A program made the position numbers and the translations under genes. Below are positions 1 through 64,000 of a stretch of 64,000 nucleotides of DNA, one piece after another. Source of the stretch: a virus; IMG/VR virus record IMGVR_UViG_3300045988_173726, positions 128,001 through 192,000 of that record; one strand, given 5' to 3'. Numbering within the stretch: the stretch's first letter is position 1; every line of letters begins with the position of its first letter. Below the pieces are notes generated by a model. The model did no database searches and was not told the DNA's origin. It saw only the letters and a list, made by a program, of their open reading frames with translations.

Positions 1-300
1 ATTCATAAAAATAGCGCATACTTACCAAAATTTCAGTAGTTATATAGAGCTAGACCAGCATAGAAAATTTGCAATACTTAAGCAGTTTTTCAAACTTCAA
101 CTAAAATAATTTCCTTTGAGGACACGACTAGACGAGTGCTTAGGATTTTAATAACTCTCTAAAATAGAGGCAAGACCTATATGAAAAATTGGGCAAGACT
201 TAGGGCAAAAACGCCTATACCATCCGCTCAAAAAATTCGCCTCTAAAAGAGGGGGTTTCGGAGTAGGGCAAAGTGGGAGCGGTCTAGGGCGGGAGCTTGA
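1..300 (+). repeat. Non-coding element, copy A (possibly truncated by window edge); paralogous to 52195-52470
   Basis: No credible ORF. Patches shared colinearly with copy B at a near-constant offset of about 52157: AGCTAGACC (48-56 vs 52207-52215), AAATTTG (65-71 vs 52223-52229), cAAACT/tAAACT (91-96 vs 52249-52254), GCCTCT(T)AAAA(A)GAGGGGGTTTCGGAG (239-263 vs 52395-52421), then G-rich TAGGGCGGGAGC vs TAAGGGCGGCGAGC. TAGGGC occurs at 201, 264 and 285 (spacings 63 and 21 nt). Confidence 0.6.
69..96 (+). promoter_or_regulatory. Weak candidate promoter inside element copy A
   Basis: TTGCAA (69-74), 16-nt spacer, CAAACT (91-96). The equivalent position in copy B reads TTGTCG-16-TAAACT. Positional conservation is the main argument; match to consensus is poor. 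Confidence 0.25.
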
Positions 301-370
301 GACAGCTCCTTTATCGAATATGTGTTCGAGCAAGCAGAGGTTTATGTGGCGATAGAAAATCGCGAGAGGG

Positions 371-1552
371 ATGGAAATGTATCGAATCGACAGTAAGAGA
401 GATAAGCCAGACATCGGGTATTTGAGAGACGCGGTAGAGCGAGCGGTTGTAAAGCGGGGAGTTCGGCTTGACGGGAAAGTGTTTGAGCTTCGGAAGTCGC
501 TTAATTTCGATGTAAACGATAAGCTTCGTATCTTTCGGGGTGAGTATAAGCTAGAGAATCCAAATAGCCAGAGACAGCTTGAGAGCTGTTTAACGCGAGT
601 TTTGAGTAGTGAAGAGCTTTCGGTTTTGCGGGATAGGGATGGGAAGCTAACGACAAAGAAGGAGTGTTTGGAGCGTTTAGCGGATGAGGGGAATCGGCTT
701 GCCTTAGATTTAATAGAGTATCGGTATGTGAAGAAGCGGGTGGAGACGATAGACAGCTTACTGTTACAGTGTGATAAATACGGTTTATTGCACCCTAACA
801 TAACTTTAGGCGACACAAATCGTCTAAACTATGAGAAGCCTGCGCTTATGAACATCCAGAAAGACATTTTATGGGACATCATACGCCCGTATAAGGACGG
901 GGCGAGTTTAATCAGCATAGACATTAAGAATCAAGAGCCTATGATACTGATAAACTGGCTTGGGATAGAGTCGTTAAAGGAAGCCTATCGGAAGTATAAC
1001 TGTGACCTTTATAGTGGGATTTTCGATTTGGTTTACAGGAGAATGCCAAGTGAGGAAGAGAGAGCAGAGTGTAAGGTAGCTTGGAACGCTCTGACTTACG
1101 GGACTTCTAAGCGGGCGCTTAAGGAGATGTGCTGTTTAATAGATGCAGACGAGATATATTCGTATTTCAACAAGATACCTGAGCTTAAGTCATATAGGAG
1201 TAAGTGCTACGCTTACGCAAACAACAAGATTCGTGCGTGCAGGACATATTTCGGAACTCCACTTCGTGCGACAGCGAGACAGGTCGGGCAGTTAAGCAGA
1301 CAGCTAATGGATTATCCTGTGCAGGGTACGGGTTCTGACATATTAAGTTTATTGGTAAAGCATTTTGAGACAGAGGGTATAGCGGATGGGCTTAGTTTAT
1401 ATTATACTAGGCACGATGAGCTGATTTTAGAGGCAAGTAAAGAGTATATGTCCGGCTTAAGTTTAGCAGAGCTTGAGGGACGGATGCGGGAAATCTTTCA
1501 GCATCAAGTAGACGACTGGGAACCCTTCCAGATAGAGGTGAGTGTTTTATGA
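371..1552 (+). CDS. Family A (Pol I-type) DNA polymerase, stand-alone polymerase domain (no exonuclease domain in this ORF)
   Basis: 393 aa. Motif A ISIDIKNQEPMIL (D....E). Motif B RAECKVAWNALTYGTS (R...K...N...YG). YPVQGTGSDI. Motif C YTRHDELILEA. NPNSQRQLESCL and TNRLNYEKPALMNIQ resemble Pol I NSPKQL and TGRLSS..PNLQNIP. In-frame TAG at 353-355 blocks upstream extension. SD GAGAGGG at 364-370 is better spaced for ATG 377 than for ATG 371. Confidence 0.8.
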   Translation: MEMYRIDSKRDKPDIGYLRDAVERAVVKRGVRLDGKVFELRKSLNFDVNDKLRIFRGEYKLENPNSQRQLESCLTRVLSSEELSVLRDRDGKLTTKKECLERLADEGNRLALDLIEYRYVKKRVETIDSLLLQCDKYGLLHPNITLGDTNRLNYEKPALMNIQKDILWDIIRPYKDGASLISIDIKNQEPMILINWLGIESLKEAYRKYNCDLYSGIFDLVYRRMPSEEERAECKVAWNALTYGTSKRALKEMCCLIDADEIYSYFNKIPELKSYRSKCYAYANNKIRACRTYFGTPLRATARQVGQLSRQLMDYPVQGTGSDILSLLVKHFETEGIADGLSLYYTRHDELILEASKEYMSGLSLAELEGRMREIFQHQVDDWEPFQIEVSVL

Positions 1553-1629
1553 GTTACTATACCAAGCCTTGTACACGGGTAAGTTTTTCGCGCATATAAA
1601 AAGAATCTGCAAATTAGGAGGAAACAGAC

Positions 1630-2394
1630 ATGAAGAATAAGCAGGACACCATCCGTATTTCGGCGCTGTCACTGATGCTAACGCTTGCGGCGGCGGGCGC
1701 GACATTTACGATGGGAGAGTTTGACGCATATGCGTCCACGGTAATCAAGATGAACAGGTCGTCTTTAGCGGCGGCGCAGACTCCTGCGGTGGCACAGCCG
1801 TCCAGTAACGCGCATTGGGAGAGCGCGGACGGATACAACTGGAAGTATCGGAGAGCAGATGGTAGCTATGCTACAGGTTGGGTTAGGGACGAGGCAACGA
1901 ACGACTGGTATTATATGGACGCGCAGGGAAACATGAAAACGGGTCTGATAAGTGACGGAGGTTATAGCTATCTCCTGTCGAATCAGCACGACGGTCGTTA
2001 CGGTCACATGATTAGAAACGGTGAGTCGTTTAACGGTCACACGATTAAGGCGTGGACGGCGGGTTCTGGAAATCCCGAGGGCGCTTTAATGGGAGACGCA
2101 GAGAACGACAGGGCAATAAGGGACAGCGGTAACTATTATGTGTATAACACGGCATCGGGTACTTTGACTTATGTAGACAGCCTCGGAGGTAGCACTTCGT
2201 ATAACACAGGAGCGCAGGATACCCCGAAGCGGATTGAGGACATACCGCCCGCAGACGTTGACCCCGCGCAGGACGGGCAGTACACATTGAATCCCAACGT
2301 GGCTAGTAACAGTGAGTTTAACTGGGATACTGTAGATAGGTCGCATCCAACGATAGGTGGCAACCCATTAAATGTAAAAAGTGGCATACATTAA
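1630..2394 (+). CDS. Secreted protein with cell-wall (choline)-binding-type repeats
   Basis: 254 aa. SD AGGAGG. Signal peptide MKNKQDTIRISALSLMLTLAAAGATF...AYA. Aromatic/Gly repeats GYNWKYRRADGSYATGWVRDEATNDWYYMDAQGNMKTGLI. Confidence 0.7.
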   Translation: MKNKQDTIRISALSLMLTLAAAGATFTMGEFDAYASTVIKMNRSSLAAAQTPAVAQPSSNAHWESADGYNWKYRRADGSYATGWVRDEATNDWYYMDAQGNMKTGLISDGGYSYLLSNQHDGRYGHMIRNGESFNGHTIKAWTAGSGNPEGALMGDAENDRAIRDSGNYYVYNTASGTLTYVDSLGGSTSYNTGAQDTPKRIEDIPPADVDPAQDGQYTLNPNVASNSEFNWDTVDRSHPTIGGNPLNVKSGIH

Positions 2395-2412
2395 ATAAAT
2401 CGGGGCGGTTTT

Positions 2413-2985
2413 ATGAGTAAGAGAAAAATCATAATTACAGTAAGTATAGCTGTTGTGGTTGTTGCGGCAGTAATTCTAGCTATGTCATTAAGAAAACATA
2501 GTAAGAATGAAGCAGATACAGAATCAACATCTGTTAGCACGAGTTCAGCCGCTAGCTCTGCTTTGAGTGAGGAGGAGTCTGGTGACAGCTTTAATACAGA
2601 CGACTTAGATACAGGGATTGCAAAAGAAGGTAGGTCAACTGGTGGTCTTGCACACGGCGTTGACGAGACAGAAGCAAGCACAGAAGCTTCCGAGCCAGAG
2701 ACTTATGCAGAGACAGATGCAGAAGGTAAGAATCTGACAGAGCCAGCACAGACTATTCCAACAGTCGAGCGGGGTTTATCCGCAAGTGAGTACGGTCAGA
2801 TAGCAGAGAGCGTACAACAGCAGAATAACGAGGCGATAACGGATACAAGTTCAGACGGTTCGGTAGGCAAGGATGTAAATGACGCTATCAGCGCGATACA
2901 GGATGCAGAGCTTGAGGCGGCGAAGCGTGCGGTTGCTTCTCCCGAGTTTCAAGCCTACTTTGAATCAGTCCACGCAAATGATTGA
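2413..2985 (+). CDS. N-terminally membrane-anchored acidic Ser/Thr/Glu-rich protein, function unknown
   Basis: 190 aa. One TM helix (IIITVSIAVVVVAAVILAMSL), then an acidic low-complexity region. No recognisable domain. Confidence 0.6.
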   Translation: MSKRKIIITVSIAVVVVAAVILAMSLRKHSKNEADTESTSVSTSSAASSALSEEESGDSFNTDDLDTGIAKEGRSTGGLAHGVDETEASTEASEPETYAETDAEGKNLTEPAQTIPTVERGLSASEYGQIAESVQQQNNEAITDTSSDGSVGKDVNDAISAIQDAELEAAKRAVASPEFQAYFESVHAND

Positions 2986-2993
2986 GGTGACTA

Positions 2994-5900
2994 ATGTTTA
3001 ATAGGGTGAGGACAGCATTAAGACAGGGTTTATCCTTAGCCTTAGCCGTTGCGGTGACTGTAGCAGTTCCAGTCACCGCGTTTGCGGCAGGGGGTTTAGG
3101 AGTAAACGCTGGTTCGGAGGGTGGAGTTGCTTCTGGTAATGACCCAAACTACGCGGCAAAGTTCCATGCCTATCCGCAAAACCAAGGCATTCGTTTATCT
3201 ATCGTTGATAAAGACGGTGATAGGATTGCAAACTCCGTTGACATTGTAAACTACGCGCCAAAGAGTTTAATCACTGGTTTAAGTTTCGGAGACTCCGAGG
3301 TAAGGTCAAATCAGTTTTCTGGTAGCGAGGCAGAGATTGGAAAGTATACCGCTCGGTTCATGAACTGGATAGGTTGGAAGAAGCAAGGCAACAAGAGAGA
3401 TGACTTTGAGTATTCAAACGGTATTAAGACAGAGAAGTACACTGGTATTTCGTGGTCGCAGGGTGTAAACACGGGTGTCCCTCCACATCAAGGTAAGCAC
3501 GGTAAGATTAACACTATAATGGTTCCAAGGTCATCCTTTAACTATCTTCTTTGGTATAGCATAGACTATTATGCTCGTGAGAATGGTAAGGAGGTAGAGC
3601 AGTCCGTTCTGAACAACTTAACCAGAAGAATGACACTGCCATCTTATCTTGACGACTCGGGTCAGTTCTTAGCTGGTGGTGTGAATTTGAAGAACGCTTT
3701 TGCCACAATGGTTAAGTATACGGATGGGTCGGAGAGCGACACAAATATTGCGACTTATATAGTTAATATGAGTATACCGTTGTACGATAACAAAGGTGAC
3801 ATGGCAATGGGTGGTCGTGGTTTATTTGAGTTTCTTCCAAATGTAGCAGGAAGAGAGAAACTCGGAACTACAAAGCCAGACGGCTCTAAATACACTATAT
3901 CGGACGCTATGGTAGAGTACAAGTACAGCTTAATCGCCGAGCCTCTATACTGGTACGTTCCAGAGGTCATTACTACAAACGCAGAGCGTATAGCGAGGAC
4001 AGGTACTGTCCACGAGAACTATCTTAGGTCGGTTAGATACGGAACTGCTTCGTATATTGCTAAAGAAACCTATGAGCAATTAAAGGCTGTAGGTTACAGT
4101 GACAATCTAATCCACGATTGCTCCGTTGGACCGGACTGGGGAACGGGTTCACTTGGCATCACGACCATGATGGTCGATAAGGACGATACGGATTTAGGAG
4201 TTTACCTGTGTCAAGGAGCGCATACGATAGACTATACGCCGAATTCAAACCTGTGGAGCTTGTATTCGCTCGGTGCGAACAACAACGCGAAGGAGAACGG
4301 CTATTCGGTGTTTATTTTTAAGGGCGAGTTCTTTAAGCCGAAAACTCCCGCAACGCACACGTTTGATAGCCATAATTACGGAAGTAGCGGAACGTATAGG
4401 AGAGCGCCAGCGCCAGACCCGAACAGTGACCCATTAAGCGACCCGAGTCAAGACCCGAATCCGAATAAGAAGATAGTAAAGATATACGCTCGGAAAGCAG
4501 GTGCGAACTCGTTTATTTACGAGGATACGCAGATACGAGTAAATACGGTGTCCCCGATTAAGATAGAGGACGAGGGCGAGTATACGGTCGATAACTGGTT
4601 CACATCGAATGTGGATAAGTTCCCGTCAAACGGAAACGGTTCAGCGGGAGTAAACGATTACGGTGCGATAAAGGGTTCGATTCCGAATAAGCAGACTGGC
4701 ACGGGTACTACAACAACGAGCCTAGAAGATAACGATGTGCTGTATGTTCGCTTAGTGTATGACCCTGTGTGGGTAGTCAAAGTTTACGAGGACGCAGACG
4801 GTAATCAGTTAAAGCCGACAACGATAGAGAAGATAAAGAGAGTGCCGAACTATAACGGTGGTGAGGGTGGTTACATCATTGACAAGACCCGCACGACCGA
4901 GGGCGAGCCGTTTAACGGTTTGGATGGTGGAACGCCTTGGAGTAGTGTCGTAACGAATACGAGCGGAAATGACGGAAACAGCGAGGTAATTCCAGTACCC
5001 GAGAGTCATCACACGATTTATATTCACTATACGGTGAGTAAGGTCGAGGAGACAGCGCCGTTAAAGCTCATGCAGAGTGAGATAGCGCATACGTTTAAGC
5101 TGTCAGACCTTGCGGTAGCTAGAGAGATTAAGCACACTTGGAATATCCCAGACGAGCATGGAATGATGCCAGAGCGGTCGCATTACGATGATGACGGTGA
5201 CGAGCATATAGACCACTACGAGTGCCACTGGTATAGCACGATAGTAGACGCGGATTGGGCGTTTAATATCCGAAATAACTTCAACTACGGTGCAACTTCG
5301 TTTGTCGGAACGGACGGCGAGTTTAAGACGATAGAGACAGGACGGGTATCAGACGAGGGAAGTTCGAGAGCGCTTGGATTTGTAGCGAGTAACGGATTAG
5401 CACCGAATATGCAGTTTACGGTGTATCGAGATAAGGCGAAGGACAGGCTTACGGCGTATCCGAACGGTTTAATCAGCGGTTCTTCCAATCATCAGAATAA
5501 CGAGGGTCTAATCAGTAAGATAGGTGTAGACAATGTGAACGCAGTTTATGGCGGCGGCAGATTAATACCCGAGAGTTCCGCGCAGTATGCGTTTAATGAC
5601 TCGTTTAAGACGCTGTATCAGTATGCAGGAAAGCTAGACCCGATAAGAAAGCGAAGGGTGCAGAACGATAGAGGACACTACCACGGACCAATAGGTTTAA
5701 CTAGCTATACGGCATCGGAAGTTCCGAATCTCGCATATCTAAACGCGCTGTATAGTAGGGATAACAATGTAATCGCGTATGGATTTGTCGGAAACGCGGG
5801 TAAGGGTGCGGAGAAGTCAAGTGCTAACGCGGGGGCGTTTGGGATTTTCGGACAGAACTACAACTTGCACAACAGCTACGCGGCAGACGGCAAGCAGTTT

Positions 5901-7178
5901 ATCGAGTTTTTCCCGTATCACAAGATGTATTTCCAGAAGTCGGACACATACGACCATAGTAGCGCAGGAAACGAGAGTGCGTTTATCACATCGAGTAACA
6001 CGAGTTCGGTGCTGGATAACTTCTCTGTAGAGACAGGCGTTTATAACTCAAAGGGAAGCGATAACGCATATGGAATCAGCCTAGCTTCGGAGCAGTGGAG
6101 TATACACGAGCGTGCGAAGAAGGTGTTAGAGGCGAACGGAATTAGACCCGCGACCGAAAACTTGTTACCGGGCGGTGCTACGATAGAGTTACGGTCTAAC
6201 TCAACAGATAAGGCAAACACGCCAGAGGTTTGGGTAGGCTTTAGGACGCTTCAAGTGAGTATACCTGACGAGTTAAAGGGAACTCTAGTCGGAACGGACA
6301 AAGATAGCGTAAAGACGACCTCGATAGCTAAGGCAGACGGTGCGAAGTTCTATAACGACATGGTAGCGACTTTAGAGAAGTATCAAGTCGAGAAGTGGGT
6401 AGACGATGGAATCCGCACAGCAGAGCCAGAGACAAAGGTATCGGGTATCAATCCCGTGCAGTCGTTTGGCGGTAACAACTTGCAGAACGGAGCGGACAGT
6501 AAGTATTACTTAAAGGTCGGCAAGACGGACGGTAACGGAGCGCAGATGTCGGTTGTAGATAAGCAGGCGGCGACAGCGGGAACGAATACGGGAGTCTTTG
6601 AACAGCATGTTTATCGGGTTTATGGCGATTTAACGGGCGATGTGTTGCATAATGGCTTAAGAGTTGTCGTAACGAAGGATGGGCAGGAGATAGCGAGTAC
6701 GAATATCACGAGCAGTGCAGACACAGGAGATGGTTTGCTCGGAAACAGTGAGGTTCGTAATGTAAACGAGCGGACAAAGTTTGTCACGAACTTTGTGAAG
6801 TCTTTGGATAAGGCAAGGGGCAGTGATAGAAACGGAGTTCGTTGGTATTACGAGGCGCAGGACGGAATCGAGGTTGTGGAGACACTAGGCAGGGCGCAAC
6901 TTGGATTTACGGACGGAAACGGTAAGCCGAATAACCGTTCAGAGGTAGCGGATACGAAGTTGTCTGGAAAGCTTGAGAGCCACGGAGACATAATATCTGG
7001 TGACAAGGATAAGACAAGGACAGTGCAGTATCGTATGAGTGCCGCGCCGATGGGAAGTGACAAAGCGTATTATATCGGCTCGTTTAACGGTATAGACATA
7101 ACGGTGAGCGGGTTGAACGAAGCGTTTAAGAGTCGGCTTTACTACATGAGTAACAATACGGTCATGGATTTGAACTAA
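2994..7178 (+). CDS. Giant secreted protein (candidate surface/contact protein), function unknown
   Basis: 1394 aa. SD GAGGTG. Signal peptide (LSLALAVAVTVAVPVTAFAAGG). No further TM and no LPXTG. Last gene before terminator 7192-7226. Confidence 0.7.
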   Translation: MFNRVRTALRQGLSLALAVAVTVAVPVTAFAAGGLGVNAGSEGGVASGNDPNYAAKFHAYPQNQGIRLSIVDKDGDRIANSVDIVNYAPKSLITGLSFGDSEVRSNQFSGSEAEIGKYTARFMNWIGWKKQGNKRDDFEYSNGIKTEKYTGISWSQGVNTGVPPHQGKHGKINTIMVPRSSFNYLLWYSIDYYARENGKEVEQSVLNNLTRRMTLPSYLDDSGQFLAGGVNLKNAFATMVKYTDGSESDTNIATYIVNMSIPLYDNKGDMAMGGRGLFEFLPNVAGREKLGTTKPDGSKYTISDAMVEYKYSLIAEPLYWYVPEVITTNAERIARTGTVHENYLRSVRYGTASYIAKETYEQLKAVGYSDNLIHDCSVGPDWGTGSLGITTMMVDKDDTDLGVYLCQGAHTIDYTPNSNLWSLYSLGANNNAKENGYSVFIFKGEFFKPKTPATHTFDSHNYGSSGTYRRAPAPDPNSDPLSDPSQDPNPNKKIVKIYARKAGANSFIYEDTQIRVNTVSPIKIEDEGEYTVDNWFTSNVDKFPSNGNGSAGVNDYGAIKGSIPNKQTGTGTTTTSLEDNDVLYVRLVYDPVWVVKVYEDADGNQLKPTTIEKIKRVPNYNGGEGGYIIDKTRTTEGEPFNGLDGGTPWSSVVTNTSGNDGNSEVIPVPESHHTIYIHYTVSKVEETAPLKLMQSEIAHTFKLSDLAVAREIKHTWNIPDEHGMMPERSHYDDDGDEHIDHYECHWYSTIVDADWAFNIRNNFNYGATSFVGTDGEFKTIETGRVSDEGSSRALGFVASNGLAPNMQFTVYRDKAKDRLTAYPNGLISGSSNHQNNEGLISKIGVDNVNAVYGGGRLIPESSAQYAFNDSFKTLYQYAGKLDPIRKRRVQNDRGHYHGPIGLTSYTASEVPNLAYLNALYSRDNNVIAYGFVGNAGKGAEKSSANAGAFGIFGQNYNLHNSYAADGKQFIEFFPYHKMYFQKSDTYDHSSAGNESAFITSSNTSSVLDNFSVETGVYNSKGSDNAYGISLASEQWSIHERAKKVLEANGIRPATENLLPGGATIELRSNSTDKANTPEVWVGFRTLQVSIPDELKGTLVGTDKDSVKTTSIAKADGAKFYNDMVATLEKYQVEKWVDDGIRTAEPETKVSGINPVQSFGGNNLQNGADSKYYLKVGKTDGNGAQMSVVDKQAATAGTNTGVFEQHVYRVYGDLTGDVLHNGLRVVVTKDGQEIASTNITSSADTGDGLLGNSEVRNVNERTKFVTNFVKSLDKARGSDRNGVRWYYEAQDGIEVVETLGRAQLGFTDGNGKPNNRSEVADTKLSGKLESHGDIISGDKDKTRTVQYRMSAAPMGSDKAYYIGSFNGIDITVSGLNEAFKSRLYYMSNNTVMDLN

Positions 7179-7191
7179 GGTGTATCTGGAG

Positions 7192-7226
7192 GGGGTGAGG
7201 TTAAAAGGCTTCGCCCCTTTCGTTTT
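7192..7226 (+). terminator. Rho-independent terminator candidate
   Basis: GGGGTGAGG (7192-7200) pairs with CTTCGCCCC (7209-7217), 9 bp including 2 G-U pairs. 8-nt loop, then TTTCGTTTT. Confidence 0.55.
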
Positions 7227-7253
7227 AGGAGATTTAAGAGAAGAGGAGTAGAA

Positions 7254-8339
7254 ATGGGAAATAGAGCAATACGAGTTGTACTTGCCTCTGTACTTATGGC
7301 AGTATCGTGCAGTATGTTAGCATATGCAGAGCCGGTTAGTGAGGAGTATGATATAACAGCGGCGAGTCCGATAGAGGTAATCGTTATGTCGGACGATGCG
7401 GGAGCAGGGTTTAAGCTGACTGCACCGAGCGGCGCGGTGTATGACGGAAGCAACCTAGTAGGTCTTGACTTAAAGAGTAATACGGCGTTAGCGCGGAAGT
7501 ATACGCTAGACGGCAAGGAAGTGGGGACATGGAAGTTAGAGTTTGACAACGCGAATAACACGAACGTAGCGTTTATCGCGTCCTCGGATATTAAGGAGTA
7601 TAATATCGCTAAAGACGCGGCGGTATCGGACGATGAGGGGTCAAACTATCTGTATGCAGACATTTATGCGTCACAGGACGGGGATTTAATCATAAATGCG
7701 CACAGGTTAAGAAAGGGAATCGAGGATACGGGCGAGTTTCCGTATCAGTATAGTGTCGTAAGTAATGGGAAAGAGTTAAAGAGCGGCAGGGGCAAAGGAA
7801 ATTCGGATATAACGGTCGGAATGCGTGACTTAGAGGGTGTAGGCACGGGCGACTTAACAATCACGGTCAAGATACTGGATGACAGCGGAGAGGTTTATAC
7901 GCAGGAATCGTCTTATTATTATGTAGCGAAGGCAGATGCATCGACAGCGGCGTATAAGGAAGTGTCGTTACAGGGGGATACCGCAGGGAGCGGTGAGAGT
8001 AGAGTCACAGAGGGCAGCATGAGTGACGATGGCAATACGATAACGGCTACGGATGCGGATGGAAATGTAATCGAGTATAAGAAGCTTGACGGCAAGATGA
8101 CAGGTAACGGCTCGGATAAGGAAGCGCAGTATAGCGAGCGTAACAGCGAGAAAGAGGCAAAGAGAGCAAAGACGATGCGAGTGGTAAAGGTAGTATCGGC
8201 GGTAGTGCTTTTGATTTGTCTTGTAATCGTTCTCGGGACATACAGAGCGCATTTAATGACAGAGAAAGAGAGAATGCGCGAGATGCTAGAGAGGGAGAAA
8301 GCAAGTAAGTATAGCGATAAGGGCAAAGACGGAAAGTAA
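7254..8339 (+). CDS. Exported protein with C-terminal membrane anchor, function unknown
   Basis: 361 aa. SD GAGGAG. Signal peptide (VVLASVLMAVSCSMLAYAEP). C-terminal TM (VVKVVSAVVLLICLVIVLGTY) plus K/E-rich tail. Confidence 0.7.
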   Translation: MGNRAIRVVLASVLMAVSCSMLAYAEPVSEEYDITAASPIEVIVMSDDAGAGFKLTAPSGAVYDGSNLVGLDLKSNTALARKYTLDGKEVGTWKLEFDNANNTNVAFIASSDIKEYNIAKDAAVSDDEGSNYLYADIYASQDGDLIINAHRLRKGIEDTGEFPYQYSVVSNGKELKSGRGKGNSDITVGMRDLEGVGTGDLTITVKILDDSGEVYTQESSYYYVAKADASTAAYKEVSLQGDTAGSGESRVTEGSMSDDGNTITATDADGNVIEYKKLDGKMTGNGSDKEAQYSERNSEKEAKRAKTMRVVKVVSAVVLLICLVIVLGTYRAHLMTEKERMREMLEREKASKYSDKGKDGK

Positions 8340-8387
8340 TGAGCAGATAGCTAGGGGAGTCTGCTCGGAGTAAGCAGGAGGTTTCAA

Positions 8388-8816
8388 ATGAACCTAGAGG
8401 ATAGAGCCTATAGTTTACTTGACGGAATCGAGAGTAAGCTAACGGAAGAGGTTTACGGATATTATTGCGATAAGGTAGAGGAATGTGACGGAGATAGTGA
8501 GAGTTTAACGGCAGTCATAGAAGAGTTAAAGGGAGTGTGCGCTAAGGCGCATAGCACAAGTAAGAAGCTTTCGATGAGTGACCTAGAGGGGGCAGAGGTG
8601 GAAGACGACTTAAGCCTAGACTTTGGGGACAGCGAAGAGAGTGCAGATGAAGAGAGCATAATTCCAGAGCCACCGAAGAGAGAGGAGAGTGTTGCGACTA
8701 CGGGAAAGCGTCTCTTTAAGAGTGACCCTGTAGACAGTGTTTATGCGATGCTGGACGGCTGGATAAGCAGGCTTATGGAGAGTAAGAACACGGGAGCTGA
8801 CAAAACGCATGGATAA
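8388..8816 (+). CDS. Small acidic protein, function unknown
   Basis: 142 aa. SD AGGAGG. N- and C-terminal segments repeat a motif (RAYSLLDGIESKL / SVYAMLDGWISRL). Acidic centre contains DDLSLDFGDSEES. Confidence 0.55.
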   Translation: MNLEDRAYSLLDGIESKLTEEVYGYYCDKVEECDGDSESLTAVIEELKGVCAKAHSTSKKLSMSDLEGAEVEDDLSLDFGDSEESADEESIIPEPPKREESVATTGKRLFKSDPVDSVYAMLDGWISRLMESKNTGADKTHG

Positions 8817-9327
8817 AGCTCTATATAGCGATTTGGTAACGCCGAGGCTCATATTAAGGCGGTATCGAAGCGACTATGCTCGTTATGTAGAAGAGTTTAT
8901 GCGATATGGCGATGACTTGCGCAATATGGGCGGTGGAAGTGTTAAGGGGAGTGAAATCGAGTCTGTAGCGCGTGCATATGTCAGAGATAATCAAGAGACT
9001 TTTGATAAGCGGAGTAAGGATGGAGTTAGGCTTGCAATCGTGTGTGCGGTAACGTGGGAGTTTGTAGGGAATGTATCGGTGTATCGGAGAGGTGAGTATT
9101 TAGAGCTTGGTTTCTGGGTAATGCCGTCCTATAGGCGGCGGCATTACGGGGAAGAGGTGATAAAGTTTCTCTCCGATATGCTCATCGAGAGAGGGTATCG
9201 CCTAGAGATACGGGCTTCTGGTTTATCGGTAGCATCGGGTCGTATCGCAGAGAGTGCAGGGTATCAGCGTGTAGGCGTTGGGCATGAGAGAGATTTAAGT
9301 TTTGTCTTGTACAGGAGGGACGCATGA
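8809..9327 (+). CDS. GNAT-family N-acetyltransferase (RimJ/RimL-like)
   Basis: 172 aa. Overlaps the upstream stop by 8 nt. GNAT core readable: FVGNVSVYRRGEYLELGFWVMPSYRRRHYGEEVIKFLSDMLIERGYRLEIRASGLSVASGRIAESAGYQRVG. Confidence 0.65.
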   Translation: MDKALYSDLVTPRLILRRYRSDYARYVEEFMRYGDDLRNMGGGSVKGSEIESVARAYVRDNQETFDKRSKDGVRLAIVCAVTWEFVGNVSVYRRGEYLELGFWVMPSYRRRHYGEEVIKFLSDMLIERGYRLEIRASGLSVASGRIAESAGYQRVGVGHERDLSFVLYRRDA

Positions 9328-10517
9328 AGAAGGTTATAAACGGGAAAGAGGTATCGGTCGATGTTGAACTCTTTGAGCTTGCAGAGGCTGGAAAGTTAAG
9401 GCGTGACCTCGGTGAGAACAGTATAAACGGAGAGGTTTATTCTGGGATTGAGGGCTTGGAGTCAGCGGTGAGTGGTTATAGAGATATATACTACTCGTTT
9501 CCTTATCCGCTCTATGCGATTGAAGAGCCGATTAAGTATGTAGCGATTTCGGAGTGCCTTGTCGGGGTAAACGAAGAGTATTCTGGAAAGATTGCGCTAA
9601 AGGGTAATAGCCTAGTCATTAAGCTTTCGGACGACTGCGGGGTTAAGTTTATCGGAAGCACTTATGACATTGTGCGTGACTTGTCTGGATTTGAGTTTGT
9701 TGACGAGTATCTGGACGATTACTCCGAGGATTCGGGATACGAAGAATTTCTGTGGTGTGTTAACGCGATATTAGAGGACGGCGACACGACAGATTTTTAC
9801 GAGATTTTTTATCCCGAGTTTTATGACACTTGCGGCGACATAGAGACGCTTCTTCGCGAGTTAAAGACGATGCTGAACTTCCATAAAGTCGGAGCGACTA
9901 TCTCAATCGAGAAGGGGACGCTTGTGGATGTCGGAACAGACGACATTTATCGCCTAGAGGCGTATGTGAAGGGCATTGAGGAGAGTGGTCTTGTCGAGAC
10001 TAAGGATTTGGACGGAGAAGTTTATCAGATGAGTGGGGATTTGCCGCTATACTGGGTAAACTTCTACAAGAAGAGTCCGTATCTTGACAGTTTAGGGGAT
10101 GCTCTACTGGATGACAGTGAAAATGTGCTTTACGGGGAAGAGGAGAAGCTTTCCAAAGAGGAGTATGCAGGGCTTGGAAGCGTCTTTAAGCAGATGATAA
10201 AGGCAGGAACATACGACAGGTCAGTGACGAATGTGCAGGCGCGAGGAATCGTTAGGGGCGATTTAGTTTATTATGTGCTTTCTGGTCGGCTTTATCAGTG
10301 CAAATTACGGGAGTTTATGGACAGCAAAGAGATAGTGCTTATGGATACAGAGGGATTTGAGTATTTCTCCGACTATCTAAGCATTTACTCTTCGGACAGT
10401 GAGTATTTGTATTTACTGATAGAGGGAGAGAACCGTCACGACATTGTGCGGCTTTCCTACGAGACGGGTGAGATAGAGCGTTGCAGGACATGGTTTACGG
10501 CAGAGGATTTCGAGTAA
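9324..10517 (+). CDS. Acidic cytoplasmic protein, function unknown
   Basis: 397 aa. ATGA start/stop overlap with the GNAT gene. SD AGGAGGG. No TM and no recognisable motif. Confidence 0.6.
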   Translation: MKKVINGKEVSVDVELFELAEAGKLRRDLGENSINGEVYSGIEGLESAVSGYRDIYYSFPYPLYAIEEPIKYVAISECLVGVNEEYSGKIALKGNSLVIKLSDDCGVKFIGSTYDIVRDLSGFEFVDEYLDDYSEDSGYEEFLWCVNAILEDGDTTDFYEIFYPEFYDTCGDIETLLRELKTMLNFHKVGATISIEKGTLVDVGTDDIYRLEAYVKGIEESGLVETKDLDGEVYQMSGDLPLYWVNFYKKSPYLDSLGDALLDDSENVLYGEEEKLSKEEYAGLGSVFKQMIKAGTYDRSVTNVQARGIVRGDLVYYVLSGRLYQCKLREFMDSKEIVLMDTEGFEYFSDYLSIYSSDSEYLYLLIEGENRHDIVRLSYETGEIERCRTWFTAEDFE

Positions 10518-10526
10518 GGGGACAAG

Positions 10527-11330
10527 ATGAGCGAGGGGGAGTTAAAGCAGTATATAGAGAAGTTAAACGGCAGTGAGGGTGTGTGTAGGATAAGCTGTAT
10601 TAACGCGGCAGATGTAAGGCTAGTTCTTAGGCGCGGGAAGTGTGCGGTGATAATTGAGTTTATTCACAACAAGAATCACGAGAGGCTAGTGATACGGGGA
10701 GATTTAGAGACTATCACGCAAGAGGAGATAGATAAGCGCATTGCAGAGCTTGAGGAAGAGCTGACGGCATTACAGAGCATAAACGCGGTAATAAGTAAGC
10801 CAAGCGGGAAAGCGATACGGGTCATGCTACGGTGGTCTGACGGGGAAGTGTGTGATGTGTCGGACTGGGATTATGAGGGTGTCGAGATACGGCTAAGTAG
10901 AGAGTGCTGTGCGAAAGTTCCCGTTTACTATAAGCACGCAGAGTTTATTCGAGACGAGAGCCTAGTTAGGTTACTGAAAGACTTTGACAGCTACAACTTT
11001 TGCCGTAAGATAGGGGCGAGGCTAACTGGTAGAGACATTTACACAGAGCTATCGCAGAATATGCTAACGGTTTCCGACATAGAGGAGTTAGTGGTTAAGG
11101 ATAAAGTCGGGAAGAAGTATCTAAAGAGTGTAGTATCTTTAAGAGACCTCGGGTATATCGGGATATTTAACTGGGTTATCGACTATGGGAAGCGAGAGGT
11201 CGAGGTAACGGTAAAAGGGGATAAGCTTTTGTCGGTAGCGGACGGGACGCTTTACAGCGACAGTGCGCTTTGTAAGAGCCTTTGCAAGACGATGCAGGGT
11301 AGGGTTAAAGAACGGCTACTCTGGGTTTAA
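10527..11330 (+). CDS. Hypothetical protein
   Basis: 267 aa. SD AAGGGGA. Short coiled-coil segment (IDKRIAELEEELTALQS). No recognisable domain. Confidence 0.6.
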   Translation: MSEGELKQYIEKLNGSEGVCRISCINAADVRLVLRRGKCAVIIEFIHNKNHERLVIRGDLETITQEEIDKRIAELEEELTALQSINAVISKPSGKAIRVMLRWSDGEVCDVSDWDYEGVEIRLSRECCAKVPVYYKHAEFIRDESLVRLLKDFDSYNFCRKIGARLTGRDIYTELSQNMLTVSDIEELVVKDKVGKKYLKSVVSLRDLGYIGIFNWVIDYGKREVEVTVKGDKLLSVADGTLYSDSALCKSLCKTMQGRVKERLLWV

Positions 11331-11391
11331 GAGGGCGGCTTAAAGGCGTTTACAGGGCTAGCGAAGCTAGGTGGCTTGAGAGGGACATGGA

Positions 11392-12141
11392 ATGGCGAAA
11401 TTTGATGACGACTTAGGGCTTGATGACTTTGGTTTTGGGACAGAGGACAGCCCCGAGGCAGATGATGACATGTTTTCGTTTGGGGGAGATAGTAGCTCCG
11501 ATGGCGACAGTGGGTTTTCACTTGGGGGAGATGATAGCGCTCCGCTAACGATAAACCCCGATAGTCTAAGGAGTTCTGGGGGCGATAATGACTTTGACGA
11601 GGACGGCAAGAAGAAGCGCGCGTTTATCCTAGGGGTTGTAGGAGTTATCATTATCCTAGGTGGGTTAATGATAGCGGGAGTGATTACGCGAATCAGTAAG
11701 GGTAGCGGAAAGCGGGAGACAGCAAGCGTAAAGACGGCGGTCGAGACAGAGGAGAGTACGCGGGGTGAAAAGGAGAGCCGTAGGGAGGAAGAGGCGAAGC
11801 GTGAGACCAAGGCAGAATCTTCTACGGAAGCCCCTGTAAGGAGAGTGTCGCTAACGGATGGCGGTTGGGATGAGATAGAGTTAAGTGAGTTAGCGTTTAG
11901 CAATGTAATAAACGGAGATTTCACGGTAACTTCGATTAAAGCCTATGTGAAGGACAGCAAGACAGGGGAGAAAACGGTGAAAGCGGTAGTGACAGGTGGC
12001 ATCAGCGGTTTATCTGGGACATACGAGCTTGAGATACCGTATAGCAAGGCAGAGAAGTTAGCGGTCGGGGATAGTTTTTCGGTCAAGTATAGGATTGCGA
12101 AGCTAAACGACTATACGATAGTGGGAGATATAAGTTATTAA
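11392..12141 (+). CDS. Single-pass membrane protein with acidic FG-motif N-terminus, function unknown
   Basis: 249 aa. N-terminus DDDLGLDDFGFGTEDSPEADDDMFSFGGD. TM FILGVVGVIIILGGLMIAGVI. K/E-rich linker. C-terminal beta-rich domain. Confidence 0.6.
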   Translation: MAKFDDDLGLDDFGFGTEDSPEADDDMFSFGGDSSSDGDSGFSLGGDDSAPLTINPDSLRSSGGDNDFDEDGKKKRAFILGVVGVIIILGGLMIAGVITRISKGSGKRETASVKTAVETEESTRGEKESRREEEAKRETKAESSTEAPVRRVSLTDGGWDEIELSELAFSNVINGDFTVTSIKAYVKDSKTGEKTVKAVVTGGISGLSGTYELEIPYSKAEKLAVGDSFSVKYRIAKLNDYTIVGDISY

Positions 12142-12148
12142 GCGCTAG

Positions 12149-12192
12149 AGAGGGGGACAGGAATGGGGTCGCCCTCTTTTAATTTGGTTTTG
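12149..12192 (+). terminator. Rho-independent terminator candidate
   Basis: 12149-12158 pairs with 12168-12177 (10 positions, 1 mismatch), followed by TTTAATTTGGTTTT. Confidence 0.5.
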
Positions 12193-12350
12193 GCTAGGGC
12201 GTAGCGGGGAAGATTTGGTTTTAGGGAATCTGGATGGGGTCATTCGGGGAAATTTTAAGGCGAAAGTTTAACAGTCGTTCAGTAAGTCGAGGTTATCTTG
12301 GTTTGTCAGAGAAAATTTCTGGGTTTTGCAAAGTTTTCGTTGGTATTTGC

Positions 12351-12379
12351 TTGACTTATGCAGGCTTATAGCCTATAAT
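12351..12379 (+). promoter_or_regulatory. Near-consensus sigma-A promoter
   Basis: TTGACT (12351-12356), exactly 17-nt spacer, TATAAT (12374-12379). About 60-nt leader to ATG 12447. Confidence 0.8.
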
Positions 12380-12446
12380 TGTCGTATAAGCGGTGAGCAG
12401 AGGACTGTTCATCAATCACATTTCACTCTTGAGAGGAGATACAACT

Positions 12447-13349
12447 ATGGACGCAATCAACAAGTTACAGGCAACCGGTGATAACAGTGCACTTAGCGCA
12501 TTCGACCCGATTACGGAGGAGACTTCCGAGGCTGTGGAAGCAACGGAAGAGCTTGAGGAGACTCCTACCACTTCAAAGAGTGCTGATAAGGCGGCTTATG
12601 CGGTTCTTAAGGCACAGTTTACGAAGCAGTATACGACCGATGAGGCATTCCGTGATGCGATTGACAATCCGCGCAGTGACGACATCGAGTGCGTTGGCGT
12701 TATCGCCTATGGTGATAAGGGCGGTATGCAGAACAAGGACAAGGTGAAGAAGGACGCAAACGGCAAGCATGGCGTGTCCAACACTTCCGATATTGTCGGT
12801 TATGTGTTCAAGAATGTCGGCAAGTCTCCGATTACTTACAGAACTTTCAAGAGTACCAAGAACGAGGACGGCTCTTGGAACAGAGACATTGTGAGTATGG
12901 TGGCACAGCCGGGTCAGGAGATGATTCTGCCGAAGTGGGCGGCTACGGAGCTTATGGCTCGTATCGAGTATAGCTTCCGTGGTAAGAACTTCATGATGTC
13001 CGCGAAGAACCTTAGCAAGCTCATTGCGGAAAGCACGCCTGTCGGTGACGAGGCGCTGATTACGAGACTTTCCAAGTGGTTTGTCCGTATGAAGAAGGGC
13101 ACTTTCAGTGTGCAGGATGACAACTACAAGAAGAACATCTCCGTACCGGAAAAGGACGAGGAGACTGGCAAGACTAAGTGGGTTGTTGTCGAGCATGTTG
13201 ACGTTTTCGGCTATCTGAACGATTCTTCTTACAACAAGAAGAGCGGTAGCAGAAAGCGTAACAGCCAGAGACAGAAGGTTTCTAACGAGAGCGCGGCGGC
13301 GAACTATCTCCGTGAGCTGATTGCGAAGAGCGCGAGCATCGAGGCTTGA
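12447..13349 (+). CDS. Abundant-looking orphan protein (acidic N-terminal tail, basic C-terminal tail), function unknown
   Basis: 300 aa from ATG 12447 (SD GAGAGGAG 7 nt upstream). The track's GTG 12393 start lies only 7-14 nt after the predicted TSS and has no SD. No signal peptide. Monocistronic between a strong promoter and a 13-bp terminator. By eye, codon choice (cgt, ggt, ttc, aag, aac) differs from neighbouring genes. Confidence 0.7.
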   Translation: MDAINKLQATGDNSALSAFDPITEETSEAVEATEELEETPTTSKSADKAAYAVLKAQFTKQYTTDEAFRDAIDNPRSDDIECVGVIAYGDKGGMQNKDKVKKDANGKHGVSNTSDIVGYVFKNVGKSPITYRTFKSTKNEDGSWNRDIVSMVAQPGQEMILPKWAATELMARIEYSFRGKNFMMSAKNLSKLIAESTPVGDEALITRLSKWFVRMKKGTFSVQDDNYKKNISVPEKDEETGKTKWVVVEHVDVFGYLNDSSYNKKSGSRKRNSQRQKVSNESAAANYLRELIAKSASIEA

Positions 13350-13369
13350 CCTTAGAGGCTAACGAGTAA

Positions 13370-13410
13370 GGGAAATACCTAGTCCAAGTGGCTAGGTATT
13401 TCCCGTTTAT
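13370..13410 (+). terminator. Strong rho-independent terminator
   Basis: Perfect 13-bp stem: GGGAAATACCTAG (13370-13382) with CTAGGTATTTCCC (13392-13404). 9-nt loop, then GTTTAT. Confidence 0.75.
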
Positions 13411-13437
13411 AGGGAAATCACCGAGAGGGGATAGAGA

Positions 13438-13860
13438 ATGGAGTTTTTGCTTTCGATTGACAGAAAAGTGTGGATTGCGGCGATTGTGATTGTGGTAGCG
13501 CTCGGAGTGCTTGGGTTTGTCATTAAGCTTGTAAAGATGGCTGCCCTTTGCGCGGTGGTAGCGGTGATATTGACGCTTGGAAGCACAACGATAGCTAATG
13601 TGAAGAGGGATATAGGCTTCGACTACAAGGACGGCAAGTTTACTTTGCAGAACGAAGAGTTTAATATAGCGGACATCAAGAAAGCGGAGTTTACGAAGCC
13701 CGAGGGCGGAGTAGGAGTAATCTTTACAATGCAGGACGGGACATATCGAAGCGTTACGCTCCCGAAGAAGTACGGTTTAGCGGTGCAGGGCGTGGTAAGT
13801 ACGATTGAGAGTAAGATTAAAGAAGGTGCGGTTAAAGAGCTAAGTAAAACAGGAAAGTAA
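13438..13860 (+). CDS. Small membrane protein (2 TM) with C-terminal soluble domain, function unknown
   Basis: 140 aa. SD GAGAGGGGA. TM1 VWIAAIVIVVALGVLGFVI. TM2 AALCAVVAVILTLGSTTI. Confidence 0.6.
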   Translation: MEFLLSIDRKVWIAAIVIVVALGVLGFVIKLVKMAALCAVVAVILTLGSTTIANVKRDIGFDYKDGKFTLQNEEFNIADIKKAEFTKPEGGVGVIFTMQDGTYRSVTLPKKYGLAVQGVVSTIESKIKEGAVKELSKTGK

Positions 13861-13881
13861 CGATTAAAGAAAGGTCGTATA

Positions 13882-13920
13882 AAGTCGTTGGGTCTACTGG
13901 AAAGCCCAGCGACTTTTCTC
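13882..13920 (+). terminator. Rho-independent terminator candidate
   Basis: AAGTCGTTGGG (13882-13892) pairs with CCCAGCGACTT (13905-13915), 11 bp with one G-U, followed by TTCTC. Confidence 0.45.
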
Positions 13921-14000
13921 TGTAAAGAAGTAGAGGAATACTTTGTATATCTTTCAGTACCCTGTGACTATATAGAGAAAGATTCTATTTAAGGAGGGCA

Positions 14001-15437
14001 ATGGTTTTGGGCGAGCAAAGTTTATCTTGGGACAGAAAATATCGTCCTGCGACATTAGATGACTATATGGGGGAAGCGATTAAGAAGCAGATAATGCCGA
14101 GGCTATCAGACCCGTCAAAGTATGCGCAGACATATCTATTAGAGGGAACGAGGGGTTCTGGAAAGACAACGCTTGCGCGTTTAATCGCAAAGGAGATGCT
14201 TTGTGAGCATAAGGTAGACGGTCACGCTTGTAATAAGTGCGGGTCGTGCATGGATTTGAACGAGAATCTGCTTTATGGAGACGGGTCTGTTAGGTTAGAC
14301 TCTGTGATTGAGATAGACGCAGGCGTAAATACAGGTAAAGAGGATGTAGCGAATCTGATGGACGAGATGGGGAATGAGCCTATCGGGTCGAAGTATAAGA
14401 TTTGCATCATAGACGAGTGCCATAAGTTGTCGCAGAGTGCGCAGTCAGCTTTGTTAAAGCGCTTAGAAGAGCCTAGAAGTTACGAGGTTTATATCCTTTG
14501 CACGACAAACAAAGAGAAGATGTTAGAGACTATCTTAGGTCGTTTAAGCGTAAAGGTTCATGTAACGAACGCGAATTTAGACGACTTAGTGCATAGGCTC
14601 TTGCATATCTGTAAAGCAGAGGGCGTAAGTATCGGCACAGAAGCGGTAAAGCGGATAGCAACGGTAAATGACTGTAATCCGAGAGAGAGTATCAAGATGC
14701 TAGAGGACTTGGTAAAGTCTGTAGGGCATGAGATACGGATTTCGGATGTGCTTGAGCGGTCGGGGTCGGTAAATACAGATTTGTATTTCGAGTATTTCAC
14801 TGCGGCGAACAAGAGCCAAGAGGCGTTGCTTGCGTTTATTGACAAGGTAAAGAGCGAGCATGTAGAGATAGGAGCGTTCTTTAGCGGTCTGGTGCGGTTT
14901 GTTTTAGACTGTATACGGCTAAGTTACGGAGTAGGGCTAGATAACTACACTTCAAAGTTTGTTTCTAAGGCAGTATCATTCTTTAAGCAGTACAATGTAG
15001 ATGAGATAGATACGCTTTGTCAGATAATGGAGTATACGCTTCGGACTTATACGGCAGATACGGATAAATCCGTATTAGGGGAGCTACTGATTTTAACGAC
15101 AGGCATGAGAATCGGGAAGATAAAGTTACTAACGGCGCACGAGGCGGCGAAGGTATCAAAGGCTACGAAAGAGAATGACGATGGGTTAAAGAAGTTTGCG
15201 GAGGGGATAGCAAAGAAGCGTGACGAGTCGCTTGACACGATACGGGAGACAGAGCTAAACAGCGGGGTATTAGCCTCGGTATTTGGTAGAGAGCTGGTAA
15301 AAGTGAGTAATGTAAGTTCAGCGAGTTTGTTCGGGGATGAGGATGACGAAGAGGAAGAGATAAGTGAGAGCGAGCATGACAGAAAGCTAACGGACGAAGA
15401 GTTTATCGGGGATTTCATGTCGAAGATTGGTAAGTGA
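14001..15437 (+). CDS. dnaX: DnaX-like (DNA polymerase III gamma/tau family) clamp-loader AAA+ ATPase with acidic tail
   Basis: 478 aa. SD AAGGAGGG. YRPATLDDYMG. Walker A GTRGSGKTT. Zn module CNKCGSCMDL. Walker B/sensor IIDECHKLSQSAQSALLKRLEEP. ILCTTN. The usual SRC motif reads GRL. C-terminal SLFGDEDDEEEE. Confidence 0.8.
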   Translation: MVLGEQSLSWDRKYRPATLDDYMGEAIKKQIMPRLSDPSKYAQTYLLEGTRGSGKTTLARLIAKEMLCEHKVDGHACNKCGSCMDLNENLLYGDGSVRLDSVIEIDAGVNTGKEDVANLMDEMGNEPIGSKYKICIIDECHKLSQSAQSALLKRLEEPRSYEVYILCTTNKEKMLETILGRLSVKVHVTNANLDDLVHRLLHICKAEGVSIGTEAVKRIATVNDCNPRESIKMLEDLVKSVGHEIRISDVLERSGSVNTDLYFEYFTAANKSQEALLAFIDKVKSEHVEIGAFFSGLVRFVLDCIRLSYGVGLDNYTSKFVSKAVSFFKQYNVDEIDTLCQIMEYTLRTYTADTDKSVLGELLILTTGMRIGKIKLLTAHEAAKVSKATKENDDGLKKFAEGIAKKRDESLDTIRETELNSGVLASVFGRELVKVSNVSSASLFGDEDDEEEEISESEHDRKLTDEEFIGDFMSKIGK

Positions 15438-15457
15438 AAAGGGGATAGATACGAGTT

Positions 15458-15490
15458 AAGGACGGGTTAGAAGCCCGTCCTTTTTGTATT
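15458..15490 (+). terminator. Rho-independent terminator
   Basis: AAGGACGGG (15458-15466) pairs with CCCGTCCTT (15474-15482). 7-nt loop. TTTTTGTATTT run starts inside the 3' arm. Confidence 0.7.
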
Positions 15491-15573
15491 TAGGGATTAT
15501 TTGTTTCCCTGCCAATGAACCACAGTCTGTTTCGCACGCGAAAAATAATTTAAGGGAAAGAGAGGTATTTTCC

Positions 15574-16332
15574 GTGAAAAGAGGCAGATTTGTGGCGATA
15601 CTTGCTTTAAGCCTAGCGCTATTTACGGCTATTCCAAGCTACGCGGCTAAGTCACTCGATGAAATCACGAGTAATACGAGCGCGGTAACGGAAACGGTAG
15701 CGGGCGGGCAGAGTAAGCAGGGAAGTTTGCCAGAGTTTACGCCAGACGCGAAGGGAAGCGATGTAACGAGACAGTTAGGGGATTCTATTAACCTAACAGC
15801 GGATACGGGTGCGATTTCCTACGCAAACAGGACGCTCGGCGGGGTTATCGGGAAGCTAGTACAGTTAATAAGCTTTGTCATCATCTTTTTGATTCCAGTT
15901 ATGACTGTGCTTGATTTACTGTATTTGGTTTCGCCAGAGCGTCTTGGTAGCATTCTGTCTGGCGGCAAGACAGCCTCCGCGCAGGGTAATAGCGGCGGTA
16001 TGGGCGGCTTTGGCGGTAACAGTTCGTTTGGTGGCATGGGCGGTTTTGGTGGCAACGGTGGCTTTGGTGGTAATAGCGGCATGGGCGGCTCTTCTATGGG
16101 TAACGGACAGCAGGGCGGTCACTGCTGGGTATCGAATGACGCTTTAGAGGCGCTAAGTGTCGGCAAGGGTAAGTATGGCTATTATTTTAAGGCAAAGGTA
16201 AAGGAGCTACTTATAGTTCCGATACTGATAACCCTTAATCTAACTGGTATCATGCCAAAGATAGGCTTTGCGCTTGGCAGTATACTGGTTAGCGCAGGCG
16301 AGTGGCTGTTAAAGGCTATCGGCGCAGTGTAA
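15574..16332 (+). CDS. Exported small membrane protein with Gly-rich GGFGGN repeats (paralog 1 of 3; possible pilin/VirB2-like role)
   Basis: 252 aa from GTG 15574 (SD GAAAGAGAGG). The track start 15484 lies inside the upstream terminator. Signal peptide KRGRFVAILALSLALFTAIPSYAA. TM LVQLISFVIIFLIPVMTVLDLLYLVSP. Gly-rich repeat region. WVSNDALEAL. C-terminal TMs. Confidence 0.65.
   Translation: MKRGRFVAILALSLALFTAIPSYAAKSLDEITSNTSAVTETVAGGQSKQGSLPEFTPDAKGSDVTRQLGDSINLTADTGAISYANRTLGGVIGKLVQLISFVIIFLIPVMTVLDLLYLVSPERLGSILSGGKTASAQGNSGGMGGFGGNSSFGGMGGFGGNGGFGGNSGMGGSSMGNGQQGGHCWVSNDALEALSVGKGKYGYYFKAKVKELLIVPILITLNLTGIMPKIGFALGSILVSAGEWLLKAIGAV
15985..16121 (+). repeat. Coding low-complexity repeat (GNSGGMGGFGGNSSFGGMGGFGGNGGFGGNSGMGG)
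   Basis: Reiterated ggc-ggt-ttt-ggt-ggy-aac units within CDS 15574-16332. Confidence 0.8.
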
Positions 16333-16342
16333 GGAGTAGTGT

Positions 16343-16648
16343 ATGTTTGAGCGACTACAGTCCGTCATGCGGAATAAGGACAGGGTAGAGCGTGAACGGA
16401 AGAAGCGGCGCAGAGCAGAAGTACAGGAGATGCAGTCGGACAGTTTGTTTCGGGCGCGTTTAACGGCAGACTTAAAGACGGTTAGCCTTTTGCTGATGGA
16501 TAAAGACATAGCGAGTGTGGTAGTGACAGCGGAGGATGCCAGCTTAGATAGGCTTGACGCGGCGATGTATGACTCCGAGATGGCAGAGTATGAAGTGGCT
16601 AAGAACGGTCGTGACTACGAGATACGGAATAAGACAGTAGATTTTTAA
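16343..16648 (+). CDS. Small charged protein, function unknown
   Basis: 101 aa. SD AAGGAG. Basic N-terminus (RVERERKKRRRAE). Confidence 0.5.
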   Translation: MFERLQSVMRNKDRVERERKKRRRAEVQEMQSDSLFRARLTADLKTVSLLLMDKDIASVVVTAEDASLDRLDAAMYDSEMAEYEVAKNGRDYEIRNKTVDF

Positions 16649-16662
16649 GGGGGGGTGGTAGA

Positions 16663-17010
16663 ATGACAGTAGAAGAGCGTTTAACGGACATACAGCGTAG
16701 GACAGGCATATCGGAGGATATTATACGGTGTGTGTTAAAGGGCGAGACAGATTCGATTGTGGATTCTCTAAAGCGGGGCGAGAAAGCGACTTTAATCGGT
16801 CGGTGTTCGTTTGAGCCGAGGATAGCGAGATGCACGAGGGAGGACGGAACAGAGGGAACTTGCGCGAGGGTTAGTGTAACGGCATCGTCAAGGGTCACGA
16901 CCCCGCTTTATGAATTAAGCGACTTCCTTCCGAGTGAGCCTTCTCCGCAGGAGAAACTAATCGCGTCATCGGAGAATGTGCTGATAAAGCAGATAAAGGA
17001 GCTTGTTTAA
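16663..17010 (+). CDS. Divergent HU/IHF-family DNA-binding protein
   Basis: 115 aa. ISEDIIRCVLKGETDSIVDSLKRGEKATLIGRCSFEPRIA aligns by eye with HU [40 protein letters not shown]. The arm region lacks the conserved R-N-P motif. Confidence 0.55.
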   Translation: MTVEERLTDIQRRTGISEDIIRCVLKGETDSIVDSLKRGEKATLIGRCSFEPRIARCTREDGTEGTCARVSVTASSRVTTPLYELSDFLPSEPSPQEKLIASSENVLIKQIKELV

Positions 17011-17024
17011 CGGGGTGATAGAGA

Positions 17025-17759
17025 ATGACCTACAGGACGCACAGGGAGTTTGCGGTATGCTTTGTTATACTAGCAAACTTTCTGGTGTATAAGTTACATC
17101 TTAGTCAGACAGGCTATTATGTGAACTTAATAGTAATGCTTGTATGTGGAAAGCAGGGGGCGTTGTTTCCAGATGTAGACCACATATGGCAGAATGTGAA
17201 AGAAAAGACAACAATAAACTTTGTAATCAACAAGATAATTCACTTAACGGGCGGTAGGCATAGGAGTTGGCAGACGCATAGCTGGGATATATGGCTAATT
17301 AGTTTAATCGTGGCGTTACAGTTAAATGCTAGGCTAGACGAGTCAAACAGGACAGTGTTTATCTTGATAGTACTTGGTTTCTGGTCTGGGTGGTTTAGTC
17401 ACTTGTTTGCAGATATGTTGACGCTAGACGGGGTAAGGCTATTTGCCTTTACGAAGAAGAGCAAGGTAGCGTTTGTTCCGAAGAGAGCAAATATGCTAAA
17501 GAATCTTTTGATTTCTGTTACGCTAATCTTGCTTAGTGGGTCGGCATATATGCTACCTATACCAGAGTCAAAGACGGTAGCAACTATATTGTTGGTTGCG
17601 GGTTTAACAGTTCTGGGTGTTGCTCTTAAGATTAAGAACATGAAGTTCAATACGGGCGGCATCTGGGAGGAAACAGTTTACAGGGTAACGATAGTGTTCA
17701 ACGCAGTGTTTATGGTACTTGCGTTAGCCTATCCGCTATTAGAGAAAGTGGGGATATGA
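17025..17759 (+). CDS. YdjM/DUF457-like membrane-bound metal-dependent hydrolase
   Basis: 244 aa, polytopic. Family landmarks: N-terminal THREF, FPDVDH, RHRSWQTHSW, SHLFADMLT. Confidence 0.65.
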   Translation: MTYRTHREFAVCFVILANFLVYKLHLSQTGYYVNLIVMLVCGKQGALFPDVDHIWQNVKEKTTINFVINKIIHLTGGRHRSWQTHSWDIWLISLIVALQLNARLDESNRTVFILIVLGFWSGWFSHLFADMLTLDGVRLFAFTKKSKVAFVPKRANMLKNLLISVTLILLSGSAYMLPIPESKTVATILLVAGLTVLGVALKIKNMKFNTGGIWEETVYRVTIVFNAVFMVLALAYPLLEKVGI

Positions 17760-17760
17760 T

Positions 17761-18642
17761 ATGGGCATAAAGAGGTTTGCCGTGGCACTCATGGCATCGG
17801 TTTTCCTCGCATCCTCGGTCGCGCCAGTGACAGCGTTGGCGTATAGCAAGAGTGATGTCGAGGCAATTTACAACAAGTCGGGAGACAAGGGTTCGTATAG
17901 TGACGGCGCGTATACGGTAAACGGTAAGACGATAAGCGGCGTTTACTCGTCTGACGCAGAGGCACAGGCGGCGGGCTTAAGTAGCACGGTTCATGTGACG
18001 CTTGGCGGTCACACTTACAGTGTCTCGCAGGGTTCGCTTGATAGCCTTTACTCGGCGTTTTCGAGTCAGGTAGCATCAGAGAGCGCGGCGGCTTCGGATA
18101 AGTCGGCAAAGGGCGTAGAGGATAAGATAAATGCGTTAAGCAATAATCTAAATCTACAGGCAGATACGGATAGTGCTACAGTGGCGCTTGGCGGTTTCAA
18201 GCCGCTCGTGCAGACGATTGTTGGTATCATTGTTGTGGTAGTAATGCTTTGTACCACGGTGATTACGGGTGCAGATATACTGTATGTTACGATTCCGTTT
18301 GCAAGGTCGTTTATGGATAGTCACTTTGAAGGCGGCGGTGGGCTGTCGAGAAGCACAGAGGGCGGTGGAAACACTTTCAGATTCATCAGCGATGAGGCGC
18401 TTGCGGCGGTTAAGGCACAGGATACAGGTGAGGCAAAGGGCAGTGCTATTGGAAAGTATACGACAAGGCGTATACCAGCATTAATTATGCTCGGTATTTG
18501 TCTGTATATCTTCATGTCTGGACGAGTTGGACTGCTTATTGCTATCGGTGTACGGCTTGTAAGTGGCTTCATTGACCTAGTAGGTGGTGCATTTGGAGGT
18601 GGTTCTGCGGCAAGTGGAGCAATCATGTTCCTTGGTCTGTGA
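17761..18642 (+). CDS. Exported small membrane protein (paralog 2 of 3)
   Basis: 293 aa. Signal peptide MGIKRFAVALMASVFLASSVAPVTALA. TM plus shared motif VITGADILYVTIPF. FRFISDEALAAV. C-terminal TMs and Gly-rich end. Confidence 0.65.
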   Translation: MGIKRFAVALMASVFLASSVAPVTALAYSKSDVEAIYNKSGDKGSYSDGAYTVNGKTISGVYSSDAEAQAAGLSSTVHVTLGGHTYSVSQGSLDSLYSAFSSQVASESAAASDKSAKGVEDKINALSNNLNLQADTDSATVALGGFKPLVQTIVGIIVVVVMLCTTVITGADILYVTIPFARSFMDSHFEGGGGLSRSTEGGGNTFRFISDEALAAVKAQDTGEAKGSAIGKYTTRRIPALIMLGICLYIFMSGRVGLLIAIGVRLVSGFIDLVGGAFGGGSAASGAIMFLGL

Positions 18643-18653
18643 GGTGACAGCTT

Positions 18654-19115
18654 GTGCAGTTTGAGATAGACAACTACGGGGATGTAGCGAACAGCTTTAA
18701 CTACGAGTCGGTTTATTCAGCAGAGCTAATGGTACAGCGATTTTTCGGCTTTGTGTTTGGAGTCATGCTAGTGCTTGTAGTCTTTCTAAGCTTCCTAGTG
18801 ACAGTGATAGATGTTGTTTATATCACATCCCCTATATTTCGGGAGAGTAAGTTTGCTAGGAAGTGGTCTGGCGAGCGAGATACGAGTCGATTTAAGTTTC
18901 GGTTTATCTCGTTTGACGCAGTGTCAGCGGTTGAGGAATCGGCGGTAGACTCTGCGGCTAGGTCAGCGCTTAGTCTGTACATGAAGAAGCGAGCGGCTAC
19001 AATAATAAAGCTAGGGGTTATCGTTGGACTGCTCACACTGGGTTCTGGGAAGATAGTAGCGATTGTAGCGAAGTTTGTTATACCGCTACTGCAAGGCTTC
19101 AAGATTTTGAATTAA
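18654..19115 (+). CDS. Small membrane protein (paralog 3 of 3)
   Basis: 153 aa. GTG start with SD GAGGTG. TM plus shared motif VTVIDVVYITSPIF. FRFISFDAVSAVEE. C-terminal TMs. Confidence 0.6.
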   Translation: MQFEIDNYGDVANSFNYESVYSAELMVQRFFGFVFGVMLVLVVFLSFLVTVIDVVYITSPIFRESKFARKWSGERDTSRFKFRFISFDAVSAVEESAVDSAARSALSLYMKKRAATIIKLGVIVGLLTLGSGKIVAIVAKFVIPLLQGFKILN

Positions 19116-19139
19116 GGGGATAAAAGGTTAAGTCTAGGG

Positions 19140-19185
19140 TAGACGGCGGGCATGATAAGGTGTCTGCCGTCTATCTTTGTTTAAT
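19140..19185 (+). terminator. Rho-independent terminator
   Basis: TAGACGGCGG (19140-19149) pairs with CTGCCGTCTA (19164-19173), 10 bp with one G-U, followed by TCTTTGTTT. Confidence 0.6.
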
Positions 19186-19205
19186 AGCGGTAAAGATATT
19201 AGAAT
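19177..19205 (+). promoter_or_regulatory. Candidate sigma-A promoter
   Basis: TTGTTT (19177-19182), 17-nt spacer, TAGAAT (19200-19205), upstream of GTG 19282. Confidence 0.35.
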
Positions 19206-19281
19206 GCAAGCAGTACCCATTAGTTTATTCTGGGAATGAGTTTAAGGCAAAGTTTGGTCTTTTTAAGCGGGAGGGCTTTCA

Positions 19282-22239
19282 GTGAGTAAGAGGAAGAGTA
19301 AGAGGGCAGGAAGCCCTTTTCGGCGGGTGTTTATGAGCCTAGGAGTTATGTTAGGCTCTGTTATGCTAACTTCGTGTTCGGGTTCTATCGGAGATGTGCT
19401 TGACTCATATAGTACAACGATTCAGTCTAGGGTAGACTGGAATAAAGAGCAGTTAAACACGCTTGCGGGCGCGGGATTGGTTTCTGCGCAGATGAAGGAG
19501 AATATCTTTAACGAGATAGATAGCAATGTAGGAAAGATAGCGAAGCTTGACGGTAGTGGAGATGAACAGCTAACGCAGGATAAGATAAATCTAATCAAGA
19601 ACTTCATTGTACATTCGACAGCGAACGGGGATTGGGCTGAAAAAGACGAGTCTGGAAAGTATGAGATGTGGAAGTCTCACGGTCACGGAGTAGTACCAGA
19701 GAAGCTAGGGGCAGATGACACATCAAAGGGATTTGAGATATTTGCAAATAAGGACGCATCAAGCACTTCTGCGGGGGATAAGCTAGACACGATATTGACT
19801 TCTGCAAAAGTTTATGTGTTAAACACTTCTGCGTTGTCTGGAAAGGATTTAGCAGAGGTATCAAATGCTTGTAAGTCGATAAAGGATTTAAGAGATAAGT
19901 GTAAGGGGGATGAGTCCTCTTTATCTGACGAGGATAAGGCGACTTTAACAGCGGCGCGTGCAGTCGTAAATGCAAGTTTCGTTAGGACGGATATAACAAT
20001 ACTAAAAGACCAGTCGTTAATGACGAATACGCTTGATAACGACAATGTGCAGTGGTCTGGGGATGCGGATGATGCAAAGACTACGGAGGCAGACGCAAAC
20101 AAGACAGGAAACGAGGGAGCAAACAAGGACTTGGTATTCCTGTCGGGCGGGTATCCTGCATTTTCTATGCGACTTCACGAGTTAAATGGAAAGACGGTGC
20201 AGGATTTATTAAAGCTTGTTAAGAACTCAAACGATGCGTTCCTAATAGATGACGCGAGTAATGGCGGTAATAAGGTGTATAGCATGGTTTATCCGTTAAG
20301 CTATGTAGATAGTTTAGAGTGGGACGGAACGAACGCAAAGACGCATATATCGCAGTCGAATCTTGTGAGTGTAAACATCATGACAGGTAGTGTCGTGAAT
20401 ACGACACCGACAGACCTTCTAAATCAAGACGAGAGGAAGGCGCTTGAGAAGATATTTCGTGCAGTGAACAAGAATAATGAGGGCGGTTCTTCGTTTATCG
20501 TGGGCGAGCCGATAGATTACACTTGGAAGTATCAGAATAGCTCCGATACGGTAAGTTATCGTTGTAACTCAATCGTGCTTAGAGATTATCTTGAGTATAC
20601 TTATCTTCCAGACTTTATGAGTGGTGGAGAGCAGTTTGTATCACTCGGACGGCGTGTTAGGTTAAACGAGTTTAATACGGATGGCACGGTAAAGGATATA
20701 AATAACTTTGGATGGTTTATTGACCGAGAGGGAAAGCGAGTCGAGGGTGCGAAAGCGGTTTCGATAAACGACTTGGTAGATTTTCGTTCCGGTAATACAG
20801 ATAATAAGGGGACAGCAATACGGCTAAATAACACGATGTCGGACGGGGGGACGGTAAAGAGTGATTTAACAGAACCCAGTTGGCTTACAAGTACGGGAGC
20901 TACGCAAGGCATCAATATAGGCGGTGGCGATAGTGGAAGTAGTAGTGGCGGAACAGGTGACGGAGCTTGGCAACAGGGAGAGGACGGAAGATGGTGGTAC
21001 AAGTACAATAACGGCACATATCCAAAAGATAGGGTAGTCACTATCGGTGGCAAGAAGTACGGCTTTGATAGTGAGGGATGGATGCTTAGTGACACGACTA
21101 AGACATTTGGCGGTACGACATATAGCTTTGCGGCAGACGGTGTAGCGACAGCGCAGACGAGTAGCAGTGGGTCTAACAGCAGTAGTAGCAGTAACGGAGA
21201 GTGGCAACAGAGTTCTGACGGGAGATGGTGGTATAAGTTTAGTGACGGCACATATCCGAAGAACAAGGTTGAGACGATAGGCGGTAAGAAGTACGGCTTC
21301 GATAGCGAAGGTTGGATGCTTAGTAATACGACTAAAGAGTTTAGCGGAACGACTTATAGCTTCGGGGCAGACGGCGTAGCGACTTCTTCTGGAGCTAGTG
21401 GGGACGGAACGAACGGAGCAAACGGGACAAGCGGGGATAATACGCAGGAAGCACAGTCACAGGTAAAGACTTTTACAAAGAGTGAGTATGCTACAAAGAT
21501 ATGGATGACGACCTATTTTCCGATAAAGGATGACGACAATAAGTTCAGTTTAGCGGCGAAGGATGCGGGTGCTATCGGTACAGACAAGTCGGTAGATATT
21601 TTGTACGGCATGTGCATCAATGTATCGGTGTTTGACAGTCAGTTGTATAGCAGTTGGATTTCAATAAGTGACGAGGCTTCGACTTCTGGCGGTATTGCGT
21701 GGTGGAATCAGTGGCTTGGGTCAGCGCATTATAGCTATCATATCGACACAGACAGGCTAAAAGAGTATCTGGATATGAACTTCACAGCGGATGTGCTTAG
21801 TAAAGACACGAATCGTATCATATTAAATCCAACTACAATAGCGAAGATACAGACGGACTTTAATACCGACAAAAGAAAGTCAAGCTACGGGAGTATGCAG
21901 GCGGCGTTTAAGATAGTAGGTATATTTATGATAGCCTATGCGATTCTGTTGCCTTTGGCTTGGGCGTTTGACACACAGACGGTAGCGGATTTCAAGATTG
22001 TAAATCTAATCACCTTCGGTAAGCGCGAGGCGATAGTTAGTAAAGAGGATATTCCAGACTATAACGAGAATAAGAAGCAGTATTTAACCTTTAGCGGAGC
22101 AATATTCTCTATGATAGCGATAATAGGTTTATCGGTGCTTCTTTTAACGGTAAACTTCATGGCTGTAGTAGCTGGGATTGTGAATGTGCTGATAACGCTT
22201 GTAGAAGGTTTGCAGAATGCTTTCTTTAACTTGAGATAA
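19282..22239 (+). CDS. Large lipoprotein with cell-wall-binding repeats and C-terminal TM bundle (T4SS-associated surface component?)
   Basis: 985 aa. GTG start with SD GGGAGGG. Lipobox LTSC in MSLGVMLGSVMLTSCSG. Two 78-aa tandem units containing DGRWWYK..GTYPK....TIGGKKYGFDSEGWML. Three predicted TM helices in the last ~130 aa. Confidence 0.7.
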   Translation: MSKRKSKRAGSPFRRVFMSLGVMLGSVMLTSCSGSIGDVLDSYSTTIQSRVDWNKEQLNTLAGAGLVSAQMKENIFNEIDSNVGKIAKLDGSGDEQLTQDKINLIKNFIVHSTANGDWAEKDESGKYEMWKSHGHGVVPEKLGADDTSKGFEIFANKDASSTSAGDKLDTILTSAKVYVLNTSALSGKDLAEVSNACKSIKDLRDKCKGDESSLSDEDKATLTAARAVVNASFVRTDITILKDQSLMTNTLDNDNVQWSGDADDAKTTEADANKTGNEGANKDLVFLSGGYPAFSMRLHELNGKTVQDLLKLVKNSNDAFLIDDASNGGNKVYSMVYPLSYVDSLEWDGTNAKTHISQSNLVSVNIMTGSVVNTTPTDLLNQDERKALEKIFRAVNKNNEGGSSFIVGEPIDYTWKYQNSSDTVSYRCNSIVLRDYLEYTYLPDFMSGGEQFVSLGRRVRLNEFNTDGTVKDINNFGWFIDREGKRVEGAKAVSINDLVDFRSGNTDNKGTAIRLNNTMSDGGTVKSDLTEPSWLTSTGATQGINIGGGDSGSSSGGTGDGAWQQGEDGRWWYKYNNGTYPKDRVVTIGGKKYGFDSEGWMLSDTTKTFGGTTYSFAADGVATAQTSSSGSNSSSSSNGEWQQSSDGRWWYKFSDGTYPKNKVETIGGKKYGFDSEGWMLSNTTKEFSGTTYSFGADGVATSSGASGDGTNGANGTSGDNTQEAQSQVKTFTKSEYATKIWMTTYFPIKDDDNKFSLAAKDAGAIGTDKSVDILYGMCINVSVFDSQLYSSWISISDEASTSGGIAWWNQWLGSAHYSYHIDTDRLKEYLDMNFTADVLSKDTNRIILNPTTIAKIQTDFNTDKRKSSYGSMQAAFKIVGIFMIAYAILLPLAWAFDTQTVADFKIVNLITFGKREAIVSKEDIPDYNENKKQYLTFSGAIFSMIAIIGLSVLLLTVNFMAVVAGIVNVLITLVEGLQNAFFNLR
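20968..21400 (+). repeat. Coding tandem duplication, 234-nt period (two cell-wall-binding repeat units)
   Basis: TGGCAACAG at 20968 and again at 21202. Encoded units are WQQGEDGRWWYKYNNGTYPKDRVVTIGGKKYGFDSEGWMLSDTTKTFGGTTYSFAADGVA and WQQSSDGRWWYKFSDGTYPKNKVETIGGKKYGFDSEGWMLSNTTKEFSGTTYSFGADGVA. Confidence 0.85.
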
Positions 22240-22252
22240 GAGAGGTAACAGA

Positions 22253-25200
22253 ATGAATAGTCTACTGTATAGACTAAAGCTAAAGATATACAGCAAGGTC
22301 AGAAAGTATAGGAGCAAGGTGCTTGCGGGTTTTTTAATCTTTGCTTCTGTATCGAACCTGTGTGTTCCGTTAGCGGCGCAGGGGTTAGAGCTGTCGGGTT
22401 CGATAGGTACGAATGCGGCGCTCGGCTCGCCGTTGTTAAACGATGCGAGTTGGGGTTCAGAGGACTGGAACCCATATGAACTAGTGACTTTCGGAGTTTT
22501 CCTAAGTAACTTCACAGTCCCGATGGTAGATGACTATAAGTCAGCATTTCAGAAGGGATTTGGCGGTTCTGGTGGCAAGGGACAGGAGGCTCTACAGTTT
22601 AGTGTAGAGTCAGATAGCCAAGCAACGGAGATATTAAATCCGATGCTGTCTTACTCTATCAAGATGCAGACGAAATCCTTAAAGGAGATAAAGGTCATTT
22701 ATCATGACTTAAAGCTTGCGGATAAACTTGAGGATAATGTCGGTGGTTTAACGGCAGAGAACACGAAGGATGCAAAGCCCGCAGTTTTAAGCGACCTGTT
22801 TCCAGAGGTCAAGTGGAAGCTTGACGACATATCGAATAAAGAGAAAGGGTATGTAACGGGGGTTGCAGACTATAAGGCGGCAAGCGGGGACGGGACTAAC
22901 ATAACGGTGCAGTATGCGACAGAGTTCCGTTTGCCAGAGTTCTTTATAAGCGCGGCGAACTCAAAGCCAGTAACGGTGCTTAACTACACGGACGGTTACG
23001 ACCCGATGGCGGTTGAAGCGGCGATACTCGGAGCAGAGAGGAAGTCGGAGTATGGAAAGACGGTAGACGCGAACTTAAATAAGGCAAAGGATTCGCCAAT
23101 CTACTTAGATTCATTCGGAAATATCGTTACGAATCTGGATGGTAAGACGGTAGTGGTGTTACCGGCATCTGCGAATCAGCATTTGACAAAGGAGAAGAAG
23201 ATAAATCTTCTAACGAATGTGTTTATGCAGAATAGCTATTTGCAGGCGAGTGACGCTTCGTTAATCGAGGGAGCATATAGCGGTATCAGTCACGGAATCG
23301 GAAGCACGACAAAGTATTATATGGGAACAAACCCGCTTGTCGGGTATAACATGGACGATAGCCGTAATTACTCTACGATTCTCTACACCGACACACAGCA
23401 GTTTATCTTTGACAGTGCATTAAGCAAGATAAAAGAGGGAACAGGAGTCGAGGATGCTCTGTCACAGGCGGTAAACGAGGACGCGGGTAAGAATTTAATT
23501 ACGCTTGCGACAAAGAAACTAACGAAGGAGAACATAAACCTTCCGTTTAGAGTCGGAGTTATAGGCGGTGACGGTGTTTTAGGGTCAGATAACAAGATAA
23601 CGAACGCTAGGCAGTCGTCTGGAGAGGGTATCGGTGCATCGTTTGCGGCTTTGGTCGGAGCGAACAGTAGTAGTGCAGACGACCATGTAATGCTTGGAAA
23701 CTTGGCACTTGCAAACAATCTAATCAACAACTGGTTTCCTGTGAACACGAATACGAAGGTCGCGAACGCGATGATAACGCTTGACGATAAGAAGCAGTTA
23801 ATCTCCGACCAGACTTATTTCGCACAGGCGGGAACAGCGGTTTTGCAGAACTATGTAAACTTTGCAACGGGGTATTTGAACGCAAGTAGCGAGTATAAGA
23901 TAGCGGACAGCAATGTTCCAGACCAGAGCAAGTTTAAGGACAGCATTAACACAGCAGTAAAGCCAGAGGAGCTTTCGGCGGCGCTTTTAACGGACAATGC
24001 GACAAGTTTAGACGCAAATAACCAAGCGAACGGGCTTTATAAGTATTGGGCGGTAAATGAGGGAAAGTCGCGGTTTAGCGATAGGATTAACATAAACGCG
24101 GTGGGCAGTAATGTTTCGCTTCACAGCATAGAGCCTACGATTACGAATCCCGTTTATAAGCTCTTGGGTTACAGAGTTTCTGGAATTTACAACAGCAACT
24201 CGGCTATGAAAACTGCGGCTGGTGTGCTGAATATCAACGAGGGTATGCAGTTTGCGGCATATACGCCATACATATATCTCACATACTTAGATTTTTACGG
24301 AATCATAAACGGCAAAAACAACTTTGATACAGACCTGTTCGGGACGGGAGATGTGATTTCGGTAAAGTCCGAGGATTTGTTTGAGGGGACTATTCTTTCG
24401 GAAGAGGATAAGAAGAAGCAGATAACGAATTACACATACAAGTTCCTAGATATTAAGGGAGGAGCATCATATAGAAAGCAACTAGCAAATAACTTTATAA
24501 CAGAATTGCTCTACGACAACTACAAGAAGATAGTATTTGGCACAGATAGCAGTACGATAAGCAGTTCGATAGCTACCAACAACTCGGAAGGCTTTTTAAG
24601 TGTCAACAGCCTTTCGGATAACATGTTTATAGGCAAGCTGTTTAGCTGGTATCTTAGAAATATCGTAATATTAGCGGGAGTTTTGCTAATTATCTCGTTT
24701 ATAAGCGGGGTAGTGCAGGGTTCTGGAATCGTAGGAATCTTTACATCAGTGGTATCAACACTAGCAATGCTATTGCTAATCCCGACTCTGATAGATGTAG
24801 TCCCGTATATCTGTAATAACACGGTGCAGGGGATGTTTGCTAGGAGCATGAAGTACTGGGCGATTTCAGAGAGTATAGACAATCAGAGTATCGCACAGGA
24901 GTTTAACGGGTCGAAGGCAGGGGATGCGGATGTAAACACATATATTCGAATGCTAAACATAACGCAACTTAACAAGACGATAATGATAAAGAACGACATA
25001 TCAAAGAAGATAGTGCCGAGTACGAAAGACATCGACTACAATAAGTTGCAGAAGTTAAAGACGACACGGTGGCTACTGCCCGCAGTGATGAGACAGCTAA
25101 CGGCAGATGATAAGTCAGCGAACTATGTTTATACGACTCTAAGTGACTTGTATCAGAATTTCAGTAATATGTATTGGTATTACAGGACAAGTTCCGAGGG

Positions 25201-27361
25201 TGGGGATAAGCCGTCTTTGGACATGCAGGCGGTCGGAGACTATAACGCAAAGGTAGCGGCAGATGTAGGAGTCGGAAAGGCGGCGGGAGCGAATGAAGAG
25301 AATGTAATGAGTGAGTCGAAGAAGCAGACGGTATTTGTCGGCTATCGTCCCACTCGTCCTACTGGGGATAAGGAGAAGGAGTTTGATTATCACAGTCTAA
25401 GCAGGGATAGCGCAGAGAGTGAGGACTTGAAGGCGCTTCACACTTCGTTTTATATCATGAACTTCGGGTCAGCGTTTACGGTAGAGAACCCGTTACGACA
25501 TACAGAGAGCGGTGAGCTTGACACAGGGGCTTGGAACGATTACGCGGCGTATATAAAGGGGGAGGCTTCGTCAAACGGTAACACAGGGTTTGCGGATACG
25601 GTAAACAACAAGATATTGCCGATGGTAAGTCAGTATTCTCCGATTAGTACGCCAGTACAGCAGTGTTTCGGGTATTTCTGGATGACAGAGAGTCCCGCGC
25701 ATTACTTCTATGAGGTAACGAAAGACACTTTTGAGAACGGAATGACGGTTGGAGGTCTGATATATCAGCTACAAGGCACATATGCTCCGATAACAGACAA
25801 GTATGATTTAGACAAAGACGGAGATACGAGCGAAGTTTATACGGATATGTCGGGGAAGGAGCAGGGAGACGCGCATCACACATTTATGCGAGACTCTGCA
25901 ACAGGTAAGATAAGAGATTTCCTCGACATGGAGGAGTTGTTCACGAATGTAATCCCGTATATGTATAATGTACAGGTGATGGCAAGCGGGAATGACGATG
26001 GGACAGGCTTTTTAGGGGACGCAGTGCTAGGTTCTGACTACAGTGTTTATGAGAAGAACAAGAAGTATTGGTTGTTCCGTAGTAACTGGGTAAATAAGAT
26101 AGTAGAGGACAGGTCGTATCGGGCGAAGGCGACTATAGGGTATTATGACGAGTCTGGAAACAAGGCTTCTGCGGTAATAAATTCGTCATTAGACCCGTCA
26201 AGTTACGCGAAGTATCGAAAGATGGTATTTAGTGAAGCGCAGATGGAGCAGATGCGTTTAACGGAGCAGGATTTGTCGATAGTCGAGCTTAGAATCCTAG
26301 AGGTAAACAGGAGAGTAGAGAAGGAGTGGACGAGTTTAATCAACTACTCAAGTACTGACAAGTTAAGCGCCGAGGTTTTGTACAGACAAATGGCGATAGA
26401 CGCGCTATTAACCTTTGACAAGGTATTTTCGTCTGGAAACAAGCTAAGTGCGGCGTATCAGCTTTATCCGACAACGCTTGATTTGCGAAATGTATCGTTT
26501 GACAGTGTGTTTAAGCTTCTGGTCATGAGTGCAACGAATGCGCCGCAGACGCTAAACAAAGACACGATGAAGGTCGTGATTGAGAACGGCGATATGTTGT
26601 CAACGATATTGCTTCTGCTGGATGCAGTGCTTGGAGTGGCGCTTGCGCCGATGCTAAGAGACTTAGGAATAGCGGTAGTGACATTATTGTTTATCTACGA
26701 GCTAATAACGGGCTTTATCTTTAAGCGAGGCAACAAGAATCAGTTAATGGCGGGTGCGGCATTCCTGTTTGTGAAGGTAGCGGCTTTGACGGTGGCGTAT
26801 TACGAGGTGTTCAACCTTATGATAACGGTCACTTCGCCAAATCAAGTGTTAAGGCTTGATAGTAACATGGGATGGAGCGGACACGGCACTTGGTTTATTT
26901 TCCTCATGATTTTCCTTGCGTCAGCGGGGTATGTATACGCGCTTGTGAAGTTTATTATTATCTTTGCGGTAACACATCGGTATGACATGGGCTTTGAGGC
27001 AACTATGTTTACGCTTAACTCGATAGCGGGTAAGACGAGAGGGATTCTAAGCAAGGTAACAGGAATTGACCTCGGTGGAAACGCGGCGAGTTCGAGTTCG
27101 ACAGAGAGCGGAAGCGGCACAGATAGTCCTATCAGAGTCGAGGGCGGTGCAAGCGCGGGTAGTAGTGAGCCTACGGTAGTTACGGCAGACGATGACGAGA
27201 GCGATAACAGTAGCGCAGTGGATGACGATAGAGAGCAGAGCGGATATAGTTATTACGAAAACGAGGGTTCTTCGGGGTCGTCCAGTGCGTCCGAGATAGA
27301 CGACATGATAGAGGACGGAGAGGACAAGCAGAAAGAGGACAAAGAGAAAGAGGACGAGTGA
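22253..27361 (+). CDS. Giant polytopic membrane protein (possible VirB6/TcpH-type channel analog), function unknown
   Basis: 1702 aa. SD AGAGAGG. N-terminal signal/TM. TM cluster near aa 795-860 (IVILAGVLLIISFISGVV..GIFTSVVSTLAMLLLIPTLI). Second cluster near aa 1465-1600. Acidic Ser/Asp/Glu tail. Confidence 0.65.
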   Translation: MNSLLYRLKLKIYSKVRKYRSKVLAGFLIFASVSNLCVPLAAQGLELSGSIGTNAALGSPLLNDASWGSEDWNPYELVTFGVFLSNFTVPMVDDYKSAFQKGFGGSGGKGQEALQFSVESDSQATEILNPMLSYSIKMQTKSLKEIKVIYHDLKLADKLEDNVGGLTAENTKDAKPAVLSDLFPEVKWKLDDISNKEKGYVTGVADYKAASGDGTNITVQYATEFRLPEFFISAANSKPVTVLNYTDGYDPMAVEAAILGAERKSEYGKTVDANLNKAKDSPIYLDSFGNIVTNLDGKTVVVLPASANQHLTKEKKINLLTNVFMQNSYLQASDASLIEGAYSGISHGIGSTTKYYMGTNPLVGYNMDDSRNYSTILYTDTQQFIFDSALSKIKEGTGVEDALSQAVNEDAGKNLITLATKKLTKENINLPFRVGVIGGDGVLGSDNKITNARQSSGEGIGASFAALVGANSSSADDHVMLGNLALANNLINNWFPVNTNTKVANAMITLDDKKQLISDQTYFAQAGTAVLQNYVNFATGYLNASSEYKIADSNVPDQSKFKDSINTAVKPEELSAALLTDNATSLDANNQANGLYKYWAVNEGKSRFSDRININAVGSNVSLHSIEPTITNPVYKLLGYRVSGIYNSNSAMKTAAGVLNINEGMQFAAYTPYIYLTYLDFYGIINGKNNFDTDLFGTGDVISVKSEDLFEGTILSEEDKKKQITNYTYKFLDIKGGASYRKQLANNFITELLYDNYKKIVFGTDSSTISSSIATNNSEGFLSVNSLSDNMFIGKLFSWYLRNIVILAGVLLIISFISGVVQGSGIVGIFTSVVSTLAMLLLIPTLIDVVPYICNNTVQGMFARSMKYWAISESIDNQSIAQEFNGSKAGDADVNTYIRMLNITQLNKTIMIKNDISKKIVPSTKDIDYNKLQKLKTTRWLLPAVMRQLTADDKSANYVYTTLSDLYQNFSNMYWYYRTSSEGGDKPSLDMQAVGDYNAKVAADVGVGKAAGANEENVMSESKKQTVFVGYRPTRPTGDKEKEFDYHSLSRDSAESEDLKALHTSFYIMNFGSAFTVENPLRHTESGELDTGAWNDYAAYIKGEASSNGNTGFADTVNNKILPMVSQYSPISTPVQQCFGYFWMTESPAHYFYEVTKDTFENGMTVGGLIYQLQGTYAPITDKYDLDKDGDTSEVYTDMSGKEQGDAHHTFMRDSATGKIRDFLDMEELFTNVIPYMYNVQVMASGNDDGTGFLGDAVLGSDYSVYEKNKKYWLFRSNWVNKIVEDRSYRAKATIGYYDESGNKASAVINSSLDPSSYAKYRKMVFSEAQMEQMRLTEQDLSIVELRILEVNRRVEKEWTSLINYSSTDKLSAEVLYRQMAIDALLTFDKVFSSGNKLSAAYQLYPTTLDLRNVSFDSVFKLLVMSATNAPQTLNKDTMKVVIENGDMLSTILLLLDAVLGVALAPMLRDLGIAVVTLLFIYELITGFIFKRGNKNQLMAGAAFLFVKVAALTVAYYEVFNLMITVTSPNQVLRLDSNMGWSGHGTWFIFLMIFLASAGYVYALVKFIIIFAVTHRYDMGFEATMFTLNSIAGKTRGILSKVTGIDLGGNAASSSSTESGSGTDSPIRVEGGASAGSSEPTVVTADDDESDNSSAVDDDREQSGYSYYENEGSSGSSSASEIDDMIEDGEDKQKEDKEKEDE

Positions 27362-27373
27362 GGGGAGTAGGGA

Positions 27374-27397
27374 ATACGGGAAGGAAGCTTCCCGTAT
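27374..27397 (+). terminator. Hairpin after the 1702-aa gene (weak terminator candidate, no T-tract)
   Basis: ATACGGGAAG (27374-27383), GAAG loop, CTTCCCGTAT (27388-27397). Perfect 10 bp, but followed by ATACCTACG. A second hairpin, TAGCCAAGC..GCTTGGCTA, lies about 70 nt downstream. Confidence 0.35.
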
Positions 27398-27526
27398 ATA
27401 CCTACGATAAAATTTTTGTATTTTGCGCGTCACCAGTTAGATTTTAGCTAAATAGTAACAAGCCTAGCCAAGCGAGTTGCTTGGCTATTGGCTTAAGTAG
27501 GTGTATATGAGTAGGGGAGGGTGCTT

Positions 27527-29050
27527 ATGAACAGCAAGCGACTTAGGATGAACGAGCAGGGGCGCATGTTTATCCCGATGAATGTCGAGGGCGGGGGATA
27601 TGACGAGAATTTCTTTAGCACGCCGAAGTTAATCACAGCGGGATTGCTTGTATTAGTGCTTGTGATATTGATTGCGACACTAGTGAGTCCAGATAACAGA
27701 CTTAGCGTGCTGGGTAAGGTGCTAACGGTATTGCTTTATCTGTTTATCGCATCATTCGTGGTTAGGTATGTGATATTCGAGGAGCGCTACTATTTCAAGA
27801 TGTATAAGAAGATGTTAGCGAATCAGAATCCGACTACTGCGGTGTTTTGGCGTATAGCGGCGATAAGAGATACGGTTAGAGGCGGTATTCTTCGGTATTC
27901 TGACGGAAAGTACGGTGCTATCTTAAAACTTGAGAGAGATTCGATAATCGGAAAGAACTCGGAGTTTAGGGAGAGTCATTTTGACGCATTATCTGATTTC
28001 TATAAAGAGTTAGCATTAAGGAAGCTAGCATTCGTGCAGTTAAACATGATGGAACGGGCTGACAACGATTCACGAATACCCGCGTTAGACACGCTGATAT
28101 TAAACGAGCCGAACGCGAATCTAAAGAAGGTCTTGCAGTTAGAGTTAGGCTACATCAAGAACAGGTCACGGGAGACTTTGTATGAGACAGACTATATCCT
28201 AGTTTATACGACAAAGCTTGAGCGGGTGGACAATTTAATCAGTGACATACAGGCTTGTGCTTCGATTTTACTGGACGGAGCGTATAGCGGGTTCGAGATA
28301 TTAGGTCAGCGAGAGATAATCGACCTTCACAAAGAGATATTCGGAATCGGCTACTTTAACCTAAGCGAAGCGTCTATAAATACCTTTAACGAGGTAGGTG
28401 CTAAGAAGAAAGCGATAACGCTAAAGGCGTTAAAGCTAACGAATGGCAGGACGGTAGAGCTTACGAAGCGGGATACAGACATTATCAACCGTTTATTAAA
28501 GCGGGTAGAGGACGGAGAGGTAGATATATCGGATATATCGGTCTTAAAGGCTCTGGGAGACAACAGGTTTGTATCAACGACAGCGGAGCGCGGAAGTTGG
28601 GGCTTGCACGGTCTTGATATAGACTTAGGAGAAGAGGAAGAGGAGCAAGAGAGCGGTACAGGCGAGGAAGAGCGCGAGGTTTTAGAAAAGCCAGCAGAGA
28701 GTGAGGAAAAAGTGCGAGAAGAAAAGGAGAGGAAGGTAAGTATTGATGAAGAGGTAAAGATAGCGGTCGCGGAGAAGATTCGAGCGAACGCGGCATGGAC
28801 TATGGACAGTGGGAAGAGAGAGGACAGGAGTTTATCAGAGAGGGCGAAAGCGGACAAAGAAACTGGTAAGCCAGTATCCAAGGATAAGCCAGAGGTTAAA
28901 GACACGACTAAGCCTGTGTCTAACGAAAAGGGAGAGGTAAGAGACTCTGGAAAGCCAGTACAGAGCGATAAAACAGAGGAAAATAAGGAGTATGTCGCGA
29001 GTCCCGTATTTAACGAGGATGTAGACTGGGACAAGGAGATAGATTTCTAA
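27527..29050 (+). CDS. Membrane protein with 2 N-terminal TM helices, large cytoplasmic domain and K/E-rich repeat tail; function unknown (VirB3-like topology)
   Basis: 507 aa from ATG 27527 (SD GGGGAGG 6 nt upstream; the track GTG 27521 abuts the SD). TMs LITAGLLVLVLVILIATLV and VLTVLLYLFIASFVVRYVIF. Tail has imperfect repeats GKPVSKDKPEVKD / TKPVSNEKGEVRD / GKPVQSDKTEE. Confidence 0.65.
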   Translation: MNSKRLRMNEQGRMFIPMNVEGGGYDENFFSTPKLITAGLLVLVLVILIATLVSPDNRLSVLGKVLTVLLYLFIASFVVRYVIFEERYYFKMYKKMLANQNPTTAVFWRIAAIRDTVRGGILRYSDGKYGAILKLERDSIIGKNSEFRESHFDALSDFYKELALRKLAFVQLNMMERADNDSRIPALDTLILNEPNANLKKVLQLELGYIKNRSRETLYETDYILVYTTKLERVDNLISDIQACASILLDGAYSGFEILGQREIIDLHKEIFGIGYFNLSEASINTFNEVGAKKKAITLKALKLTNGRTVELTKRDTDIINRLLKRVEDGEVDISDISVLKALGDNRFVSTTAERGSWGLHGLDIDLGEEEEEQESGTGEEEREVLEKPAESEEKVREEKERKVSIDEEVKIAVAEKIRANAAWTMDSGKREDRSLSERAKADKETGKPVSKDKPEVKDTTKPVSNEKGEVRDSGKPVQSDKTEENKEYVASPVFNEDVDWDKEIDF

Positions 29051-29060
29051 GGAGGAAAGC

Positions 29061-31085
29061 ATGAATATTTTAATTTGCGCGGGGTATAAGTACGAGAGTT
29101 TAACAAGCTCTCTTACGGCGATGTTTCGTGATGGTTCGGTAAAGGTAAGCGGAGTTCCGCTGTTGTCTGATGTGGACGAGTATATTGCGAGGGGAAGCAC
29201 TTTTGATAGAGCGATTATCACAGAGGAAGCCATCACAGAGGACGGGAACCTTACAGAAATTGACGATATGCTTGTGGTAGTCGAGAAGTTTGCGGAGGAG
29301 ATGTCGGGGATATTTGACGACAAAGAGGCAGTATTTATCCTAAACAGCGAAGAGTTAGCGGATGCAGTGCTTACGCAGTTGTTTATGAGTTCGGAGCGCG
29401 TGCGGGTGGTGCTTAGAAGTCGGATAGACAGTCTAAATATGTCGTATCTTAGGGACTTAACTCTGGTTCGGCTACAGGACTTCAAGACGAATCAGAATCT
29501 AAAGAAGTCTGTCTTTACGCAGGGGGCGGTAAGCAGTAAGGTAGACGAGGATTTAGAGGGAGATAACGAAGAGGAGCTTTCGTTTGAGGATGAAGAGAAG
29601 GGTAATGAAGAGAGCAAGGCAGATTTCAGCGATTTAGATGGTCTGTTTGGGGAAGATGCAGACGATATATCGTTTGATGACGATGAGAAGTTCGACTTTG
29701 GCATTGGTACGGACGAGCCAGAGGAGAAAGAGGGGGAAGTTCCAAGTTTATCGGAAGATGACGAGAAGTCCGAGGAAAATGGAGAGAGTATCGAGGAAAA
29801 GGACGCTCCGAACCCGCTCGGAAACGCGGACGGAATTCAAGATTTTTCGGGTTTGTTTGACACTGATACCGCCTCGGAATTTGACGCGGAAAGTAGCCAA
29901 AATGAGCCGAACCAAGACGAGTTATATACTTCAGAGAAAAATGAAAATTCGGACGGTCAGTTTAGCGCGGGCGCAGAATTATTTGATACTTCGGAAAATT
30001 TTGGTATAGACCAGACACCAAAAACGGCTATACCAGACCCTCAAAATTCGGGGCTTTCCCCGACCCCCCATTCGGGAGAAGTCAGTGTAAACTCTTCGGT
30101 TACAGCTTCTCAAAAGAAGGGTCTTTTGGGAGGGATTTTCGGTGGTAAGGGGAAGGGGTCGGTAGCCGCTCCGAAGGTCGATAAGCCTCGTCCGACTCCG
30201 AAGCCAAAGAGGGGAGAGAGGAACAGTGCGGCGACTATAGAGGAGCTAAAGCGTTTAATCGAGTCGTATAAGTATCGCGGTAAGGTTGTGCTGTTTACGG
30301 GGACAAAGGATAGCGGCACATCAACACTTGTCGCGAATATGGCGAATATCGTGAGTAAGCTCGGCGGGACAGCGCTGGTGGTGGATTTAGCGTATAACGG
30401 ACGGACGCAGGCGTATATGACTGGGGAGGCGTATCGGAATCTGCACAGTGCGGGCGCGGATACGAATGACTTAAGGCTCTGCTTAAATAATAAAAAGGCA
30501 GACATCTTAAACTACGCGGCTACGGTAAGGCAGGGATATAACTTGCTCGGCACGGGTTTAGGTGTAGATTTCGAGAAGCCAAAAGACATCGTTCGGAATA
30601 TCGACAATGTAAAGAGTTTTCTGTATTCTGCGAAAAGCACATACAATCTGGTCTTTATAGACGCACAGTTTAGCGACATTGTAGGCGAGTTTAAGGAGTT
30701 TGAGGACGGGTCGGATATAATTGTCCTAAATACCACTTCTACGACAAAGGCGATGCTAGAGTTTATGCTTTTGATGTGCAACATCGAGGACAGTCAGTTA
30801 AGAGAGAACTTCTTTAGCAACTCAAAGCTCGTGTTTAACAAGGCGACCGACAACAGGTTTTTACTCGGACGGCAGTTTAAGAGCTACTACGAGATATTGA
30901 CAGAGCTTGACGGAATTGTGCAGAATCTAACGACCTATACGGCAGGGTTTAGCGAGATGAATATAGTCGGAGCGATTCCGTATGACGCAAGTAACGACAA
31001 GATGATGTTTACGGACAGGTTAATCTCTGACGGTAAAGAGTACACAGGTCTTTTTGCAGAGATATTATTAAAAATATTAAAGTGA
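29061..31085 (+). CDS. TadZ/CpaE-like protein: atypical receiver-like domain, ~220-aa acidic linker, MinD/ParA-like domain with degenerate P-loop
   Basis: 674 aa. SD AAGGAGG. N-terminal MNILICAGYKYE lacks the CheY acidic pair. C-terminal VVLFTGTKDSGTSTLVANMANIVSKLGGTALVVDL resembles GAKGGVGTTTLAVNLA, but GKT is replaced by GTS. Walker-B-like LVFIDAQ. Confidence 0.6.
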   Translation: MNILICAGYKYESLTSSLTAMFRDGSVKVSGVPLLSDVDEYIARGSTFDRAIITEEAITEDGNLTEIDDMLVVVEKFAEEMSGIFDDKEAVFILNSEELADAVLTQLFMSSERVRVVLRSRIDSLNMSYLRDLTLVRLQDFKTNQNLKKSVFTQGAVSSKVDEDLEGDNEEELSFEDEEKGNEESKADFSDLDGLFGEDADDISFDDDEKFDFGIGTDEPEEKEGEVPSLSEDDEKSEENGESIEEKDAPNPLGNADGIQDFSGLFDTDTASEFDAESSQNEPNQDELYTSEKNENSDGQFSAGAELFDTSENFGIDQTPKTAIPDPQNSGLSPTPHSGEVSVNSSVTASQKKGLLGGIFGGKGKGSVAAPKVDKPRPTPKPKRGERNSAATIEELKRLIESYKYRGKVVLFTGTKDSGTSTLVANMANIVSKLGGTALVVDLAYNGRTQAYMTGEAYRNLHSAGADTNDLRLCLNNKKADILNYAATVRQGYNLLGTGLGVDFEKPKDIVRNIDNVKSFLYSAKSTYNLVFIDAQFSDIVGEFKEFEDGSDIIVLNTTSTTKAMLEFMLLMCNIEDSQLRENFFSNSKLVFNKATDNRFLLGRQFKSYYEILTELDGIVQNLTTYTAGFSEMNIVGAIPYDASNDKMMFTDRLISDGKEYTGLFAEILLKILK

Positions 31086-31093
31086 GGTTTGCG

Positions 31094-32485
31094 ATGGCGG
31101 CGCAGTATACGGTAAATTTCAGTGTAGAGGGTGCAGACGAGCTGGATATAGCTTCGGAGCGTCTTACAGGGGAGACAGGAAGCACGGTTTATGTGCTTCT
31201 AAACGAGGAGTCGAATAATAGGCTCTATGACTACTATGCGTCCGTAAAGACGCTAATCCTAAAGGGGAACAGGGTAATCCTGTTCCTTTCGGAGGATAGG
31301 AGTAAGATAGGGACGCAGATAGCGATGCTACTGGTGTCGTATCGGCAGTACGACATTTACAGAATCGAGAAGGAGAGTTTATTAACCTCGGAATATCTTC
31401 GGGAGGTATCGGAGAGATGCCCGACATACGAAGAGGTAGAGACATTTATCAGCAGTGATATAGCGACATATGACAAGCTAAACGAGGTGTTATCAAAGCT
31501 ATCGGATTTAGCACAGGGTAATAAGCTTGAGGAACTAACAAGTGAGATAATGAGCAACATAACGGTGCTTGAGAGTACGATAAATGTTGTAGATTATCTA
31601 AAGAACCTCGCAGATTCTTCGACTATTGGCTTCAAGGAGACGGTAGAGAGGCTTGGAGCGGAGTTAAAGGACAGGGAGAGAGAGCTTGAGAGCGCGAAGC
31701 AGGAGAGGGACGCGAAGGAGTTTAGCTTAAGTCGTTTGCAGACTAAGGTAGCGGAGCAGGAAGATGAGATAGCGAAGTATAAAGAGAACTTCGAGAAGGC
31801 GTATACGAGCGAGGGTAGCGGAGTTCTAAAGTATAGCACGCTAAGTATGCGAGATATACAGACGACTACGAACGCTGTGCTGTATTTCAAGGAGATAGGG
31901 AAGCTTAGATATATCAATTCCTTTGTAATTGCGCTGATGAGCGTGTTGCAGAAGATACATAAGCTTTCTGTGAAGCTGTTAATCTATGACGACAACGCGA
32001 ATTTCGATGTTTACAAGCCGTTGACATTTGTAGACGGTCGGATATATCGGGAGAGCAAGGATATATTTATCACAGCGGGAAAGAATGACGCTATGGTAGT
32101 TACAGAGCCAGTGTCGTTTATCCTAAGCGACATGCTACGGAGTCGTAATTTCGATGTAGTTATCGTTTACGACCGTTTACGGCAGAAAGAGGACTTGATA
32201 ACTGGCATACAGGTCTTTAAGTATTATGTGGTTTCCAGTAGCAACGACTATAAGGGCTTAAAGGCAACGATACCAGACGCTCCAGACGAGTATATTATCG
32301 GTCATCCGTATATTTCCGACAGGATTATCGGGTTAGGCGACATAGAGCGTAGGCTAATCAGCCAAGGAAAGGCGGCGGTCATGAGTAACTACTGCCGTTT
32401 AACAAATGCCTGCGGGGATAAGGGAATTATTTTCAACGAGATATTAGACAGAATCAATGTAAACTTCATGAAACAGCGGGGTTAA
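31094..32485 (+). CDS. Second receiver-like / coiled-coil / ParA-fold-like protein with no P-loop (possible paralog of 29061-31085)
   Basis: 463 aa from ATG 31094 (the track GTG 31082 overlaps the upstream stop). N-terminal flavodoxin-like pattern VYVLLNEE..VILFLSED..YDIYRI. Central coiled coil (KDRERELESAKQERDAKEFSLSRLQTKVAEQEDEIAKYKE). C-terminal AVLYFKEIGKLRYINSFVIALMSVL..LLIYDD..VVIVYD. Confidence 0.5.
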   Translation: MAAQYTVNFSVEGADELDIASERLTGETGSTVYVLLNEESNNRLYDYYASVKTLILKGNRVILFLSEDRSKIGTQIAMLLVSYRQYDIYRIEKESLLTSEYLREVSERCPTYEEVETFISSDIATYDKLNEVLSKLSDLAQGNKLEELTSEIMSNITVLESTINVVDYLKNLADSSTIGFKETVERLGAELKDRERELESAKQERDAKEFSLSRLQTKVAEQEDEIAKYKENFEKAYTSEGSGVLKYSTLSMRDIQTTTNAVLYFKEIGKLRYINSFVIALMSVLQKIHKLSVKLLIYDDNANFDVYKPLTFVDGRIYRESKDIFITAGKNDAMVVTEPVSFILSDMLRSRNFDVVIVYDRLRQKEDLITGIQVFKYYVVSSSNDYKGLKATIPDAPDEYIIGHPYISDRIIGLGDIERRLISQGKAAVMSNYCRLTNACGDKGIIFNEILDRINVNFMKQRG

Positions 32486-32544
32486 GGAGTTTACAGCAAG
32501 TAAGACAAGGGATAGCGAGGATAAGGGATAGCGAGGTGGCGTAA

Positions 32545-34695
32545 ATGCTATTTGGGAAGAAGAAGCCGCGTAAGGGCTTAGAGAGTGGCGTAGATAAGAA
32601 AGTAGCGGCTACGCCGCCCGCAAAGGTAGCGAGCAAGAAGAGTTTATCTGGGGCAAAGAAGAGCCGTAAGGGAACGAAGCTCGACATGTACGATATGATA
32701 ATCGCGAATTTGTATTCGGGAAATTCAATCGTAGAGCCAGATACGGACTTAGATAAGACGCATATAGACATAGGGTTTAGTAATATTACTTCGGAGAAGT
32801 ATATTATAAAGTATTTCATGATAAACTCACTTCCCGACTGGTTATCGCCGAATGTTCTGGATAAGATACGGATGGCGTGCTTAAAGAAGGGCGTTCGGAT
32901 TAACTATTATATCTACGGAGAGCCGCACAAGATAAACTGGGATTCGCCAGAGATGAAGAACAGGATGCGGACATGGCGTAGGTATGCGCAGGAGGGAAAG
33001 GGCGGAGATGTCTTTGACTATCGTAACAGGCGCGATGAGGAGTTAGCCAAGCACAGAATCGTAGAATCGACCTCATACTTAAATGTTTCGGAGTTGGATA
33101 ACAAGCGAGAGCTACTAAAGGTAAGTTTAATGGTCGAGGTAGCGGGTCTTAGGGACGATGAGTCTATAGCAAACATGGGGGACTCGGTGCGGTTGTTAAA
33201 AGATATGTGCGCTCGGAACGAGATAGGAATTTTAGAGATTCGAGTAAACATGATAGACTGGCTACAGCAGTTAGGTATATTCAGTTTGCAAAGAATAAAA
33301 GAGGTTTATAAGCGCATCACGAAGAAGATATTGACGGACGATATTCTAGCCAACTTTAACAGCTATAAGCAGGGTAGAATCGGAAAGTCTGGTATACCGC
33401 TCGGAATCGACACAAGTTCTATGGCACCTGTCTTAAAGGAGTTCAAGGAGAACTCGTCTGATGCAGAGAATATTTTGATTTGCGGTACAAGTGGTAGCGG
33501 AAAGTCGATGTTTCTAAAAGTGTTGCTGACTTGGATGATGACAAAGTATGTCGTAACGGTTCTGGACTACGAGGGAGACGAGTATAGCAACCTAGAGTCG
33601 TTGGTTTATGCGGGGAATCCGAAGGATGCGATTCAAATTTCGATGGGAAGCGGAAGTACGGCGTATTTCGACCCGATGCAGATAGGCGATTTAACGGGGG
33701 ATGACAGGATAGACAACGACCTAAAGGACGATGCGGTTGAGTATATCATGGCGACATTCCGAACTATCATTGCGGGAACGGACGGAGAGCTAGGTACGCT
33801 AAAGACTTCGATAGTGAGTGAGGCGGTAAAGCGTGTTTATGAGGACGCGGGCGTAACGAACGATAAAGACACTTGGAAGCGGTCAAAGGGACTTCGTATT
33901 TCGATGGTGTATGAAGAGATAAAGGACATGGTTTTGTCGGAGGAATATCGAGATACGAACAGTGATGACGCAAAGCATAACGAGGCGAAGGATATACTGG
34001 AGTCTTGCAGGCAGTATTTTGAAGAGGGCGAGATAAGAGCAGGAACTTTTGCGAATCCGATAGACATAGATAGTCTTAGAAACTGTCGTTTAATCGTATT
34101 TAGCTTTGGACAGAAGGGTGCGGATGCGGAGAAGCAGGATAAGACGCAACTTGCTTTGAAGCAACTTTGCGTAGCGAATATCTCAACACAGATTTCAAAC
34201 TACTGCAAGTATGTTAGGAAGTGCTTTAATGTGAAGGTTTGGGAGGAGTATCAGCGTTGGGGCGAGATAGCGGGAAGTTCTTCTCTAATCGGAAATTGTA
34301 TGACTGGCGGTAGAAAGCGTGGAGAGATAAACTTTATCATCACGAACGACCTAAGTAACATGATAGACGAGAGTAATAAGATAAACGCGAAGTTATTGCA
34401 GAATCTAACAGGGTATATTATCGGTTCTATCAAGTCTAGGAGTGTTAGAGAGAAGTTTTGCGACATGTATAACATTCCAGAGATGAAAGCGCCGCTTGAG
34501 AAGATATATAAAGCCTCGTCAAAGAAGAGGACTAAGGGAGATAACACATACAGTTTATATCGTCACTCATTTTGCGTGATAATGGATAGCGGAGAGAAGG
34601 CGATAGTAAAGGCGATGTTGCCAGATGAGCTGTTAAACAGTAAGTTATTTAGGACAGGCGTAGATATAGAGGGAAATACAGGGTTTAAGCGATAA
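32545..34695 (+). CDS. virB4: VirB4/TcpF-type type IV secretion ATPase
   Basis: 716 aa. SD GAGGTGG. N-terminal domain pattern YIIKYFMINSLPDWLSPNVLDKI, as in VirB4 homologs (y.r.f.i..lP....pgwl..L). Walker A ICGTSGSGKSMF. Walker-B-like region KVWEEYQRW. Late RGEINFIITNDLS. Confidence 0.75.
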   Translation: MLFGKKKPRKGLESGVDKKVAATPPAKVASKKSLSGAKKSRKGTKLDMYDMIIANLYSGNSIVEPDTDLDKTHIDIGFSNITSEKYIIKYFMINSLPDWLSPNVLDKIRMACLKKGVRINYYIYGEPHKINWDSPEMKNRMRTWRRYAQEGKGGDVFDYRNRRDEELAKHRIVESTSYLNVSELDNKRELLKVSLMVEVAGLRDDESIANMGDSVRLLKDMCARNEIGILEIRVNMIDWLQQLGIFSLQRIKEVYKRITKKILTDDILANFNSYKQGRIGKSGIPLGIDTSSMAPVLKEFKENSSDAENILICGTSGSGKSMFLKVLLTWMMTKYVVTVLDYEGDEYSNLESLVYAGNPKDAIQISMGSGSTAYFDPMQIGDLTGDDRIDNDLKDDAVEYIMATFRTIIAGTDGELGTLKTSIVSEAVKRVYEDAGVTNDKDTWKRSKGLRISMVYEEIKDMVLSEEYRDTNSDDAKHNEAKDILESCRQYFEEGEIRAGTFANPIDIDSLRNCRLIVFSFGQKGADAEKQDKTQLALKQLCVANISTQISNYCKYVRKCFNVKVWEEYQRWGEIAGSSSLIGNCMTGGRKRGEINFIITNDLSNMIDESNKINAKLLQNLTGYIIGSIKSRSVREKFCDMYNIPEMKAPLEKIYKASSKKRTKGDNTYSLYRHSFCVIMDSGEKAIVKAMLPDELLNSKLFRTGVDIEGNTGFKR

Positions 34696-34707
34696 GAGGA
34701 GGGTAGT

Positions 34708-34851
34708 ATGTATATACTGTTGTATTTGATAGCGTTGCCCGTCATTTACATAGCGACCTTCCGAAACGATTTTGATAAAGAGGTCATGAGTCGGGCATAT
34801 CCGTTTATTTTTCTTTGTAGCGTGATAATGCTCGTGATGTTGTTTGTGTAA
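34708..34851 (+). CDS. 47-aa two-TM microprotein (below the ORF-track cutoff)
   Basis: SD AGAGGAGGG 4-5 nt before ATG 34708. Translation MYILLYLIALPVIYIATFRNDFDKEVMSRAYPFIFLCSVIMLVMLFV, stop 34849-34851. Exactly fills the gap between the two T4SS ATPase genes. Confidence 0.55.
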   Translation: MYILLYLIALPVIYIATFRNDFDKEVMSRAYPFIFLCSVIMLVMLFV

Positions 34852-34865
34852 GGGGGTGAGGGAGC

Positions 34866-37139
34866 TTGGGAGCGGAGCAGGACATATTAGAGGCTAGGAA
34901 TCAAGGCGGTATGGCAGACGGGTTTTCGGATAGCGAGAGTTTAGATGATTTGTTCGGAGATTTCGGTGATTTAGGGGGAGATAGCGGAAACGGGTCGGGA
35001 GACGGGAACAGTAGCTTTGGGCTTGACGATTTAACGGGGCTTGATAGCTCTGGCGGTATTTTTACAGACCCAAACGGAAACGCAGGAAACGCGGGAGTCC
35101 CGCAGTATGGCGGGTTTAATAACGGACAGCCAGCGGGGAAAGTCGAGGGGGACAGGTTCGATAAAGTCTTAGACGCAACGATGGACGGTGCGGTAGGGAC
35201 TTTTGAGGTCATAAAGGTTTTGGTCGGAAGTATCGGGAGCAGGAATGCAGACGATATAGGGAGTTACAGCCTAAATCTCTTAAAGACGGGCGGGGTGTTT
35301 ATCGTATTTTCGCTGGTTGCTACGATAGGCGGCGTAGTAAGCGGGTTAGGGCTTCTAAGATTTATGGGTATGCCGTTTAAGATGCTAACGAGCGGGATAT
35401 TGCTAACAGGGACTTCGTTTCTCGGGTTAAGCGGAGCGGCGATAAAGCTAATGGGCGGTAAGGACTTGCCGACATTTGAAGAGGATGCCGCGAATCTGCC
35501 AGATATAGACAGTAATGTAGGGGAAGCAAGTAGCGCGGGAAGTGCCGAGGAAGAGGCAGATGAGTTGTTTGGCGGTCTTGACTTTGGGGATGACGATGAG
35601 GAAGAGGACTCGGACAGCGAGTTTAGCTTCAGGGACGACAGAGAGGATACGGTAGCAAGCGCTCATGCGGAGTCCGAGGGCAGTTTATTTGACAGGCTCA
35701 TGCGTAGTGGGGACAGTAAAGAGAGTGCAGGGAGCTTAGAGAGTGTACCAGAGAATGTGCCGATGATAACTCGGGAGTTCCTAGTAAAGACATTCAAGCC
35801 GTTCTTTAAGCCGAATAATCCAGATTTTACGAAGGTAAGGACATACGGTTCGGACGATGCAAAGTTTCGGGAAGCGGAGACAGCTATCGTATCGGCGTAT
35901 GCGTCAGCGGCGGGCAGGGACATAGCAGAGATAGCGAGCAGTGTTTATCTAGGGTCTTTTGAGGAGACTTTGTATTGCTACAAGTTTTCGGTAAAGCGCG
36001 TTCCGAAGGTTAGGGTGACAGAGAGTTCGTTGTCGGACGAGATACGGGCATATTTTGTAAATTTTGATACAGCAGAGAAGCGAGACATAGCAGAGATAAC
36101 GACTTCGGTAACGAAGAACGCGGATATGTATGACATAACGGTATCTAGGTCAGCAAAGGCGGGGGTTGTAACGCTTGGAGACTGTTTAGAGGAGAGCGAC
36201 ATCTATAACTACTTCGTAGACGAGGGGCATAAGTTGCCTATCATTTCGGGTATAGACGAGTATGGAGTGCCTGTAAAGTCGGATGGCAAGATTTACGAGT
36301 CGTTTCTGATAGCTGGTAAGCCGCGTTCTGGTAAGTCGTGGACGGTAAACAGCTTAGTTATGCAGTTGCAAGTCTTTAATTTGCCAGAGGATGTGCAGTT
36401 TTTGTATATCGACCCGAAGGACTCATATCTTTTCAAGTGTTTATCGTATATGCCGCATTGTTGTGGGTTGCATAATCACAAGAGAGCGATGGAGATATTG
36501 GATGACATAGTAAACAAGGAGTCTCCGAGGCGTGCGAGGATATTGCAGGACAATCAGTGTGACACGATATGGGATTTGAGGGCAAAGGGAATCAAGATAC
36601 CGATTCTTTATATCGTGATAGACGAGTTTATGACAGTGGTAGACTACTATTCCGACAGGATTGGCGAGTTTAACGGCTTGGTTAAGCAGATATTAACACG
36701 GCTTCCGTCTCAAGGTATTCGTTTAATCTTCGTGCCGCATAGAGCGCAGGGCGTGGTAGATAAAACGATACGGTCAAATTTAAGCTATGTCGCGGCGGTA
36801 AAGGCAGACGATGAGGTAGTAAAAGAGACGCTTGACATCAAGAAGTGGAGTAGGAGGCTTGTGTCGGCGGGTGATACAGCGTTAAAGTTGTCGGATAAGA
36901 CTTTGTATGTGAAAGGCATTGCGATAGCTACGGATGACAACGAGAATACGAAGCTAATCAAGGAGATAAGCAAAGCGTTTTACAAGATGCGGGTAGAAGT
37001 TCCCGATATGTCAACAATAGGAATCGGGTATAACAGAGACGAGGGCGACATACAGGAGGCTTTGCGGGTAGATAGCGGAACTTCGACCTCGGTGCAGTAC
37101 GATGTGAACAGGGTATTGCAGGATTTAAGCCACTTATGA
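34866..37139 (+). CDS. FtsK/SpoIIIE-family membrane ATPase (TcpA-like type IV coupling protein candidate)
   Basis: 757 aa. TTG start with SD GGGGGTGAGGGAG; ATG at codon 16 is an alternative. Acidic FG-motif N-terminus. 2-3 TM helices (VFIVFSLVATIGGVVSGLGLL, ILLTGTSFLGLSGAAI). Walker A GKPRSGKSWT. Walker B LYIVIDEFM. Confidence 0.8.
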   Translation: MGAEQDILEARNQGGMADGFSDSESLDDLFGDFGDLGGDSGNGSGDGNSSFGLDDLTGLDSSGGIFTDPNGNAGNAGVPQYGGFNNGQPAGKVEGDRFDKVLDATMDGAVGTFEVIKVLVGSIGSRNADDIGSYSLNLLKTGGVFIVFSLVATIGGVVSGLGLLRFMGMPFKMLTSGILLTGTSFLGLSGAAIKLMGGKDLPTFEEDAANLPDIDSNVGEASSAGSAEEEADELFGGLDFGDDDEEEDSDSEFSFRDDREDTVASAHAESEGSLFDRLMRSGDSKESAGSLESVPENVPMITREFLVKTFKPFFKPNNPDFTKVRTYGSDDAKFREAETAIVSAYASAAGRDIAEIASSVYLGSFEETLYCYKFSVKRVPKVRVTESSLSDEIRAYFVNFDTAEKRDIAEITTSVTKNADMYDITVSRSAKAGVVTLGDCLEESDIYNYFVDEGHKLPIISGIDEYGVPVKSDGKIYESFLIAGKPRSGKSWTVNSLVMQLQVFNLPEDVQFLYIDPKDSYLFKCLSYMPHCCGLHNHKRAMEILDDIVNKESPRRARILQDNQCDTIWDLRAKGIKIPILYIVIDEFMTVVDYYSDRIGEFNGLVKQILTRLPSQGIRLIFVPHRAQGVVDKTIRSNLSYVAAVKADDEVVKETLDIKKWSRRLVSAGDTALKLSDKTLYVKGIAIATDDNENTKLIKEISKAFYKMRVEVPDMSTIGIGYNRDEGDIQEALRVDSGTSTSVQYDVNRVLQDLSHL

Positions 37140-37161
37140 GAAAAGTAGAGAGGGTATAGAA

Positions 37162-38424
37162 ATGATGAGAAGAGATGATGAGATTAGAATTGGCGGTCGG
37201 TTAAGCAGATTTGGGCATGGAAGCCGAGAGGATAGGCGTTTATCGTTGCGGGAGCGGGAATCGTTGCGGCGAAAGGCGCGGGAAGCGGAGTACGAGGACG
37301 AAGAAGAAGAGGAAGAGGATGAAGAAGAGGACGAAGATTATGACGGGGATGAAGATGAAGAAGATGACGATGAGGACGAAGATTATGACGGGGACGATGA
37401 CGAGGAGGATGAGGATGAAGATGAATTAGACGAGGAGGATGAGGACGATGATGAAGATGACGAGGATTATGACGGGGACGATGATGAGGACGAAGATGAA
37501 GATGATGACGAGGAAGATGGGGACGAGGATTCATACGAACCCTCGCCCGCACCGAGTAAACCAGTAAGCAGTTCTGACGATAGAGATGCGTTTATTGCCG
37601 CGTATTTAGCGGAGAAAGAGCGTGAGCTTGCCTTAGAGCGTGAAGCGACAGAGAGAGCCGAGAAAGAGGAGCGAGAGAGGCAGGAGAGGGAAGAGAGAGC
37701 GCGGAGAGAAGAACAGGCAAGGGTACAAGCCGAGGAAGAAGAGCAAGCTAGGCGAGCAGAGAAAGCGGAGATAGCGAGGCGGGCTAGAGAAGCCGAGGAC
37801 AGGGCTAGTCGAGCGGAAGATAGGCTAGGACGCACGAGAGCGCCGTTTAACGGCACGGAAGGCTATCGAGGCATAGAGGATAGCCTAGATAGGGTAAGCC
37901 CTGTTTCTGGGCGTTCTGGTGGCTCACAGAGGGAAAGTTATACGGAAAGAGAGCCTGTCCTTTCAGAGTCCGATAGAGCGCTACGGGAGAGGGAGCTTGC
38001 CCTAAAGGAGCGAGAGATAGCGTTAAAGGAGCGGGAACTGGCTCTAAGGGAGAGAGAGCAACAGCTAAAGTCTACAGGGGGTCATAGTGGTAAAAGTAAC
38101 AGCGTAGCCCCTGCAAGCTATACGACACGGGTTATAAACGGTAAAACGGTCAAGGTAAAAGATACCAGTAAAAAGGTTTCAAAACCTATCGAAGAACCCG
38201 TTGCCTTATCACAGGATAATCGTTCTAAGCGATACGAAGGTCTTTCAGACGAAAGCCTTATGAAAGAGGTGACTGCGTTTATGCTCCGATACGGTGTTAA
38301 GAAGCACGGGATTCCTTACGAGTTAATGGCGGAGGAGTTTGGGGCTGGGCTAATTGCGAAGCTCATCATACGGGGTCATTTAGTTAGGCTTGGCGATTCT
38401 ACGCTAACTTGTGGAAATAACTGA
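37162..38424 (+). CDS. Hyperacidic poly-D/E protein with coiled coil and C-terminal winged-helix-like domain
   Basis: 420 aa. Basic N-terminus. About 85 consecutive residues that are almost only D/E, with three DEDYDGD units. E/R/A coiled coil with RELALKEREIALKERELALRERE. C-terminal GIPYELMAEEFGAGLIAKLIIRGHLVRLGD. Confidence 0.7.
   Translation: MMRRDDEIRIGGRLSRFGHGSREDRRLSLRERESLRRKAREAEYEDEEEEEEDEEEDEDYDGDEDEEDDDEDEDYDGDDDEEDEDEDELDEEDEDDDEDDEDYDGDDDEDEDEDDDEEDGDEDSYEPSPAPSKPVSSSDDRDAFIAAYLAEKERELALEREATERAEKEERERQEREERARREEQARVQAEEEEQARRAEKAEIARRAREAEDRASRAEDRLGRTRAPFNGTEGYRGIEDSLDRVSPVSGRSGGSQRESYTEREPVLSESDRALRERELALKEREIALKERELALREREQQLKSTGGHSGKSNSVAPASYTTRVINGKTVKVKDTSKKVSKPIEEPVALSQDNRSKRYEGLSDESLMKEVTAFMLRYGVKKHGIPYELMAEEFGAGLIAKLIIRGHLVRLGDSTLTCGNN
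37288..37530 (+). repeat. Coding GAR/GAY tract with 3 copies of GA(A/G)GATTATGACGGGGA
   Basis: Copies start at 37333, 37378 and 37462, embedded in continuous gaa/gag/gat/gac codons. Confidence 0.85.
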
Positions 38425-38440
38425 AAAGAGAGGGAAAGTA

Positions 38441-40831
38441 ATGCAGAAGCGTAAGTACAGGAGACTGGCTGGCGTGCTTGGTGTTGGTTTATCAGTGACA
38501 TTCGTGTTTACGGGTTGTGGTAAAAAGTATGACTACTCAAAGATTCCGTATGCGAAGATGCTGACAAGGCAGGAAGTGATAGATGACTATGCAAAGTCTT
38601 TAAGCTATAAGTCAATCGCGGAGAAGGGTGTTAGTAAGACAAAAATCCAGTGGAATGAAGTCCCGTCCAGTATTACGGAGAAGCTGTGGACAAAGACACA
38701 GCAGATTATCGAGACAAATCAGTTAAATGCGGGCTATGAGGACGATATGTCCGTTGCTGTGCATGACTATGTGAAGTTACTGCTGGATGATTTGGTTTTA
38801 ACGAAGCCAGACGGCGGTAATTACACTTATACAGAGGCAGAGAATAACGGCTACTACTTTGTAACGGTTAATTTCGGCACGAAGTTAAACGGGCAGGGTA
38901 CTTTCAAGGACGCGGCGAATTATCTCGGTATAGACGGGTTTATCATTTCGGATGCAAACGGAAATCCTGTGCTAAATAAGGAGTTTGTGGACGGCGCTTA
39001 TGGTATGTCGAAGGTAAACGCGGCTAGAAGCGCGGCGAGATTAACACCGTATACGATATTTGCGGATGCGAACTTAACATACGCGCCGCAGACGCAGACG
39101 GTAGTAGCGCAGGATACGCCTACAACGGATGCAGAGGGTAATGCAATAGTCAGTACGGATATAGGCGGCGGTAGCGAGGCGACAACGGGTAGTACAGAGG
39201 GTGAGAGCGCGGCAACGGATAATAGCGGTAACGGCGTAGGTTTATCGGACGATAGCTCGGATGATAACTCGGGTTACAGCTATAGCGGTGGCACAGAGAC
39301 AGCGGGCTATAATAATCTGTTTGCAAATACGATAAGACAGGTCGAGTATGACAATAAGTATATCAATAGCGTGATAGGCTCTTCGACTACAGGAATACCT
39401 GTCGTCCCGCCAGTCGGAATGGTTTATAACCCTGTGGAGACGAACGGGGAGCTTTCTGGGTACGGAATCTTTAACGAGGGAAGTTACGGTTTAAGGGATT
39501 TCGGGTATGCGAGAGAGGCTTACGACACGGGGAAGATTAGTTTAACTTTCGTGTTTAAGCAGAATGCAGACGATAGAGACAAGTTTGACTACAAGTATTG
39601 CTATATTAACAACTACGAAACGAACATCGAAATGAAGGATAGCGGAGTTACGCTGTCGGATGATATTAACACGCAGTTAGACCAGACGATAGAGCGCATA
39701 GATAGAGCGTTTTGTAATGAGGATATAGCAGGCTTAATGAATAAGTCAAACATTGAGCCGTCAGACCTCGGTATCCGTTTAGCGGAGCTTAGGACTTCGA
39801 GCAATATTTTGACTTTTTCAACGCATAGGGTAAAGACGCTAGCGCGTAAGGGAAAGCAGTATTTGGTAGAGCTTGAGCGGACGACAGAGGAGAGCGCGAA
39901 GGGCTTTGGAAATACGGCGAAGTATAAGGACAAGTATTACGCGGTGATACGGCAGAACGGAACGGATTTCGTGTTAAACGACATCGTGTGGGTAAGTAGA
40001 GAGCTACTAAGAATCCCAGAGCCAGAGGCAGATGACGCAATCACGAGGCGTTTAACTTCTCTAAACCTTGCGGGAGCGGTAGACGAGAGCGTAAAGCCAG
40101 CAATCAATCAGCTTCTAAACAGAGTTTATAACGCGACAAACAATGTCGGCTACTACACGCAGTACGATAAGAACGGAAATGTCGTGGTAGACAACGGAAT
40201 CCCGATGTATGGCTTAGACGACCAGTTTGACAGCAACAAGGAGCTGTTAAAGTCGGCTAGGAAAGAGTATTTAGAGTCGCAGATAGTGAATCGTGCGCAG
40301 TCGCATATGAATTCTTCGGAGTGCGTGCTAAAGGGCAAGGTAGTGAGCTGGATAGACGGTTACAGCGACCAAGTTGAGCTTACGACCGAGGAGTTTTACG
40401 ACTTTAGCAAGATTAAGAAGGGTATATATGTAAAGAACTACTATCTTGTGAGCCATTACGGTAATCGGTGGGTGATTGACGATATTGTTCCTATCGAGGA
40501 GAAAGAGGTAGAGAGCAACGAGTACGAGGAGAAGGTAAGTCTTTTCAGTAATGTAGATAACAAGGTCGAGATAATTGCTACGGATAAAGCGGTAGAAGAG
40601 GATAATAGCAGTAAGAGCGAGTCTGCTACCGAGAAATCAGATAAGAAGCGTGGCAAAGACGCGACCGAGGCAGAGAGTAAGAAGGCTACGACCGAGGGAA
40701 AGAGTAGAGTCGAGACTTCGGTAACGGGAGCGGATAGCGAGACGAGTGAGGGCTTAAAGCGGGATGCCAGAGAAGTAACGACTGTGGAGAGCAGTTTATC
40801 TGGAAGCGAAGCGGAGAGTGAGACAAACTAA
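38441..40831 (+). CDS. Large lipoprotein, function unknown
   Basis: 796 aa from ATG 38441 (SD AGAGAGGGAAAG). The track GTG 38411 overlaps the upstream gene. Lipobox FTGC in LAGVLGVGLSVTFVFTGCGKK. Acidic S/T/E-rich C-terminus. Confidence 0.7.
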   Translation: MQKRKYRRLAGVLGVGLSVTFVFTGCGKKYDYSKIPYAKMLTRQEVIDDYAKSLSYKSIAEKGVSKTKIQWNEVPSSITEKLWTKTQQIIETNQLNAGYEDDMSVAVHDYVKLLLDDLVLTKPDGGNYTYTEAENNGYYFVTVNFGTKLNGQGTFKDAANYLGIDGFIISDANGNPVLNKEFVDGAYGMSKVNAARSAARLTPYTIFADANLTYAPQTQTVVAQDTPTTDAEGNAIVSTDIGGGSEATTGSTEGESAATDNSGNGVGLSDDSSDDNSGYSYSGGTETAGYNNLFANTIRQVEYDNKYINSVIGSSTTGIPVVPPVGMVYNPVETNGELSGYGIFNEGSYGLRDFGYAREAYDTGKISLTFVFKQNADDRDKFDYKYCYINNYETNIEMKDSGVTLSDDINTQLDQTIERIDRAFCNEDIAGLMNKSNIEPSDLGIRLAELRTSSNILTFSTHRVKTLARKGKQYLVELERTTEESAKGFGNTAKYKDKYYAVIRQNGTDFVLNDIVWVSRELLRIPEPEADDAITRRLTSLNLAGAVDESVKPAINQLLNRVYNATNNVGYYTQYDKNGNVVVDNGIPMYGLDDQFDSNKELLKSARKEYLESQIVNRAQSHMNSSECVLKGKVVSWIDGYSDQVELTTEEFYDFSKIKKGIYVKNYYLVSHYGNRWVIDDIVPIEEKEVESNEYEEKVSLFSNVDNKVEIIATDKAVEEDNSSKSESATEKSDKKRGKDATEAESKKATTEGKSRVETSVTGADSETSEGLKRDAREVTTVESSLSGSEAESETN

Positions 40832-40844
40832 GTAAATGCGCGGT

Positions 40845-40893
40845 ACAAGTTGCAATCTTAGCAGTAAAAAGATTGCAACTTGTATTTATTTAC
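40845..40893 (+). terminator. Strong rho-independent terminator
   Basis: Perfect 15-bp stem: ACAAGTTGCAATCTT (40845-40859) with AAGATTGCAACTTGT (40869-40883). 9-nt loop, then ATTTATTTAC. Confidence 0.75.
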
Positions 40894-40901
40894 GGTATAA
40901 T
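40873..40901 (+). promoter_or_regulatory. Sigma-A promoter overlapping the terminator 3' arm
   Basis: TTGCAA (40873-40878), 17-nt spacer, TATAAT (40896-40901), 48 nt upstream of ATG 40949. Confidence 0.65.
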
Positions 40902-40948
40902 ATAGCTTAAATGGGGCTTGTAGGATTAGCTATGGGAGGTGTAAAGCG

Positions 40949-42592
40949 ATGTCAGTCAGAAGTCCGATAATACGAGACGGAATGTATCGCGGGACGATAA
41001 CGGACGCGCACGCCTCGGGTATCTTAAGGGTTCGGGAGAGTAAAGAGATAGCGGGGATGAAGCATATGGTGTTTGATTTCCCGTTAGAGCTTGTGGAGCG
41101 TTCGATACGGGAAGAGAAGAGCATACGGAAGATAGTGCGGGAAGAGGGAATCGACTATCGGCAGTATTTAGGAACATTGAGGTCGTATCAGACGGTAGGC
41201 GCGGCGTTTATGTATATGTCGCCTCGGAGTATGATAGCGGACGGCGTAGGTCTTGGAAAGACGATAGAGATAGCGGCGGTGCTAAACTACTTGCGTGGGA
41301 AAGGGCAGATGAGGCGGTTTTTAATGGCGGTCGAGAACTCTGCAATAAGTCAGACGCAGTATGAATTAACGCGGTTTACGGGTATGCGGATAGTGGCGCT
41401 GTCTGGCGAGTCCAAGCATATGCAGAAAGAGATAGACACGATAGACTGGAACGATGTGCAGGGGATAATCATAAAGCACAGTTCGTTGAAGTCAGATAGT
41501 TTGTATCGGTGGCTTGCGAAGTATGCAAAAGACGATATGACGAATGGAATGTATGATGTGTTTATTTTGGACGAGAGTTCTGTGATAAAGAACGATAAGA
41601 CAAAGACATATCAGTACACGAAGAACCTGTGCGCGTATGCGGACAGGGTGCATTTTATGAACGCTACGGCGTTTGACAAGAATATCATGGATATTTACTA
41701 TCAGATAGACATGATGGACGAGAACTTACTGCCGAAGCGGTGGAGGATAGAGCAGGATTTCTGTAATCACAGTTCAAAGCTTTATTGGTCTAAGGGAATT
41801 AGAGATGACGGAAAGTGGGGCGGGATTCAAAAAACTGCGCGGAGTATAAGTTCATATAAGAATCAAGATGCTTTTAGGCGGCTACTGCAACTTGTGTATT
41901 TCGGGCGGTGCAAGAAAGATGTAGGGTTAGACAGACCGAATATCTATAAGGTTTACGAGGTAGAGCCTACAGCGGCGCAGTTAAACGCGATAAAGGCGGG
42001 GTATCGGTATAACGAGGTTTTGAATAGTCCTTCTTGTATCGAGGAGCTTAAGATAAAAGAGAGTGCAAGCACGGTACCAAAGATAGCGCGAGTATGTAGT
42101 TTATTAGAGAACGACTTTGCAGACAGCAGTGTTATGATTTATTGCTTTCACATTGCGGCGCAGAAAGCCTTAAAGAAAGAGTTAGACGCTCGGGGCAGGA
42201 GATGTGTAATCCTAAACGGAGAGGATAGCAGTAAGGATAAGGATGCGAAGCGGGCAAAGATTATAAGCGACTTTAATAGCGGGGTTTATGACACAATAAT
42301 CACGAATATTAAGAAGTCACTAAATTTGCATGGCGGGGATGTCTGTATTTTCTACAGTATGAGTACAACAGTCTCGTCTATGGAGCAAATACGGGGCAGG
42401 ATAGACAGAAATGTAGACGACAGGGTTAAGACTTTTATCTTGCTTTTGTATGTGGGTACGGATGAGTACAGGTTTTTCACGGATACGGTAAAGAATCGAG
42501 CGAAGTCAGCGAGAGAGCTTACGGTAGACGCAGAGACAGCGATAGATTATTTCATTGAGTCAATGAAGGGAGACAGAAATGAAGCGGAGTAG
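40949..42592 (+). CDS. SNF2/SWI2-family helicase-like ATPase
   Basis: 547 aa. SD GGGAGGTG. LRSYQTVGAAFMY. Motif I ADGVGLGKT. Motif II FILDESSVIKN. C-terminal helicase domain with SMEQIRGRIDR (motif VI-like). Confidence 0.75.
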   Translation: MSVRSPIIRDGMYRGTITDAHASGILRVRESKEIAGMKHMVFDFPLELVERSIREEKSIRKIVREEGIDYRQYLGTLRSYQTVGAAFMYMSPRSMIADGVGLGKTIEIAAVLNYLRGKGQMRRFLMAVENSAISQTQYELTRFTGMRIVALSGESKHMQKEIDTIDWNDVQGIIIKHSSLKSDSLYRWLAKYAKDDMTNGMYDVFILDESSVIKNDKTKTYQYTKNLCAYADRVHFMNATAFDKNIMDIYYQIDMMDENLLPKRWRIEQDFCNHSSKLYWSKGIRDDGKWGGIQKTARSISSYKNQDAFRRLLQLVYFGRCKKDVGLDRPNIYKVYEVEPTAAQLNAIKAGYRYNEVLNSPSCIEELKIKESASTVPKIARVCSLLENDFADSSVMIYCFHIAAQKALKKELDARGRRCVILNGEDSSKDKDAKRAKIISDFNSGVYDTIITNIKKSLNLHGGDVCIFYSMSTTVSSMEQIRGRIDRNVDDRVKTFILLLYVGTDEYRFFTDTVKNRAKSARELTVDAETAIDYFIESMKGDRNEAE

Positions 42593-43613
42593 GGTAGTAG
42601 TGCTTTTAGCGGCAGTGGTTGCGGGAGTTTCGTTAGCGGCTTGTGGCGGTAAGAAAGACAAGAAAGACTATCGACAGCTATATATGGAGAATGAGAGCAA
42701 GCTAACGGACGCAGACAGCACGATAAAGGGTCTAAGGCTTGCATTAGCGTCATTTGATAAGAAGTATGCGGACGATGCCGAGGTTTCGCAGTATTCGATA
42801 CTTGACACAGGGGCGAAGGTCTTTAACTCGTTTAACGGTAAGATATATCTGGACAGTGATGTAAAGTTTGATAGCACGGATAAGCTGTCTAACACATCTA
42901 CGGTGCAGTTATCCCCGAATATGTCTCTTGCGCCTACGGATAACTGGTCTTTGAACACGACAACCGCATATACGGAGCTGTATAACAGCAACGGAATCTA
43001 CGGAAATATCGAGATGTACAAGGTCTACAACACGATAGACAGTTCGTTTATCAGTGAACAGCTCATAACGCCGTTCTTAAAGGCGAACAATCTGGATAGT
43101 TTGCAGGAGAGGACGCTGTTTGCGGGGAATGTGAATGTAGGTGCAGAGGTAAGGAGTAAGTTACAGGTAAAGAGTACGGTAGACGCAGACGAAGAGAAGA
43201 AGGTAAAGAAGAAAGCGGTTTTATCGAGTGAGGAGCTTGAGTCCGAGCAGGCAGAAGCGGATAAGGCAGTGCAGGAGAGCGAAGCGGCGCGTATGTCGGA
43301 GTATCAGTCAACGCTAGAGAGCGGAAAGACAGAGACAAACGAGAGTGGTGAGACTATTGAGGCTACATTGCCCGAGACGAGCGCGGCGGCAGAGGATGTC
43401 GGAAACGAAGAGGTAACGGTGCTTTTGCCAAAGAGTAAGGACGAGACAGACGATTATATCTTTAGAGTCGGCGTTATGATGTACAACGGGCAGGCTATGG
43501 TTTATAAGTTTGCATATAAGGACGATGACAAGGCTTCTGCGAACGGAGAAATCCTAGATAGCCTAATCAATTCGGTTAAATGCGGGGAAGATATGGTTAG
43601 GTTCGGTCAGTAA
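42579..43613 (+). CDS. Lipoprotein, function unknown (translationally coupled to the SNF2 gene)
   Basis: 344 aa. Starts 14 nt before the SNF2 stop. SD AAGGGAGA. Lipobox LAAC in VVLLAAVVAGVSLAACGGKK. Confidence 0.7.
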   Translation: MKRSRVVVLLAAVVAGVSLAACGGKKDKKDYRQLYMENESKLTDADSTIKGLRLALASFDKKYADDAEVSQYSILDTGAKVFNSFNGKIYLDSDVKFDSTDKLSNTSTVQLSPNMSLAPTDNWSLNTTTAYTELYNSNGIYGNIEMYKVYNTIDSSFISEQLITPFLKANNLDSLQERTLFAGNVNVGAEVRSKLQVKSTVDADEEKKVKKKAVLSSEELESEQAEADKAVQESEAARMSEYQSTLESGKTETNESGETIEATLPETSAAAEDVGNEEVTVLLPKSKDETDDYIFRVGVMMYNGQAMVYKFAYKDDDKASANGEILDSLINSVKCGEDMVRFGQ

Positions 43614-43634
43614 GGCATAGAGGTTACAGGTTTT

Positions 43635-43670
43635 ACGGGATATACTTTCTGTATATCCCGTTTTTAGTTT
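43635..43670 (+). terminator. Rho-independent terminator
   Basis: Perfect 11-bp stem: ACGGGATATAC (43635-43645) with GTATATCCCGT (43651-43661). TTTCT loop, then TTTTTAGTTT. Confidence 0.8.
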
Positions 43671-43691
43671 AAGTTATAGAATACCTATAAT
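43663..43691 (+). promoter_or_regulatory. Candidate promoter (perfect -10, weak -35)
   Basis: TTTAGT (43663-43668), 17-nt spacer, TATAAT (43686-43691). Confidence 0.3.
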
Positions 43692-43748
43692 TAAACCTAG
43701 TCATGTTTCTGCGCTTAGCTTAAGGGAAAAGGAGGTAAGGAAGCGCTA

Positions 43749-45866
43749 ATGGAAAAGCGGTTTTTAGCGGTAGCCGTTTGTCGAGGCGAGGACGGTAAAT
43801 ATCTAGGCTTACGAGTCGTAGACACGAAAGACAGAGTAGCACGGGCAGTAGATGCGAATATCCAGAGTATTCTAACGGTCTTAAAGGGCGGGGATGCTTT
43901 TTATAATTTAAGGCTTGGGGAGGACGGTAAGGTAAAGGTGACGGGGATGAATCCCGCGCGTATGCCAGTTATCGACTTAACGAAGAAGCCGACCGAAGAG
44001 GGGTATTGTAGTGATAAACAGGCGAAGATAGTGTTTGAGGATACGGGTCAGTATAACTTCGTCTGCTATGAGTGGTCGGGTAAGCGAGTCGTGCTTACGG
44101 GTTCTACTCTTGAGGAATATAGGGCGCATCTGGTAAACGATAAGGTTTATGTGACGGCTACGCCGTCCAACGCGCCAAAGGTGGCAGTAAGCCTTAAAGG
44201 TAACGGCGATAAGGTACAGGCGAAGTCCTCACATAGAACGTCAGAGGAGAGAGATAAGTTAATCGAGGAGGCAGAGAAACTTCGGAAAGCGGAGAAAGAG
44301 AAGCGCGGTGAAGATGAATCTGGGAGTCTCGGTGTTTTCCGTGTAATAGACAGCCCGAATACGATACGGAGCGGGGGCGATTTTCGGACAACCGACAATC
44401 TTTACACTTCGCAGATAATCGGTGTAGACGGCGATATGACGCTCGCGCAAAAGTATAAGACAGTTTACGATGACGGGAGTGAGGTAACGGTAGACTTAAA
44501 GTTTATGAAGGTCGCGAACGTGATTAGCGAGTATTGCGGATATTACGGCTCACTGTATCGAGCGATTGAGCATAAGTTTACCGATAAAGACGAGATAGTT
44601 CCGACTGCGGGAGCGTGTCCAGAGTATATTATTTTCAATGTAAAGTATTGTAACAGCCTTACTACGCCAGAGTTAGTGTTTATCCTGCTACATGAGTTAT
44701 CTCATATCGCTCTACAGCACGCTCTGCGTGGTAGAGGAAAGAATCACGATGTTTTTAACATTGCGGCAGACCTGATTATCAATAAGCAGATTTGCGAAGA
44801 GTATAAGGTTTCGCCTACAGGTGGCGTTTCAAAGCTAAGTGGGGAAGGTCAATCAGAAGATAAGTGCGGAATCGCGTTCCCAGACGGCGGTTTGTATAGC
44901 GCGGCGGTAGACTTAACGAAAGACACAGCAGAAAGTATCTATGAAGAGCTTATAAAGACCGCAAAGAAGAGGAAAAATAATAGCCTAGACGGAGATAACA
45001 TGCACAGGGGTACTTCCAAGGGCGACCAGAATAGTGGCGGCGGTGGAAGCTCTGATGGAAATACAAGCGGTAGTGGTGGAGACGGAGAGGGTGAAATCAC
45101 CGAGGTAGACTTTAGAGGGCAGAAGATAAGTTTACCTGCGTCTTTGCGAGATATTGCGGAGTCAGCGCGAGATGCGTCACTGGATAATTCGAGCCTAAAG
45201 GATAAACTAGACGAAGTAGCGCGGCGTGCTATGGTGCATTATAAGCAGTTTGGGCAGGGGCATAGCAACTTAGCGAGGGATATAGAGAAGGTGCTTGCAC
45301 CGCGCATACACTGGAAGAAGTATTTGCAGAAATACCTAATCGAAGCGTCACAGACTTTCGACACTTTTTCGTCTCCAGAGCGAAGATACTTAAGTAGAGG
45401 AATGACATTGCCTGGACCTCGGCATACAGACCCAGATACCATCAAAGGCTTAAAGGTTTGTATAGACACTTCTGGAAGTATAAGCAAAGAGGATTTAGGT
45501 ATCGCGCTCGGACAGGTAGCACAGCTTCTAAAGAAGTATAAAGCGGACGCAGAGGTAGTTTATTGGGACACCGAGGTAGCGGCTACGGGAAAGTTTTCGG
45601 ATATAGCGAGCCTTTATAAGCACGAAGCGAAAGGCGGGGGTGGAACGGATGTAAACTGTATCTTTGAGTATTTCAACTCTAAGGAGTGCAAAGATAAGCC
45701 GAAGTTAATCCTAATCTTCACGGATGGCTATTTCGGGAAGGTAGACATGCATCTGGTGAATCGACTGCACTGCAAGAAGAACATCATTTGGGTAATAAAT
45801 GACGATAACCTAGTAGATTTCAAGAGGCACATTGATTTCGGCAAGGTTGCCGTTTATAAGAACTGA
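43749..45866 (+). CDS. Domain-X + putative Zn-metallopeptidase (DUF2201-like) + vWA domain protein
   Basis: 705 aa. N-terminal FLAVAVCRGEDGKYLGLRVVDTKDRVARAVDANIQSILTVLKGGDAFYNLRL matches the paralog family at 47142-50331. HEXXH in FILLHELSHIALQH. Gly/Ser linker. vWA MIDAS VCIDTSGSIS, GGGGTD, LIFTDGY. Confidence 0.75.
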   Translation: MEKRFLAVAVCRGEDGKYLGLRVVDTKDRVARAVDANIQSILTVLKGGDAFYNLRLGEDGKVKVTGMNPARMPVIDLTKKPTEEGYCSDKQAKIVFEDTGQYNFVCYEWSGKRVVLTGSTLEEYRAHLVNDKVYVTATPSNAPKVAVSLKGNGDKVQAKSSHRTSEERDKLIEEAEKLRKAEKEKRGEDESGSLGVFRVIDSPNTIRSGGDFRTTDNLYTSQIIGVDGDMTLAQKYKTVYDDGSEVTVDLKFMKVANVISEYCGYYGSLYRAIEHKFTDKDEIVPTAGACPEYIIFNVKYCNSLTTPELVFILLHELSHIALQHALRGRGKNHDVFNIAADLIINKQICEEYKVSPTGGVSKLSGEGQSEDKCGIAFPDGGLYSAAVDLTKDTAESIYEELIKTAKKRKNNSLDGDNMHRGTSKGDQNSGGGGSSDGNTSGSGGDGEGEITEVDFRGQKISLPASLRDIAESARDASLDNSSLKDKLDEVARRAMVHYKQFGQGHSNLARDIEKVLAPRIHWKKYLQKYLIEASQTFDTFSSPERRYLSRGMTLPGPRHTDPDTIKGLKVCIDTSGSISKEDLGIALGQVAQLLKKYKADAEVVYWDTEVAATGKFSDIASLYKHEAKGGGGTDVNCIFEYFNSKECKDKPKLILIFTDGYFGKVDMHLVNRLHCKKNIIWVINDDNLVDFKRHIDFGKVAVYKN

Positions 45867-45883
45867 TTAAGAGGAGAGAAGCT

Positions 45884-47128
45884 ATGGCAAATTATAATAT
45901 GATAACTGTGAAGTTAAGACAGTTTAGGGAGATGGTGCGTAAACAGCTTGAGGCGAAGTTGTATACGCCTATACTTGCACTCGGAAAGCCGGGAGTAGGT
46001 AAGACGGAAACGCTGTCAGCGCTTGCAAAGGAGCTTGGAATCGGGTATTGCGAGTTCCGAGTAGCGAGTATGACACTGGTGGATGTGCTGGGTATTCCGC
46101 ATGAGATTGAGCAGGAGAAGGGCGGGATGGTAACGCTGTGGTCGCCAAACGGCTTATTGCCGAATGAGGAGAGAGACGGAGAGGTAGGTATACTGGCGCT
46201 AGACGAGATAACAGCGGCGAAGCCAGAGATGAGAACTACGCTCTTACAGTTGCTTGACTCTAGGCGACAGGTCGCGTCCTACAAGTTTCCAGAGCATTGG
46301 GTTTGCATTGCTATCGGTAACGATGACGAGTCGGGCGCGGATTATCAAGGTATCGAGTCCCCGTTTATCGGACGATGCGGCTTAAAGATGCTTCTTGACC
46401 CAGACTTTGATGACTGGAAGCCTTGGGCGTTACAGCACGATATAAACACGACCATTCTTGCGTTTATCGAGAGTGATAAGAGTAAGTTAAACACCTTTGA
46501 CCCGAGTGCGGATGTCGAGGTTTATGCGTCACAGCGAGATTGGGCTAACTTTAGCAAGTTTCTAAATCACTTAGAGTCTTGTAACGGTGGCGCACCGCTT
46601 GACGAAATGACGGTATCGCTGTTTGCGAAGGCTTCTGTGGGAGAGAAAGTTGGACCAGAATTCGCAATGTATTATAGATATAATACGCAGATAGTATCTG
46701 CGGAGGCTCTGTTAAACGGAACGGCAGAGGTAAACTTTGCAGGGCTGGATAACGCAAAGTTTTATCTATTACAGAAGCATGTCAATCAGATTATCATAGA
46801 CGACTTAAAGGGAACTTACGATGCAAACCTTTCTTACAGGTTTGACGAGAAGATAAAGATTAGTGACGATGTTAAGCGTCATCTAACGAATCTGATTAAG
46901 TTTATCGTTGAGTTACCTTCTTCCGAGTGGCGAGCAGTTACGATAACAGACTTAACACATACTGTTTCTGCGTCTATCGGAATATTCTACGATGTAGATA
47001 CTAACCAGACAGGTGTGTTTAATGACAGGACATTGAGGGATAAGTTTAAGAAGGCGTTTGACGATATTGCGCTCTATATGAGTCAGCAAGAGGACGCGCT
47101 TACGCTTGCAAAGAGCCAGAAGAAGTGA
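45884..47128 (+). CDS. MoxR/AAA_5-type AAA+ ATPase
   Basis: 414 aa. SD AGAGGAGAG. Walker A LGKPGVGKTE. Walker B ILALDEITAA. Sensor region VCIAIGND. Classic genomic partner of vWA proteins. Confidence 0.75.
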   Translation: MANYNMITVKLRQFREMVRKQLEAKLYTPILALGKPGVGKTETLSALAKELGIGYCEFRVASMTLVDVLGIPHEIEQEKGGMVTLWSPNGLLPNEERDGEVGILALDEITAAKPEMRTTLLQLLDSRRQVASYKFPEHWVCIAIGNDDESGADYQGIESPFIGRCGLKMLLDPDFDDWKPWALQHDINTTILAFIESDKSKLNTFDPSADVEVYASQRDWANFSKFLNHLESCNGGAPLDEMTVSLFAKASVGEKVGPEFAMYYRYNTQIVSAEALLNGTAEVNFAGLDNAKFYLLQKHVNQIIIDDLKGTYDANLSYRFDEKIKISDDVKRHLTNLIKFIVELPSSEWRAVTITDLTHTVSASIGIFYDVDTNQTGVFNDRTLRDKFKKAFDDIALYMSQQEDALTLAKSQKK

Positions 47129-47141
47129 GGAGGGGGAAAAC

Positions 47142-48248
47142 ATGGATGCAGTATTCATTGTAATCAATAAGCGAGACACCGAGCAGGGTGCGGTTTATGC
47201 GTTTGCGGCGCTTGCGAATGACGGGGTAGGATGTGACTATAAGCCTTTGTGGAAGGGTGAATGCCAAGAGAGTGATTTAACGCCGCTTGTAAAGTATGCG
47301 CGTAGCATCGGAAGCACGCATCAAGTGAAGTTTCTGAACTTCAAGTTAAAGGACAAGAAGGTTTTGCCAGTCGGATATAGCTTTGAGGTGTTTAAGAGGG
47401 AGAAAGCGAAGCCGAATGTTTTGCTTAACGAGGTTAGGTCAGAGGAGACAGGGGCGTTACTAGGATATACGATATATGTAACGGATTCGGGTAAGGTAGC
47501 AAATGTATCCTTGGTTAAGCTTATGCCTGCTGTTAAGAAGTATCAAGAGAGCGGCTTAAAGTTAACCCATAACGCAATGTATATCGGCGCTACAAAGGAC
47601 AAGAAAGAGTATCTAAAGCAGTTTATCGAGGGAAGTATTCCGAGTAGGTCTGTAAAGACAGGGCAGAATACGAAGGTAGACGCAGAGAAAGCGGAGATGT
47701 CTAAGGAGAAGATAGACAGTAACGCTAAGAAAGAGAGCGCGGCGAGTAAGTTTACGGCAGAGCAGATGGCGGTATTACGGAAGGCGCATAACGAGGGTGT
47801 AAACTATAAGAAGTTTGCGAAGCCAGAGCTGTCGCCCGAGCAGATGGAGATGCTTTACGAGATAGAGAAGCTTGGAAGGCTTGACAGCAGATATTTAGCA
47901 TTCCCTCGGTATAGTAGAGAGGTGCTTGAGTTTTACTATTCAGAGCTTAAATTAAAGGACGATTTAAGTTGCTTTGTAGAGACAAGAAACGGTAAGCGAG
48001 TGATGGCGAGCGAGTATAACATCGCGCAGATGTATCAGATTCGTCTCGGAAGCCTTATGGGAATCGACTATCACAGGTATATGAATCCGAAGCTTAGTGT
48101 TAGAGAGATGTCGAACATAAGAGAGGCATTGGAGTCAAACCTTTGGGTCGGCGCGAGTGAGTTTATTTCTGGAAGTGAGCAGTCGGGTGTTCTGATAAAG
48201 ACGCTTAATTTCGGGAAGAAGCATAAGAAGCGCGGGGGAAAAGAGTAA
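47142..48248 (+). CDS. Domain-X paralog 1 with C-terminal helical-repeat extension, function unknown
   Basis: 368 aa from ATG 47142 (SD GAGGAGGGGG). The track start 47106 overlaps the MoxR gene. Block 1 HQVKFLNFKLKDKKVLPVGYSF. Block 2 VLLNEVRSEETGALLGYTIYVTDSGKVANVSLVKLMPAVKKYQESGLKLTHNAMY. C-terminal repeats FTAEQMAVLRKA / LSPEQMEMLYEI / YNIAQMYQIRLG / LSVREMSNIREA. Confidence 0.65.
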   Translation: MDAVFIVINKRDTEQGAVYAFAALANDGVGCDYKPLWKGECQESDLTPLVKYARSIGSTHQVKFLNFKLKDKKVLPVGYSFEVFKREKAKPNVLLNEVRSEETGALLGYTIYVTDSGKVANVSLVKLMPAVKKYQESGLKLTHNAMYIGATKDKKEYLKQFIEGSIPSRSVKTGQNTKVDAEKAEMSKEKIDSNAKKESAASKFTAEQMAVLRKAHNEGVNYKKFAKPELSPEQMEMLYEIEKLGRLDSRYLAFPRYSREVLEFYYSELKLKDDLSCFVETRNGKRVMASEYNIAQMYQIRLGSLMGIDYHRYMNPKLSVREMSNIREALESNLWVGASEFISGSEQSGVLIKTLNFGKKHKKRGGKE

Positions 48249-48270
48249 GGTTTTATGAGGGGGCGTTATG

Positions 48271-48298
48271 AGGGGCGGTTAAACCGCCCCTTTGATTT
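48271..48298 (+). terminator. Rho-independent terminator candidate
   Basis: AGGGGCGGT (48271-48279), TAA loop, ACCGCCCCT (48283-48291), then TTGATTT. Confidence 0.6.
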
Positions 48299-48319
48299 AG
48301 GGGATTTTGGGAGGAGAGT

Positions 48320-48946
48320 ATGCGTTATATATTTTTAATCACGGGTATACGGACGGCAGGGGTAGATACGGTTTATAGGCTTGCGATAGTGCGCAAATCT
48401 AGTGTTGTAGACGACTTAAAGTACGAAATCATGTCACACAGCAAGACCTTGCGAGCAACCAATGGGATTTTAATGGGTGAAAGTTATAACATGCTAAGTA
48501 ATATGCTCGCGTCTATCGTAAAAGCAAAGGAGTCGTTCACTTTTGCAAATTTCGAGTTAGACGAAAAAACGCGGACGATAGTGCCTTATGGTAACGGGTT
48601 TGCGAGTGGCGGGGTATTGGTAGCCTTGGATGACTTGCGGGTAACAGAGCAGGGGGCTAAGGTAGGTTATACAGTGTATAACCTAGAGAGCGGGACGATA
48701 GAGTTTATACGGGTAGCAGATTTGCTTTCTGTGGCGATAGCGTATGACGCTAGGGGGCTATGTCTCGTGCAGAATTTACGGTTTCATAAGTCAAAAGAGG
48801 GCGAGATAAAGAAGTTAGCATGCTTTTGGCACAGTAGGGAGCATTACGGGGTAGCGGTTATACCGAAGAAGGCGCATGGGGTGCTTGGTTTTGAGCGAAG
48901 CTCCCGTATGATAACAGAGGGACTAATGCGTAGGTTAGAGATGTAA
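48320..48946 (+). CDS. Domain-X paralog 2, function unknown
   Basis: 208 aa. SD GGGAGGAGAG. Block 1 ESFTFANFELDEKTRTIVPYGNGF. Block 2 VLVALDDLRVTEQGAKVGYTVYNLESGTIEFIRVADLLSVAIAYDARGLCLVQNLRF. Confidence 0.65.
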   Translation: MRYIFLITGIRTAGVDTVYRLAIVRKSSVVDDLKYEIMSHSKTLRATNGILMGESYNMLSNMLASIVKAKESFTFANFELDEKTRTIVPYGNGFASGGVLVALDDLRVTEQGAKVGYTVYNLESGTIEFIRVADLLSVAIAYDARGLCLVQNLRFHKSKEGEIKKLACFWHSREHYGVAVIPKKAHGVLGFERSSRMITEGLMRRLEM

Positions 48947-48961
48947 ACGGAGGAGTTTATT

Positions 48962-49714
48962 ATGAGACAGGCAGAGTTCGTGATGACAGGGCTTAAGGCG
49001 CTTGATAGAGAGTCTTACTACTCGGCGAAGGTAGGGGTATTTGAGCATGAGGCAGGGGAGATAGAGAGGAAGCTCATACGGGAGTTTGAGACTCGGATAG
49101 CTTCTAGCGATAATAGAGAGTATTTTGAGATAAAGGATGAGAATGGGGTTTATCGCCTCGCGTCAGCGACAGAGGAGTTTAAGCGGACGCATGAAGTAGT
49201 GTGGGTAAACTTTAGCGATAGCTATTTGCCACATGAGGGGAAAGCGCCTTACGGGGTGGGTAACGGGATATACTGTAATGTAAGGGATTTTGTGGCATTA
49301 AGCCGCCTCGGGGCGTATATCGTGTTAATGGGTAAAATCGAGTCATCGGACGGGTATCTGCTTGGATATACAGCGCTCTCTACGGTAACGGGAAAAGTTT
49401 TTAATCTGCCGTGTGTAGGCGTTTATCCGATAAAGGACATTACGAATAGGTATCGTCACTGGGAGTTTTGTAGTAACGGAAGATACATAGACGGAGAAAT
49501 CCCATATTTAGAGTCTAGCGTAGAGTATACGATAGGTGGTATGGGGATAGGGATAGAGAGCAAGGCGTTTTACTATTTAGACACGGTTAAGCTCACAGAG
49601 AAGCCAGTATATAGCGAGATGTTTTCAGAGTTTACGGGGGAGATAGAGGCTATCTTAGAGGGGCTTCCAGAGACAGACTATAAACGCGGGGCAGAGCTTA
49701 AGGTAGAGAGGTAA
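48962..49714 (+). CDS. Domain-X paralog 3, function unknown
   Basis: 250 aa. SD ACGGAGGAG. Block 1 HEVVWVNFSDSYLPHEGKAPYGVGNG. Block 2 YIVLMGKIESSDGYLLGYTALSTVTGKVFNLPCVGVYPIKDITNRYRHWEFCSNGRY. Confidence 0.65.
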   Translation: MRQAEFVMTGLKALDRESYYSAKVGVFEHEAGEIERKLIREFETRIASSDNREYFEIKDENGVYRLASATEEFKRTHEVVWVNFSDSYLPHEGKAPYGVGNGIYCNVRDFVALSRLGAYIVLMGKIESSDGYLLGYTALSTVTGKVFNLPCVGVYPIKDITNRYRHWEFCSNGRYIDGEIPYLESSVEYTIGGMGIGIESKAFYYLDTVKLTEKPVYSEMFSEFTGEIEAILEGLPETDYKRGAELKVER

Positions 49715-49722
49715 GGGGTAGG

Positions 49723-50331
49723 ATGCGAGCTTCTTCGGAGGAATTACGACTAATTATTACAAACTGCAAGGGAGAATCTTCGAGAAAGCAATTCACAGTA
49801 AAGGTCTTTACGGGGAGTCCTTTTAAGGGCGGGTATAAGTTAGCGGATGAGTTTACAGGCGGCGGTAGTTATCTTAGGTGGCGGATAGAGAGGTTGCGGG
49901 CTACGGGGATAGTCGTTTGTGTAAACTTTAGGCTTCGGGAGCGGTATCGAGAGGTAGAGGTTAAGCCTGTCGGGAGAGAGTTTACGGAGGCGGCGGGTGT
50001 CGCAGTAAATCTAATCTTGTCCTTAACAGGGAGTAGTAGAGACTGGGCAGGGGTAGCGCTTTATCTTCGAGAGACGGGGAAAATCGTTTATGTGCGGCGA
50101 AGCGAGGCACAGGAGACAGAGAGAGCTTATCGGGATTCTGGGAGAGTATTCGCCCAAAACCTCTGTTTGCGGAAGAAGTGTGATGGCACGGAGACGCTCT
50201 GTCGGGTGCAAGGCGCATCTCGGCGGGTTCAACTCTTAAAGCCTGCAAAGGATTTCGAGCTAGATAAAATTTGGAATGCAAGCAGTAAAGACTTTACAAA
50301 CTTTTTGAAATGTGATAAAAGAGAAGGGTAA
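49723..50331 (+). CDS. Domain-X paralog 4, function unknown
   Basis: 202 aa. SD AAGGGGTAGG. Block 1 GIVVCVNFRLRERYREVEVKPVGREF. Block 2 VAVNLILSLTGSSRDWAGVALYLRETGKIVYVRRSEAQETERAYRDSGRVFAQNLCL. Confidence 0.6.
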   Translation: MRASSEELRLIITNCKGESSRKQFTVKVFTGSPFKGGYKLADEFTGGGSYLRWRIERLRATGIVVCVNFRLRERYREVEVKPVGREFTEAAGVAVNLILSLTGSSRDWAGVALYLRETGKIVYVRRSEAQETERAYRDSGRVFAQNLCLRKKCDGTETLCRVQGASRRVQLLKPAKDFELDKIWNASSKDFTNFLKCDKREG

Positions 50332-50348
50332 CCCCTTCTTTTTTATTT
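50321..50348 (+). terminator. Rho-independent terminator overlapping the stop codon
   Basis: GAGAAGGG (50321-50328), TAAC loop, CCCTTCTT (50333-50340), then TTTTTATTT. Confidence 0.6.
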
Positions 50349-50406
50349 AGAATCGCATGAGGAGTTGGAAAGAATTGCGGGGGTTAGTGGCATGGAGGTC
50401 TGGAAA

Positions 50407-52122
50407 ATGGTTGTTCTTTGTCGTATCGGAGCTAGTAGTCTAAATGTAGTGCTTAATGATGGGGAGATAGAGTTTATTCCCGAAGAGGAGTTAGGCGAGT
50501 CGGTAGCTAACGCGGGTTTGCCTACTGCCGAGGGGGATAAGAGAGTTGTATTTGAGGTAGACGGTAAGTTTTATATTGTAGCAGTAAGGGGTTTTGAGGC
50601 TCGTGTGTACCTGTCTGACGCTCGGTATATTAACAACTCTCGGGTAAAGGAAGTATATGTTTATGATGGAGCTAATTTTAACCGAACAGAGCGCGAGGAA
50701 GTAGAGTCTCCGTTTCGATATAAGTTTAAGCCGCTTGAGATTAAGACAAGCGACTATAGAGACGGGGAAATCGTTTATAAGGTCGGGGTATACAAGATAG
50801 CGGTCGAGAGTGAAGAGGTTAAGGAGACAGGTAGTAAAGTAAGCCTGTTTGATGACGAAACGGAAGATAGAAGCGAAGCGATAGTAGATATTCCGAGAAA
50901 GTATAGCGAGTATAAGAGCGACTGCAAGCTGTGTCACGGGACAGGGAAGGCAATAAACAAGTTAGGATATGTAGTAGAGTGTAGCTGTGGTAGAGCGCTC
51001 TTTGAGGAGCGGGAGCGACTTAGGGAGCTTGCGGAGAGGAAGCCCGTATTCAGCGTTCCGAAGTCGGTAAGTGAGATAGCGGTGTTAAAGGGTCTTGTGC
51101 CGAGCGAGCATGAGAACATTGTGTACGATTCGGAGTATGTTTATCGCCGTATCACTGGGTCTATCGGAGGGGATAGAGTAGTAGGGTTTGAAAACTACGA
51201 TAAAGCGGTGTGTTCGATAATCAATGCTTGCAGGACAGGGACAAAGGTGCGGCACAGTTACTTACTGGCGGCAGACACGGGGTTTGGGAAAAAGAGTTTC
51301 GTGTATACTTGCCTAAAGTATCTTTTGGGTAGGGATGTGAGAGTTCCTAAGTATCTGTCGCTGTCAGAGATAGGCTTTCTTTCAGAGAAGCGAGTGAAGC
51401 AAGCAAAGGCGTTAAATGTGCCGACCTACTATTTTCGGTATAACGAGAGTGACAAGTTTAGGTTTATCTGGGCAGAGGTCAGTAAGAAAGCGGAGAGGCG
51501 GCTTTTAGAGATATTAGCGGAGCGTTCTGCTGGGGTCGGAATCAGTTTATCGGAGAAGGAGTTCAGTGACTTAAAGCACGAGGTCGATTATGCGGTGCTG
51601 GAAGAGGTGACAGGGTTATATAATGAGGCGATAAAGGGGTATGACAGGAACGACACCGAGGGGATAGCGGCGAAGGTAAACGAGGTATTAGCGAAGCAGT
51701 TAGATACTTACGAGGACATCTTGAATGCGCCGATATTGTTTACATATTTTGCAGAGTATACGAACATTCAGTACGAGGTAGAGGTCTTGCATACGCTATT
51801 AACGGTCAGAGGAAACAAGTGTTTGCCGACTATCGTGCTAATGGAGGACAGTGTGCGAAAGTTCGGCAATATAGTCGGCTACAGTAACGGAGCAGAGGGA
51901 GACATAGAGGTAGATGCGATTAGAGCCTTGTCAGACCACTGGGGAAGTATGCTAAGTGAGAACAGCACTTTCTTTATGGAGAACTTGAATGCGAAGAAGG
52001 TAGCGGAAGATATGGCTGGAGAATCGAATTATAAGCGGATGATATATGTAAACTGCTACAAGACTAGGGATTACTTAAAGGCGCTAGTCGGAAGTCGAAA
52101 GAAGCGAGGTGGAAAGGCGTGA
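50407..52122 (+). CDS. Domain-X-like N-terminus + DnaJ-type CxxCxGxG zinc finger + P-loop NTPase-like domain, function unknown
   Basis: 571 aa from ATG 50407 (SD GGAGG 8 nt upstream; ATG 50392 and TTG 50365 are alternatives). VVLCRIGASSLNVVLNDGEIEFIPEEEL resembles block 2. CKLCHGTGKAINKLGYVVECSCG. Walker-A-like LLAADTGFGKKSF, where GKK replaces GK[ST]. Confidence 0.55.
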   Translation: MVVLCRIGASSLNVVLNDGEIEFIPEEELGESVANAGLPTAEGDKRVVFEVDGKFYIVAVRGFEARVYLSDARYINNSRVKEVYVYDGANFNRTEREEVESPFRYKFKPLEIKTSDYRDGEIVYKVGVYKIAVESEEVKETGSKVSLFDDETEDRSEAIVDIPRKYSEYKSDCKLCHGTGKAINKLGYVVECSCGRALFEERERLRELAERKPVFSVPKSVSEIAVLKGLVPSEHENIVYDSEYVYRRITGSIGGDRVVGFENYDKAVCSIINACRTGTKVRHSYLLAADTGFGKKSFVYTCLKYLLGRDVRVPKYLSLSEIGFLSEKRVKQAKALNVPTYYFRYNESDKFRFIWAEVSKKAERRLLEILAERSAGVGISLSEKEFSDLKHEVDYAVLEEVTGLYNEAIKGYDRNDTEGIAAKVNEVLAKQLDTYEDILNAPILFTYFAEYTNIQYEVEVLHTLLTVRGNKCLPTIVLMEDSVRKFGNIVGYSNGAEGDIEVDAIRALSDHWGSMLSENSTFFMENLNAKKVAEDMAGESNYKRMIYVNCYKTRDYLKALVGSRKKRGGKA

Positions 52123-52194
52123 AGCGGCTATGGTAATTTATCAGTAGCATAGCGGTAGAGAGCAATTAACACAAGTACACGCCTAAAAACAAAG

Positions 52195-52470
52195 GTCATA
52201 ATAGTCAGCTAGACCTACAAAGAAATTTGTCGTACACAAGGGCTTTTATAAACTGTAATTAAATAAAATTTTCAAGCCTAGTCGTATCCGAGGCAGGATT
52301 CAATTTTATAAACTTCTCAAAGCAAGCGAAATACCGATACTGAATTTCGGGGTGAACCCGTAGGTAAAATCGACATACCAGACACCGAATTTTAGCCTCT
52401 TAAAAAGAGGGGGTTTCGGAGAAGGTCTTTTCGGGGGCGGGGCGTTTAAGGGCGGCGAGCGGATAGCACG
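52195..52470 (+). repeat. Non-coding element, copy B (paralog of 1-300), upstream of the Ter-type operon
   Basis: See copy A for the shared blocks. The whole 52123-52540 gap (~418 nt) has no credible ORF. It includes small hairpins (CGAAAT..ATTTCG at ~52327-52349; CCTCTT-AAA-AAGAGG at 52396-52410). Confidence 0.6.
52227..52254 (+). promoter_or_regulatory. Weak candidate promoter inside element copy B
   Basis: TTGTCG (52227-52232), 16-nt spacer, TAAACT (52249-52254). Positionally equivalent to 69-96. Would give a ~280-nt leader. Confidence 0.25.
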
Positions 52471-52540
52471 AGTTGCCCATTACACTAGTACACGCTAGGC
52501 AGTCGGTTTGGGAAATTTAGGAGAGAGGAGAGGGAGGAAA

Positions 52541-54130
52541 GTGGCAATTAGTAATCCAAGTTTGAAAGCGTTACTGCAACAGCTCTGGAAAACGCCGTCC
52601 GAGCGTTTAGGGCTACTGCGTCAGACAGAGCCGTATAAGATTTGCTATATCGGTTCAGACTGTAGCAGTGCGAGAGAGTATAACGATGTTTTAGCGACTT
52701 TTAAGGAGAAGGCAGGAGAGGATAGCCGTCATACGCTGTTGTTTGATAACGAGATTCCGTTTAATGTGGATTTAGACTTTATCGGGACGGTAAAGCAGGG
52801 TTTGGCTACGGTAGATTTAACTGCAATTAAGGACAGCGATGTGGTAATGTTTGCGGATGCGAGCTATAATCACAGGTTTGTCCAGAAGTTGCAGGGGGTA
52901 GTCAATAAGATTCTGTCGAACGAGACATTTCCGAACGAGTCTGTCAAAGCAAACTTCATAACGAGGCTTCTCTTAGAGGTTTATACGCTTGTCGTGCCGC
53001 TTGAGAGAGTAGACGAGTATAGCACGCCGAATAAGTGTATCTATTACGGAAGTATAGAGAGGTATGCGGTATATTTCCTAATGCTACTGGCGGGTATGGG
53101 GTTTGACATCGTGTATATCAACCCGTTTGAGAAGCCAGATTGCTTAGATTTGCTGGGTGCAGAGCTCTCGGTAAGGAATACGCGGTATCAGATAGGTTCG
53201 CTTTCCGATAGGGCTTCAAAGGGACAGGCGATTCATCAGATAGACTCCGTGACGCTCGGATTTAGGCAGGAAGTAGAGAAAACAGTCTTTACGGATTCGG
53301 GTTTATTTAGACAGTGGCAGTTTAAGCATGGCGGGACGACAGAGAGTATGTTTCTGAACGCTACGGTCGAGGATTTAGAGAATAACTGGGACGCAGAGGC
53401 TAGAGTTCGGCAGGGTTTTGGGGTAGTCGGGAAGAAAGTAAAGATACCTACACTTTTCTACGAGGTAGACGGAGTTCACAGCGATGATAACGACTACTGC
53501 GCATTTGTCGGGAAGTTTGTCGGCGGGAAAGACACGCTTTTAATTTATGGTAAGCCCGAGGAGCTTCTGGATATAACGATTTCAGAGGATGATGTTCTAA
53601 AGATTTCGTTTTGCCAGAAGGGAGACGGAAGTTTTGACAGAGATATGCTAAAGGCGTTGCCGTTTTATCGGTATGCGCCGTATAACGATGACACAGAGGA
53701 CTTTATCTTAGACAAGATAAACGAGACGCTTTCAGATAGCACTCTGTTTTCGCGTCCCATTGTAGATAAGCGGGATAAAGTCGAGTTTGTTGCGATGTGC
53801 TTGCAGTTAAACAAGAAGTTAATGTATATGATAGACACATTTGACTTTCCTTTTGGGATTCCGAAGGTAGTTGCGTTTCTTGATAACGAGAGTTCGCTTA
53901 GTCAGCAGACTCCGTATATCTTAGGTTTTTTGCACAAGATAGGCTTTGACATACTTGTGTTAGCCCCTGCGGGGCTTTCAAATCTTTCGACATATGTGGA
54001 TAGGGGGCGATATAACTGTGTGAGATTAGCGGAGATGAAGTATGATGTGACCTTTGATAAGGTTTCCAGTCCAGAGGGCAGGAAGAAGTCGGCAAAGAAA
54101 GGTGTGCTTGCAAGTTTATTTAGTATTTAA
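52541..54130 (+). CDS. yceG: YceG-like protein of Ter-type clusters (assignment by size and synteny)
   Basis: 529 aa from GTG 52541 (SD GGAGAGGGAGGAAA). The track TTG 52508 precedes the SD. Sits directly upstream of telA, as B. subtilis yceG (~537 aa) precedes yceH. I cannot verify family membership from sequence motifs alone. Confidence 0.5.
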   Translation: MAISNPSLKALLQQLWKTPSERLGLLRQTEPYKICYIGSDCSSAREYNDVLATFKEKAGEDSRHTLLFDNEIPFNVDLDFIGTVKQGLATVDLTAIKDSDVVMFADASYNHRFVQKLQGVVNKILSNETFPNESVKANFITRLLLEVYTLVVPLERVDEYSTPNKCIYYGSIERYAVYFLMLLAGMGFDIVYINPFEKPDCLDLLGAELSVRNTRYQIGSLSDRASKGQAIHQIDSVTLGFRQEVEKTVFTDSGLFRQWQFKHGGTTESMFLNATVEDLENNWDAEARVRQGFGVVGKKVKIPTLFYEVDGVHSDDNDYCAFVGKFVGGKDTLLIYGKPEELLDITISEDDVLKISFCQKGDGSFDRDMLKALPFYRYAPYNDDTEDFILDKINETLSDSTLFSRPIVDKRDKVEFVAMCLQLNKKLMYMIDTFDFPFGIPKVVAFLDNESSLSQQTPYILGFLHKIGFDILVLAPAGLSNLSTYVDRGRYNCVRLAEMKYDVTFDKVSSPEGRKKSAKKGVLASLFSI

Positions 54131-54150
54131 CGCGAGAGAAGGAGAAGAGT

Positions 54151-55311
54151 ATGCAGTATAACGAGTTAGTTCCCGTAGAGCTTACGAAGCAGGAAGTTGC
54201 AGAGAGCAAGGAGATGTTGGATGCTCCCGAGGCGTATAAGGAGAAGTTAAAGGCTCTGCCCGAGGTGCAGAACTTAACGAATGAGATTAAGATTGATTTT
54301 AACAATGCGAACGGCACAGGAATGTCGATTCTCCAGTTCGGAAAGAAGCCCGCAGAGGAAATCGAGAAGATGTCTAACGAGATTCTTAACTATGTGAAGG
54401 TACCGACCGACACAGAGGCGGCTGAAATGATGAAGCAGCTTGCAAGGGTTATGAATCGGTTTGACATTAAGGAAATCGAGAAGATTAACGATATTCCTAA
54501 GAAAGAGAGCTTCTTTGACAAGATTCGGAAGCGCATGATGGAGAATCTTGATGCAGTAATCCAGAAGTATGACAATATGGGGAAAGAGGTAGACCGTATC
54601 GGTCAGTTGCTTCGAGGCTTTGAACAGCAGACGATTGATAGTAATGTGACGCTCACGAAGATGTGGAAAGCGAATCAGAACTATTTTTGCGAGCTTGAGA
54701 AGTATGTAGTAGCTTGCGACTTGGCAGTAGACGAGCTTACGCTTTATCGTTCTCGGGTGGAGGCAGATAACGAAACGCTGTCTCCCGATATGAAGAGTAT
54801 CCGTTTAGGTCAAATTGACATGGCTGTAAACGAGATTAAGAAGCGCCAGTACGACTTATTGCAAGCGGAGATGGTGGCAAGAATGACCGTGCCGATGCTC
54901 CAGAATATGCAAGTTACGAACATGAATCTGGTGCGAGAGATTAACGCGGCGTTTGTAGTGGGTCTGCCGATTTTCAAGCAGAATTTGGCGCAGGCTATTT
55001 TGCTTAAGAGACAGGCGATTGTAGCGAACTCGGTCGGGCAGTTTAGGGAAGCGCTTAACACACAGCTTGAGCAGAACGCGAATTACAGCGCAAAGACTGG
55101 AGCAGAGGTAGCAATGCGTTCTATGGACGGATTGTTTGACATGGATACGCTTAGACGGGTTTATCAGACGGTCAAAGAGGGAACTGCGAATGTGCAGAGA
55201 GCGATGGAGACGCAGATGTTGTCGAATGCGGAGAATGCAAAAGAGATTGAGCGCATGAAGCTTGAGACGAGGCAGGGTTCGTTGTCTGTGACAAAGCAAT
55301 ATGGCAAGTAA
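54151..55311 (+). CDS. telA: TelA/YceH-family toxic anion resistance protein
   Basis: 386 aa. SD GAAGGAGAAG. All-helical. N-terminal IDFNNANGTGMSILQFGKKPAEEIEKMSNEILNYVK matches the TelA family opening (..vlqFG..aq..l..fsd.iL..v). Ter gene context. Confidence 0.75.
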   Translation: MQYNELVPVELTKQEVAESKEMLDAPEAYKEKLKALPEVQNLTNEIKIDFNNANGTGMSILQFGKKPAEEIEKMSNEILNYVKVPTDTEAAEMMKQLARVMNRFDIKEIEKINDIPKKESFFDKIRKRMMENLDAVIQKYDNMGKEVDRIGQLLRGFEQQTIDSNVTLTKMWKANQNYFCELEKYVVACDLAVDELTLYRSRVEADNETLSPDMKSIRLGQIDMAVNEIKKRQYDLLQAEMVARMTVPMLQNMQVTNMNLVREINAAFVVGLPIFKQNLAQAILLKRQAIVANSVGQFREALNTQLEQNANYSAKTGAEVAMRSMDGLFDMDTLRRVYQTVKEGTANVQRAMETQMLSNAENAKEIERMKLETRQGSLSVTKQYGK

Positions 55312-55396
55312 AGCAGTAACGGAGAATACCTGTTATAAATCTTATGTACACACAGAGTATGGCTAATAAATTTATTTAAGGAGGAGTAGGGCTGTT

Positions 55397-56104
55397 ATGT
55401 TAGATTTCACGCAATATGACAAGAAGTCGCTTTCAAAGGTCGGAAATGTAGACTCAAGTTCGGTTCTGGTGCTTGAGAAGGATAGCATCTTGCGTCTTGA
55501 AAAGGACGCGCCGAGCTTACGGCACTGCACGGTTGGTTTAAGCTGGGATGCGGCGCAGGATGGCGCGGCTTCGGTAGATTTGGATTTGTCGGCGCTTTAT
55601 ATCGTCCCGAACGAGCGAATCACGAAGGCGAATGTGAACGAGCGTTTCTGTTATTACGGCAATCCGAATAACAGTGGTGACGGGAACTCGGTAAAAGGCA
55701 TTCTGCCGACAAAGTGCTATATGATACCTGGAACTTGGTCGGCGGGAGATGACAGATTTGGTAAGATTTCGGTCGGTAAGAACGATAACGAGGAAGTATA
55801 CACAAATCTTGACGAAGTTCCTGCAAATGTAGCGGGAATCTTGTATGTCGTAAGCGTCTTTAATCAGTACGAGGATAATCGTCCGAAGCAGACTTTCGGA
55901 GCGGCTAGAAACGCATATGTGCGTTTAATCGACCGCGACACGAACAAAGAGATTGCGAGATACAGTTTAACGGGTGATTACTCGACAGATACGGTGGTTG
56001 AGTTCTGCACGCTTGAGCGAGATGGTAACGGCTGGGTGTTCCATGCGCTTGGAAACGGTTCTATGGGTACGCTTATTGACATTGTGACAAAGTACGGAGC
56101 ATAA
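55397..56104 (+). CDS. terD: TerD-family protein 1 (divergent Ca2+-binding loop)
   Basis: 235 aa. SD AAGGAGGAG. LSWDAAQDGAASVDLDLSALYI and GILYVVSVFN, ARYSLTGDYSTDT, GNGWVFHALG are typical. The acidic loop reads GDDRFGKISVGKNDNEE instead of GD..TG.G.GDDE. Confidence 0.8.
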   Translation: MLDFTQYDKKSLSKVGNVDSSSVLVLEKDSILRLEKDAPSLRHCTVGLSWDAAQDGAASVDLDLSALYIVPNERITKANVNERFCYYGNPNNSGDGNSVKGILPTKCYMIPGTWSAGDDRFGKISVGKNDNEEVYTNLDEVPANVAGILYVVSVFNQYEDNRPKQTFGAARNAYVRLIDRDTNKEIARYSLTGDYSTDTVVEFCTLERDGNGWVFHALGNGSMGTLIDIVTKYGA

Positions 56105-56119
56105 GGGAGGATACGAGAT

Positions 56120-56824
56120 ATGTCGATTTTTGGTAAACTTTTCGGTAACGGGGAAGAGGAAGAGAAGAAGAGCGAGACGGCTCGTTCTGCGGGCTTTAGT
56201 GAAGCGGCAAGGGACAAGATTAAGGGCGTAGCGAAGCGAGAGGTTTTATTAAACCTTGAGAAGCCGTCTGTGATTAGCCTAGAGAAAGGTGACATTTTGA
56301 ATCTTTCAAAGGCGAATGTGCCGCTTAGTAAGATTCACGCGGCGGCAGGCTGGGATGCGGCAAAAGCGGGTCATATTGACTTAGACCTCTGCGCACACTT
56401 GTTTGCGGGTGATAAGCTTGTCGATACGGTTTATTTTGGGAATAAGCACAGTAAGCGGGACGGTATCTGGCTCGACCACGATAATCTGACGGGTGATGGA
56501 GACGGCGATGACGAGAACATCTATGTAAATCTTCACGGGCTTAGGGATGACGTGGATAGAATTTACTTGTCCGTTGTATCGTTTACGCATAACACATTTA
56601 ACGATGTGAAAAACGCATATGTTCGCTTGATTGACGAGAGCGGAAGAGAAAGAGAGCTTGCACGCTATGATATTTCAGCGGACGGAGGTAAGAATGACTC
56701 CGTGACAGCGGGTGCGTTTATCCGAGAGGGTAACGAGTGGAAGTTCCTTGCGATTGGGGAGTATAGCTATAACAACCAGAAGATTCGGGTTCTCGGAGAT
56801 AAGTTAGCCGAGGCGCTTAAGTAA
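56120..56824 (+). CDS. terD: TerD-family protein 2
   Basis: 234 aa. SD AAGGGAGG. AAGWDAAKAGHIDLDLCAHLF. HDNLTGDGDGDDENIYVNL. RIYLSVVSF. NAYVRLID. GNEWKFLAIG. Confidence 0.85.
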   Translation: MSIFGKLFGNGEEEEKKSETARSAGFSEAARDKIKGVAKREVLLNLEKPSVISLEKGDILNLSKANVPLSKIHAAAGWDAAKAGHIDLDLCAHLFAGDKLVDTVYFGNKHSKRDGIWLDHDNLTGDGDGDDENIYVNLHGLRDDVDRIYLSVVSFTHNTFNDVKNAYVRLIDESGRERELARYDISADGGKNDSVTAGAFIREGNEWKFLAIGEYSYNNQKIRVLGDKLAEALK

Positions 56825-56839
56825 AGGAGGGCATGAGAG

Positions 56840-57475
56840 ATGGCTATTGATTTTTCGATTTTGGATAAGAACGCACCGAAGCCGAGTGAGGTAACGGGAA
56901 ACGGTGGTAGTTCACCGATTAGCCTTGAGAAGAACAGCATTATCGACTTGAGCAAGGCGGCACCGAGCCTTAAGCGTGTAAAGTTTACAGGCGGTTGGGA
57001 TATTGCGAAGCAGGCAGGCGAGCAGTTTGACCTTGATATTTCTGTCTTCTGTGTAGACTATAAGGGTAAGGTCGGAGACTTAAGAACCGAGGCGGTCTGG
57101 TATTTGAATCTCGATAAGCGCGGAATCGTTCACAGCGCAGATAACAGAACAGGCGAGGGTGAGGGCGATGACGAGTATGTGAGCATCAACTTAGACGATG
57201 TGTCTCGTGACTATCAGAGGCTTCTGTTTACTGTTTCGATTTACGAGGCAGAGAAGCTTAAGCAGACTTTCGGTCGGGTGAGCAATGCGTTTACGCGCCT
57301 TGTAGATATGGATACAGGTCGTGAGATTGTTCGTTACAACTTAACGGGTGACTATTCCACCGATACTTTCCTGTTTGTCGGTGAGCTTGTGCGGAACGGT
57401 GACAGCTGGGCATTCCATACGATAGGGCAGGGAAGCAACGATAATCTCTTAACCTTCTGGGAGAGATATAAGTAA
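56840..57475 (+). CDS. terD: TerD-family protein 3
   Basis: 211 aa. SD AAAGGAGGG. GGWDIAKQAGEQFDLDISVFCV. SADNRTGEGEGDDEYVSINL. RLLFTVSIY. NAFTRLVD. GDSWAFHTIG. Confidence 0.85.
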   Translation: MAIDFSILDKNAPKPSEVTGNGGSSPISLEKNSIIDLSKAAPSLKRVKFTGGWDIAKQAGEQFDLDISVFCVDYKGKVGDLRTEAVWYLNLDKRGIVHSADNRTGEGEGDDEYVSINLDDVSRDYQRLLFTVSIYEAEKLKQTFGRVSNAFTRLVDMDTGREIVRYNLTGDYSTDTFLFVGELVRNGDSWAFHTIGQGSNDNLLTFWERYK

Positions 57476-57515
57476 GTAGCGGCGAGGTCGCATTAGGCAG
57501 TCACATGTTTAGGTA

Positions 57516-57550
57516 GCGGGGAGGCAGAAAAGTCTCCCCGCATTTATCGG
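57516..57550 (+). terminator. Hairpin between terD3 and the ATPase gene (weak terminator/attenuator)
   Basis: GCGGGGAG (57516-57523) pairs with CTCCCCGC (57534-57541). 10-nt loop, then ATTTATC. Poor T-tract. Confidence 0.4.
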
Positions 57551-57560
57551 GAGGTAAGAT

Positions 57561-60185
57561 TTGAAGTATACGGGATTAAGTAAAGAAGAGGTGCGTAAGT
57601 CTTACGAGGCGCATGGAAATAATGCGCTTTCGTCTAAAAAGACAGAGACTTTTCTTGAGATTTTAGTCGGGGCGTTTGACGACCCTTGGATTAAGGTGTT
57701 GCTTGCGGGTCTTTTGCTAAAGGTCGCGATTAACGTAGCATGTATGGTAAATCCGTCACTCGGGGAAGCGGACTGGATTGAGGTCGTATCGCTTGTTTTA
57801 GCGATTGGTCTTTCTACGGGAGTTGCGGCATTCTCGGAGTGGAAGAACGGGCAAGAGTTTAATGTCTTGCAGGAGCAAGCGTCAAAGATAGTCACGAAGG
57901 TTTATCGTGACGGCAGTTTGCAGGAAATCAGCATAGATGACATTGTTCTTGGAGATATAGTCCAGCTTCGTGCAGGAGACCAGATTCCTGCGGACGGTAT
58001 TATTCTGTCGGGAAGCCTAAAGGTAAATCAAGCGTCTCTAAACGGAGAGTCAGAGGATGCAAAGAAGCTAGAGCTTGGTGAGAATCCGCGTCCTACTGGG
58101 GATGACACTTTTAATCCGTTTATTTTGCTTCGCGGTTCGTATGTAACGGAGGGCGAAGCAGTGATGGAAGTCACGGCGATAGGTGATAAGACAATGCTTG
58201 GTTCTATCAACGTGGCGATACAGGAAGATGCAAAGGAGTCGCCGTCCAAGGAGAAGCTAACGAAGCTTGCGGGTCAGATAGGTGTTATGGGTTCTGCGGG
58301 CGCGATTGGTTATCTTTTAATCAATGTGGTGCTTGTGTCTGGCTTGGTTCGGACGATTCAGAAGCCCGATAACATCATCTTCTTTGCGATTCAGCTTATC
58401 ATGTACGCTGTGACTATCATTATTATGGCGGTACCAGAGGGTCTGCCGATGATGCTTGCGATGGTTGCCAGTATGAACAGCAGACGGCTTCTTTCCGAGA
58501 ATATTCTGGTAAGGAAGCCAGACAGCATTGAGACAGCGGGCTATATTGATATGCTGTTTTCGGATAAGACGGGTACGATTACAGAGGGTGTATTAAAGGT
58601 AGTAGACGTGCTACTGGGAGACGGCTTTGTTTATACGACAGGAGATACAGTTGGTAAGCAGTTTAAGAGTGCACCGGATAGCCTAAAGGCAGAGTTAAAG
58701 GCGGGCATTGGATTAAATAACGACTCTTCGATTTCAAACGGAGTAGCGATTGACTCAAATACGACAGACAGAGCACTCTTAAACTTTCTGTTTAGCTATG
58801 GACTTGTGCCAGATAGCAAGGAGAGCATTGTTTCTAAAGAGGCATTCACTTCTGCTACGAAGTTTGCTTCGGTTACGCTCGACTCGGGAGAGCTTTATAT
58901 AAAGGGTGCGCCAGAGATTATTCTAAAGGGCGTAACGAAGTATATGACCGAGGACGGAGAGGTAGCCGAGTTTACCAGAGAGGTTGAAGAGGGCTTTACG
59001 AGGGCTTCTGTTGAGCAGGCAAATCGTTCGATGCGGTTGTTGGCTGTTGTGAAAGAGGAGCAGGGCGTAAAGACGCTTATCGGAGCTGTCTGTATTCGAG
59101 ATAATGTCCGTAAGGGCATTAAGCAGACGGTCGAGACGTTAAATGGAGCTGGCGTGTCGGTTGTGATGGTGACAGGCGACAGAAAAGAGACAGCGGTAGC
59201 GATTGCGAAAGAGGCGGGAATTTACGCTTCGGAGTCGGATGTCGTGCTTACGCATGATGAGCTTGTCGGATTAACGGATGACGAGGTAAAGGCGGTACTG
59301 CCGAGGCTAAAGGTTGTTTCTAGGGCTTTGCCGATGGATAAGAAGCGCCTTGTGAATCTGGCGCAGGAGATGGGTGCGGTAACGGGCATGACGGGAGACG
59401 GTGTAAACGATGCGCCGTCCTTAAAGACTTCGGATGTCGGTTTTTCGATGGGAGACGGCACACAGGCGGCGCAGGAGAGTTCAGACATTGTGATTCTGAA
59501 TAACTCGCTGACTTCTATCGAGAAGGCAGTGCTTTACGGCAGAACGATGACGGAGAGCGTGAAGAAGTTTATCGTGTTCCAGCTCACGGTAAATGTAACT
59601 ACGATAGCGATGTCGCTGATTGCGCCGCTGATTGGTTACAAAGAGCCGTTCACGATTATCCAGATTTTGTGGATAAACTTAATCATGGACACGCTTGCGG
59701 CGCTTGCGTTTGGTGAAGAGCCGACCCTTGCACGGTATATGAAGAGACAGCCGATAGGACGGAAGGAGCATATCCTAACGAACTACATGAAGTCGGCTAT
59801 CGGGGTGTCGGGTGCGTTTATTGCTATTGTGTCGGCGGGCATTTTAGCGAACCTTGGAAATGTGCAGGGTGTATTTGATTTAAGCGGAAGCGAAGAGGTG
59901 CTGACTTTCATGTTCACATTCTTTATCTACGCGGTAATCTTTAACTCGCTCAATACTCGGAGTCACGGATTTAATGTGCTTGAGCATATCGGGCAGAATA
60001 AGAAGTTTATCTATGTGATGACTTCGATTGCGGTGGTGCAGTCGCTTATTATTGAGTTTGGCGGGCATGTGTTTAGCACAGTACCGCTTGACTTAAAGCA
60101 CTTTGGAATGGCTTTGTTGCTTGCATTCTTGATTATTCCCGTAGATATGGCGAGAAAGCTTCTTGTCGGTTCATACAAGGAGTAA
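57561..60185 (+). CDS. P-type ATPase, PMCA-type Ca2+ transporter
   Basis: 874 aa. TTG start with SD GGGAGG. DKTGTITEG. TGDGVNDAPSLK. TM4 VPEGLPMM. TM6 WINLIMDTLAALAFGEEP matches the PMCA signature NLIMDT..ALAL..EP. N-terminal LSKEEVRKSYEAHGNNAL. Confidence 0.85.
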   Translation: MKYTGLSKEEVRKSYEAHGNNALSSKKTETFLEILVGAFDDPWIKVLLAGLLLKVAINVACMVNPSLGEADWIEVVSLVLAIGLSTGVAAFSEWKNGQEFNVLQEQASKIVTKVYRDGSLQEISIDDIVLGDIVQLRAGDQIPADGIILSGSLKVNQASLNGESEDAKKLELGENPRPTGDDTFNPFILLRGSYVTEGEAVMEVTAIGDKTMLGSINVAIQEDAKESPSKEKLTKLAGQIGVMGSAGAIGYLLINVVLVSGLVRTIQKPDNIIFFAIQLIMYAVTIIIMAVPEGLPMMLAMVASMNSRRLLSENILVRKPDSIETAGYIDMLFSDKTGTITEGVLKVVDVLLGDGFVYTTGDTVGKQFKSAPDSLKAELKAGIGLNNDSSISNGVAIDSNTTDRALLNFLFSYGLVPDSKESIVSKEAFTSATKFASVTLDSGELYIKGAPEIILKGVTKYMTEDGEVAEFTREVEEGFTRASVEQANRSMRLLAVVKEEQGVKTLIGAVCIRDNVRKGIKQTVETLNGAGVSVVMVTGDRKETAVAIAKEAGIYASESDVVLTHDELVGLTDDEVKAVLPRLKVVSRALPMDKKRLVNLAQEMGAVTGMTGDGVNDAPSLKTSDVGFSMGDGTQAAQESSDIVILNNSLTSIEKAVLYGRTMTESVKKFIVFQLTVNVTTIAMSLIAPLIGYKEPFTIIQILWINLIMDTLAALAFGEEPTLARYMKRQPIGRKEHILTNYMKSAIGVSGAFIAIVSAGILANLGNVQGVFDLSGSEEVLTFMFTFFIYAVIFNSLNTRSHGFNVLEHIGQNKKFIYVMTSIAVVQSLIIEFGGHVFSTVPLDLKHFGMALLLAFLIIPVDMARKLLVGSYKE

Positions 60186-60195
60186 AATTTTTACG

Positions 60196-60229
60196 GGGCA
60201 GGGGATTTTTTCTCTGCCCTTTTTGTTTT
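60196..60229 (+). terminator. Rho-independent terminator
   Basis: GGGCAGGG (60196-60203) pairs with CTCTGCCC (60212-60219), 8 bp with one G-U, followed by TTTTTGTTTT. Confidence 0.75.
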
Positions 60230-60231
60230 CC

Positions 60232-60260
60232 TTGACAGTGAGAAAGTCTAAGTATATAAT
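60232..60260 (+). promoter_or_regulatory. Perfect consensus sigma-A promoter
   Basis: TTGACA (60232-60237), exactly 17-nt spacer, TATAAT (60255-60260), 42 nt upstream of ATG 60303. Confidence 0.85.
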
Positions 60261-60302
60261 AACTAGTGACAGTTAGCGTGTCGGTATGTAAGGAGACAGA
60301 GG

Positions 60303-62429
60303 ATGAGAGAGTTAGTTTTGCTTCGCGGGTTGCCTGCGAGCGGGAAGTCAAGCTTTGTAGAAGAGTACGGCTTGGGGGCATATACCTTAAGCCTTGATGA
60401 CTTTCGGATTAAGGTAAACAGTGTAGAGCTTACAAGGGACGGCGGCTATACGATTTCACAGGTGACGAATACGCTGGTTTATAAGCAGTTTATGTCTGTT
60501 TTAGTGGCTCGTATGGGGTTAGGCGAGTTCACGGTGGTAGACGCTTGTCATGTAAACAGGAAGAGCGCAAAACAGGTACTAGAGTTAGCCGAGAAGTATA
60601 ATTATCGTGTTAGCGTGGTAAACTTAAATGTCTCTGTAGAAGAGAGCAAGAGAAGAAACCGGTTTCGAGAAGAGTATAAGCGTGTTCCCGATGCGGTGAT
60701 TGATAGGATGGCAAGTAGGTGGGAAGATGACTTGCTTTTGCCGGAGATTAAGAAAGAGGATTTTGCTGACTTTCTAAGGCTTAGTGTAGACGAGTTAAAG
60801 GGAAGGTATCGGGGCGTAGTCGTAATCGGAGACATTCATAGCAGTGTGTATCCGCTTAGAAAGGTCATTAAGCAGTTCGATGACAGATTTCTCTATGTGT
60901 TTGTCGGAGACTATTTTGACAGAGGAGACTCGCCCGTAGAGACCTTTAAGCTTGTGGAAGAGCTGTCTACGAAAGAGAATATCGTGATGCTCCTTGGAAA
61001 CCATGAGCATCACATGCGGGATTATCTTTTTGGGGAGTTTGACTCGCTTCCGAGACAGGCAAAAGAGACCTATAGAGCGTTTAAGGAAGCAGGGATTTCG
61101 GAGGTTCGGGTTCGAGAGTTTTACGATAGGCTTCGAGATTATTATGCTTTTAAGGTGTTTGGGAAGAGGTATTTTGTGTGCCATGCGGGAGTCCCGTTTA
61201 TCCCCGAGAGAGCTAAGTTTATCAGTACCAGACAGCTTACAGGTGGTTTAGAGGACGGAGCTGGAGAGATTGATACGATTTACACAGCGAACGCGCTTAA
61301 GCGTGGCTTGGTAACGGATGACGGAGAGTATTTAGGATTTATTCAGATTCACGGTCATTTGAATACGCCGTCAACTATCTTTAGCTATAGCCTTGAGGAT
61401 AGTGTAGAGTTTGGTGGAAACTTAAAGTATGCGGTAATCAATCCGAACAGGGTGACGCCGTCTATTTGCAAGGTAAGTAACAAGTTTGCTGGGGTAGGTG
61501 AGAGGGCTACAGGGATTACGGTAGCAGATGCCCGTGTAAACGCACTTTTGCAGAAGGTAGGAATCAGAGTTAAGGATTTAGGCGACTATTACAGCGTAAA
61601 CTTTTCTCCGACAGTGTTTTATAACAGGTATTGGAACGAGTATACGGTAAAGGCACGGGGCTTGTTTATCGAGAAGGGTACGGGAAAGGTCGTTGCGCGG
61701 AGTTACGACAAGTTTTTTAATGTCGGTGAGCTGGATAGCGAAGAAGGGATTGCGGAGAAGCTTAGATTTCCTGTTACCTTTCGGGAGAAGGCAAATGGAT
61801 TTTTAGGGATTGCCGCTATGTATCGTAAGACAGGGGAAGAGAAGCGTGAGTTAAAGCTGTTTTCTAAGTCTATGGACAAGGGACAGTTCGTTTCGATGCT
61901 TCGCGAGGCGTGGGATAGCTTAAAGCCAGAGACACGGTATGTCCTAAAGAGAATTATGGTAGAGCGGCATGTGTCTGCGATTTTTGAGGTAATCCACCCG
62001 AACGACAGGCATATCGTAGATTATAAGGACGCGACTAAGCTGTATCTCTTAAACTTTGTAGAGAACTCATTAAGCACGAAGGTTTACGCGCCAGAGGAGT
62101 TACTGGGAGAGGACGGTTTGTCGGTAATTTTAAGCGACAGCGGAATAAGTCTGCCGAAAGTGCTTGCCATAGCGCATGGTAGGGACGAGTGGCGTAAAGC
62201 GGTAACGGAGCTTTCGCTTAGAAAAGACATTGAGGGTGCGGTATCGGTAGACAAGCGCGGGTTTATGGTGAAAGTAAAGACGAATTGGTATCGCGACCTT
62301 AAGGCTAGCAGAAAGGCGCTTGAGTACGGCAGAGACATAAACGCTTTCACGCATTACGCGATTAAGCACGGTCTTGAGAAAGAGAGCGTGGTTGTGATTA
62401 AGCGGCAGATGGATAAGGAGGGACGGTAA
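60303..62429 (+). CDS. pnkp: Pnkp-type trifunctional RNA repair enzyme (5'-kinase / metallophosphoesterase / ATP-dependent ligase)
   Basis: 708 aa. SD AAGGAGA. Kinase P-loop LLRGLPASGKSSF. Phosphoesterase motifs VIGDIHSS, GDYFDRGD, LLGNHEHH, VCHAG, IHGH. Ligase motifs I EKANGF, III IFEVIHP, IV EGAVSVD, V MVKVKT. Same domain order as Clostridium thermocellum Pnkp. Confidence 0.75.
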   Translation: MRELVLLRGLPASGKSSFVEEYGLGAYTLSLDDFRIKVNSVELTRDGGYTISQVTNTLVYKQFMSVLVARMGLGEFTVVDACHVNRKSAKQVLELAEKYNYRVSVVNLNVSVEESKRRNRFREEYKRVPDAVIDRMASRWEDDLLLPEIKKEDFADFLRLSVDELKGRYRGVVVIGDIHSSVYPLRKVIKQFDDRFLYVFVGDYFDRGDSPVETFKLVEELSTKENIVMLLGNHEHHMRDYLFGEFDSLPRQAKETYRAFKEAGISEVRVREFYDRLRDYYAFKVFGKRYFVCHAGVPFIPERAKFISTRQLTGGLEDGAGEIDTIYTANALKRGLVTDDGEYLGFIQIHGHLNTPSTIFSYSLEDSVEFGGNLKYAVINPNRVTPSICKVSNKFAGVGERATGITVADARVNALLQKVGIRVKDLGDYYSVNFSPTVFYNRYWNEYTVKARGLFIEKGTGKVVARSYDKFFNVGELDSEEGIAEKLRFPVTFREKANGFLGIAAMYRKTGEEKRELKLFSKSMDKGQFVSMLREAWDSLKPETRYVLKRIMVERHVSAIFEVIHPNDRHIVDYKDATKLYLLNFVENSLSTKVYAPEELLGEDGLSVILSDSGISLPKVLAIAHGRDEWRKAVTELSLRKDIEGAVSVDKRGFMVKVKTNWYRDLKASRKALEYGRDINAFTHYAIKHGLEKESVVVIKRQMDKEGR

Positions 62430-62430
62430 G

Positions 62431-63270
62431 ATGGTTGTATTCATGTTTGAGCATTCCAGTATGTTTGTCTGGATTTGGATAATGCTCTTGATTGCCTTTG
62501 GAAAGGGCGTGTATCGGTTTGTTAGGGGCAAGGGAGATTTTTCTTCTCGTCTCAAGGCGGTAAAGGAAGAGTATTTTGCAAAGGATTTCGAGGGGCTTTC
62601 GACTTCGGTCATTTTCCTTGGGTTAGCGGTGCTTTTCCTGCTTAGTTATCTTTTGCTTGAGCATGGGGACGTGTCTAAGCGGTATTTGATTCATGTAGCG
62701 GAGAGTGAGGCGATTCAGAGTTCTTCCCTAAGCGTGAAGCCGATTGAGGCAGAGTTTACTGCGCCGCTTGACGCAGTGGTTTATTCAAGAGATGAGCAGA
62801 ACGGCGACAAGGTATCGGAGTTTACGCCGCTTAACGAGAAGAAGTCTATTGCTACGGTTACATTTGGGGACGGCGATGTAGTAAAGGGCAGGGAAACAAG
62901 TTTCATGGTAAATCGTGCGGACAAGTTTAAGGTTCGGACGAATCAGCAGTATAAAATCAATTATTCCGAGGTTTCTAAGGGGAAGTTAAGTATTTATCCA
63001 GACAGTGAGCAGAATCTTAGGAGCGTAAGATACAGAGTTACAGGGTTTAACAAGGGCTACAAGTATTACTTAGACGGAGTGACGCGGATTCCCGATGTAG
63101 AGGTAGAGCGTGGCGATACGATGATTACGTTATTTGCAACCTTTTCGCATAAGGAGAAGGATGATGACGAAGAGGGTAGCCTGCCTCCGTATCGTGTTGT
63201 GAAAGAGCATAGCATTATAGGGTATGACAAGGACTGGAACATTAAGGACTGCTACTTGATTAGGCAGTAA
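62431..63270 (+). CDS. Membrane protein (N-terminal TMs) with soluble C-terminal domain, function unknown
   Basis: 279 aa. Starts 1 nt after the pnkp stop (SD AGGAGGG). TMs FVWIWIMLLIAFG and VIFLGLAVLFLLSYLLL. Confidence 0.6.
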   Translation: MVVFMFEHSSMFVWIWIMLLIAFGKGVYRFVRGKGDFSSRLKAVKEEYFAKDFEGLSTSVIFLGLAVLFLLSYLLLEHGDVSKRYLIHVAESEAIQSSSLSVKPIEAEFTAPLDAVVYSRDEQNGDKVSEFTPLNEKKSIATVTFGDGDVVKGRETSFMVNRADKFKVRTNQQYKINYSEVSKGKLSIYPDSEQNLRSVRYRVTGFNKGYKYYLDGVTRIPDVEVERGDTMITLFATFSHKEKDDDEEGSLPPYRVVKEHSIIGYDKDWNIKDCYLIRQ

Positions 63271-63293
63271 GAGGTAGAGGGGGTGGATGGCGT

Positions 63294-63941
63294 TTGTTGT
63301 GTGTGTATATTTACTTGTTTTTTGTAGGTTTATGTGTTTTATGGATGTTTGTGATATTCGAGTGCGAATACGGTACGTTTTTCAGTGGTTTATCTTTATT
63401 TGTCGAACAGGTAAAGGTTAATCGTCTGCTGTCTCGTTCCGGCTATAAGTCTTGCCTAGATGTCGGTTCGGTCGCTGGTGTGCTTGAGTTGCCTTGTGGA
63501 GCTAGCCTTTTTGATGTAGACGGTGCAGAGGTAACAACACAGGGTAATCGCTTAGCGTTTGTGGGTAATCGTTTACAGGGAAAGCGATTAATGTTTGATA
63601 ATCGCTTACAGGTTAAAGACGGCATCAGTGTGGTTCACTATAAGGTTGGATTACCAAACGGTGCATCTGTTCGCAGGACGAAGCGGGGCAGTATCTCTCT
63701 TAAGAGGAGCGGCACAGTTTATACGATAAAGCGTAGTGGTTATAAGTGTGCGCGAATGTTTAGTCTTGTTGTTTACTCGCTAGACAGAAGTTTGCGGTGG
63801 TATCTGGACGGTGCAGAGATTGAGTTTCCGAAAGATGGGAATGTTTCGCTAGTCACTGCACCGGTCGGGCACATGGTTAGGTTGTTTGGTTATGACAGTG
63901 AGAATAGGCTCTGTGACGGGGTTATCATAAGGGTTGTATAA
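63294..63941 (+). CDS. Membrane-anchored protein with NRL repeats, function unknown
   Basis: 215 aa. TTG start 7 nt after GGGGGTGG. N-terminal TM YIYLFFVGLCVLWMFVIF. GNRLAFVGNRLQGKRLMFDNRLQ repeats. Start uncertain because a 44-aa ORF in another frame (63287-63421) shares the same SD. Confidence 0.45.
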   Translation: MLCVYIYLFFVGLCVLWMFVIFECEYGTFFSGLSLFVEQVKVNRLLSRSGYKSCLDVGSVAGVLELPCGASLFDVDGAEVTTQGNRLAFVGNRLQGKRLMFDNRLQVKDGISVVHYKVGLPNGASVRRTKRGSISLKRSGTVYTIKRSGYKCARMFSLVVYSLDRSLRWYLDGAEIEFPKDGNVSLVTAPVGHMVRLFGYDSENRLCDGVIIRVV

Positions 63942-63952
63942 GTGAGTACGAT

Positions 63953-64000
63953 ATGAAGTATGTTGAGGTTAAGATACCTGCATTTTTATTCTATTTGTTG
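63953..64000 (+). CDS. 5' end of a further + strand ORF (truncated by window)
   Basis: ATG 63953, MKYVEVKIPAFLFYLL..., open to the window end. Only 16 codons visible. Confidence 0.25.
   Translation, partial: MKYVEVKIPAFLFYLL

Follow-up and report, generated by a model that had tools for sequence, protein, structure and literature searches.

The locus raises the question of what two adjoining genes, ORF A and ORF B, contribute between a set of membrane-protein genes and a gene for a VirB4-like ATPase. The first-pass annotation had read them as two degenerate TadZ/CpaE-like pseudo-ATPases recruited as a scaffold into a Gram-positive conjugation-like machine. The window, a 64,000-nucleotide stretch of an IMG/VR record with a GC-content of 46.5%, also encodes a polymerase, clamp loader and helicase. 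The genes of the module and its surroundings are as follows.

19282..22239, + strand: cell-wall-binding (choline-binding-type) repeat protein, 985 aa (Pfam and PHROG repeat/endolysin-like matches)
22253..27361, + strand: polytopic membrane protein, 1702 aa, ~7 TM (TM scan)
27521..29050, + strand: 509-aa protein with a 2-TM hairpin at the N-terminus and a cytoplasmic domain (TM scan)
29061..31085, + strand: ORF A, 674 aa; receiver-like N-domain, acidic linker, MTS-like motif, MinD/ParA-fold C-domain
31094..32485, + strand: ORF B, 463 aa from ATG; alpha/beta N-domain, probable coiled coil, possibly SIMIBI-like C-domain lacking a P-loop
32545..34695, + strand: VirB4-like ATPase, Walker A GTSGSGKS (NCBIfam, PDB, motif)
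34866..37139, + strand: FtsK/SpoIIIE-type single-domain ATPase with a hydrophobic N-terminal region (Pfam, PDB, Walker motifs)
40949..42592, + strand: SNF2/DEAD-type helicase, downstream of the module (Pfam)

The start codon of ORF A, an ATG, is preceded by a strong SD sequence, AAGGAGG. The architecture proposed earlier for its product (receiver-like domain, linker, MinD/ParA fold) was borne out by AF2 modelling and Foldseek searches, and the protein was divided into the following parts.

29061..29480, + strand: N-domain, aa 1–140 (AF2, Foldseek, 12-sequence alignment)
29481..30230, + strand: acidic, disordered linker, aa 141–390 (composition, pLDDT)
30111..30158, + strand: MTS-like basic amphipathic motif, aa 351–366 (resembles the E. 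coli MinD MTS)
30231..31082, + strand: C-domain, aa 391–674, MinD/ParA (SIMIBI) fold (Foldseek, profile against PDB, Pfam)
30300..30326, + strand: degenerate Walker A GTKDSGTST, aa 414–422 (sequence and alignment)

The N-domain is predicted to form a CheY-like (beta-alpha)5 fold (residues 1–135, pLDDT ~76–85) and matched the PhoP receiver domain 2pkx (Foldseek E = 4.9e-4, TMt 0.63), whereas sequence searches of Pfam and PDB found no counterpart. It is regarded as an atypical receiver because both the acidic pocket after beta1 and a conserved Asp ending beta3 are missing from the 12-sequence alignment. The linker, ~250 aa long, is as acidic as first described (26% D/E) and has a pLDDT below 35; in orthologues it ranges from 210 to 670 aa with 16–41% D/E. 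Among close relatives it is the fastest-evolving segment, with a pN/pS of 0.276 against 0.055 for the N-domain and 0.025 for the C-domain. Within it, upstream of the C-domain, lies the basic, amphipathic motif QKKGLLGGIFGGKGKG, which contains KKGLLGGIFGG; the membrane-targeting sequence (MTS) of E. coli MinD is KGFLKRLFGG (PMC5471200). Such a motif occurs in nine of 12 orthologues and in the proteins P0010 and P0011, 50–90 aa ahead of the P-loop, its position being conserved though the surrounding linker is unalignable. The orthologue from a Bacillus plasmid carries PRKGVFGKLLKRK, and the syntenic protein of plasmid pXO16 carries KRYGFFGLKKLSK.

The best Foldseek match of the C-domain was the MinD-like protein FlhG (4rz2, E = 7e-6), followed by NifH, BchL, HypB, Soj, FleN, ParA and MinD, so that the MinD/ParA fold expected from the sequence was recovered. 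The family profile found the BY-kinase CapB (5e-8) and an archaeal MinD (1.7e-6) as its best sequence matches in the PDB, and orthologues scored 29–38 bits on Pfam AAA_31 (cut-off 27). The P-loop, re-read in the sequence and in the 12-sequence alignment, is indeed GTKDSGTST with no GK[ST], Thr standing in place of Lys, and the second Asp of Walker A' is gone as well (VVDLAY vs VDxD in orthologues). The GK[ST] Lys is retained in three orthologues (L013, L023, L025) and absent from the other nine; it was lost at least twice, with losses in three separate clades. Despite the loss, the C-domain is under strong purifying selection, as its pN/pS shows. The term "pseudo-ATPase" had been read from this P-loop, which alone cannot prove it, because TadZ reportedly retains ATPase activity without the lysines (so stated in a passage of PMC10482377 citing Xu 2012) and three A orthologues keep GK[ST]. 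The designation is thus unproven.

The ORF finder opened ORF B at GTG 31082, and the 4-nt overlap with ORF A described earlier holds for that codon alone. ATG 31094 has GAGG 7 nt upstream and agrees with the starts of homologues (MxY...); it is the most likely start, and with it an 8-nt gap follows the stop of ORF A. With either start, the two genes are tightly coupled. Two segments of ORF B bear on its classification.

31454..31801, + strand: central helical region, residues 125–240 (AF2 DSSP)
31883..31912, + strand: segment YFKEIGKLRY at the would-be P-loop (alignment and model)

The AF2 model of B (pLDDT 81.6) consists of an alpha/beta N-domain, a long helix and an alpha/beta C-domain, in agreement with the layout first suggested. 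The helix is uninterrupted for ~80 residues (160–240), and the helical region, for which Pfam and NCBIfam matches were only coiled-coil noise, is probably a dimeric coiled coil, judging from the model. Fold matches in the PDB were marginal (Foldseek E from 8e-3 to 0.1), with the top 50 being nearly all SIMIBI NTPases: NifH, MeaB, HypB, MinD, CTP synthase, BioD, FtsY and FlhF. Hence, the C-domain may be SIMIBI-like and P-loop-less; a P-loop is absent from the sequence, and the ParA-like fold put forward earlier is a marginal assignment. The P-loop position, between beta1 and alpha1 (E265–271 and H278–292 in the model), reads YFKEIGKLRY with no glycine-rich loop, and K270 and E271 are invariant in the alignment. 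Clustered at 50% identity, the B family numbers 155 clusters with E ≤ 1e-30. Profile–profile comparison detected no homology between A and B, which does not sustain the description of two degenerate copies; the proteins are not detectable as paralogues and share at most a fold class. Pfam and NCBIfam scans detected no DNA-binding domain in either.

The two putative motors downstream of the pair keep intact Walker motifs. ORF 32545, previously called VirB4-type, did match NCBIfam VirB4_plasma (56 bits, E = 1.4e-15) and the CD1110 family (48.8 bits, 3.4e-13), both well under the curated cut-offs, as well as the PDB VirB4 structure 4ag5 (E = 7e-4), so the assignment is weak by the curated standards. 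The next ATPase matched Pfam FtsK_SpoIIIE (6.9e-14) and EccC/FtsK/YukB in the PDB, has Walker A GKPRSGKS and Walker B IVIDEF, and is a candidate coupling protein of the TcpA/Orf21-like kind. On the other side of the pair, the 1702-aa protein is a candidate channel or VirB6-like component, and the 985-aa protein carries two TM helices at its C-terminus.

The block of membrane proteins, A, B, VirB4-like and FtsK-like ATPases was kept in all 11 divergent metagenomic relatives, a set anchored on B only, and lies on contigs of 88–390 kb where the assembly is long enough. The 985-aa protein, the first conserved gene of the module, has homologues in the same position in 11/11 loci; the 1702-aa protein (homologues 29–42% identical) and the 509-aa protein are equally general. 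The VirB4-like ATPase is the most conserved product (48–64% identity, 11/11), and the FtsK-like gene was kept in nine loci, the remaining two stopping short of it. The helicase is 55–58% identical in the loci long enough to include its gene. In every relative examined, A and B, which are under purifying selection, follow the genes of the membrane components and precede those of both motor ATPases, the VirB4-like gene coming next after B in the order kept in 11/11 loci. This survey and the Bacillus megaplasmids, including the pXO16 region, uphold the suggested link to a Gram-positive conjugation-type machine. The Clostridia setting suggested with it is not supported: cultured relatives are all Bacillus plasmids, and those from metagenomes resemble Inocles (PMC12340149).

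pXO16 is a 350-kb Bacillus thuringiensis plasmid that is experimentally conjugative and has no known relaxase or oriT (PMC9673590). Its tip locus, a "novel type of T4SS", includes two essential ATPases and a hydrolase (PMC9673590; PMC6199540). The record compared was pBTHD789-1 (NC_018516, Bacillus thuringiensis sv. israelensis), in which the region syntenic to the window block is probably the tip locus. Homologues were found there in the same order for the 1702-aa protein (1834 aa, E = 6e-22), the 509-aa protein (445 aa, E = 6e-15), B (BTF1_RS29415, hhalign 4.3e-6), the VirB4-like ATPase (31% identity over 88% of the length, E from 2.5e-85 to 2e-75), the FtsK/SpoIIIE ATPase (E = 1e-27) and the downstream DEAD/DEAH helicase (E = 5e-66). 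Both replicons are giant, with co-oriented genes (PMC6199540); protein identities are low (22–31%), and the window is metagenomic. The chief difference lies at the position of A, where pXO16 has a 306-aa protein with an acidic stretch and a basic motif but without a MinD/ParA domain; its N-domain resembles that of A weakly and not significantly (hhalign E = 0.0086). This type of machine can therefore do without the ParA-like domain. Two further megaplasmids, from Bacillus velezensis and Bacillus sp. PM8313, also have the block; immediately before the VirB4-like gene they encode a coiled-coil protein and an A-like protein annotated as "AAA family ATPase", which scored 44.8 and 39.1 bits with the A C-domain HMM. 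One Bacillus plasmid has a gene with a ParB N-terminal domain after the FtsK-like gene.

Divergent relatives of the module have 32–36% GC on 300–390 kb contigs and look Inocle-like; we infer that they may be Inocles. These 245–395 kb circular plasmid-like elements of oral Streptococcus, absent from isolate genomes, all carry VirB4 and VirD4 and show a strong GC skew and co-oriented genes (PMC12340149). The window differs from them in GC-content (46.5% vs 24–32%), and the InoC marker was not found in it; B was considered as InoC and rejected.

Among known proteins, TadZ/CpaE shares with A the atypical receiver-like N-domain followed by a ParA/MinD-type domain, as well as a Walker A without the canonical Lys (TadZ consensus K/RGGXGXS/T; bioRxiv 10.64898/2026.07.08.737194), and the role proposed for TadZ is the localisation of a membrane nanomachine together with the ATPase that drives it. 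A differs in its acidic linker and MTS-like motif between the domains and in its T4SS partner machine. The likeness to TadZ stands as an architectural analogy and not as a relationship in sequence: Pfam TadZ_N gave zero matches for the window A N-domain alone and for six full-length relatives, and no TadZ chains were among the A sequence or fold matches listed. The absence of Tad partners also stands, as no T2SSE/TadA, TadB/C or pilin was found among the large window ORFs scanned against Pfam. The clostridial T7SSf protein TsfV, compared by description only, likewise has a TadZ-like atypical receiver domain fused to an ATPase, in a Gram-positive secretion cluster with an FtsK/SpoIIIE-family ATPase and no Tad genes (PMC11217815). 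However, it is described as an AAA+ ATPase of a T7SS with WXG100 substrates, whereas the machine here pairs a VirB4-like ATPase with an FtsK-like one of a single domain, and EsxA-like genes were not seen. VirC1 of Agrobacterium and ParA of the gonococcal genetic island are ParA/MinD-like and function in T4SS DNA transfer (PMC8716806); they differ from A in being Gram-negative, in requiring a canonical Walker A, in having a ParB-like partner and in lacking the receiver domain, acidic linker and coiled-coil partner. A's motif closely resembles the MinD MTS, which is C-terminal in MinD, while that of A is N-terminal to the domain. Window A also departs from MinD and from FlhG, its best fold match, in missing both Walker lysines and in the absence of MinC/MinE and of a flagellar context.

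The pair is probably part of the pXO16-type machine, because it is conserved beside that machine in many giant Gram-positive elements. We put about even confidence in the fuller reading, in which both proteins are conserved accessory subunits in the cytoplasm that act as scaffold or positioning factors for a T4SS/conjugation machine of the pXO16 ("tip") type on giant plasmid-like elements of Bacillota. In A, the C-domain would serve for dimerisation of the MinD/ParA type. In most lineages it would have ceased to depend on the Walker A Lys and would work not as a cycling ATPase but as a switch that is static or only binds ATP; the repeated loss of that Lys and the low C-domain pN/pS speak for this. 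The MTS-like motif upstream would tether A to the membrane, the long acidic disordered linker could serve as a spacer or electrostatic regulator, and the phosphorylation-incompetent receiver-like N-domain may offer a surface on which proteins dock, a role also proposed for the TadZ ARD. B would dimerise through its coiled coil, and its SIMIBI-like head, which lacks a P-loop, may pair with A. The two proteins might bring the VirB4-like and FtsK-like ATPases to the membrane channel or hold them in place there, possibly along with the DNA substrate; TadZ/CpaE has this task in Tad pili, FlhG in flagella and VirC1 in the T4SS of Agrobacterium. The A–B pairing, membrane binding by the motif and the ATPase contacts are all what we infer.

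It is unlikely, though worth weighing, that A and B position no machine and instead deliver the giant DNA substrate, or the complex that processes it, to the FtsK-like coupling protein. In T4SSs this is the role of VirC1 and of gonococcal ParA (PMC8716806), the elements are very large (115–390 kb), pXO16 lacks a known relaxase or oriT, and the ParB N-terminal-domain gene of one Bacillus plasmid would fit. However, scans of A and B revealed no DNA-binding domain, the acidic linker of A would repel DNA, and gonococcal ParA requires the Walker A box (PMC8716806) whose Lys is gone from most A orthologues. Replicon partition, with A as the ParA of a giant low-copy element, B as an adaptor and the transfer genes merely adjoining, seems less probable still. 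Giant low-copy replicons need partition and A has the ParA/MinD fold; isolates grown in liquid culture lost their Inocle_004 (PMC12340149), so element maintenance is an issue. Against this, partition ParAs need a deviant Walker A with both lysines, whereas nine of 12 orthologues lack that of GK[ST], and ParB or centromere repeats are absent beside A and B. Moreover, in 11/11 loci and in the Bacillus plasmids the pair keeps its place after the T4SS membrane genes and before VirB4, pXO16 keeps B with no ParA-like domain there, and tblastn of A against 72,556 plasmids gave zero matches.

Two other explanations appear very improbable. A might derive from a CapB/CpsD-type tyrosine kinase and now, as an inactive BY-kinase-like or regulatory protein, gate or regulate cell-wall remodelling for mating: in the PDB, the C-domain profile matches CapB chimeras best by sequence, VDxDxxxRTQ in the Walker A' region is similar to VDGDMRKPTQ of CapB, and the module includes cell-wall-binding proteins. 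Yet A, which ends in ...GLFAEILLKILK, has no C-terminal tyrosine cluster, the catalytic Lys is gone in most members, fold matches favour FlhG, NifH and Soj, and the NCBIfam MinD and BY-kinase models score equally weakly. A similarly slight chance is given to the elements being huge phages, in which FtsK/HerA-type ATPases with A and B carry out genome packaging or delivery. IMG/VR files 15 related contigs as viral genomes, all genes are co-oriented, pXO16 has been called phage-like (PMC6199540), and a polymerase, clamp loader and helicase are encoded. But capsid, portal, terminase and tail families were absent among the 30 window ORFs scanned against PHROGs, 50,697 phage records yielded nothing for A or the VirB4-like gene at either the DNA or the protein level, pXO16 transfer is conjugation (PMC9673590), and Inocles are intracellular and plasmid-like (PMC12340149).

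ParA-like proteins are known to serve secretion machines, namely TadZ (bioRxiv 10.64898/2026.07.08.737194), TsfV in T7SSf (PMC11217815) and VirC1 and gonococcal ParA in T4SS (PMC8716806). No description of the A or B proteins was found in the literature, and their counterparts in pXO16 records are annotated only as hypothetical proteins. The machine itself has been described already, as the pXO16 tip locus and as VirB4/VirD4 in Inocles; the A–B pair is probably a previously unnoticed part of it.

The large ORFs of the window all lie on the plus strand; the GC-content is 46.5%, and the GC skew is strongly positive throughout. The three-part protein A and the coiled-coil protein B are encoded within the following block of genes:

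Upstream of A: 985-aa protein with cell-wall-binding repeats
Upstream of A: 1702-aa polytopic membrane protein
Upstream of A: 509-aa protein with two TM helices
29061–31085, plus strand: A, 674 aa, preceded by a strong Shine-Dalgarno sequence
31094–32485, plus strand: B
32545–34695, plus strand: VirB4-like ATPase, Walker motifs intact
34866–37139, plus strand: FtsK/SpoIIIE-type ATPase, Walker motifs intact

The 4-nt overlap between A and B described in the first-pass annotation holds only for the GTG start at position 31082 of the ORF listing. A GAGG lies 7 nt before the ATG at 31094, and this ATG agrees with the homologue starts, so an 8-nt gap after the stop codon of A is likely. B and the VirB4-like gene are 59 nt apart (32486–32544), and this spacer contains a tandem direct repeat, with two copies of GGGATAGCGAGG 3 nt apart, the second overlapping the probable SD of the VirB4-like gene. 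The VirB4-like protein begins with MLFGKKKPRKGL (32545–32590), a basic Gly/Leu/Phe stretch recalling the MTS-like motif of the A linker. Directly after the FtsK-like gene lies a gene (37162–38424) for a 420-aa hyperacidic protein (33% D/E) that has extended poly-D/E tracts and contains the segment RELALKEREIALKERELALRERE as a repeat; its homologues occur in only some related loci.

Elsewhere in the window, the element has a DNA polymerase of its own, a 393-aa family A domain protein limited to the polymerase part (371–1552), and an AAA+ protein of DnaX/clamp-loader type (14001–15437). A DUF2201 metallopeptidase/VWA-like protein adjoins an AAA_5 (MoxR-like) ATPase (43749–47128), and this pair has strong PHROG matches, namely phrog_1314 (labelled HNH endonuclease, 1.9e-66) and phrog_1297 (ATPase, 1.2e-49). 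A tellurite-resistance-type stress cluster with YceG_bac, TelA, TerD and further TerD-sized ORFs (52508–57475) is followed by a P-type cation ATPase (57561–60185). The 708-aa product of 60303–62429 is a fusion of kinase (AAA_33), metallophosphatase and T4-type RNA ligase domains, i.e., a Pnkp-like RNA repair enzyme.

The best NCBIfam matches of the VirB4-like protein are VirB4 families, with scores far under the cut-offs (56 vs. 590 bits and 48.8 vs. 325 bits), and its top PDB match is the VirB4 C-terminal domain 4ag5 (E = 7e-4). For the FtsK-like gene, EssC/EccC models score highest, and a T7SS was considered for this reason. It was dropped as the primary reading because the FtsK-like protein has a single ATPase domain, its partner is VirB4-like and the module is homologous to a region of plasmid pXO16.

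This homology was detected by tblastn of the VirB4-like protein against plasmids, which pointed to the 350-kb Bacillus thuringiensis plasmid pBTHD789-1, that is, pXO16 (E = 2e-75; 31% identity, covering 88% of the query). Six genes of the window module have homologues there in syntenic order.

Table. Window proteins and their pXO16 counterparts.
1702-aa membrane protein: 1834 aa, E = 6e-22
509-aa 2-TM protein: 445 aa, E = 6e-15
B: 412 aa, hhalign E = 4.3e-6
VirB4-like ATPase: 645 aa, E = 2.5e-85
FtsK-like ATPase: 776 aa, E = 1e-27
SNF2 helicase: DEAD/DEAH helicase, 528 aa, E = 5e-66

The conjugation region of pXO16, the tip locus, is 25 kb long and has been termed a “novel type of T4SS”. Its products include two essential ATPases as well as a hydrolase; neither a relaxase nor an oriT is known (PMC9673590, PMC6199540). 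Among these elements, conjugation has been shown experimentally for pXO16 alone (PMC9673590). The region retrieved here is probably the tip locus, judging by its two ATPases, its size and its number of CDSs. The tip-type order of VirB4-like, FtsK/SpoIIIE and giant membrane protein homologues is found in the window. At the position of A, pXO16 encodes a 306-aa protein whose N-domain is weakly similar; it also has an acidic stretch and the basic motif KRYGFFGLKKLSK, but no ParA-like domain. Between its FtsK-like gene and its helicase, pXO16 has a SpoVG-family gene (21841–22185 of the pXO16 locus).

An A-like protein annotated as “AAA family ATPase” is encoded by each of two further Bacillus plasmids, of 215 kb and 145 kb. 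Both proteins pass Pfam AAA_31, at 37.8 and 35.9 bits, and have the degenerate P-loops SAPNAGGSGLV and GQEGSGATT; one of them also has the motif PRKGVFGKLLKRK. On both plasmids, the A-like gene is followed by a gene for a coiled-coil protein with YFKV or YIKV, directly upstream of the VirB4-like gene. The Bacillus sp. PM8313 plasmid locus additionally has a ParB N-terminal-domain gene after the FtsK/SpoIIIE gene and an M23 peptidase gene after the VirB4-like gene (18927–19923 and 11043–11870, respectively).

The co-occurrence of A and B with T4SS-type ATPases, proposed from the window alone, extends to the relatives. The gene order (cell-wall-binding protein, giant membrane protein, 2-TM protein, A, B, VirB4-like, FtsK-like) is kept in all 11 divergent loci, the FtsK-like gene being present in nine, which are all those reaching far enough. 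The VirB4-like protein is the most conserved across the 11 loci (48–64% identity) and A the least (26–43%). Close relatives of the window are found on contigs of up to 268 kb, and the contigs of relatives in general reach 88–390 kb and are filed as viral in IMG/VR. A scan of 185,579 GTDB species genomes with the B alignment found no relatives.

A phage function of the module would fit this filing, and the co-oriented genes of pXO16 have been called phage-like (PMC9673590, PMC6199540). However, no phage structural family was found among the 30 window ORFs scanned. No match to phages or plasmids came from megablast with 13 kb of window sequence or from tblastn with A; tblastn with the VirB4-like gene found none in phages, and the FtsK-like gene gave only weak matches, to Bacillus SPO1-like phages. 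The window and loci L001–L029, on 88–295 kb contigs listed as viral, have a conjugative plasmid as their nearest characterised relative; these records may be misfiled giant plasmids.

Inocles are circular giant elements of 24–32% GC with VirB4 and VirD4, whereas the window, at 46.5% GC, has VirB4-like and FtsK-like genes. Relatives with 32–36% GC on contigs of 300–390 kb match the Inocle description, and the window lineage, given its GC-content, is at most Inocle-like. The Inocle marker InoC (about 454 aa, Replic_Relax PF13814) may lie outside the 64-kb window, in which no PF13814 domain was found among the ORFs scanned. B was considered as InoC owing to its similar length and rejected, since it has no Replic_Relax domain.

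A was not recognised directly by Pfam, PHROGs, NCBIfam or PDB sequence searches; no specific match emerged for A or B from PADLOC, Pfam, PHROG or NCBIfam, and phmmer against PDB sequences gave only noise for both. The first homologue search for A found a sole distant match, P0009 (1111 aa, 28% identity), with the same three-part layout and a C-domain passing Pfam AAA_31. In the word-indexed search, the acidic linker dominated the matches, most of which were copies with >90% identity; more distant orthologues were therefore taken from loci anchored on B. The AF2 model of A, built from a shallow alignment (overall pLDDT 51.8, domains 75–88), features a confident (beta-alpha)5 N-domain (residues 1–135), a disordered region (140–391) and a moderately confident C-domain.

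The predicted C-domain has the MinD/ParA superfamily (SIMIBI) fold, as the first-pass annotation had supposed. Foldseek against PDB placed MinD-like FlhG at the top (E = 7e-6), followed by NifH, BchL, HypB, Soj, FleN, ParA and MinD (to 6e-4). The window protein does not match Pfam AAA_31 (top match CbiA, 13.9 bits), and six orthologues (P0009, L013, L023, L025, L031 and L032) score 29–38 bits against a cut-off of 27. The modelled N-domain resembles the PhoP receiver domain 2pkx (Foldseek, E = 4.9e-4, TMt 0.63). It lacks the acidic pocket, with no acidic pair after beta1, and has no conserved Asp after beta3; hence, it appears to be an atypical receiver incapable of the usual phosphorylation.

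The likeness to TadZ/CpaE seems to be one of architecture, in the receiver-like and ParA/MinD folds. The N-domain alone has no Pfam match at E ≤ 10, TadZ_N included, TadZ_N is likewise missing at E ≤ 0.1 from six full-length relatives of A, and the N-domain family profile has no match among PDB sequences. No TadZ chain is present among the 60 sequence and 50 fold matches shown. The absence of Tad partners was borne out: the scanned window ORFs and the called genes of related loci lack T2SSE, T2SSF and pilin domains. The TadZ Walker-A-like consensus is K/RGGXGXS/T (bioRxiv 10.64898/2026.07.08.737194); GTKDSGTST of the window does not fit it, whereas relatives with xGG[SC]GTS match it in all but the leading K/R.

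The P-loop was surveyed in 12 A orthologues from the loci anchored on B.

Table. Sequence at the Walker A position of A.
Window A: GTKDSGTST
Five orthologues: xGG[SC]GTST
Three orthologues: G[TA]S[ND]SGS[TS]T
Three orthologues (L013, L023, L025): G..SGK[TS]

The deviant Walker A motif KGGxxGK[ST] with both lysines is not found, its signature Lys being absent family-wide, and the GK[ST] Lys occurs only in L013, L023 and L025. In the neighbour-joining tree, the K-bearing members are sister or outgroup to three K-less clades, which suggests that the Lys was lost independently two or three times at the least. Window A is also missing the second Asp of Walker A', and the Walker B Asp is kept everywhere. 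Among close relatives, pN/pS is 0.025 for the C-domain, 0.055 for the N-domain and 0.276 for the linker. The strong constraint on the C-domain argues for a retained structural role, with canonical hydrolysis probably less needed. The term “pseudo-ATPase” does not follow from the degenerate P-loop: TadZ is reported to retain ATPase activity without the lysines (PMC10482377).

The linker of A is acidic, 210–670 aa long in orthologues and unalignable apart from one basic amphipathic motif, located 50–90 residues before the P-loop in nine of the 12 orthologues and in P0010 and P0011 (e.g., KKGLLGGIFGGKGKG, KKGLFGGMFGRGKK, RKGLFGR, KKGLIGLFSKG). Its hydrophobic pattern (i, i+1, i+4, i+5) is that of the membrane-targeting sequence (MTS) of E. 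coli MinD, KGFLKRLFGG (PMC5471200), and this resemblance suggests that the motif may tether A to the membrane.

B belongs to a sizeable, unannotated family. A word-indexed search found 16 homologues at 22–46% identity, and an exhaustive search, clustered at 50% identity, yielded 155 clusters at E ≤ 1e-30, rising to 428 at E ≤ 1e-3; almost all members are 450–490 aa long. The model of B (pLDDT 81.6) comprises an alpha/beta N-domain, a helix (160–240) and an alpha/beta C-domain. Its PDB fold matches are marginal (E 8e-3 to 0.1), and SIMIBI NTPases make up almost the whole of the top 50; BFVD viral structures gave no match. B has YFKEIGKLRY at the P-loop position, and acidic residues persist at the inferred Walker A' and Walker B equivalents (KLLIYD, VVIVYDR). 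Neither the N-domain nor the C-domain of A aligned significantly with B in hhalign, and the notion of two degenerate copies, with B as a paralogue of A, was dropped.

Proteins A and B probably belong to the pXO16-type T4SS machine. The reading as a whole, in which they are membrane-tethered scaffold or positioning components comparable to TadZ, FlhG, VirC1 and TsfV of the T7SSf, has about an even chance, and the mechanism is less certain than their place in the machine. Substrate recruitment, replicon partition and a phage function are competing, less likely readings. A regulator derived from a BY-kinase (CapB/Wzc) is a further, unlikely alternative, as the profile of six divergent A C-domains matched the BY-kinase CapB at 5e-8 and archaeal MinD at 1.7e-6 among PDB sequences. 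However, the CapB likeness is confined to the Walker A' region, the Walker A GK[ST] of BY-kinases has Thr instead of Lys in window A, and A ends in ...EYTGLFAEILLKILK with no C-terminal Tyr cluster.

A more specific form of the scaffold reading, which we regard as rather unlikely, makes A and B a membrane-anchored SIMIBI pseudo-heterodimer onto which the VirB4-like and FtsK-like motors dock. On this view, the machine would be a distinct, widespread Gram-positive T4SS class specialised for 150–400 kb replicons; the repeated and independent loss of the Walker A Lys would reflect a MinD/ParA switch turning into a nucleotide-independent scaffold, and the acidic linker with the MinD-like MTS would act as an electrostatic latch controlling membrane engagement.

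No paper describing the A or B proteins was found in the literature. The ParA/MinD theme is known; A and B would be newly recognised T4SS components that are testable in cultured Bacillus plasmids. The components so far assigned to the pXO16-type conjugation system are only two ATPases and a hydrolase, and A and B would add two conserved ones. The machine appears to be common to giant elements frequent in metagenomes, including the Inocle-like elements of the human mouth, which cannot yet be cultured stably, and Bacillus offers concrete genetic targets: a ParA/MinD-fold protein with a MinD-like motif and an unannotated coiled-coil family of at least 155 clusters at 50% identity. A Gram-positive T4SS would thereby join the envelope machines that have recruited a ParA/MinD-like organiser, and the K-bearing and K-less A orthologues form a natural series in which to examine at what point such organisers no longer depend on ATP hydrolysis.

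Follow-up and report, generated by a model that had tools for sequence, protein, structure and literature searches.

Seven adjacent genes in this DNA raise the question of whether they form a conserved system and what the domain repeated along them is for. The window, by which we mean the whole stretch of 64,000 nucleotides analysed here, carries these genes (G1 to G7) between positions 43749 and 52122. A reading of the sequence alone had proposed them as a candidate novel system in which a MoxR ATPase and a vWA metallopeptidase are linked to an unnamed domain present six times, with one copy on a zinc-finger P-loop protein.

Host element and organization of the block

The host looks like a giant extrachromosomal element (∼270 kb) of human gut origin, a conjugative plasmid of the pXO16 type. 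The VirB4-like ATPase of the window shares 31% identity with a pXO16 protein (E 2e-75), and the region is syntenic with pXO16 (pBTHD789-1, NC_018516), a 350-kb conjugative megaplasmid of Bacillus thuringiensis sv. israelensis. Both have a giant protein, a VirB4-like ATPase, an FtsK/SpoIIIE protein and a helicase in the same order, and the genes in the examined stretches of both lie on one strand. No homologue of G1, G7 or the repeated domain (ND) was detected in pXO16. The element is classed as viral in IMG/VR. A PHROGs search of the window turned up no phage structural family. The block lies directly 3' of the pXO16-like transfer region (VirB4-like ATPase, FtsK-like ATPase, helicase), and an SNF2 helicase, a Ter cluster and a Pnkp-like RNA repair gene are in its neighbourhood.

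All seven genes are on the + strand, as had been described, and so are three hairpins. The first, upstream of G1 (43635–43661), is terminator-like, with an 11-bp stem followed by a T-run (-17.0 kcal/mol, z -7.1); it closes the upstream unit, so that G1 is the start of a new transcription unit. The other two correspond to the terminators noticed earlier after the third and sixth genes. The hairpin 3' of G3 (48270–48297, -19.3 kcal/mol) is terminator-like with an interrupted U-tract (UUUGAUUU); G1–G3 are flanked by terminators on both sides, and this hairpin is the border between that conserved trio and the extra paralogs. The hairpin 3' of G6 (50322–50349, -15.5 kcal/mol, z -4.6) is an intrinsic terminator with a U-run after the stem, which itself overlaps the G6 stop codon. 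The most probable start of G3 is ATG 47142, in place of TTG 47106. The G7 reading frame can be read from TTG 50365, and its most likely start is ATG 50407, for which a GGAGG ribosome-binding site is present.

G1 and G2 form a MoxR and metallopeptidase-vWA pair

G1 (43749–45866, 705 aa) consists of an N-terminal domain (residues 1–170; 43749–44258), a charged linker, a peptidase and a vWA domain. The zincin motif HELSH (residues 315–319) and a complete MIDAS, both reported by the sequence-only reading, were located, the latter as DTSGS (573–577), GGGTD (630–634) and TDG (658–660) with residues D573, S575, S577, T633 and D659. These catalytic and MIDAS residues are invariant in four lineages at only 25% identity. 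A zincin HEXXH domain N-terminal to a vWA-like domain in one polypeptide is the DUF2201_N plus DUF2201 arrangement, and G1 matches both Pfam models (DUF2201_N, 1e-24, 88 bits against a cut-off of 23.2; DUF2201, 6e-14, 52.6 bits against a cut-off of 26.4) as well as phrog_1314 (2e-66). Residues 232–705 align with homologues in N4-like and 121Q-like jumbo phages and with plasmid "VWA-like domain-containing proteins".

G2 (45884–47128, 414 aa) follows after 17 nt. Its assignment as a MoxR/AAA_5 ATPase holds: it scores 25.7 bits against Pfam AAA_5, above the gathering cut-off of 22, matches phrog_1297 (1e-49), has midasin as its best PDB match (5e-6), and retains intact Walker A (GKPGVGKT, 34–41) and Walker B (LALDE, 104–108) motifs. 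The C-terminal domain is lineage-specific. With an AAA_5-class ATPase carrying both Walker motifs next to a vWA protein with a complete MIDAS, G1 and G2 are, judging from their motifs, the known MoxR/vWA chaperone/co-chaperone pair with a putative built-in protease. This pair is common across N4-like phages, jumbo phages and plasmids, and has been described as a chaperone/co-chaperone pair (Iyer et al. 2021, Viruses 13:63, PMC7824862). The earlier statement that neither domain nor arrangement could be matched to anything described is therefore correct for ND but not for the pair, which the DUF2201_N/DUF2201 and PHROG 1314/1297 families already cover.

ND is a new domain in four tandem paralogs

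The next four genes are G3 (47142–48248, 368 aa), G4 (48320–48946, 208 aa, with a short tail), G5 (48962–49714, 250 aa, with insertions and a short tail) and G6 (49723–50331, 202 aa). They share a domain of ∼170 aa, ND, and their description as four tandem paralogs is borne out: BLASTP detects G3–G4 (2e-8), G3–G5 (2e-4), G4–G6 (2e-4) and G3–G6 (1e-3), and a joint profile recovers all four at 1e-46 to 1e-63, so the four-fold paralogy is beyond chance. Every block-1 and block-2 string that had been quoted to align them is present in the sequence. G3, the ancestral ND protein, comprises ND (residues 1–171), a disordered linker (175–200) and a helical C-terminal domain (206–359) built of F[ST]xEQM...LSxEQM repeats; its AF2 model has a pLDDT of 78 and a pTM of 0.67.

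ND is a new, previously undescribed domain. It has no match in Pfam, PHROGs, NCBIfam, PADLOC or PDB sequences, and the model (pLDDT 78) gave no significant fold match to the PDB by Foldseek (best E 0.055, TM ≤ 0.15), in agreement with its having been called unnamed. Only two uncharacterised proteins, both from one uncultured phage, were found in BFVD, and when 1.84 billion representatives were searched exhaustively, only 10 matches came back. ND has invariant polar residues (N66, N144 and G108-Y109), which could form a ligand-binding or catalytic site, an alternative to the adaptor role proposed below.

Profiles relate the start of G1 to ND and give no support for that of G7

The block-2 unit of ND had been proposed to open the vWA protein, and profile comparison upholds this. 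Aligned by hhalign with residues 1–52 of G1, in the register given by the sequence-only reading, it scores 24.7 (P 2.2e-5) with a probability of 76%, which is below hhalign's 90%; 200 column shuffles gave a mean of 7.4 (sd 1.8) and a maximum of 14.8, none of them near the observed score, and the reversed alignment scored 8.0. A collinear alignment of ND with the whole G1 N-domain extends over 112 columns (score 30.4, P 4.7e-4, z about 9; shuffle maximum 16.9). The similarity spans 33–112 columns at 12–24% identity, with 33–39 columns at the best P, and is significant at the profile level only. These comparisons show the N-terminus of G1, with a copy of the block-2 unit as its first ∼50 residues, to be a module of predicted homology to part of ND, gained in this clade. 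The presence of a piece of ND at the start of the vWA protein suggests a docking tag.

A sixth copy had been placed at the N-terminus of G7 (50407–52122, 571 aa). Profile-profile comparison with ND gives no supported similarity there (P 0.12–0.2), and the sole link is weak and transitive, via family C10 (P 0.008 over 12–21 columns). The recurrence is thus five-fold, in G3–G6 and G1. The two motif strings quoted for G7 are present, albeit not as a DnaJ-type zinc finger. C173, C176, C192 and C194 (CKLCHGTG...ECSCG) form a Cys4 knuckle with one CxxCxGxG and one CxC, whereas a DnaJ cysteine-rich domain requires four CxxCxGxG repeats and two zinc centres; G7 does not match Pfam DnaJ_CXXCXGXG, and its profile reaches Ydj1 in the PDB only at E = 1. 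The deviant P-loop GFGKK[ST] (292–297), with an extra Lys, is kept at 35% identity, and IVLMED (476–481) is a possible Walker B. Searches of Pfam, PHROGs, PADLOC, NCBIfam and the PDB returned no family or structure match for this orphan protein, and its single-sequence AF2 model is unusable (pLDDT 33.7). G7 is probably a protein with a zinc knuckle and a deviant P-loop, and a candidate NTPase by motif.

Distribution and evolution

We divided the vWA homologues into long-form proteins, which carry the N-terminal unit, and short-form proteins, which do not; the G1 N-terminal domain is kept in all long-form homologues and missing from 153 short-form homologues. ND genes were seen only beside long-form vWA genes: all 24 informative long-form loci have one, as against 0/153 short-form loci, 102 of which have at least 3 kb of downstream sequence. 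The order vWA, ATPase, ND is fixed, and loci reached starting from ND likewise show the pair upstream. G1, G2 and G3 occur together in all of ∼11 sequence-diverged lineages. Order and adjacency are maintained even where the flanking genes have been completely replaced. The long-form loci all come from a single broad clade of giant elements that are related to one another. The co-occurrence survey supports the view of the block as a genuine, conserved unit.

The paralog array, which had been taken as a feature of the system, is not one, as only one ND gene is found in sister lineages. G7 is present in three of the ∼11 lineages (the window's own, L187 and L191). In the window's clade the ancestral block is G1-G2-G3-G7, of which G7 is the fourth member, and G4–G6 are a lineage-specific triplication between G3 and G7. 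In L187 the ND gene is separated from the G7-like gene by DUF4869, a P-loop ATPase and an NPPY methyltransferase; in L005 ND is joined in one protein to repeated copies of the C-terminal domain of the ATPase itself (BLASTP 2e-10).

To judge from dN/dS values of 0.09–0.22 across G3–G6 (G4 0.16, G5 0.10, G6 0.22), the paralogs are evidently functional genes under purifying selection. Their non-synonymous rates are 3–20x those of the flanking genes and of G2. G6 evolves fastest within the block, with 73–85% identity between contigs whose flanking genes share 98–99%, and G4 is truncated in some sister contigs.

Proposed mechanism and alternatives

We tentatively favour, at a little short of even confidence, a four-gene module in which ND, as a homotypic adaptor, connects ND-tagged proteins with the G1/G2 chaperone/peptidase. 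By a logic akin to that of effector-associated domains (EADs), ND would dock such proteins on the N-terminus of G1 and so bring their variable C-terminal parts beside the MIDAS site and the HEXXH peptidase. The G2 ring would then hydrolyse ATP and either remodel the docked protein or license its cleavage or release, with the disordered linker that follows ND (G3 residues 175–200) as a plausible cleavage site; G4–G6 may be alternative or competing clients, or regulators. The adaptor logic follows the precedent of Kaur et al. 2020 (eLife 9:e52696). Since the ND fold is without a characterised neighbour, the word adaptor is taken from architecture alone. The short-form pair functions in hundreds of phages and plasmids that have no ND, which makes ND an optional addition that may serve some end other than client delivery.

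A rather improbable, more ambitious version is that ND is a new homotypic EAD-like coupling domain, of a fold unseen in the PDB, which makes the MoxR-peptidase-vWA pair a programmable processing machine that serves the giant conjugative elements found in gut Firmicutes. If so, docking on the vWA protein would submit any ND-bearing protein to ATP-dependent remodelling or cleavage, for example in maturing or releasing proteins for transfer, establishment or competition, with the fast-evolving paralogs as interchangeable clients.

It is also conceivable, although unlikely, that G1 and G2 are an assembly chaperone and maturation protease for a virion or for a conjugation or aggregation apparatus, and that the ND proteins are structural or scaffold subunits which they fold, insert or trim. 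Such a role has been proposed for the jumbo phage pair, with ATV tail assembly as precedent (Iyer et al. 2021, PMC7824862), and it suits the position of the block directly 3' of the transfer region, the filing of the element as viral in IMG/VR and the usual occurrence of small beta-rich paralogous proteins in structural modules. However, PHROGs found no phage structural family in the window, no ND relative carries a structural annotation, the within-lineage rate gradient and copy-number changes are atypical of core structural proteins, and a module common to an enzyme and its partner is better explained by docking. We think it still less probable that the block is a conflict system, in defence or in anti-defence and establishment, with the ND paralogs as diversifying sensors or decoys and G1/G2 activating or destroying a target. 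The rates of G4–G7, above all G6, are raised relative to the flanks, the SNF2 helicase, Ter cluster and RNA repair gene are nearby, the L187 insert at the ND/G7-like slot is defence-island-like, and a duplicated adaptor fits EAD-like logic. Nevertheless, nothing links the block to defence, and the conflict-system pattern seen by the sequence-only reading was not supported: PADLOC and NCBIfam have no match for G1 or G3–G7, there is neither a recognisable effector domain nor a third component of the Kaur systems, dN/dS is well under 1, and in lytic N4-like phages the short-form pair consists of early genes of a housekeeping-like kind. Least probable is that there is no functional coupling at all, the ND genes being syntenic passengers of one element clade and the G1-ND similarity a chance match of beta-hairpin-rich segments. 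Co-occurrence in a single broad clade could reflect shared ancestry, and the similarity is short and of low identity; yet order and adjacency survive full turnover of the flanking genes, the score lies 9–12 sd over shuffles with flat reversed controls, and the fusion of ND with the ATPase C-terminal domain in L005 is independent.

Comparison with known systems

The phage and plasmid pair agrees with G1 and G2 in its two proteins, their order, and identical catalytic and MIDAS motifs. It differs in that G1 has an extra N-terminal domain of ∼170 aa and that one or more ND proteins follow the pair, neither of which is found at any of the 153 short-form loci.

The vWA-MoxR ternary conflict systems (Kaur et al. 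2020, eLife 9:e52696) share the MoxR-vWA core. As there, a non-enzymatic domain is found both on a core component and on adjoining stand-alone lineage-specific paralogs, the pattern on which homotypic coupling was inferred for EADs (Kaur et al. 2020, eLife 9:e52696). In contrast to those systems, the vWA protein here has an N-terminal zincin rather than C-terminal effectors, and the block resides on a mobile element of gut Firmicutes and not in a multicellular bacterium. Pfam revealed none of their third components (VMAP, iSTAND, FtsH, beta-propeller) in G1–G7, nor did PADLOC find any, and the bpMoxR model reached 15.3 bits, below its cut-off of 27. Membership of ND in the EAD families was rejected, with no match of Pfam EAD models to G1 or G3–G7 at E ≤ 0.1 and the architectural logic alone in common.

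Further MoxR-vWA pairs are the ATV tail-assembly chaperones p618 (MoxR) and p892 (vWA), and RavA-ViaA, CbbQ-CbbO and NorQ-NorD. These have no peptidase and no ND-like partner, and their clients are known. What they share with the block is the activity that we propose here, in which a MoxR-class ATPase and a MIDAS-bearing vWA adaptor remodel a specific client.

Organization of the gene block

The block at 43749-52122 comprises seven genes, all on the + strand, in a window whose genes lie on one strand and whose GC skew is strongly positive. The first, G1 (43749-45866, + strand), encodes a 705-aa zincin peptidase-vWA protein matching the Pfam families DUF2201_N ("putative metallopeptidase", 1e-24) and DUF2201 ("VWA-like", 6e-14) as well as phrog_1314 (2e-66), with HELSH at residues 315-319 and MIDAS residues at DTSGS 573-577, T633 and D659. 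G2 (45884-47128, + strand) encodes a 414-aa MoxR AAA+ ATPase with intact Walker A and Walker B motifs, which scores above the Pfam cut-off for AAA_5, matches phrog_1297 (1e-49), and has midasin as its best match in the PDB. Four paralogs (G3-G6) and a Cys-knuckle protein with a deviant P-loop (G7) complete the block, and none of these five has a match in Pfam, PHROGs, NCBIfam or PADLOC. The preferred start of G3 is the ATG at 47142, and that of G7 the ATG at 50407, where a GGAGG ribosome-binding site is present. An earlier, sequence-only reading had described these genes, motifs and paralogs, for the most part rightly, and the terminators it placed after the third and sixth genes correspond to U-tract hairpins 3' of G3 and 3' of G6. 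A third such hairpin lies 5' of G1, so that the predicted transcription units are G1-G2-G3, G4-G5-G6 and G7. A megablast search with the block returned zero plasmid or phage matches.

The G1-G2 pair is of an already known kind: Iyer et al. 2021 (PMC7824862) report a chaperone/co-chaperone pair of MoxR and vWA proteins, the latter with a metallopeptidase fused at its N-terminus. MoxR and peptidase-vWA pairs are present in hundreds of phages and plasmids. To our knowledge, neither the client nor the purpose of such a pair has ever been demonstrated by experiment.

The paralogs define a new domain family

BLASTP relates G3 to G4 (2e-8), G5 (2e-4) and G6 (1e-3), and G4 to G6 (2e-4). All four are alignable over ~170 N-terminal residues, a domain that we refer to as ND, with an invariant N-F, G-(Y), and the N of the (Q/H/S)N motif. 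Two motif blocks had been picked out by eye in the paralogs, and both coincide with conserved motifs of this alignment; the recurring domain had also been called unnamed, and ND is indeed without a match in Pfam, PHROGs, NCBIfam and PADLOC, with a profile search of PDB sequences likewise returning nothing. A HMMER search of 1.84 billion cluster representatives with the four-paralog profile recovered just 10 proteins, namely the paralogs' own 4 clusters, one 50-aa fragment, and 5 distant relatives, 313-363 aa long; nine further proteins came from a second search, and tblastn found no ND relatives in isolate phages.

Most relatives, including all five distant ones, share the architecture of G3, in which ND is followed by a linker and helical C-terminal repeats (F[ST]xEQMxxL...P.LSxEQM); G3 thus represents the ancestral form, of which G4-G6 are truncated copies. 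The exceptions are the relatives P0050/P0051 and a 579-aa protein of L005, which have a different C-terminal region. An AlphaFold2 model of G3 from a 20-sequence alignment was usable (pLDDT 78, pTM 0.67) and predicts a beta-rich ND (residues 1-171) of two beta-beta-beta-alpha units, a disordered stretch at 175-200, and a helical region at 206-359. Foldseek with this model gave no significant neighbour in the PDB (best E 0.055, TM ≤ 0.15) and in BFVD only two uncharacterised proteins, both from one uncultured phage (E about 1e-3). ND is thus a new domain family without a solved structural neighbour, so far a fold-orphan.

The EQM repeats of the G3 C-terminal domain constitute a family of repeats, as yet uncharacterised, that recurs in other uncharacterised proteins of mobile elements from Firmicutes. 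A tblastn search with this domain gave 14 matching places on Finegoldia magna pFMC (NC_010371.1), of which that at 33343-33750 was inspected, and in MT835532 an EQM-repeat protein is fused to BspA-type LRRs and adjoins a VirD4-like gene. We note that 25343-41750 of NC_010371.1 (L185) holds >10 tandem hypothetical genes and has a DpnD/PcfM gene within a few kb.

ND genes accompany the long form of the peptidase-vWA protein

Wherever an ND relative has sufficient flanking DNA, its gene lies directly 3' of a MoxR-like ATPase gene that itself follows a DUF2201 peptidase-vWA gene. In the reverse search, peptidase-motif scans of IMG/VR, JGI/ENA metagenomes and GTDB genomes yielded 178 loci. The conserved N-terminal domain of G1 (residues 1-170, hereafter G1N) is present in the G1 homologues of 25 of the 178, the long form, and an ND gene lies one gene downstream in 24 of these 25; the remaining contig stops 237 nt past G1. 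In contrast, no ND gene occurs at any of the 153 short-form loci, which lack G1N and of which 102 have at least 3 kb of downstream sequence. It is this short form that N4-like phages, 121Q-like jumbo phages and many plasmids carry. The block had been put forward as a candidate system, and it is conserved beyond this element, the G1-G2-ND trio keeping its order while the flanking genes vary widely across lineages.

Three tandem ND paralogs are present at L005 (8229-12111). In the 579-aa paralog, BLASTP identifies repeats as homologues of the adjacent MoxR-like ATPase's C-terminal domain (2e-10 and 4e-5), and the C-terminal region of P0050, from the same locus, resembles that domain by eye; these proteins link ND to the ATPase through an independent fusion. 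A gene for a Peptidase_C39_2-like cysteine peptidase was observed immediately 5' of the long-form vWA gene in six other lineages, L107 (8809-9453), L003, L005, L097, L101 and L125, and a small BspA-type LRR_5 protein is often encoded 3' of the ND gene. The window lineage has neither the Peptidase_C39_2-like gene upstream nor an LRR_5 protein after the ND gene.

A module common to ND and G1

With the window paralogs alone, hhalign detected nothing between ND and the N-termini of G1 and G7, and a word-indexed search with the G1N alignment gave one fragment. The signal between ND and G1N appeared once diverged homologues entered the profiles: ND (22 sequences) and G1N (10 sequences) are collinear over 112 columns with a score of 30.4 (P 4.7e-4), compared with a mean of 11.7 (sd 2.0, maximum 16.9) for 200 column shuffles and 10.1 for the reversed alignment. 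The strongest unit-level signal is in the register originally proposed, block 2 of ND against G1 residues 1-52 (score 24.7, P 2.2e-5, probability 76%; shuffle maximum 14.8), and G1 thus opens with a block-2-like unit. There is probably a second copy in the G1 sequence at about residues 95-140 (P 1.2e-3). The recurrence had been described as six-fold, and it is supported for the four paralogs and G1 but not for G7, whose N-terminus has no significant similarity to ND (P 0.12-0.2), leaving five supported copies. The G7 N-terminal hairpin shows a weak likeness (P 0.008) to the N-terminus of C10, an unrelated ~565-aa family of other lineages, and C10 in turn resembles the units of G1 and of ND, at P about 1e-3.

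Divergence of the paralogs among sister contigs

Rates were compared among 18 near-identical sister contigs (L001, L007-L013, L087-L096). With dN/dS of 0.09 for G3, 0.16 for G4, 0.10 for G5 and 0.22 for G6, the paralogs are intact genes under purifying selection, and G4 is truncated in some of the contigs. G3-G6 diverge more quickly than the genes around them; at the amino-acid level the flanking genes and G2 are 98-99% identical, G1 95%, G3 96%, G4 and G5 92-93%, G6 77%, and G7 91%. In G5, G6 and G7 (compared over 49723-52122) dS is 0.39-0.63, about twice that of the neighbours (about 0.25), which suggests allele exchange and is consistent with elements that are near-identical elsewhere having replaced this segment by recombination.

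G7 and the ancestral block

No G7 homologues were found in phage or plasmid collections, and those identified are in two sister lineages. The L187 homologue (35% identity over 440 aa, E 1e-70) keeps CxLCHGxG...ECSCG and GFGKK[ST], and that of L191 is directly 3' of a single ND gene, from which the ancestral block of the window's clade is G1-G2-G3-G7. The slot between G3 and G7 is filled by three ND copies in the window lineage and in L187 (11282-14892) by an unrelated insert encoding a DUF4869 protein, a P-loop (GLSGSGKT) protein, and an NPPY-motif methyltransferase-like protein, suggesting that the position between the ND gene and the G7-like gene is an insertion hotspot. The only PDB match to the G7 profile is the Ydj1 zinc finger at E = 1, and a single-sequence AF2 model was unusable (pLDDT 33.7). 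Orthology to C10, found at this position in other lineages, was rejected on zero profile similarity, and a DnaC/DnaI-like helicase loader, considered from the motif layout, has no sequence support in Pfam or the PDB.

The host element

Human-gut assemblies repeatedly contain near-identical contigs of 214-272 kb, which IMG/VR catalogues as viral genomes; L007-L013 are such UViGs, of 116-268 kb. Synteny links the 22-43 kb part of the window to the transfer region of pXO16, a conjugative megaplasmid. The apparent pXO16-like transfer region (19282-42592) encodes a 985-aa protein with endolysin-like and choline-binding repeats, a 1702-aa protein, and then a VirB4/TraG-like ATPase (32545-34695; 31% identical to a pXO16 hypothetical protein, E 2e-75), an FtsK/SpoIIIE-like ATPase (34866-37139) and an SNF2 helicase (40949-42592). 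Phage identity is disfavoured, the window having no matches to PHROG structural families and the VirB4-like protein no phage match, and we prefer the reading, not proven, that this is a pXO16-like giant plasmid. Given the conjugation-like genes of the window, its viral listing may be a misclassification or may reflect a phage-plasmid. MOB-suite types pXO16 itself as non-mobilizable, and this transfer system is thus poorly covered by current typing.

A family-A DNA polymerase (PolA) fragment or domain (DNA_pol_A, 4e-26) and a DnaX/clamp-loader-like AAA+ protein (DNA_pol3_delta2, 2e-31) are assigned jointly to 371-1552 and 14001-15437. Following G7 is a 385-nt non-coding gap (52123-52507), the longest in that part of the window, for which Rfam gives nothing at the gathering threshold or at E ≤ 1. 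Beyond it, directly 3' of the block, is a Ter-type stress cluster (52508-60185) with YceG_bac (7e-47), TelA (4e-56), two TerD matches and a third paralog, and a P-type cation ATPase, and then a 708-aa Pnkp-like RNA repair protein (60303-62429) combining an AAA_33 kinase, a metallophosphatase and a T4-type RNA ligase 1 domain. In L002, PRTase_2/TRSP and StiP/PELOTA_1 genes lie about 9 kb from that lineage's own block.

Possible roles and relationship to known systems

What is new is the ND family, the strictness with which it accompanies long-form G1, and the module common to both; past domain identity, homology and co-occurrence, our claims are what we infer from them. In the reading that we favour over its rivals, though only tentatively, ND would dock ND-tagged proteins onto G1, where they would be remodelled or cleaved in an ATP-dependent manner. 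A rival is a role in structural assembly or maturation; assembly and proteolytic processing were proposed as the pair's role by Iyer et al. 2021 (PMC7824862), and the window matched no PHROG structural family. Synteny alone, the ND gene simply keeping its place beside the pair, is another, to be set against the similarity between ND and G1N. This clade supplies the first candidate partners for the pair, with a fixed position and a module in common with the vWA protein, making the question of its substrate directly testable. If ND proves to be a client-docking adaptor, a client or partner would at last be identified for a widespread chaperone/protease pair. The findings also draw attention to little-known uncultured elements of about 190-360 kb, the window's own lineage being ~270 kb.

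The remaining rival is a role in conflict, as the sequence-only reading had proposed, alongside a chaperone role, by analogy to vWA-MoxR systems. Its shared domain linking the vWA protein and the paralogs stands (ND-G1N, P 4.7e-4). We note the parallel to the vWA-MoxR conflict systems with effector-associated domains (EADs), in which a non-enzymatic domain on a core component likewise accompanies adjacent stand-alone proteins with lineage-specific paralogs, an arrangement that is the basis for inferring homotypic coupling by EADs (Kaur et al. 2020, eLife 9:e52696). However, the third components and EAD families of those systems are absent from the block, and it is therefore not a member of them.
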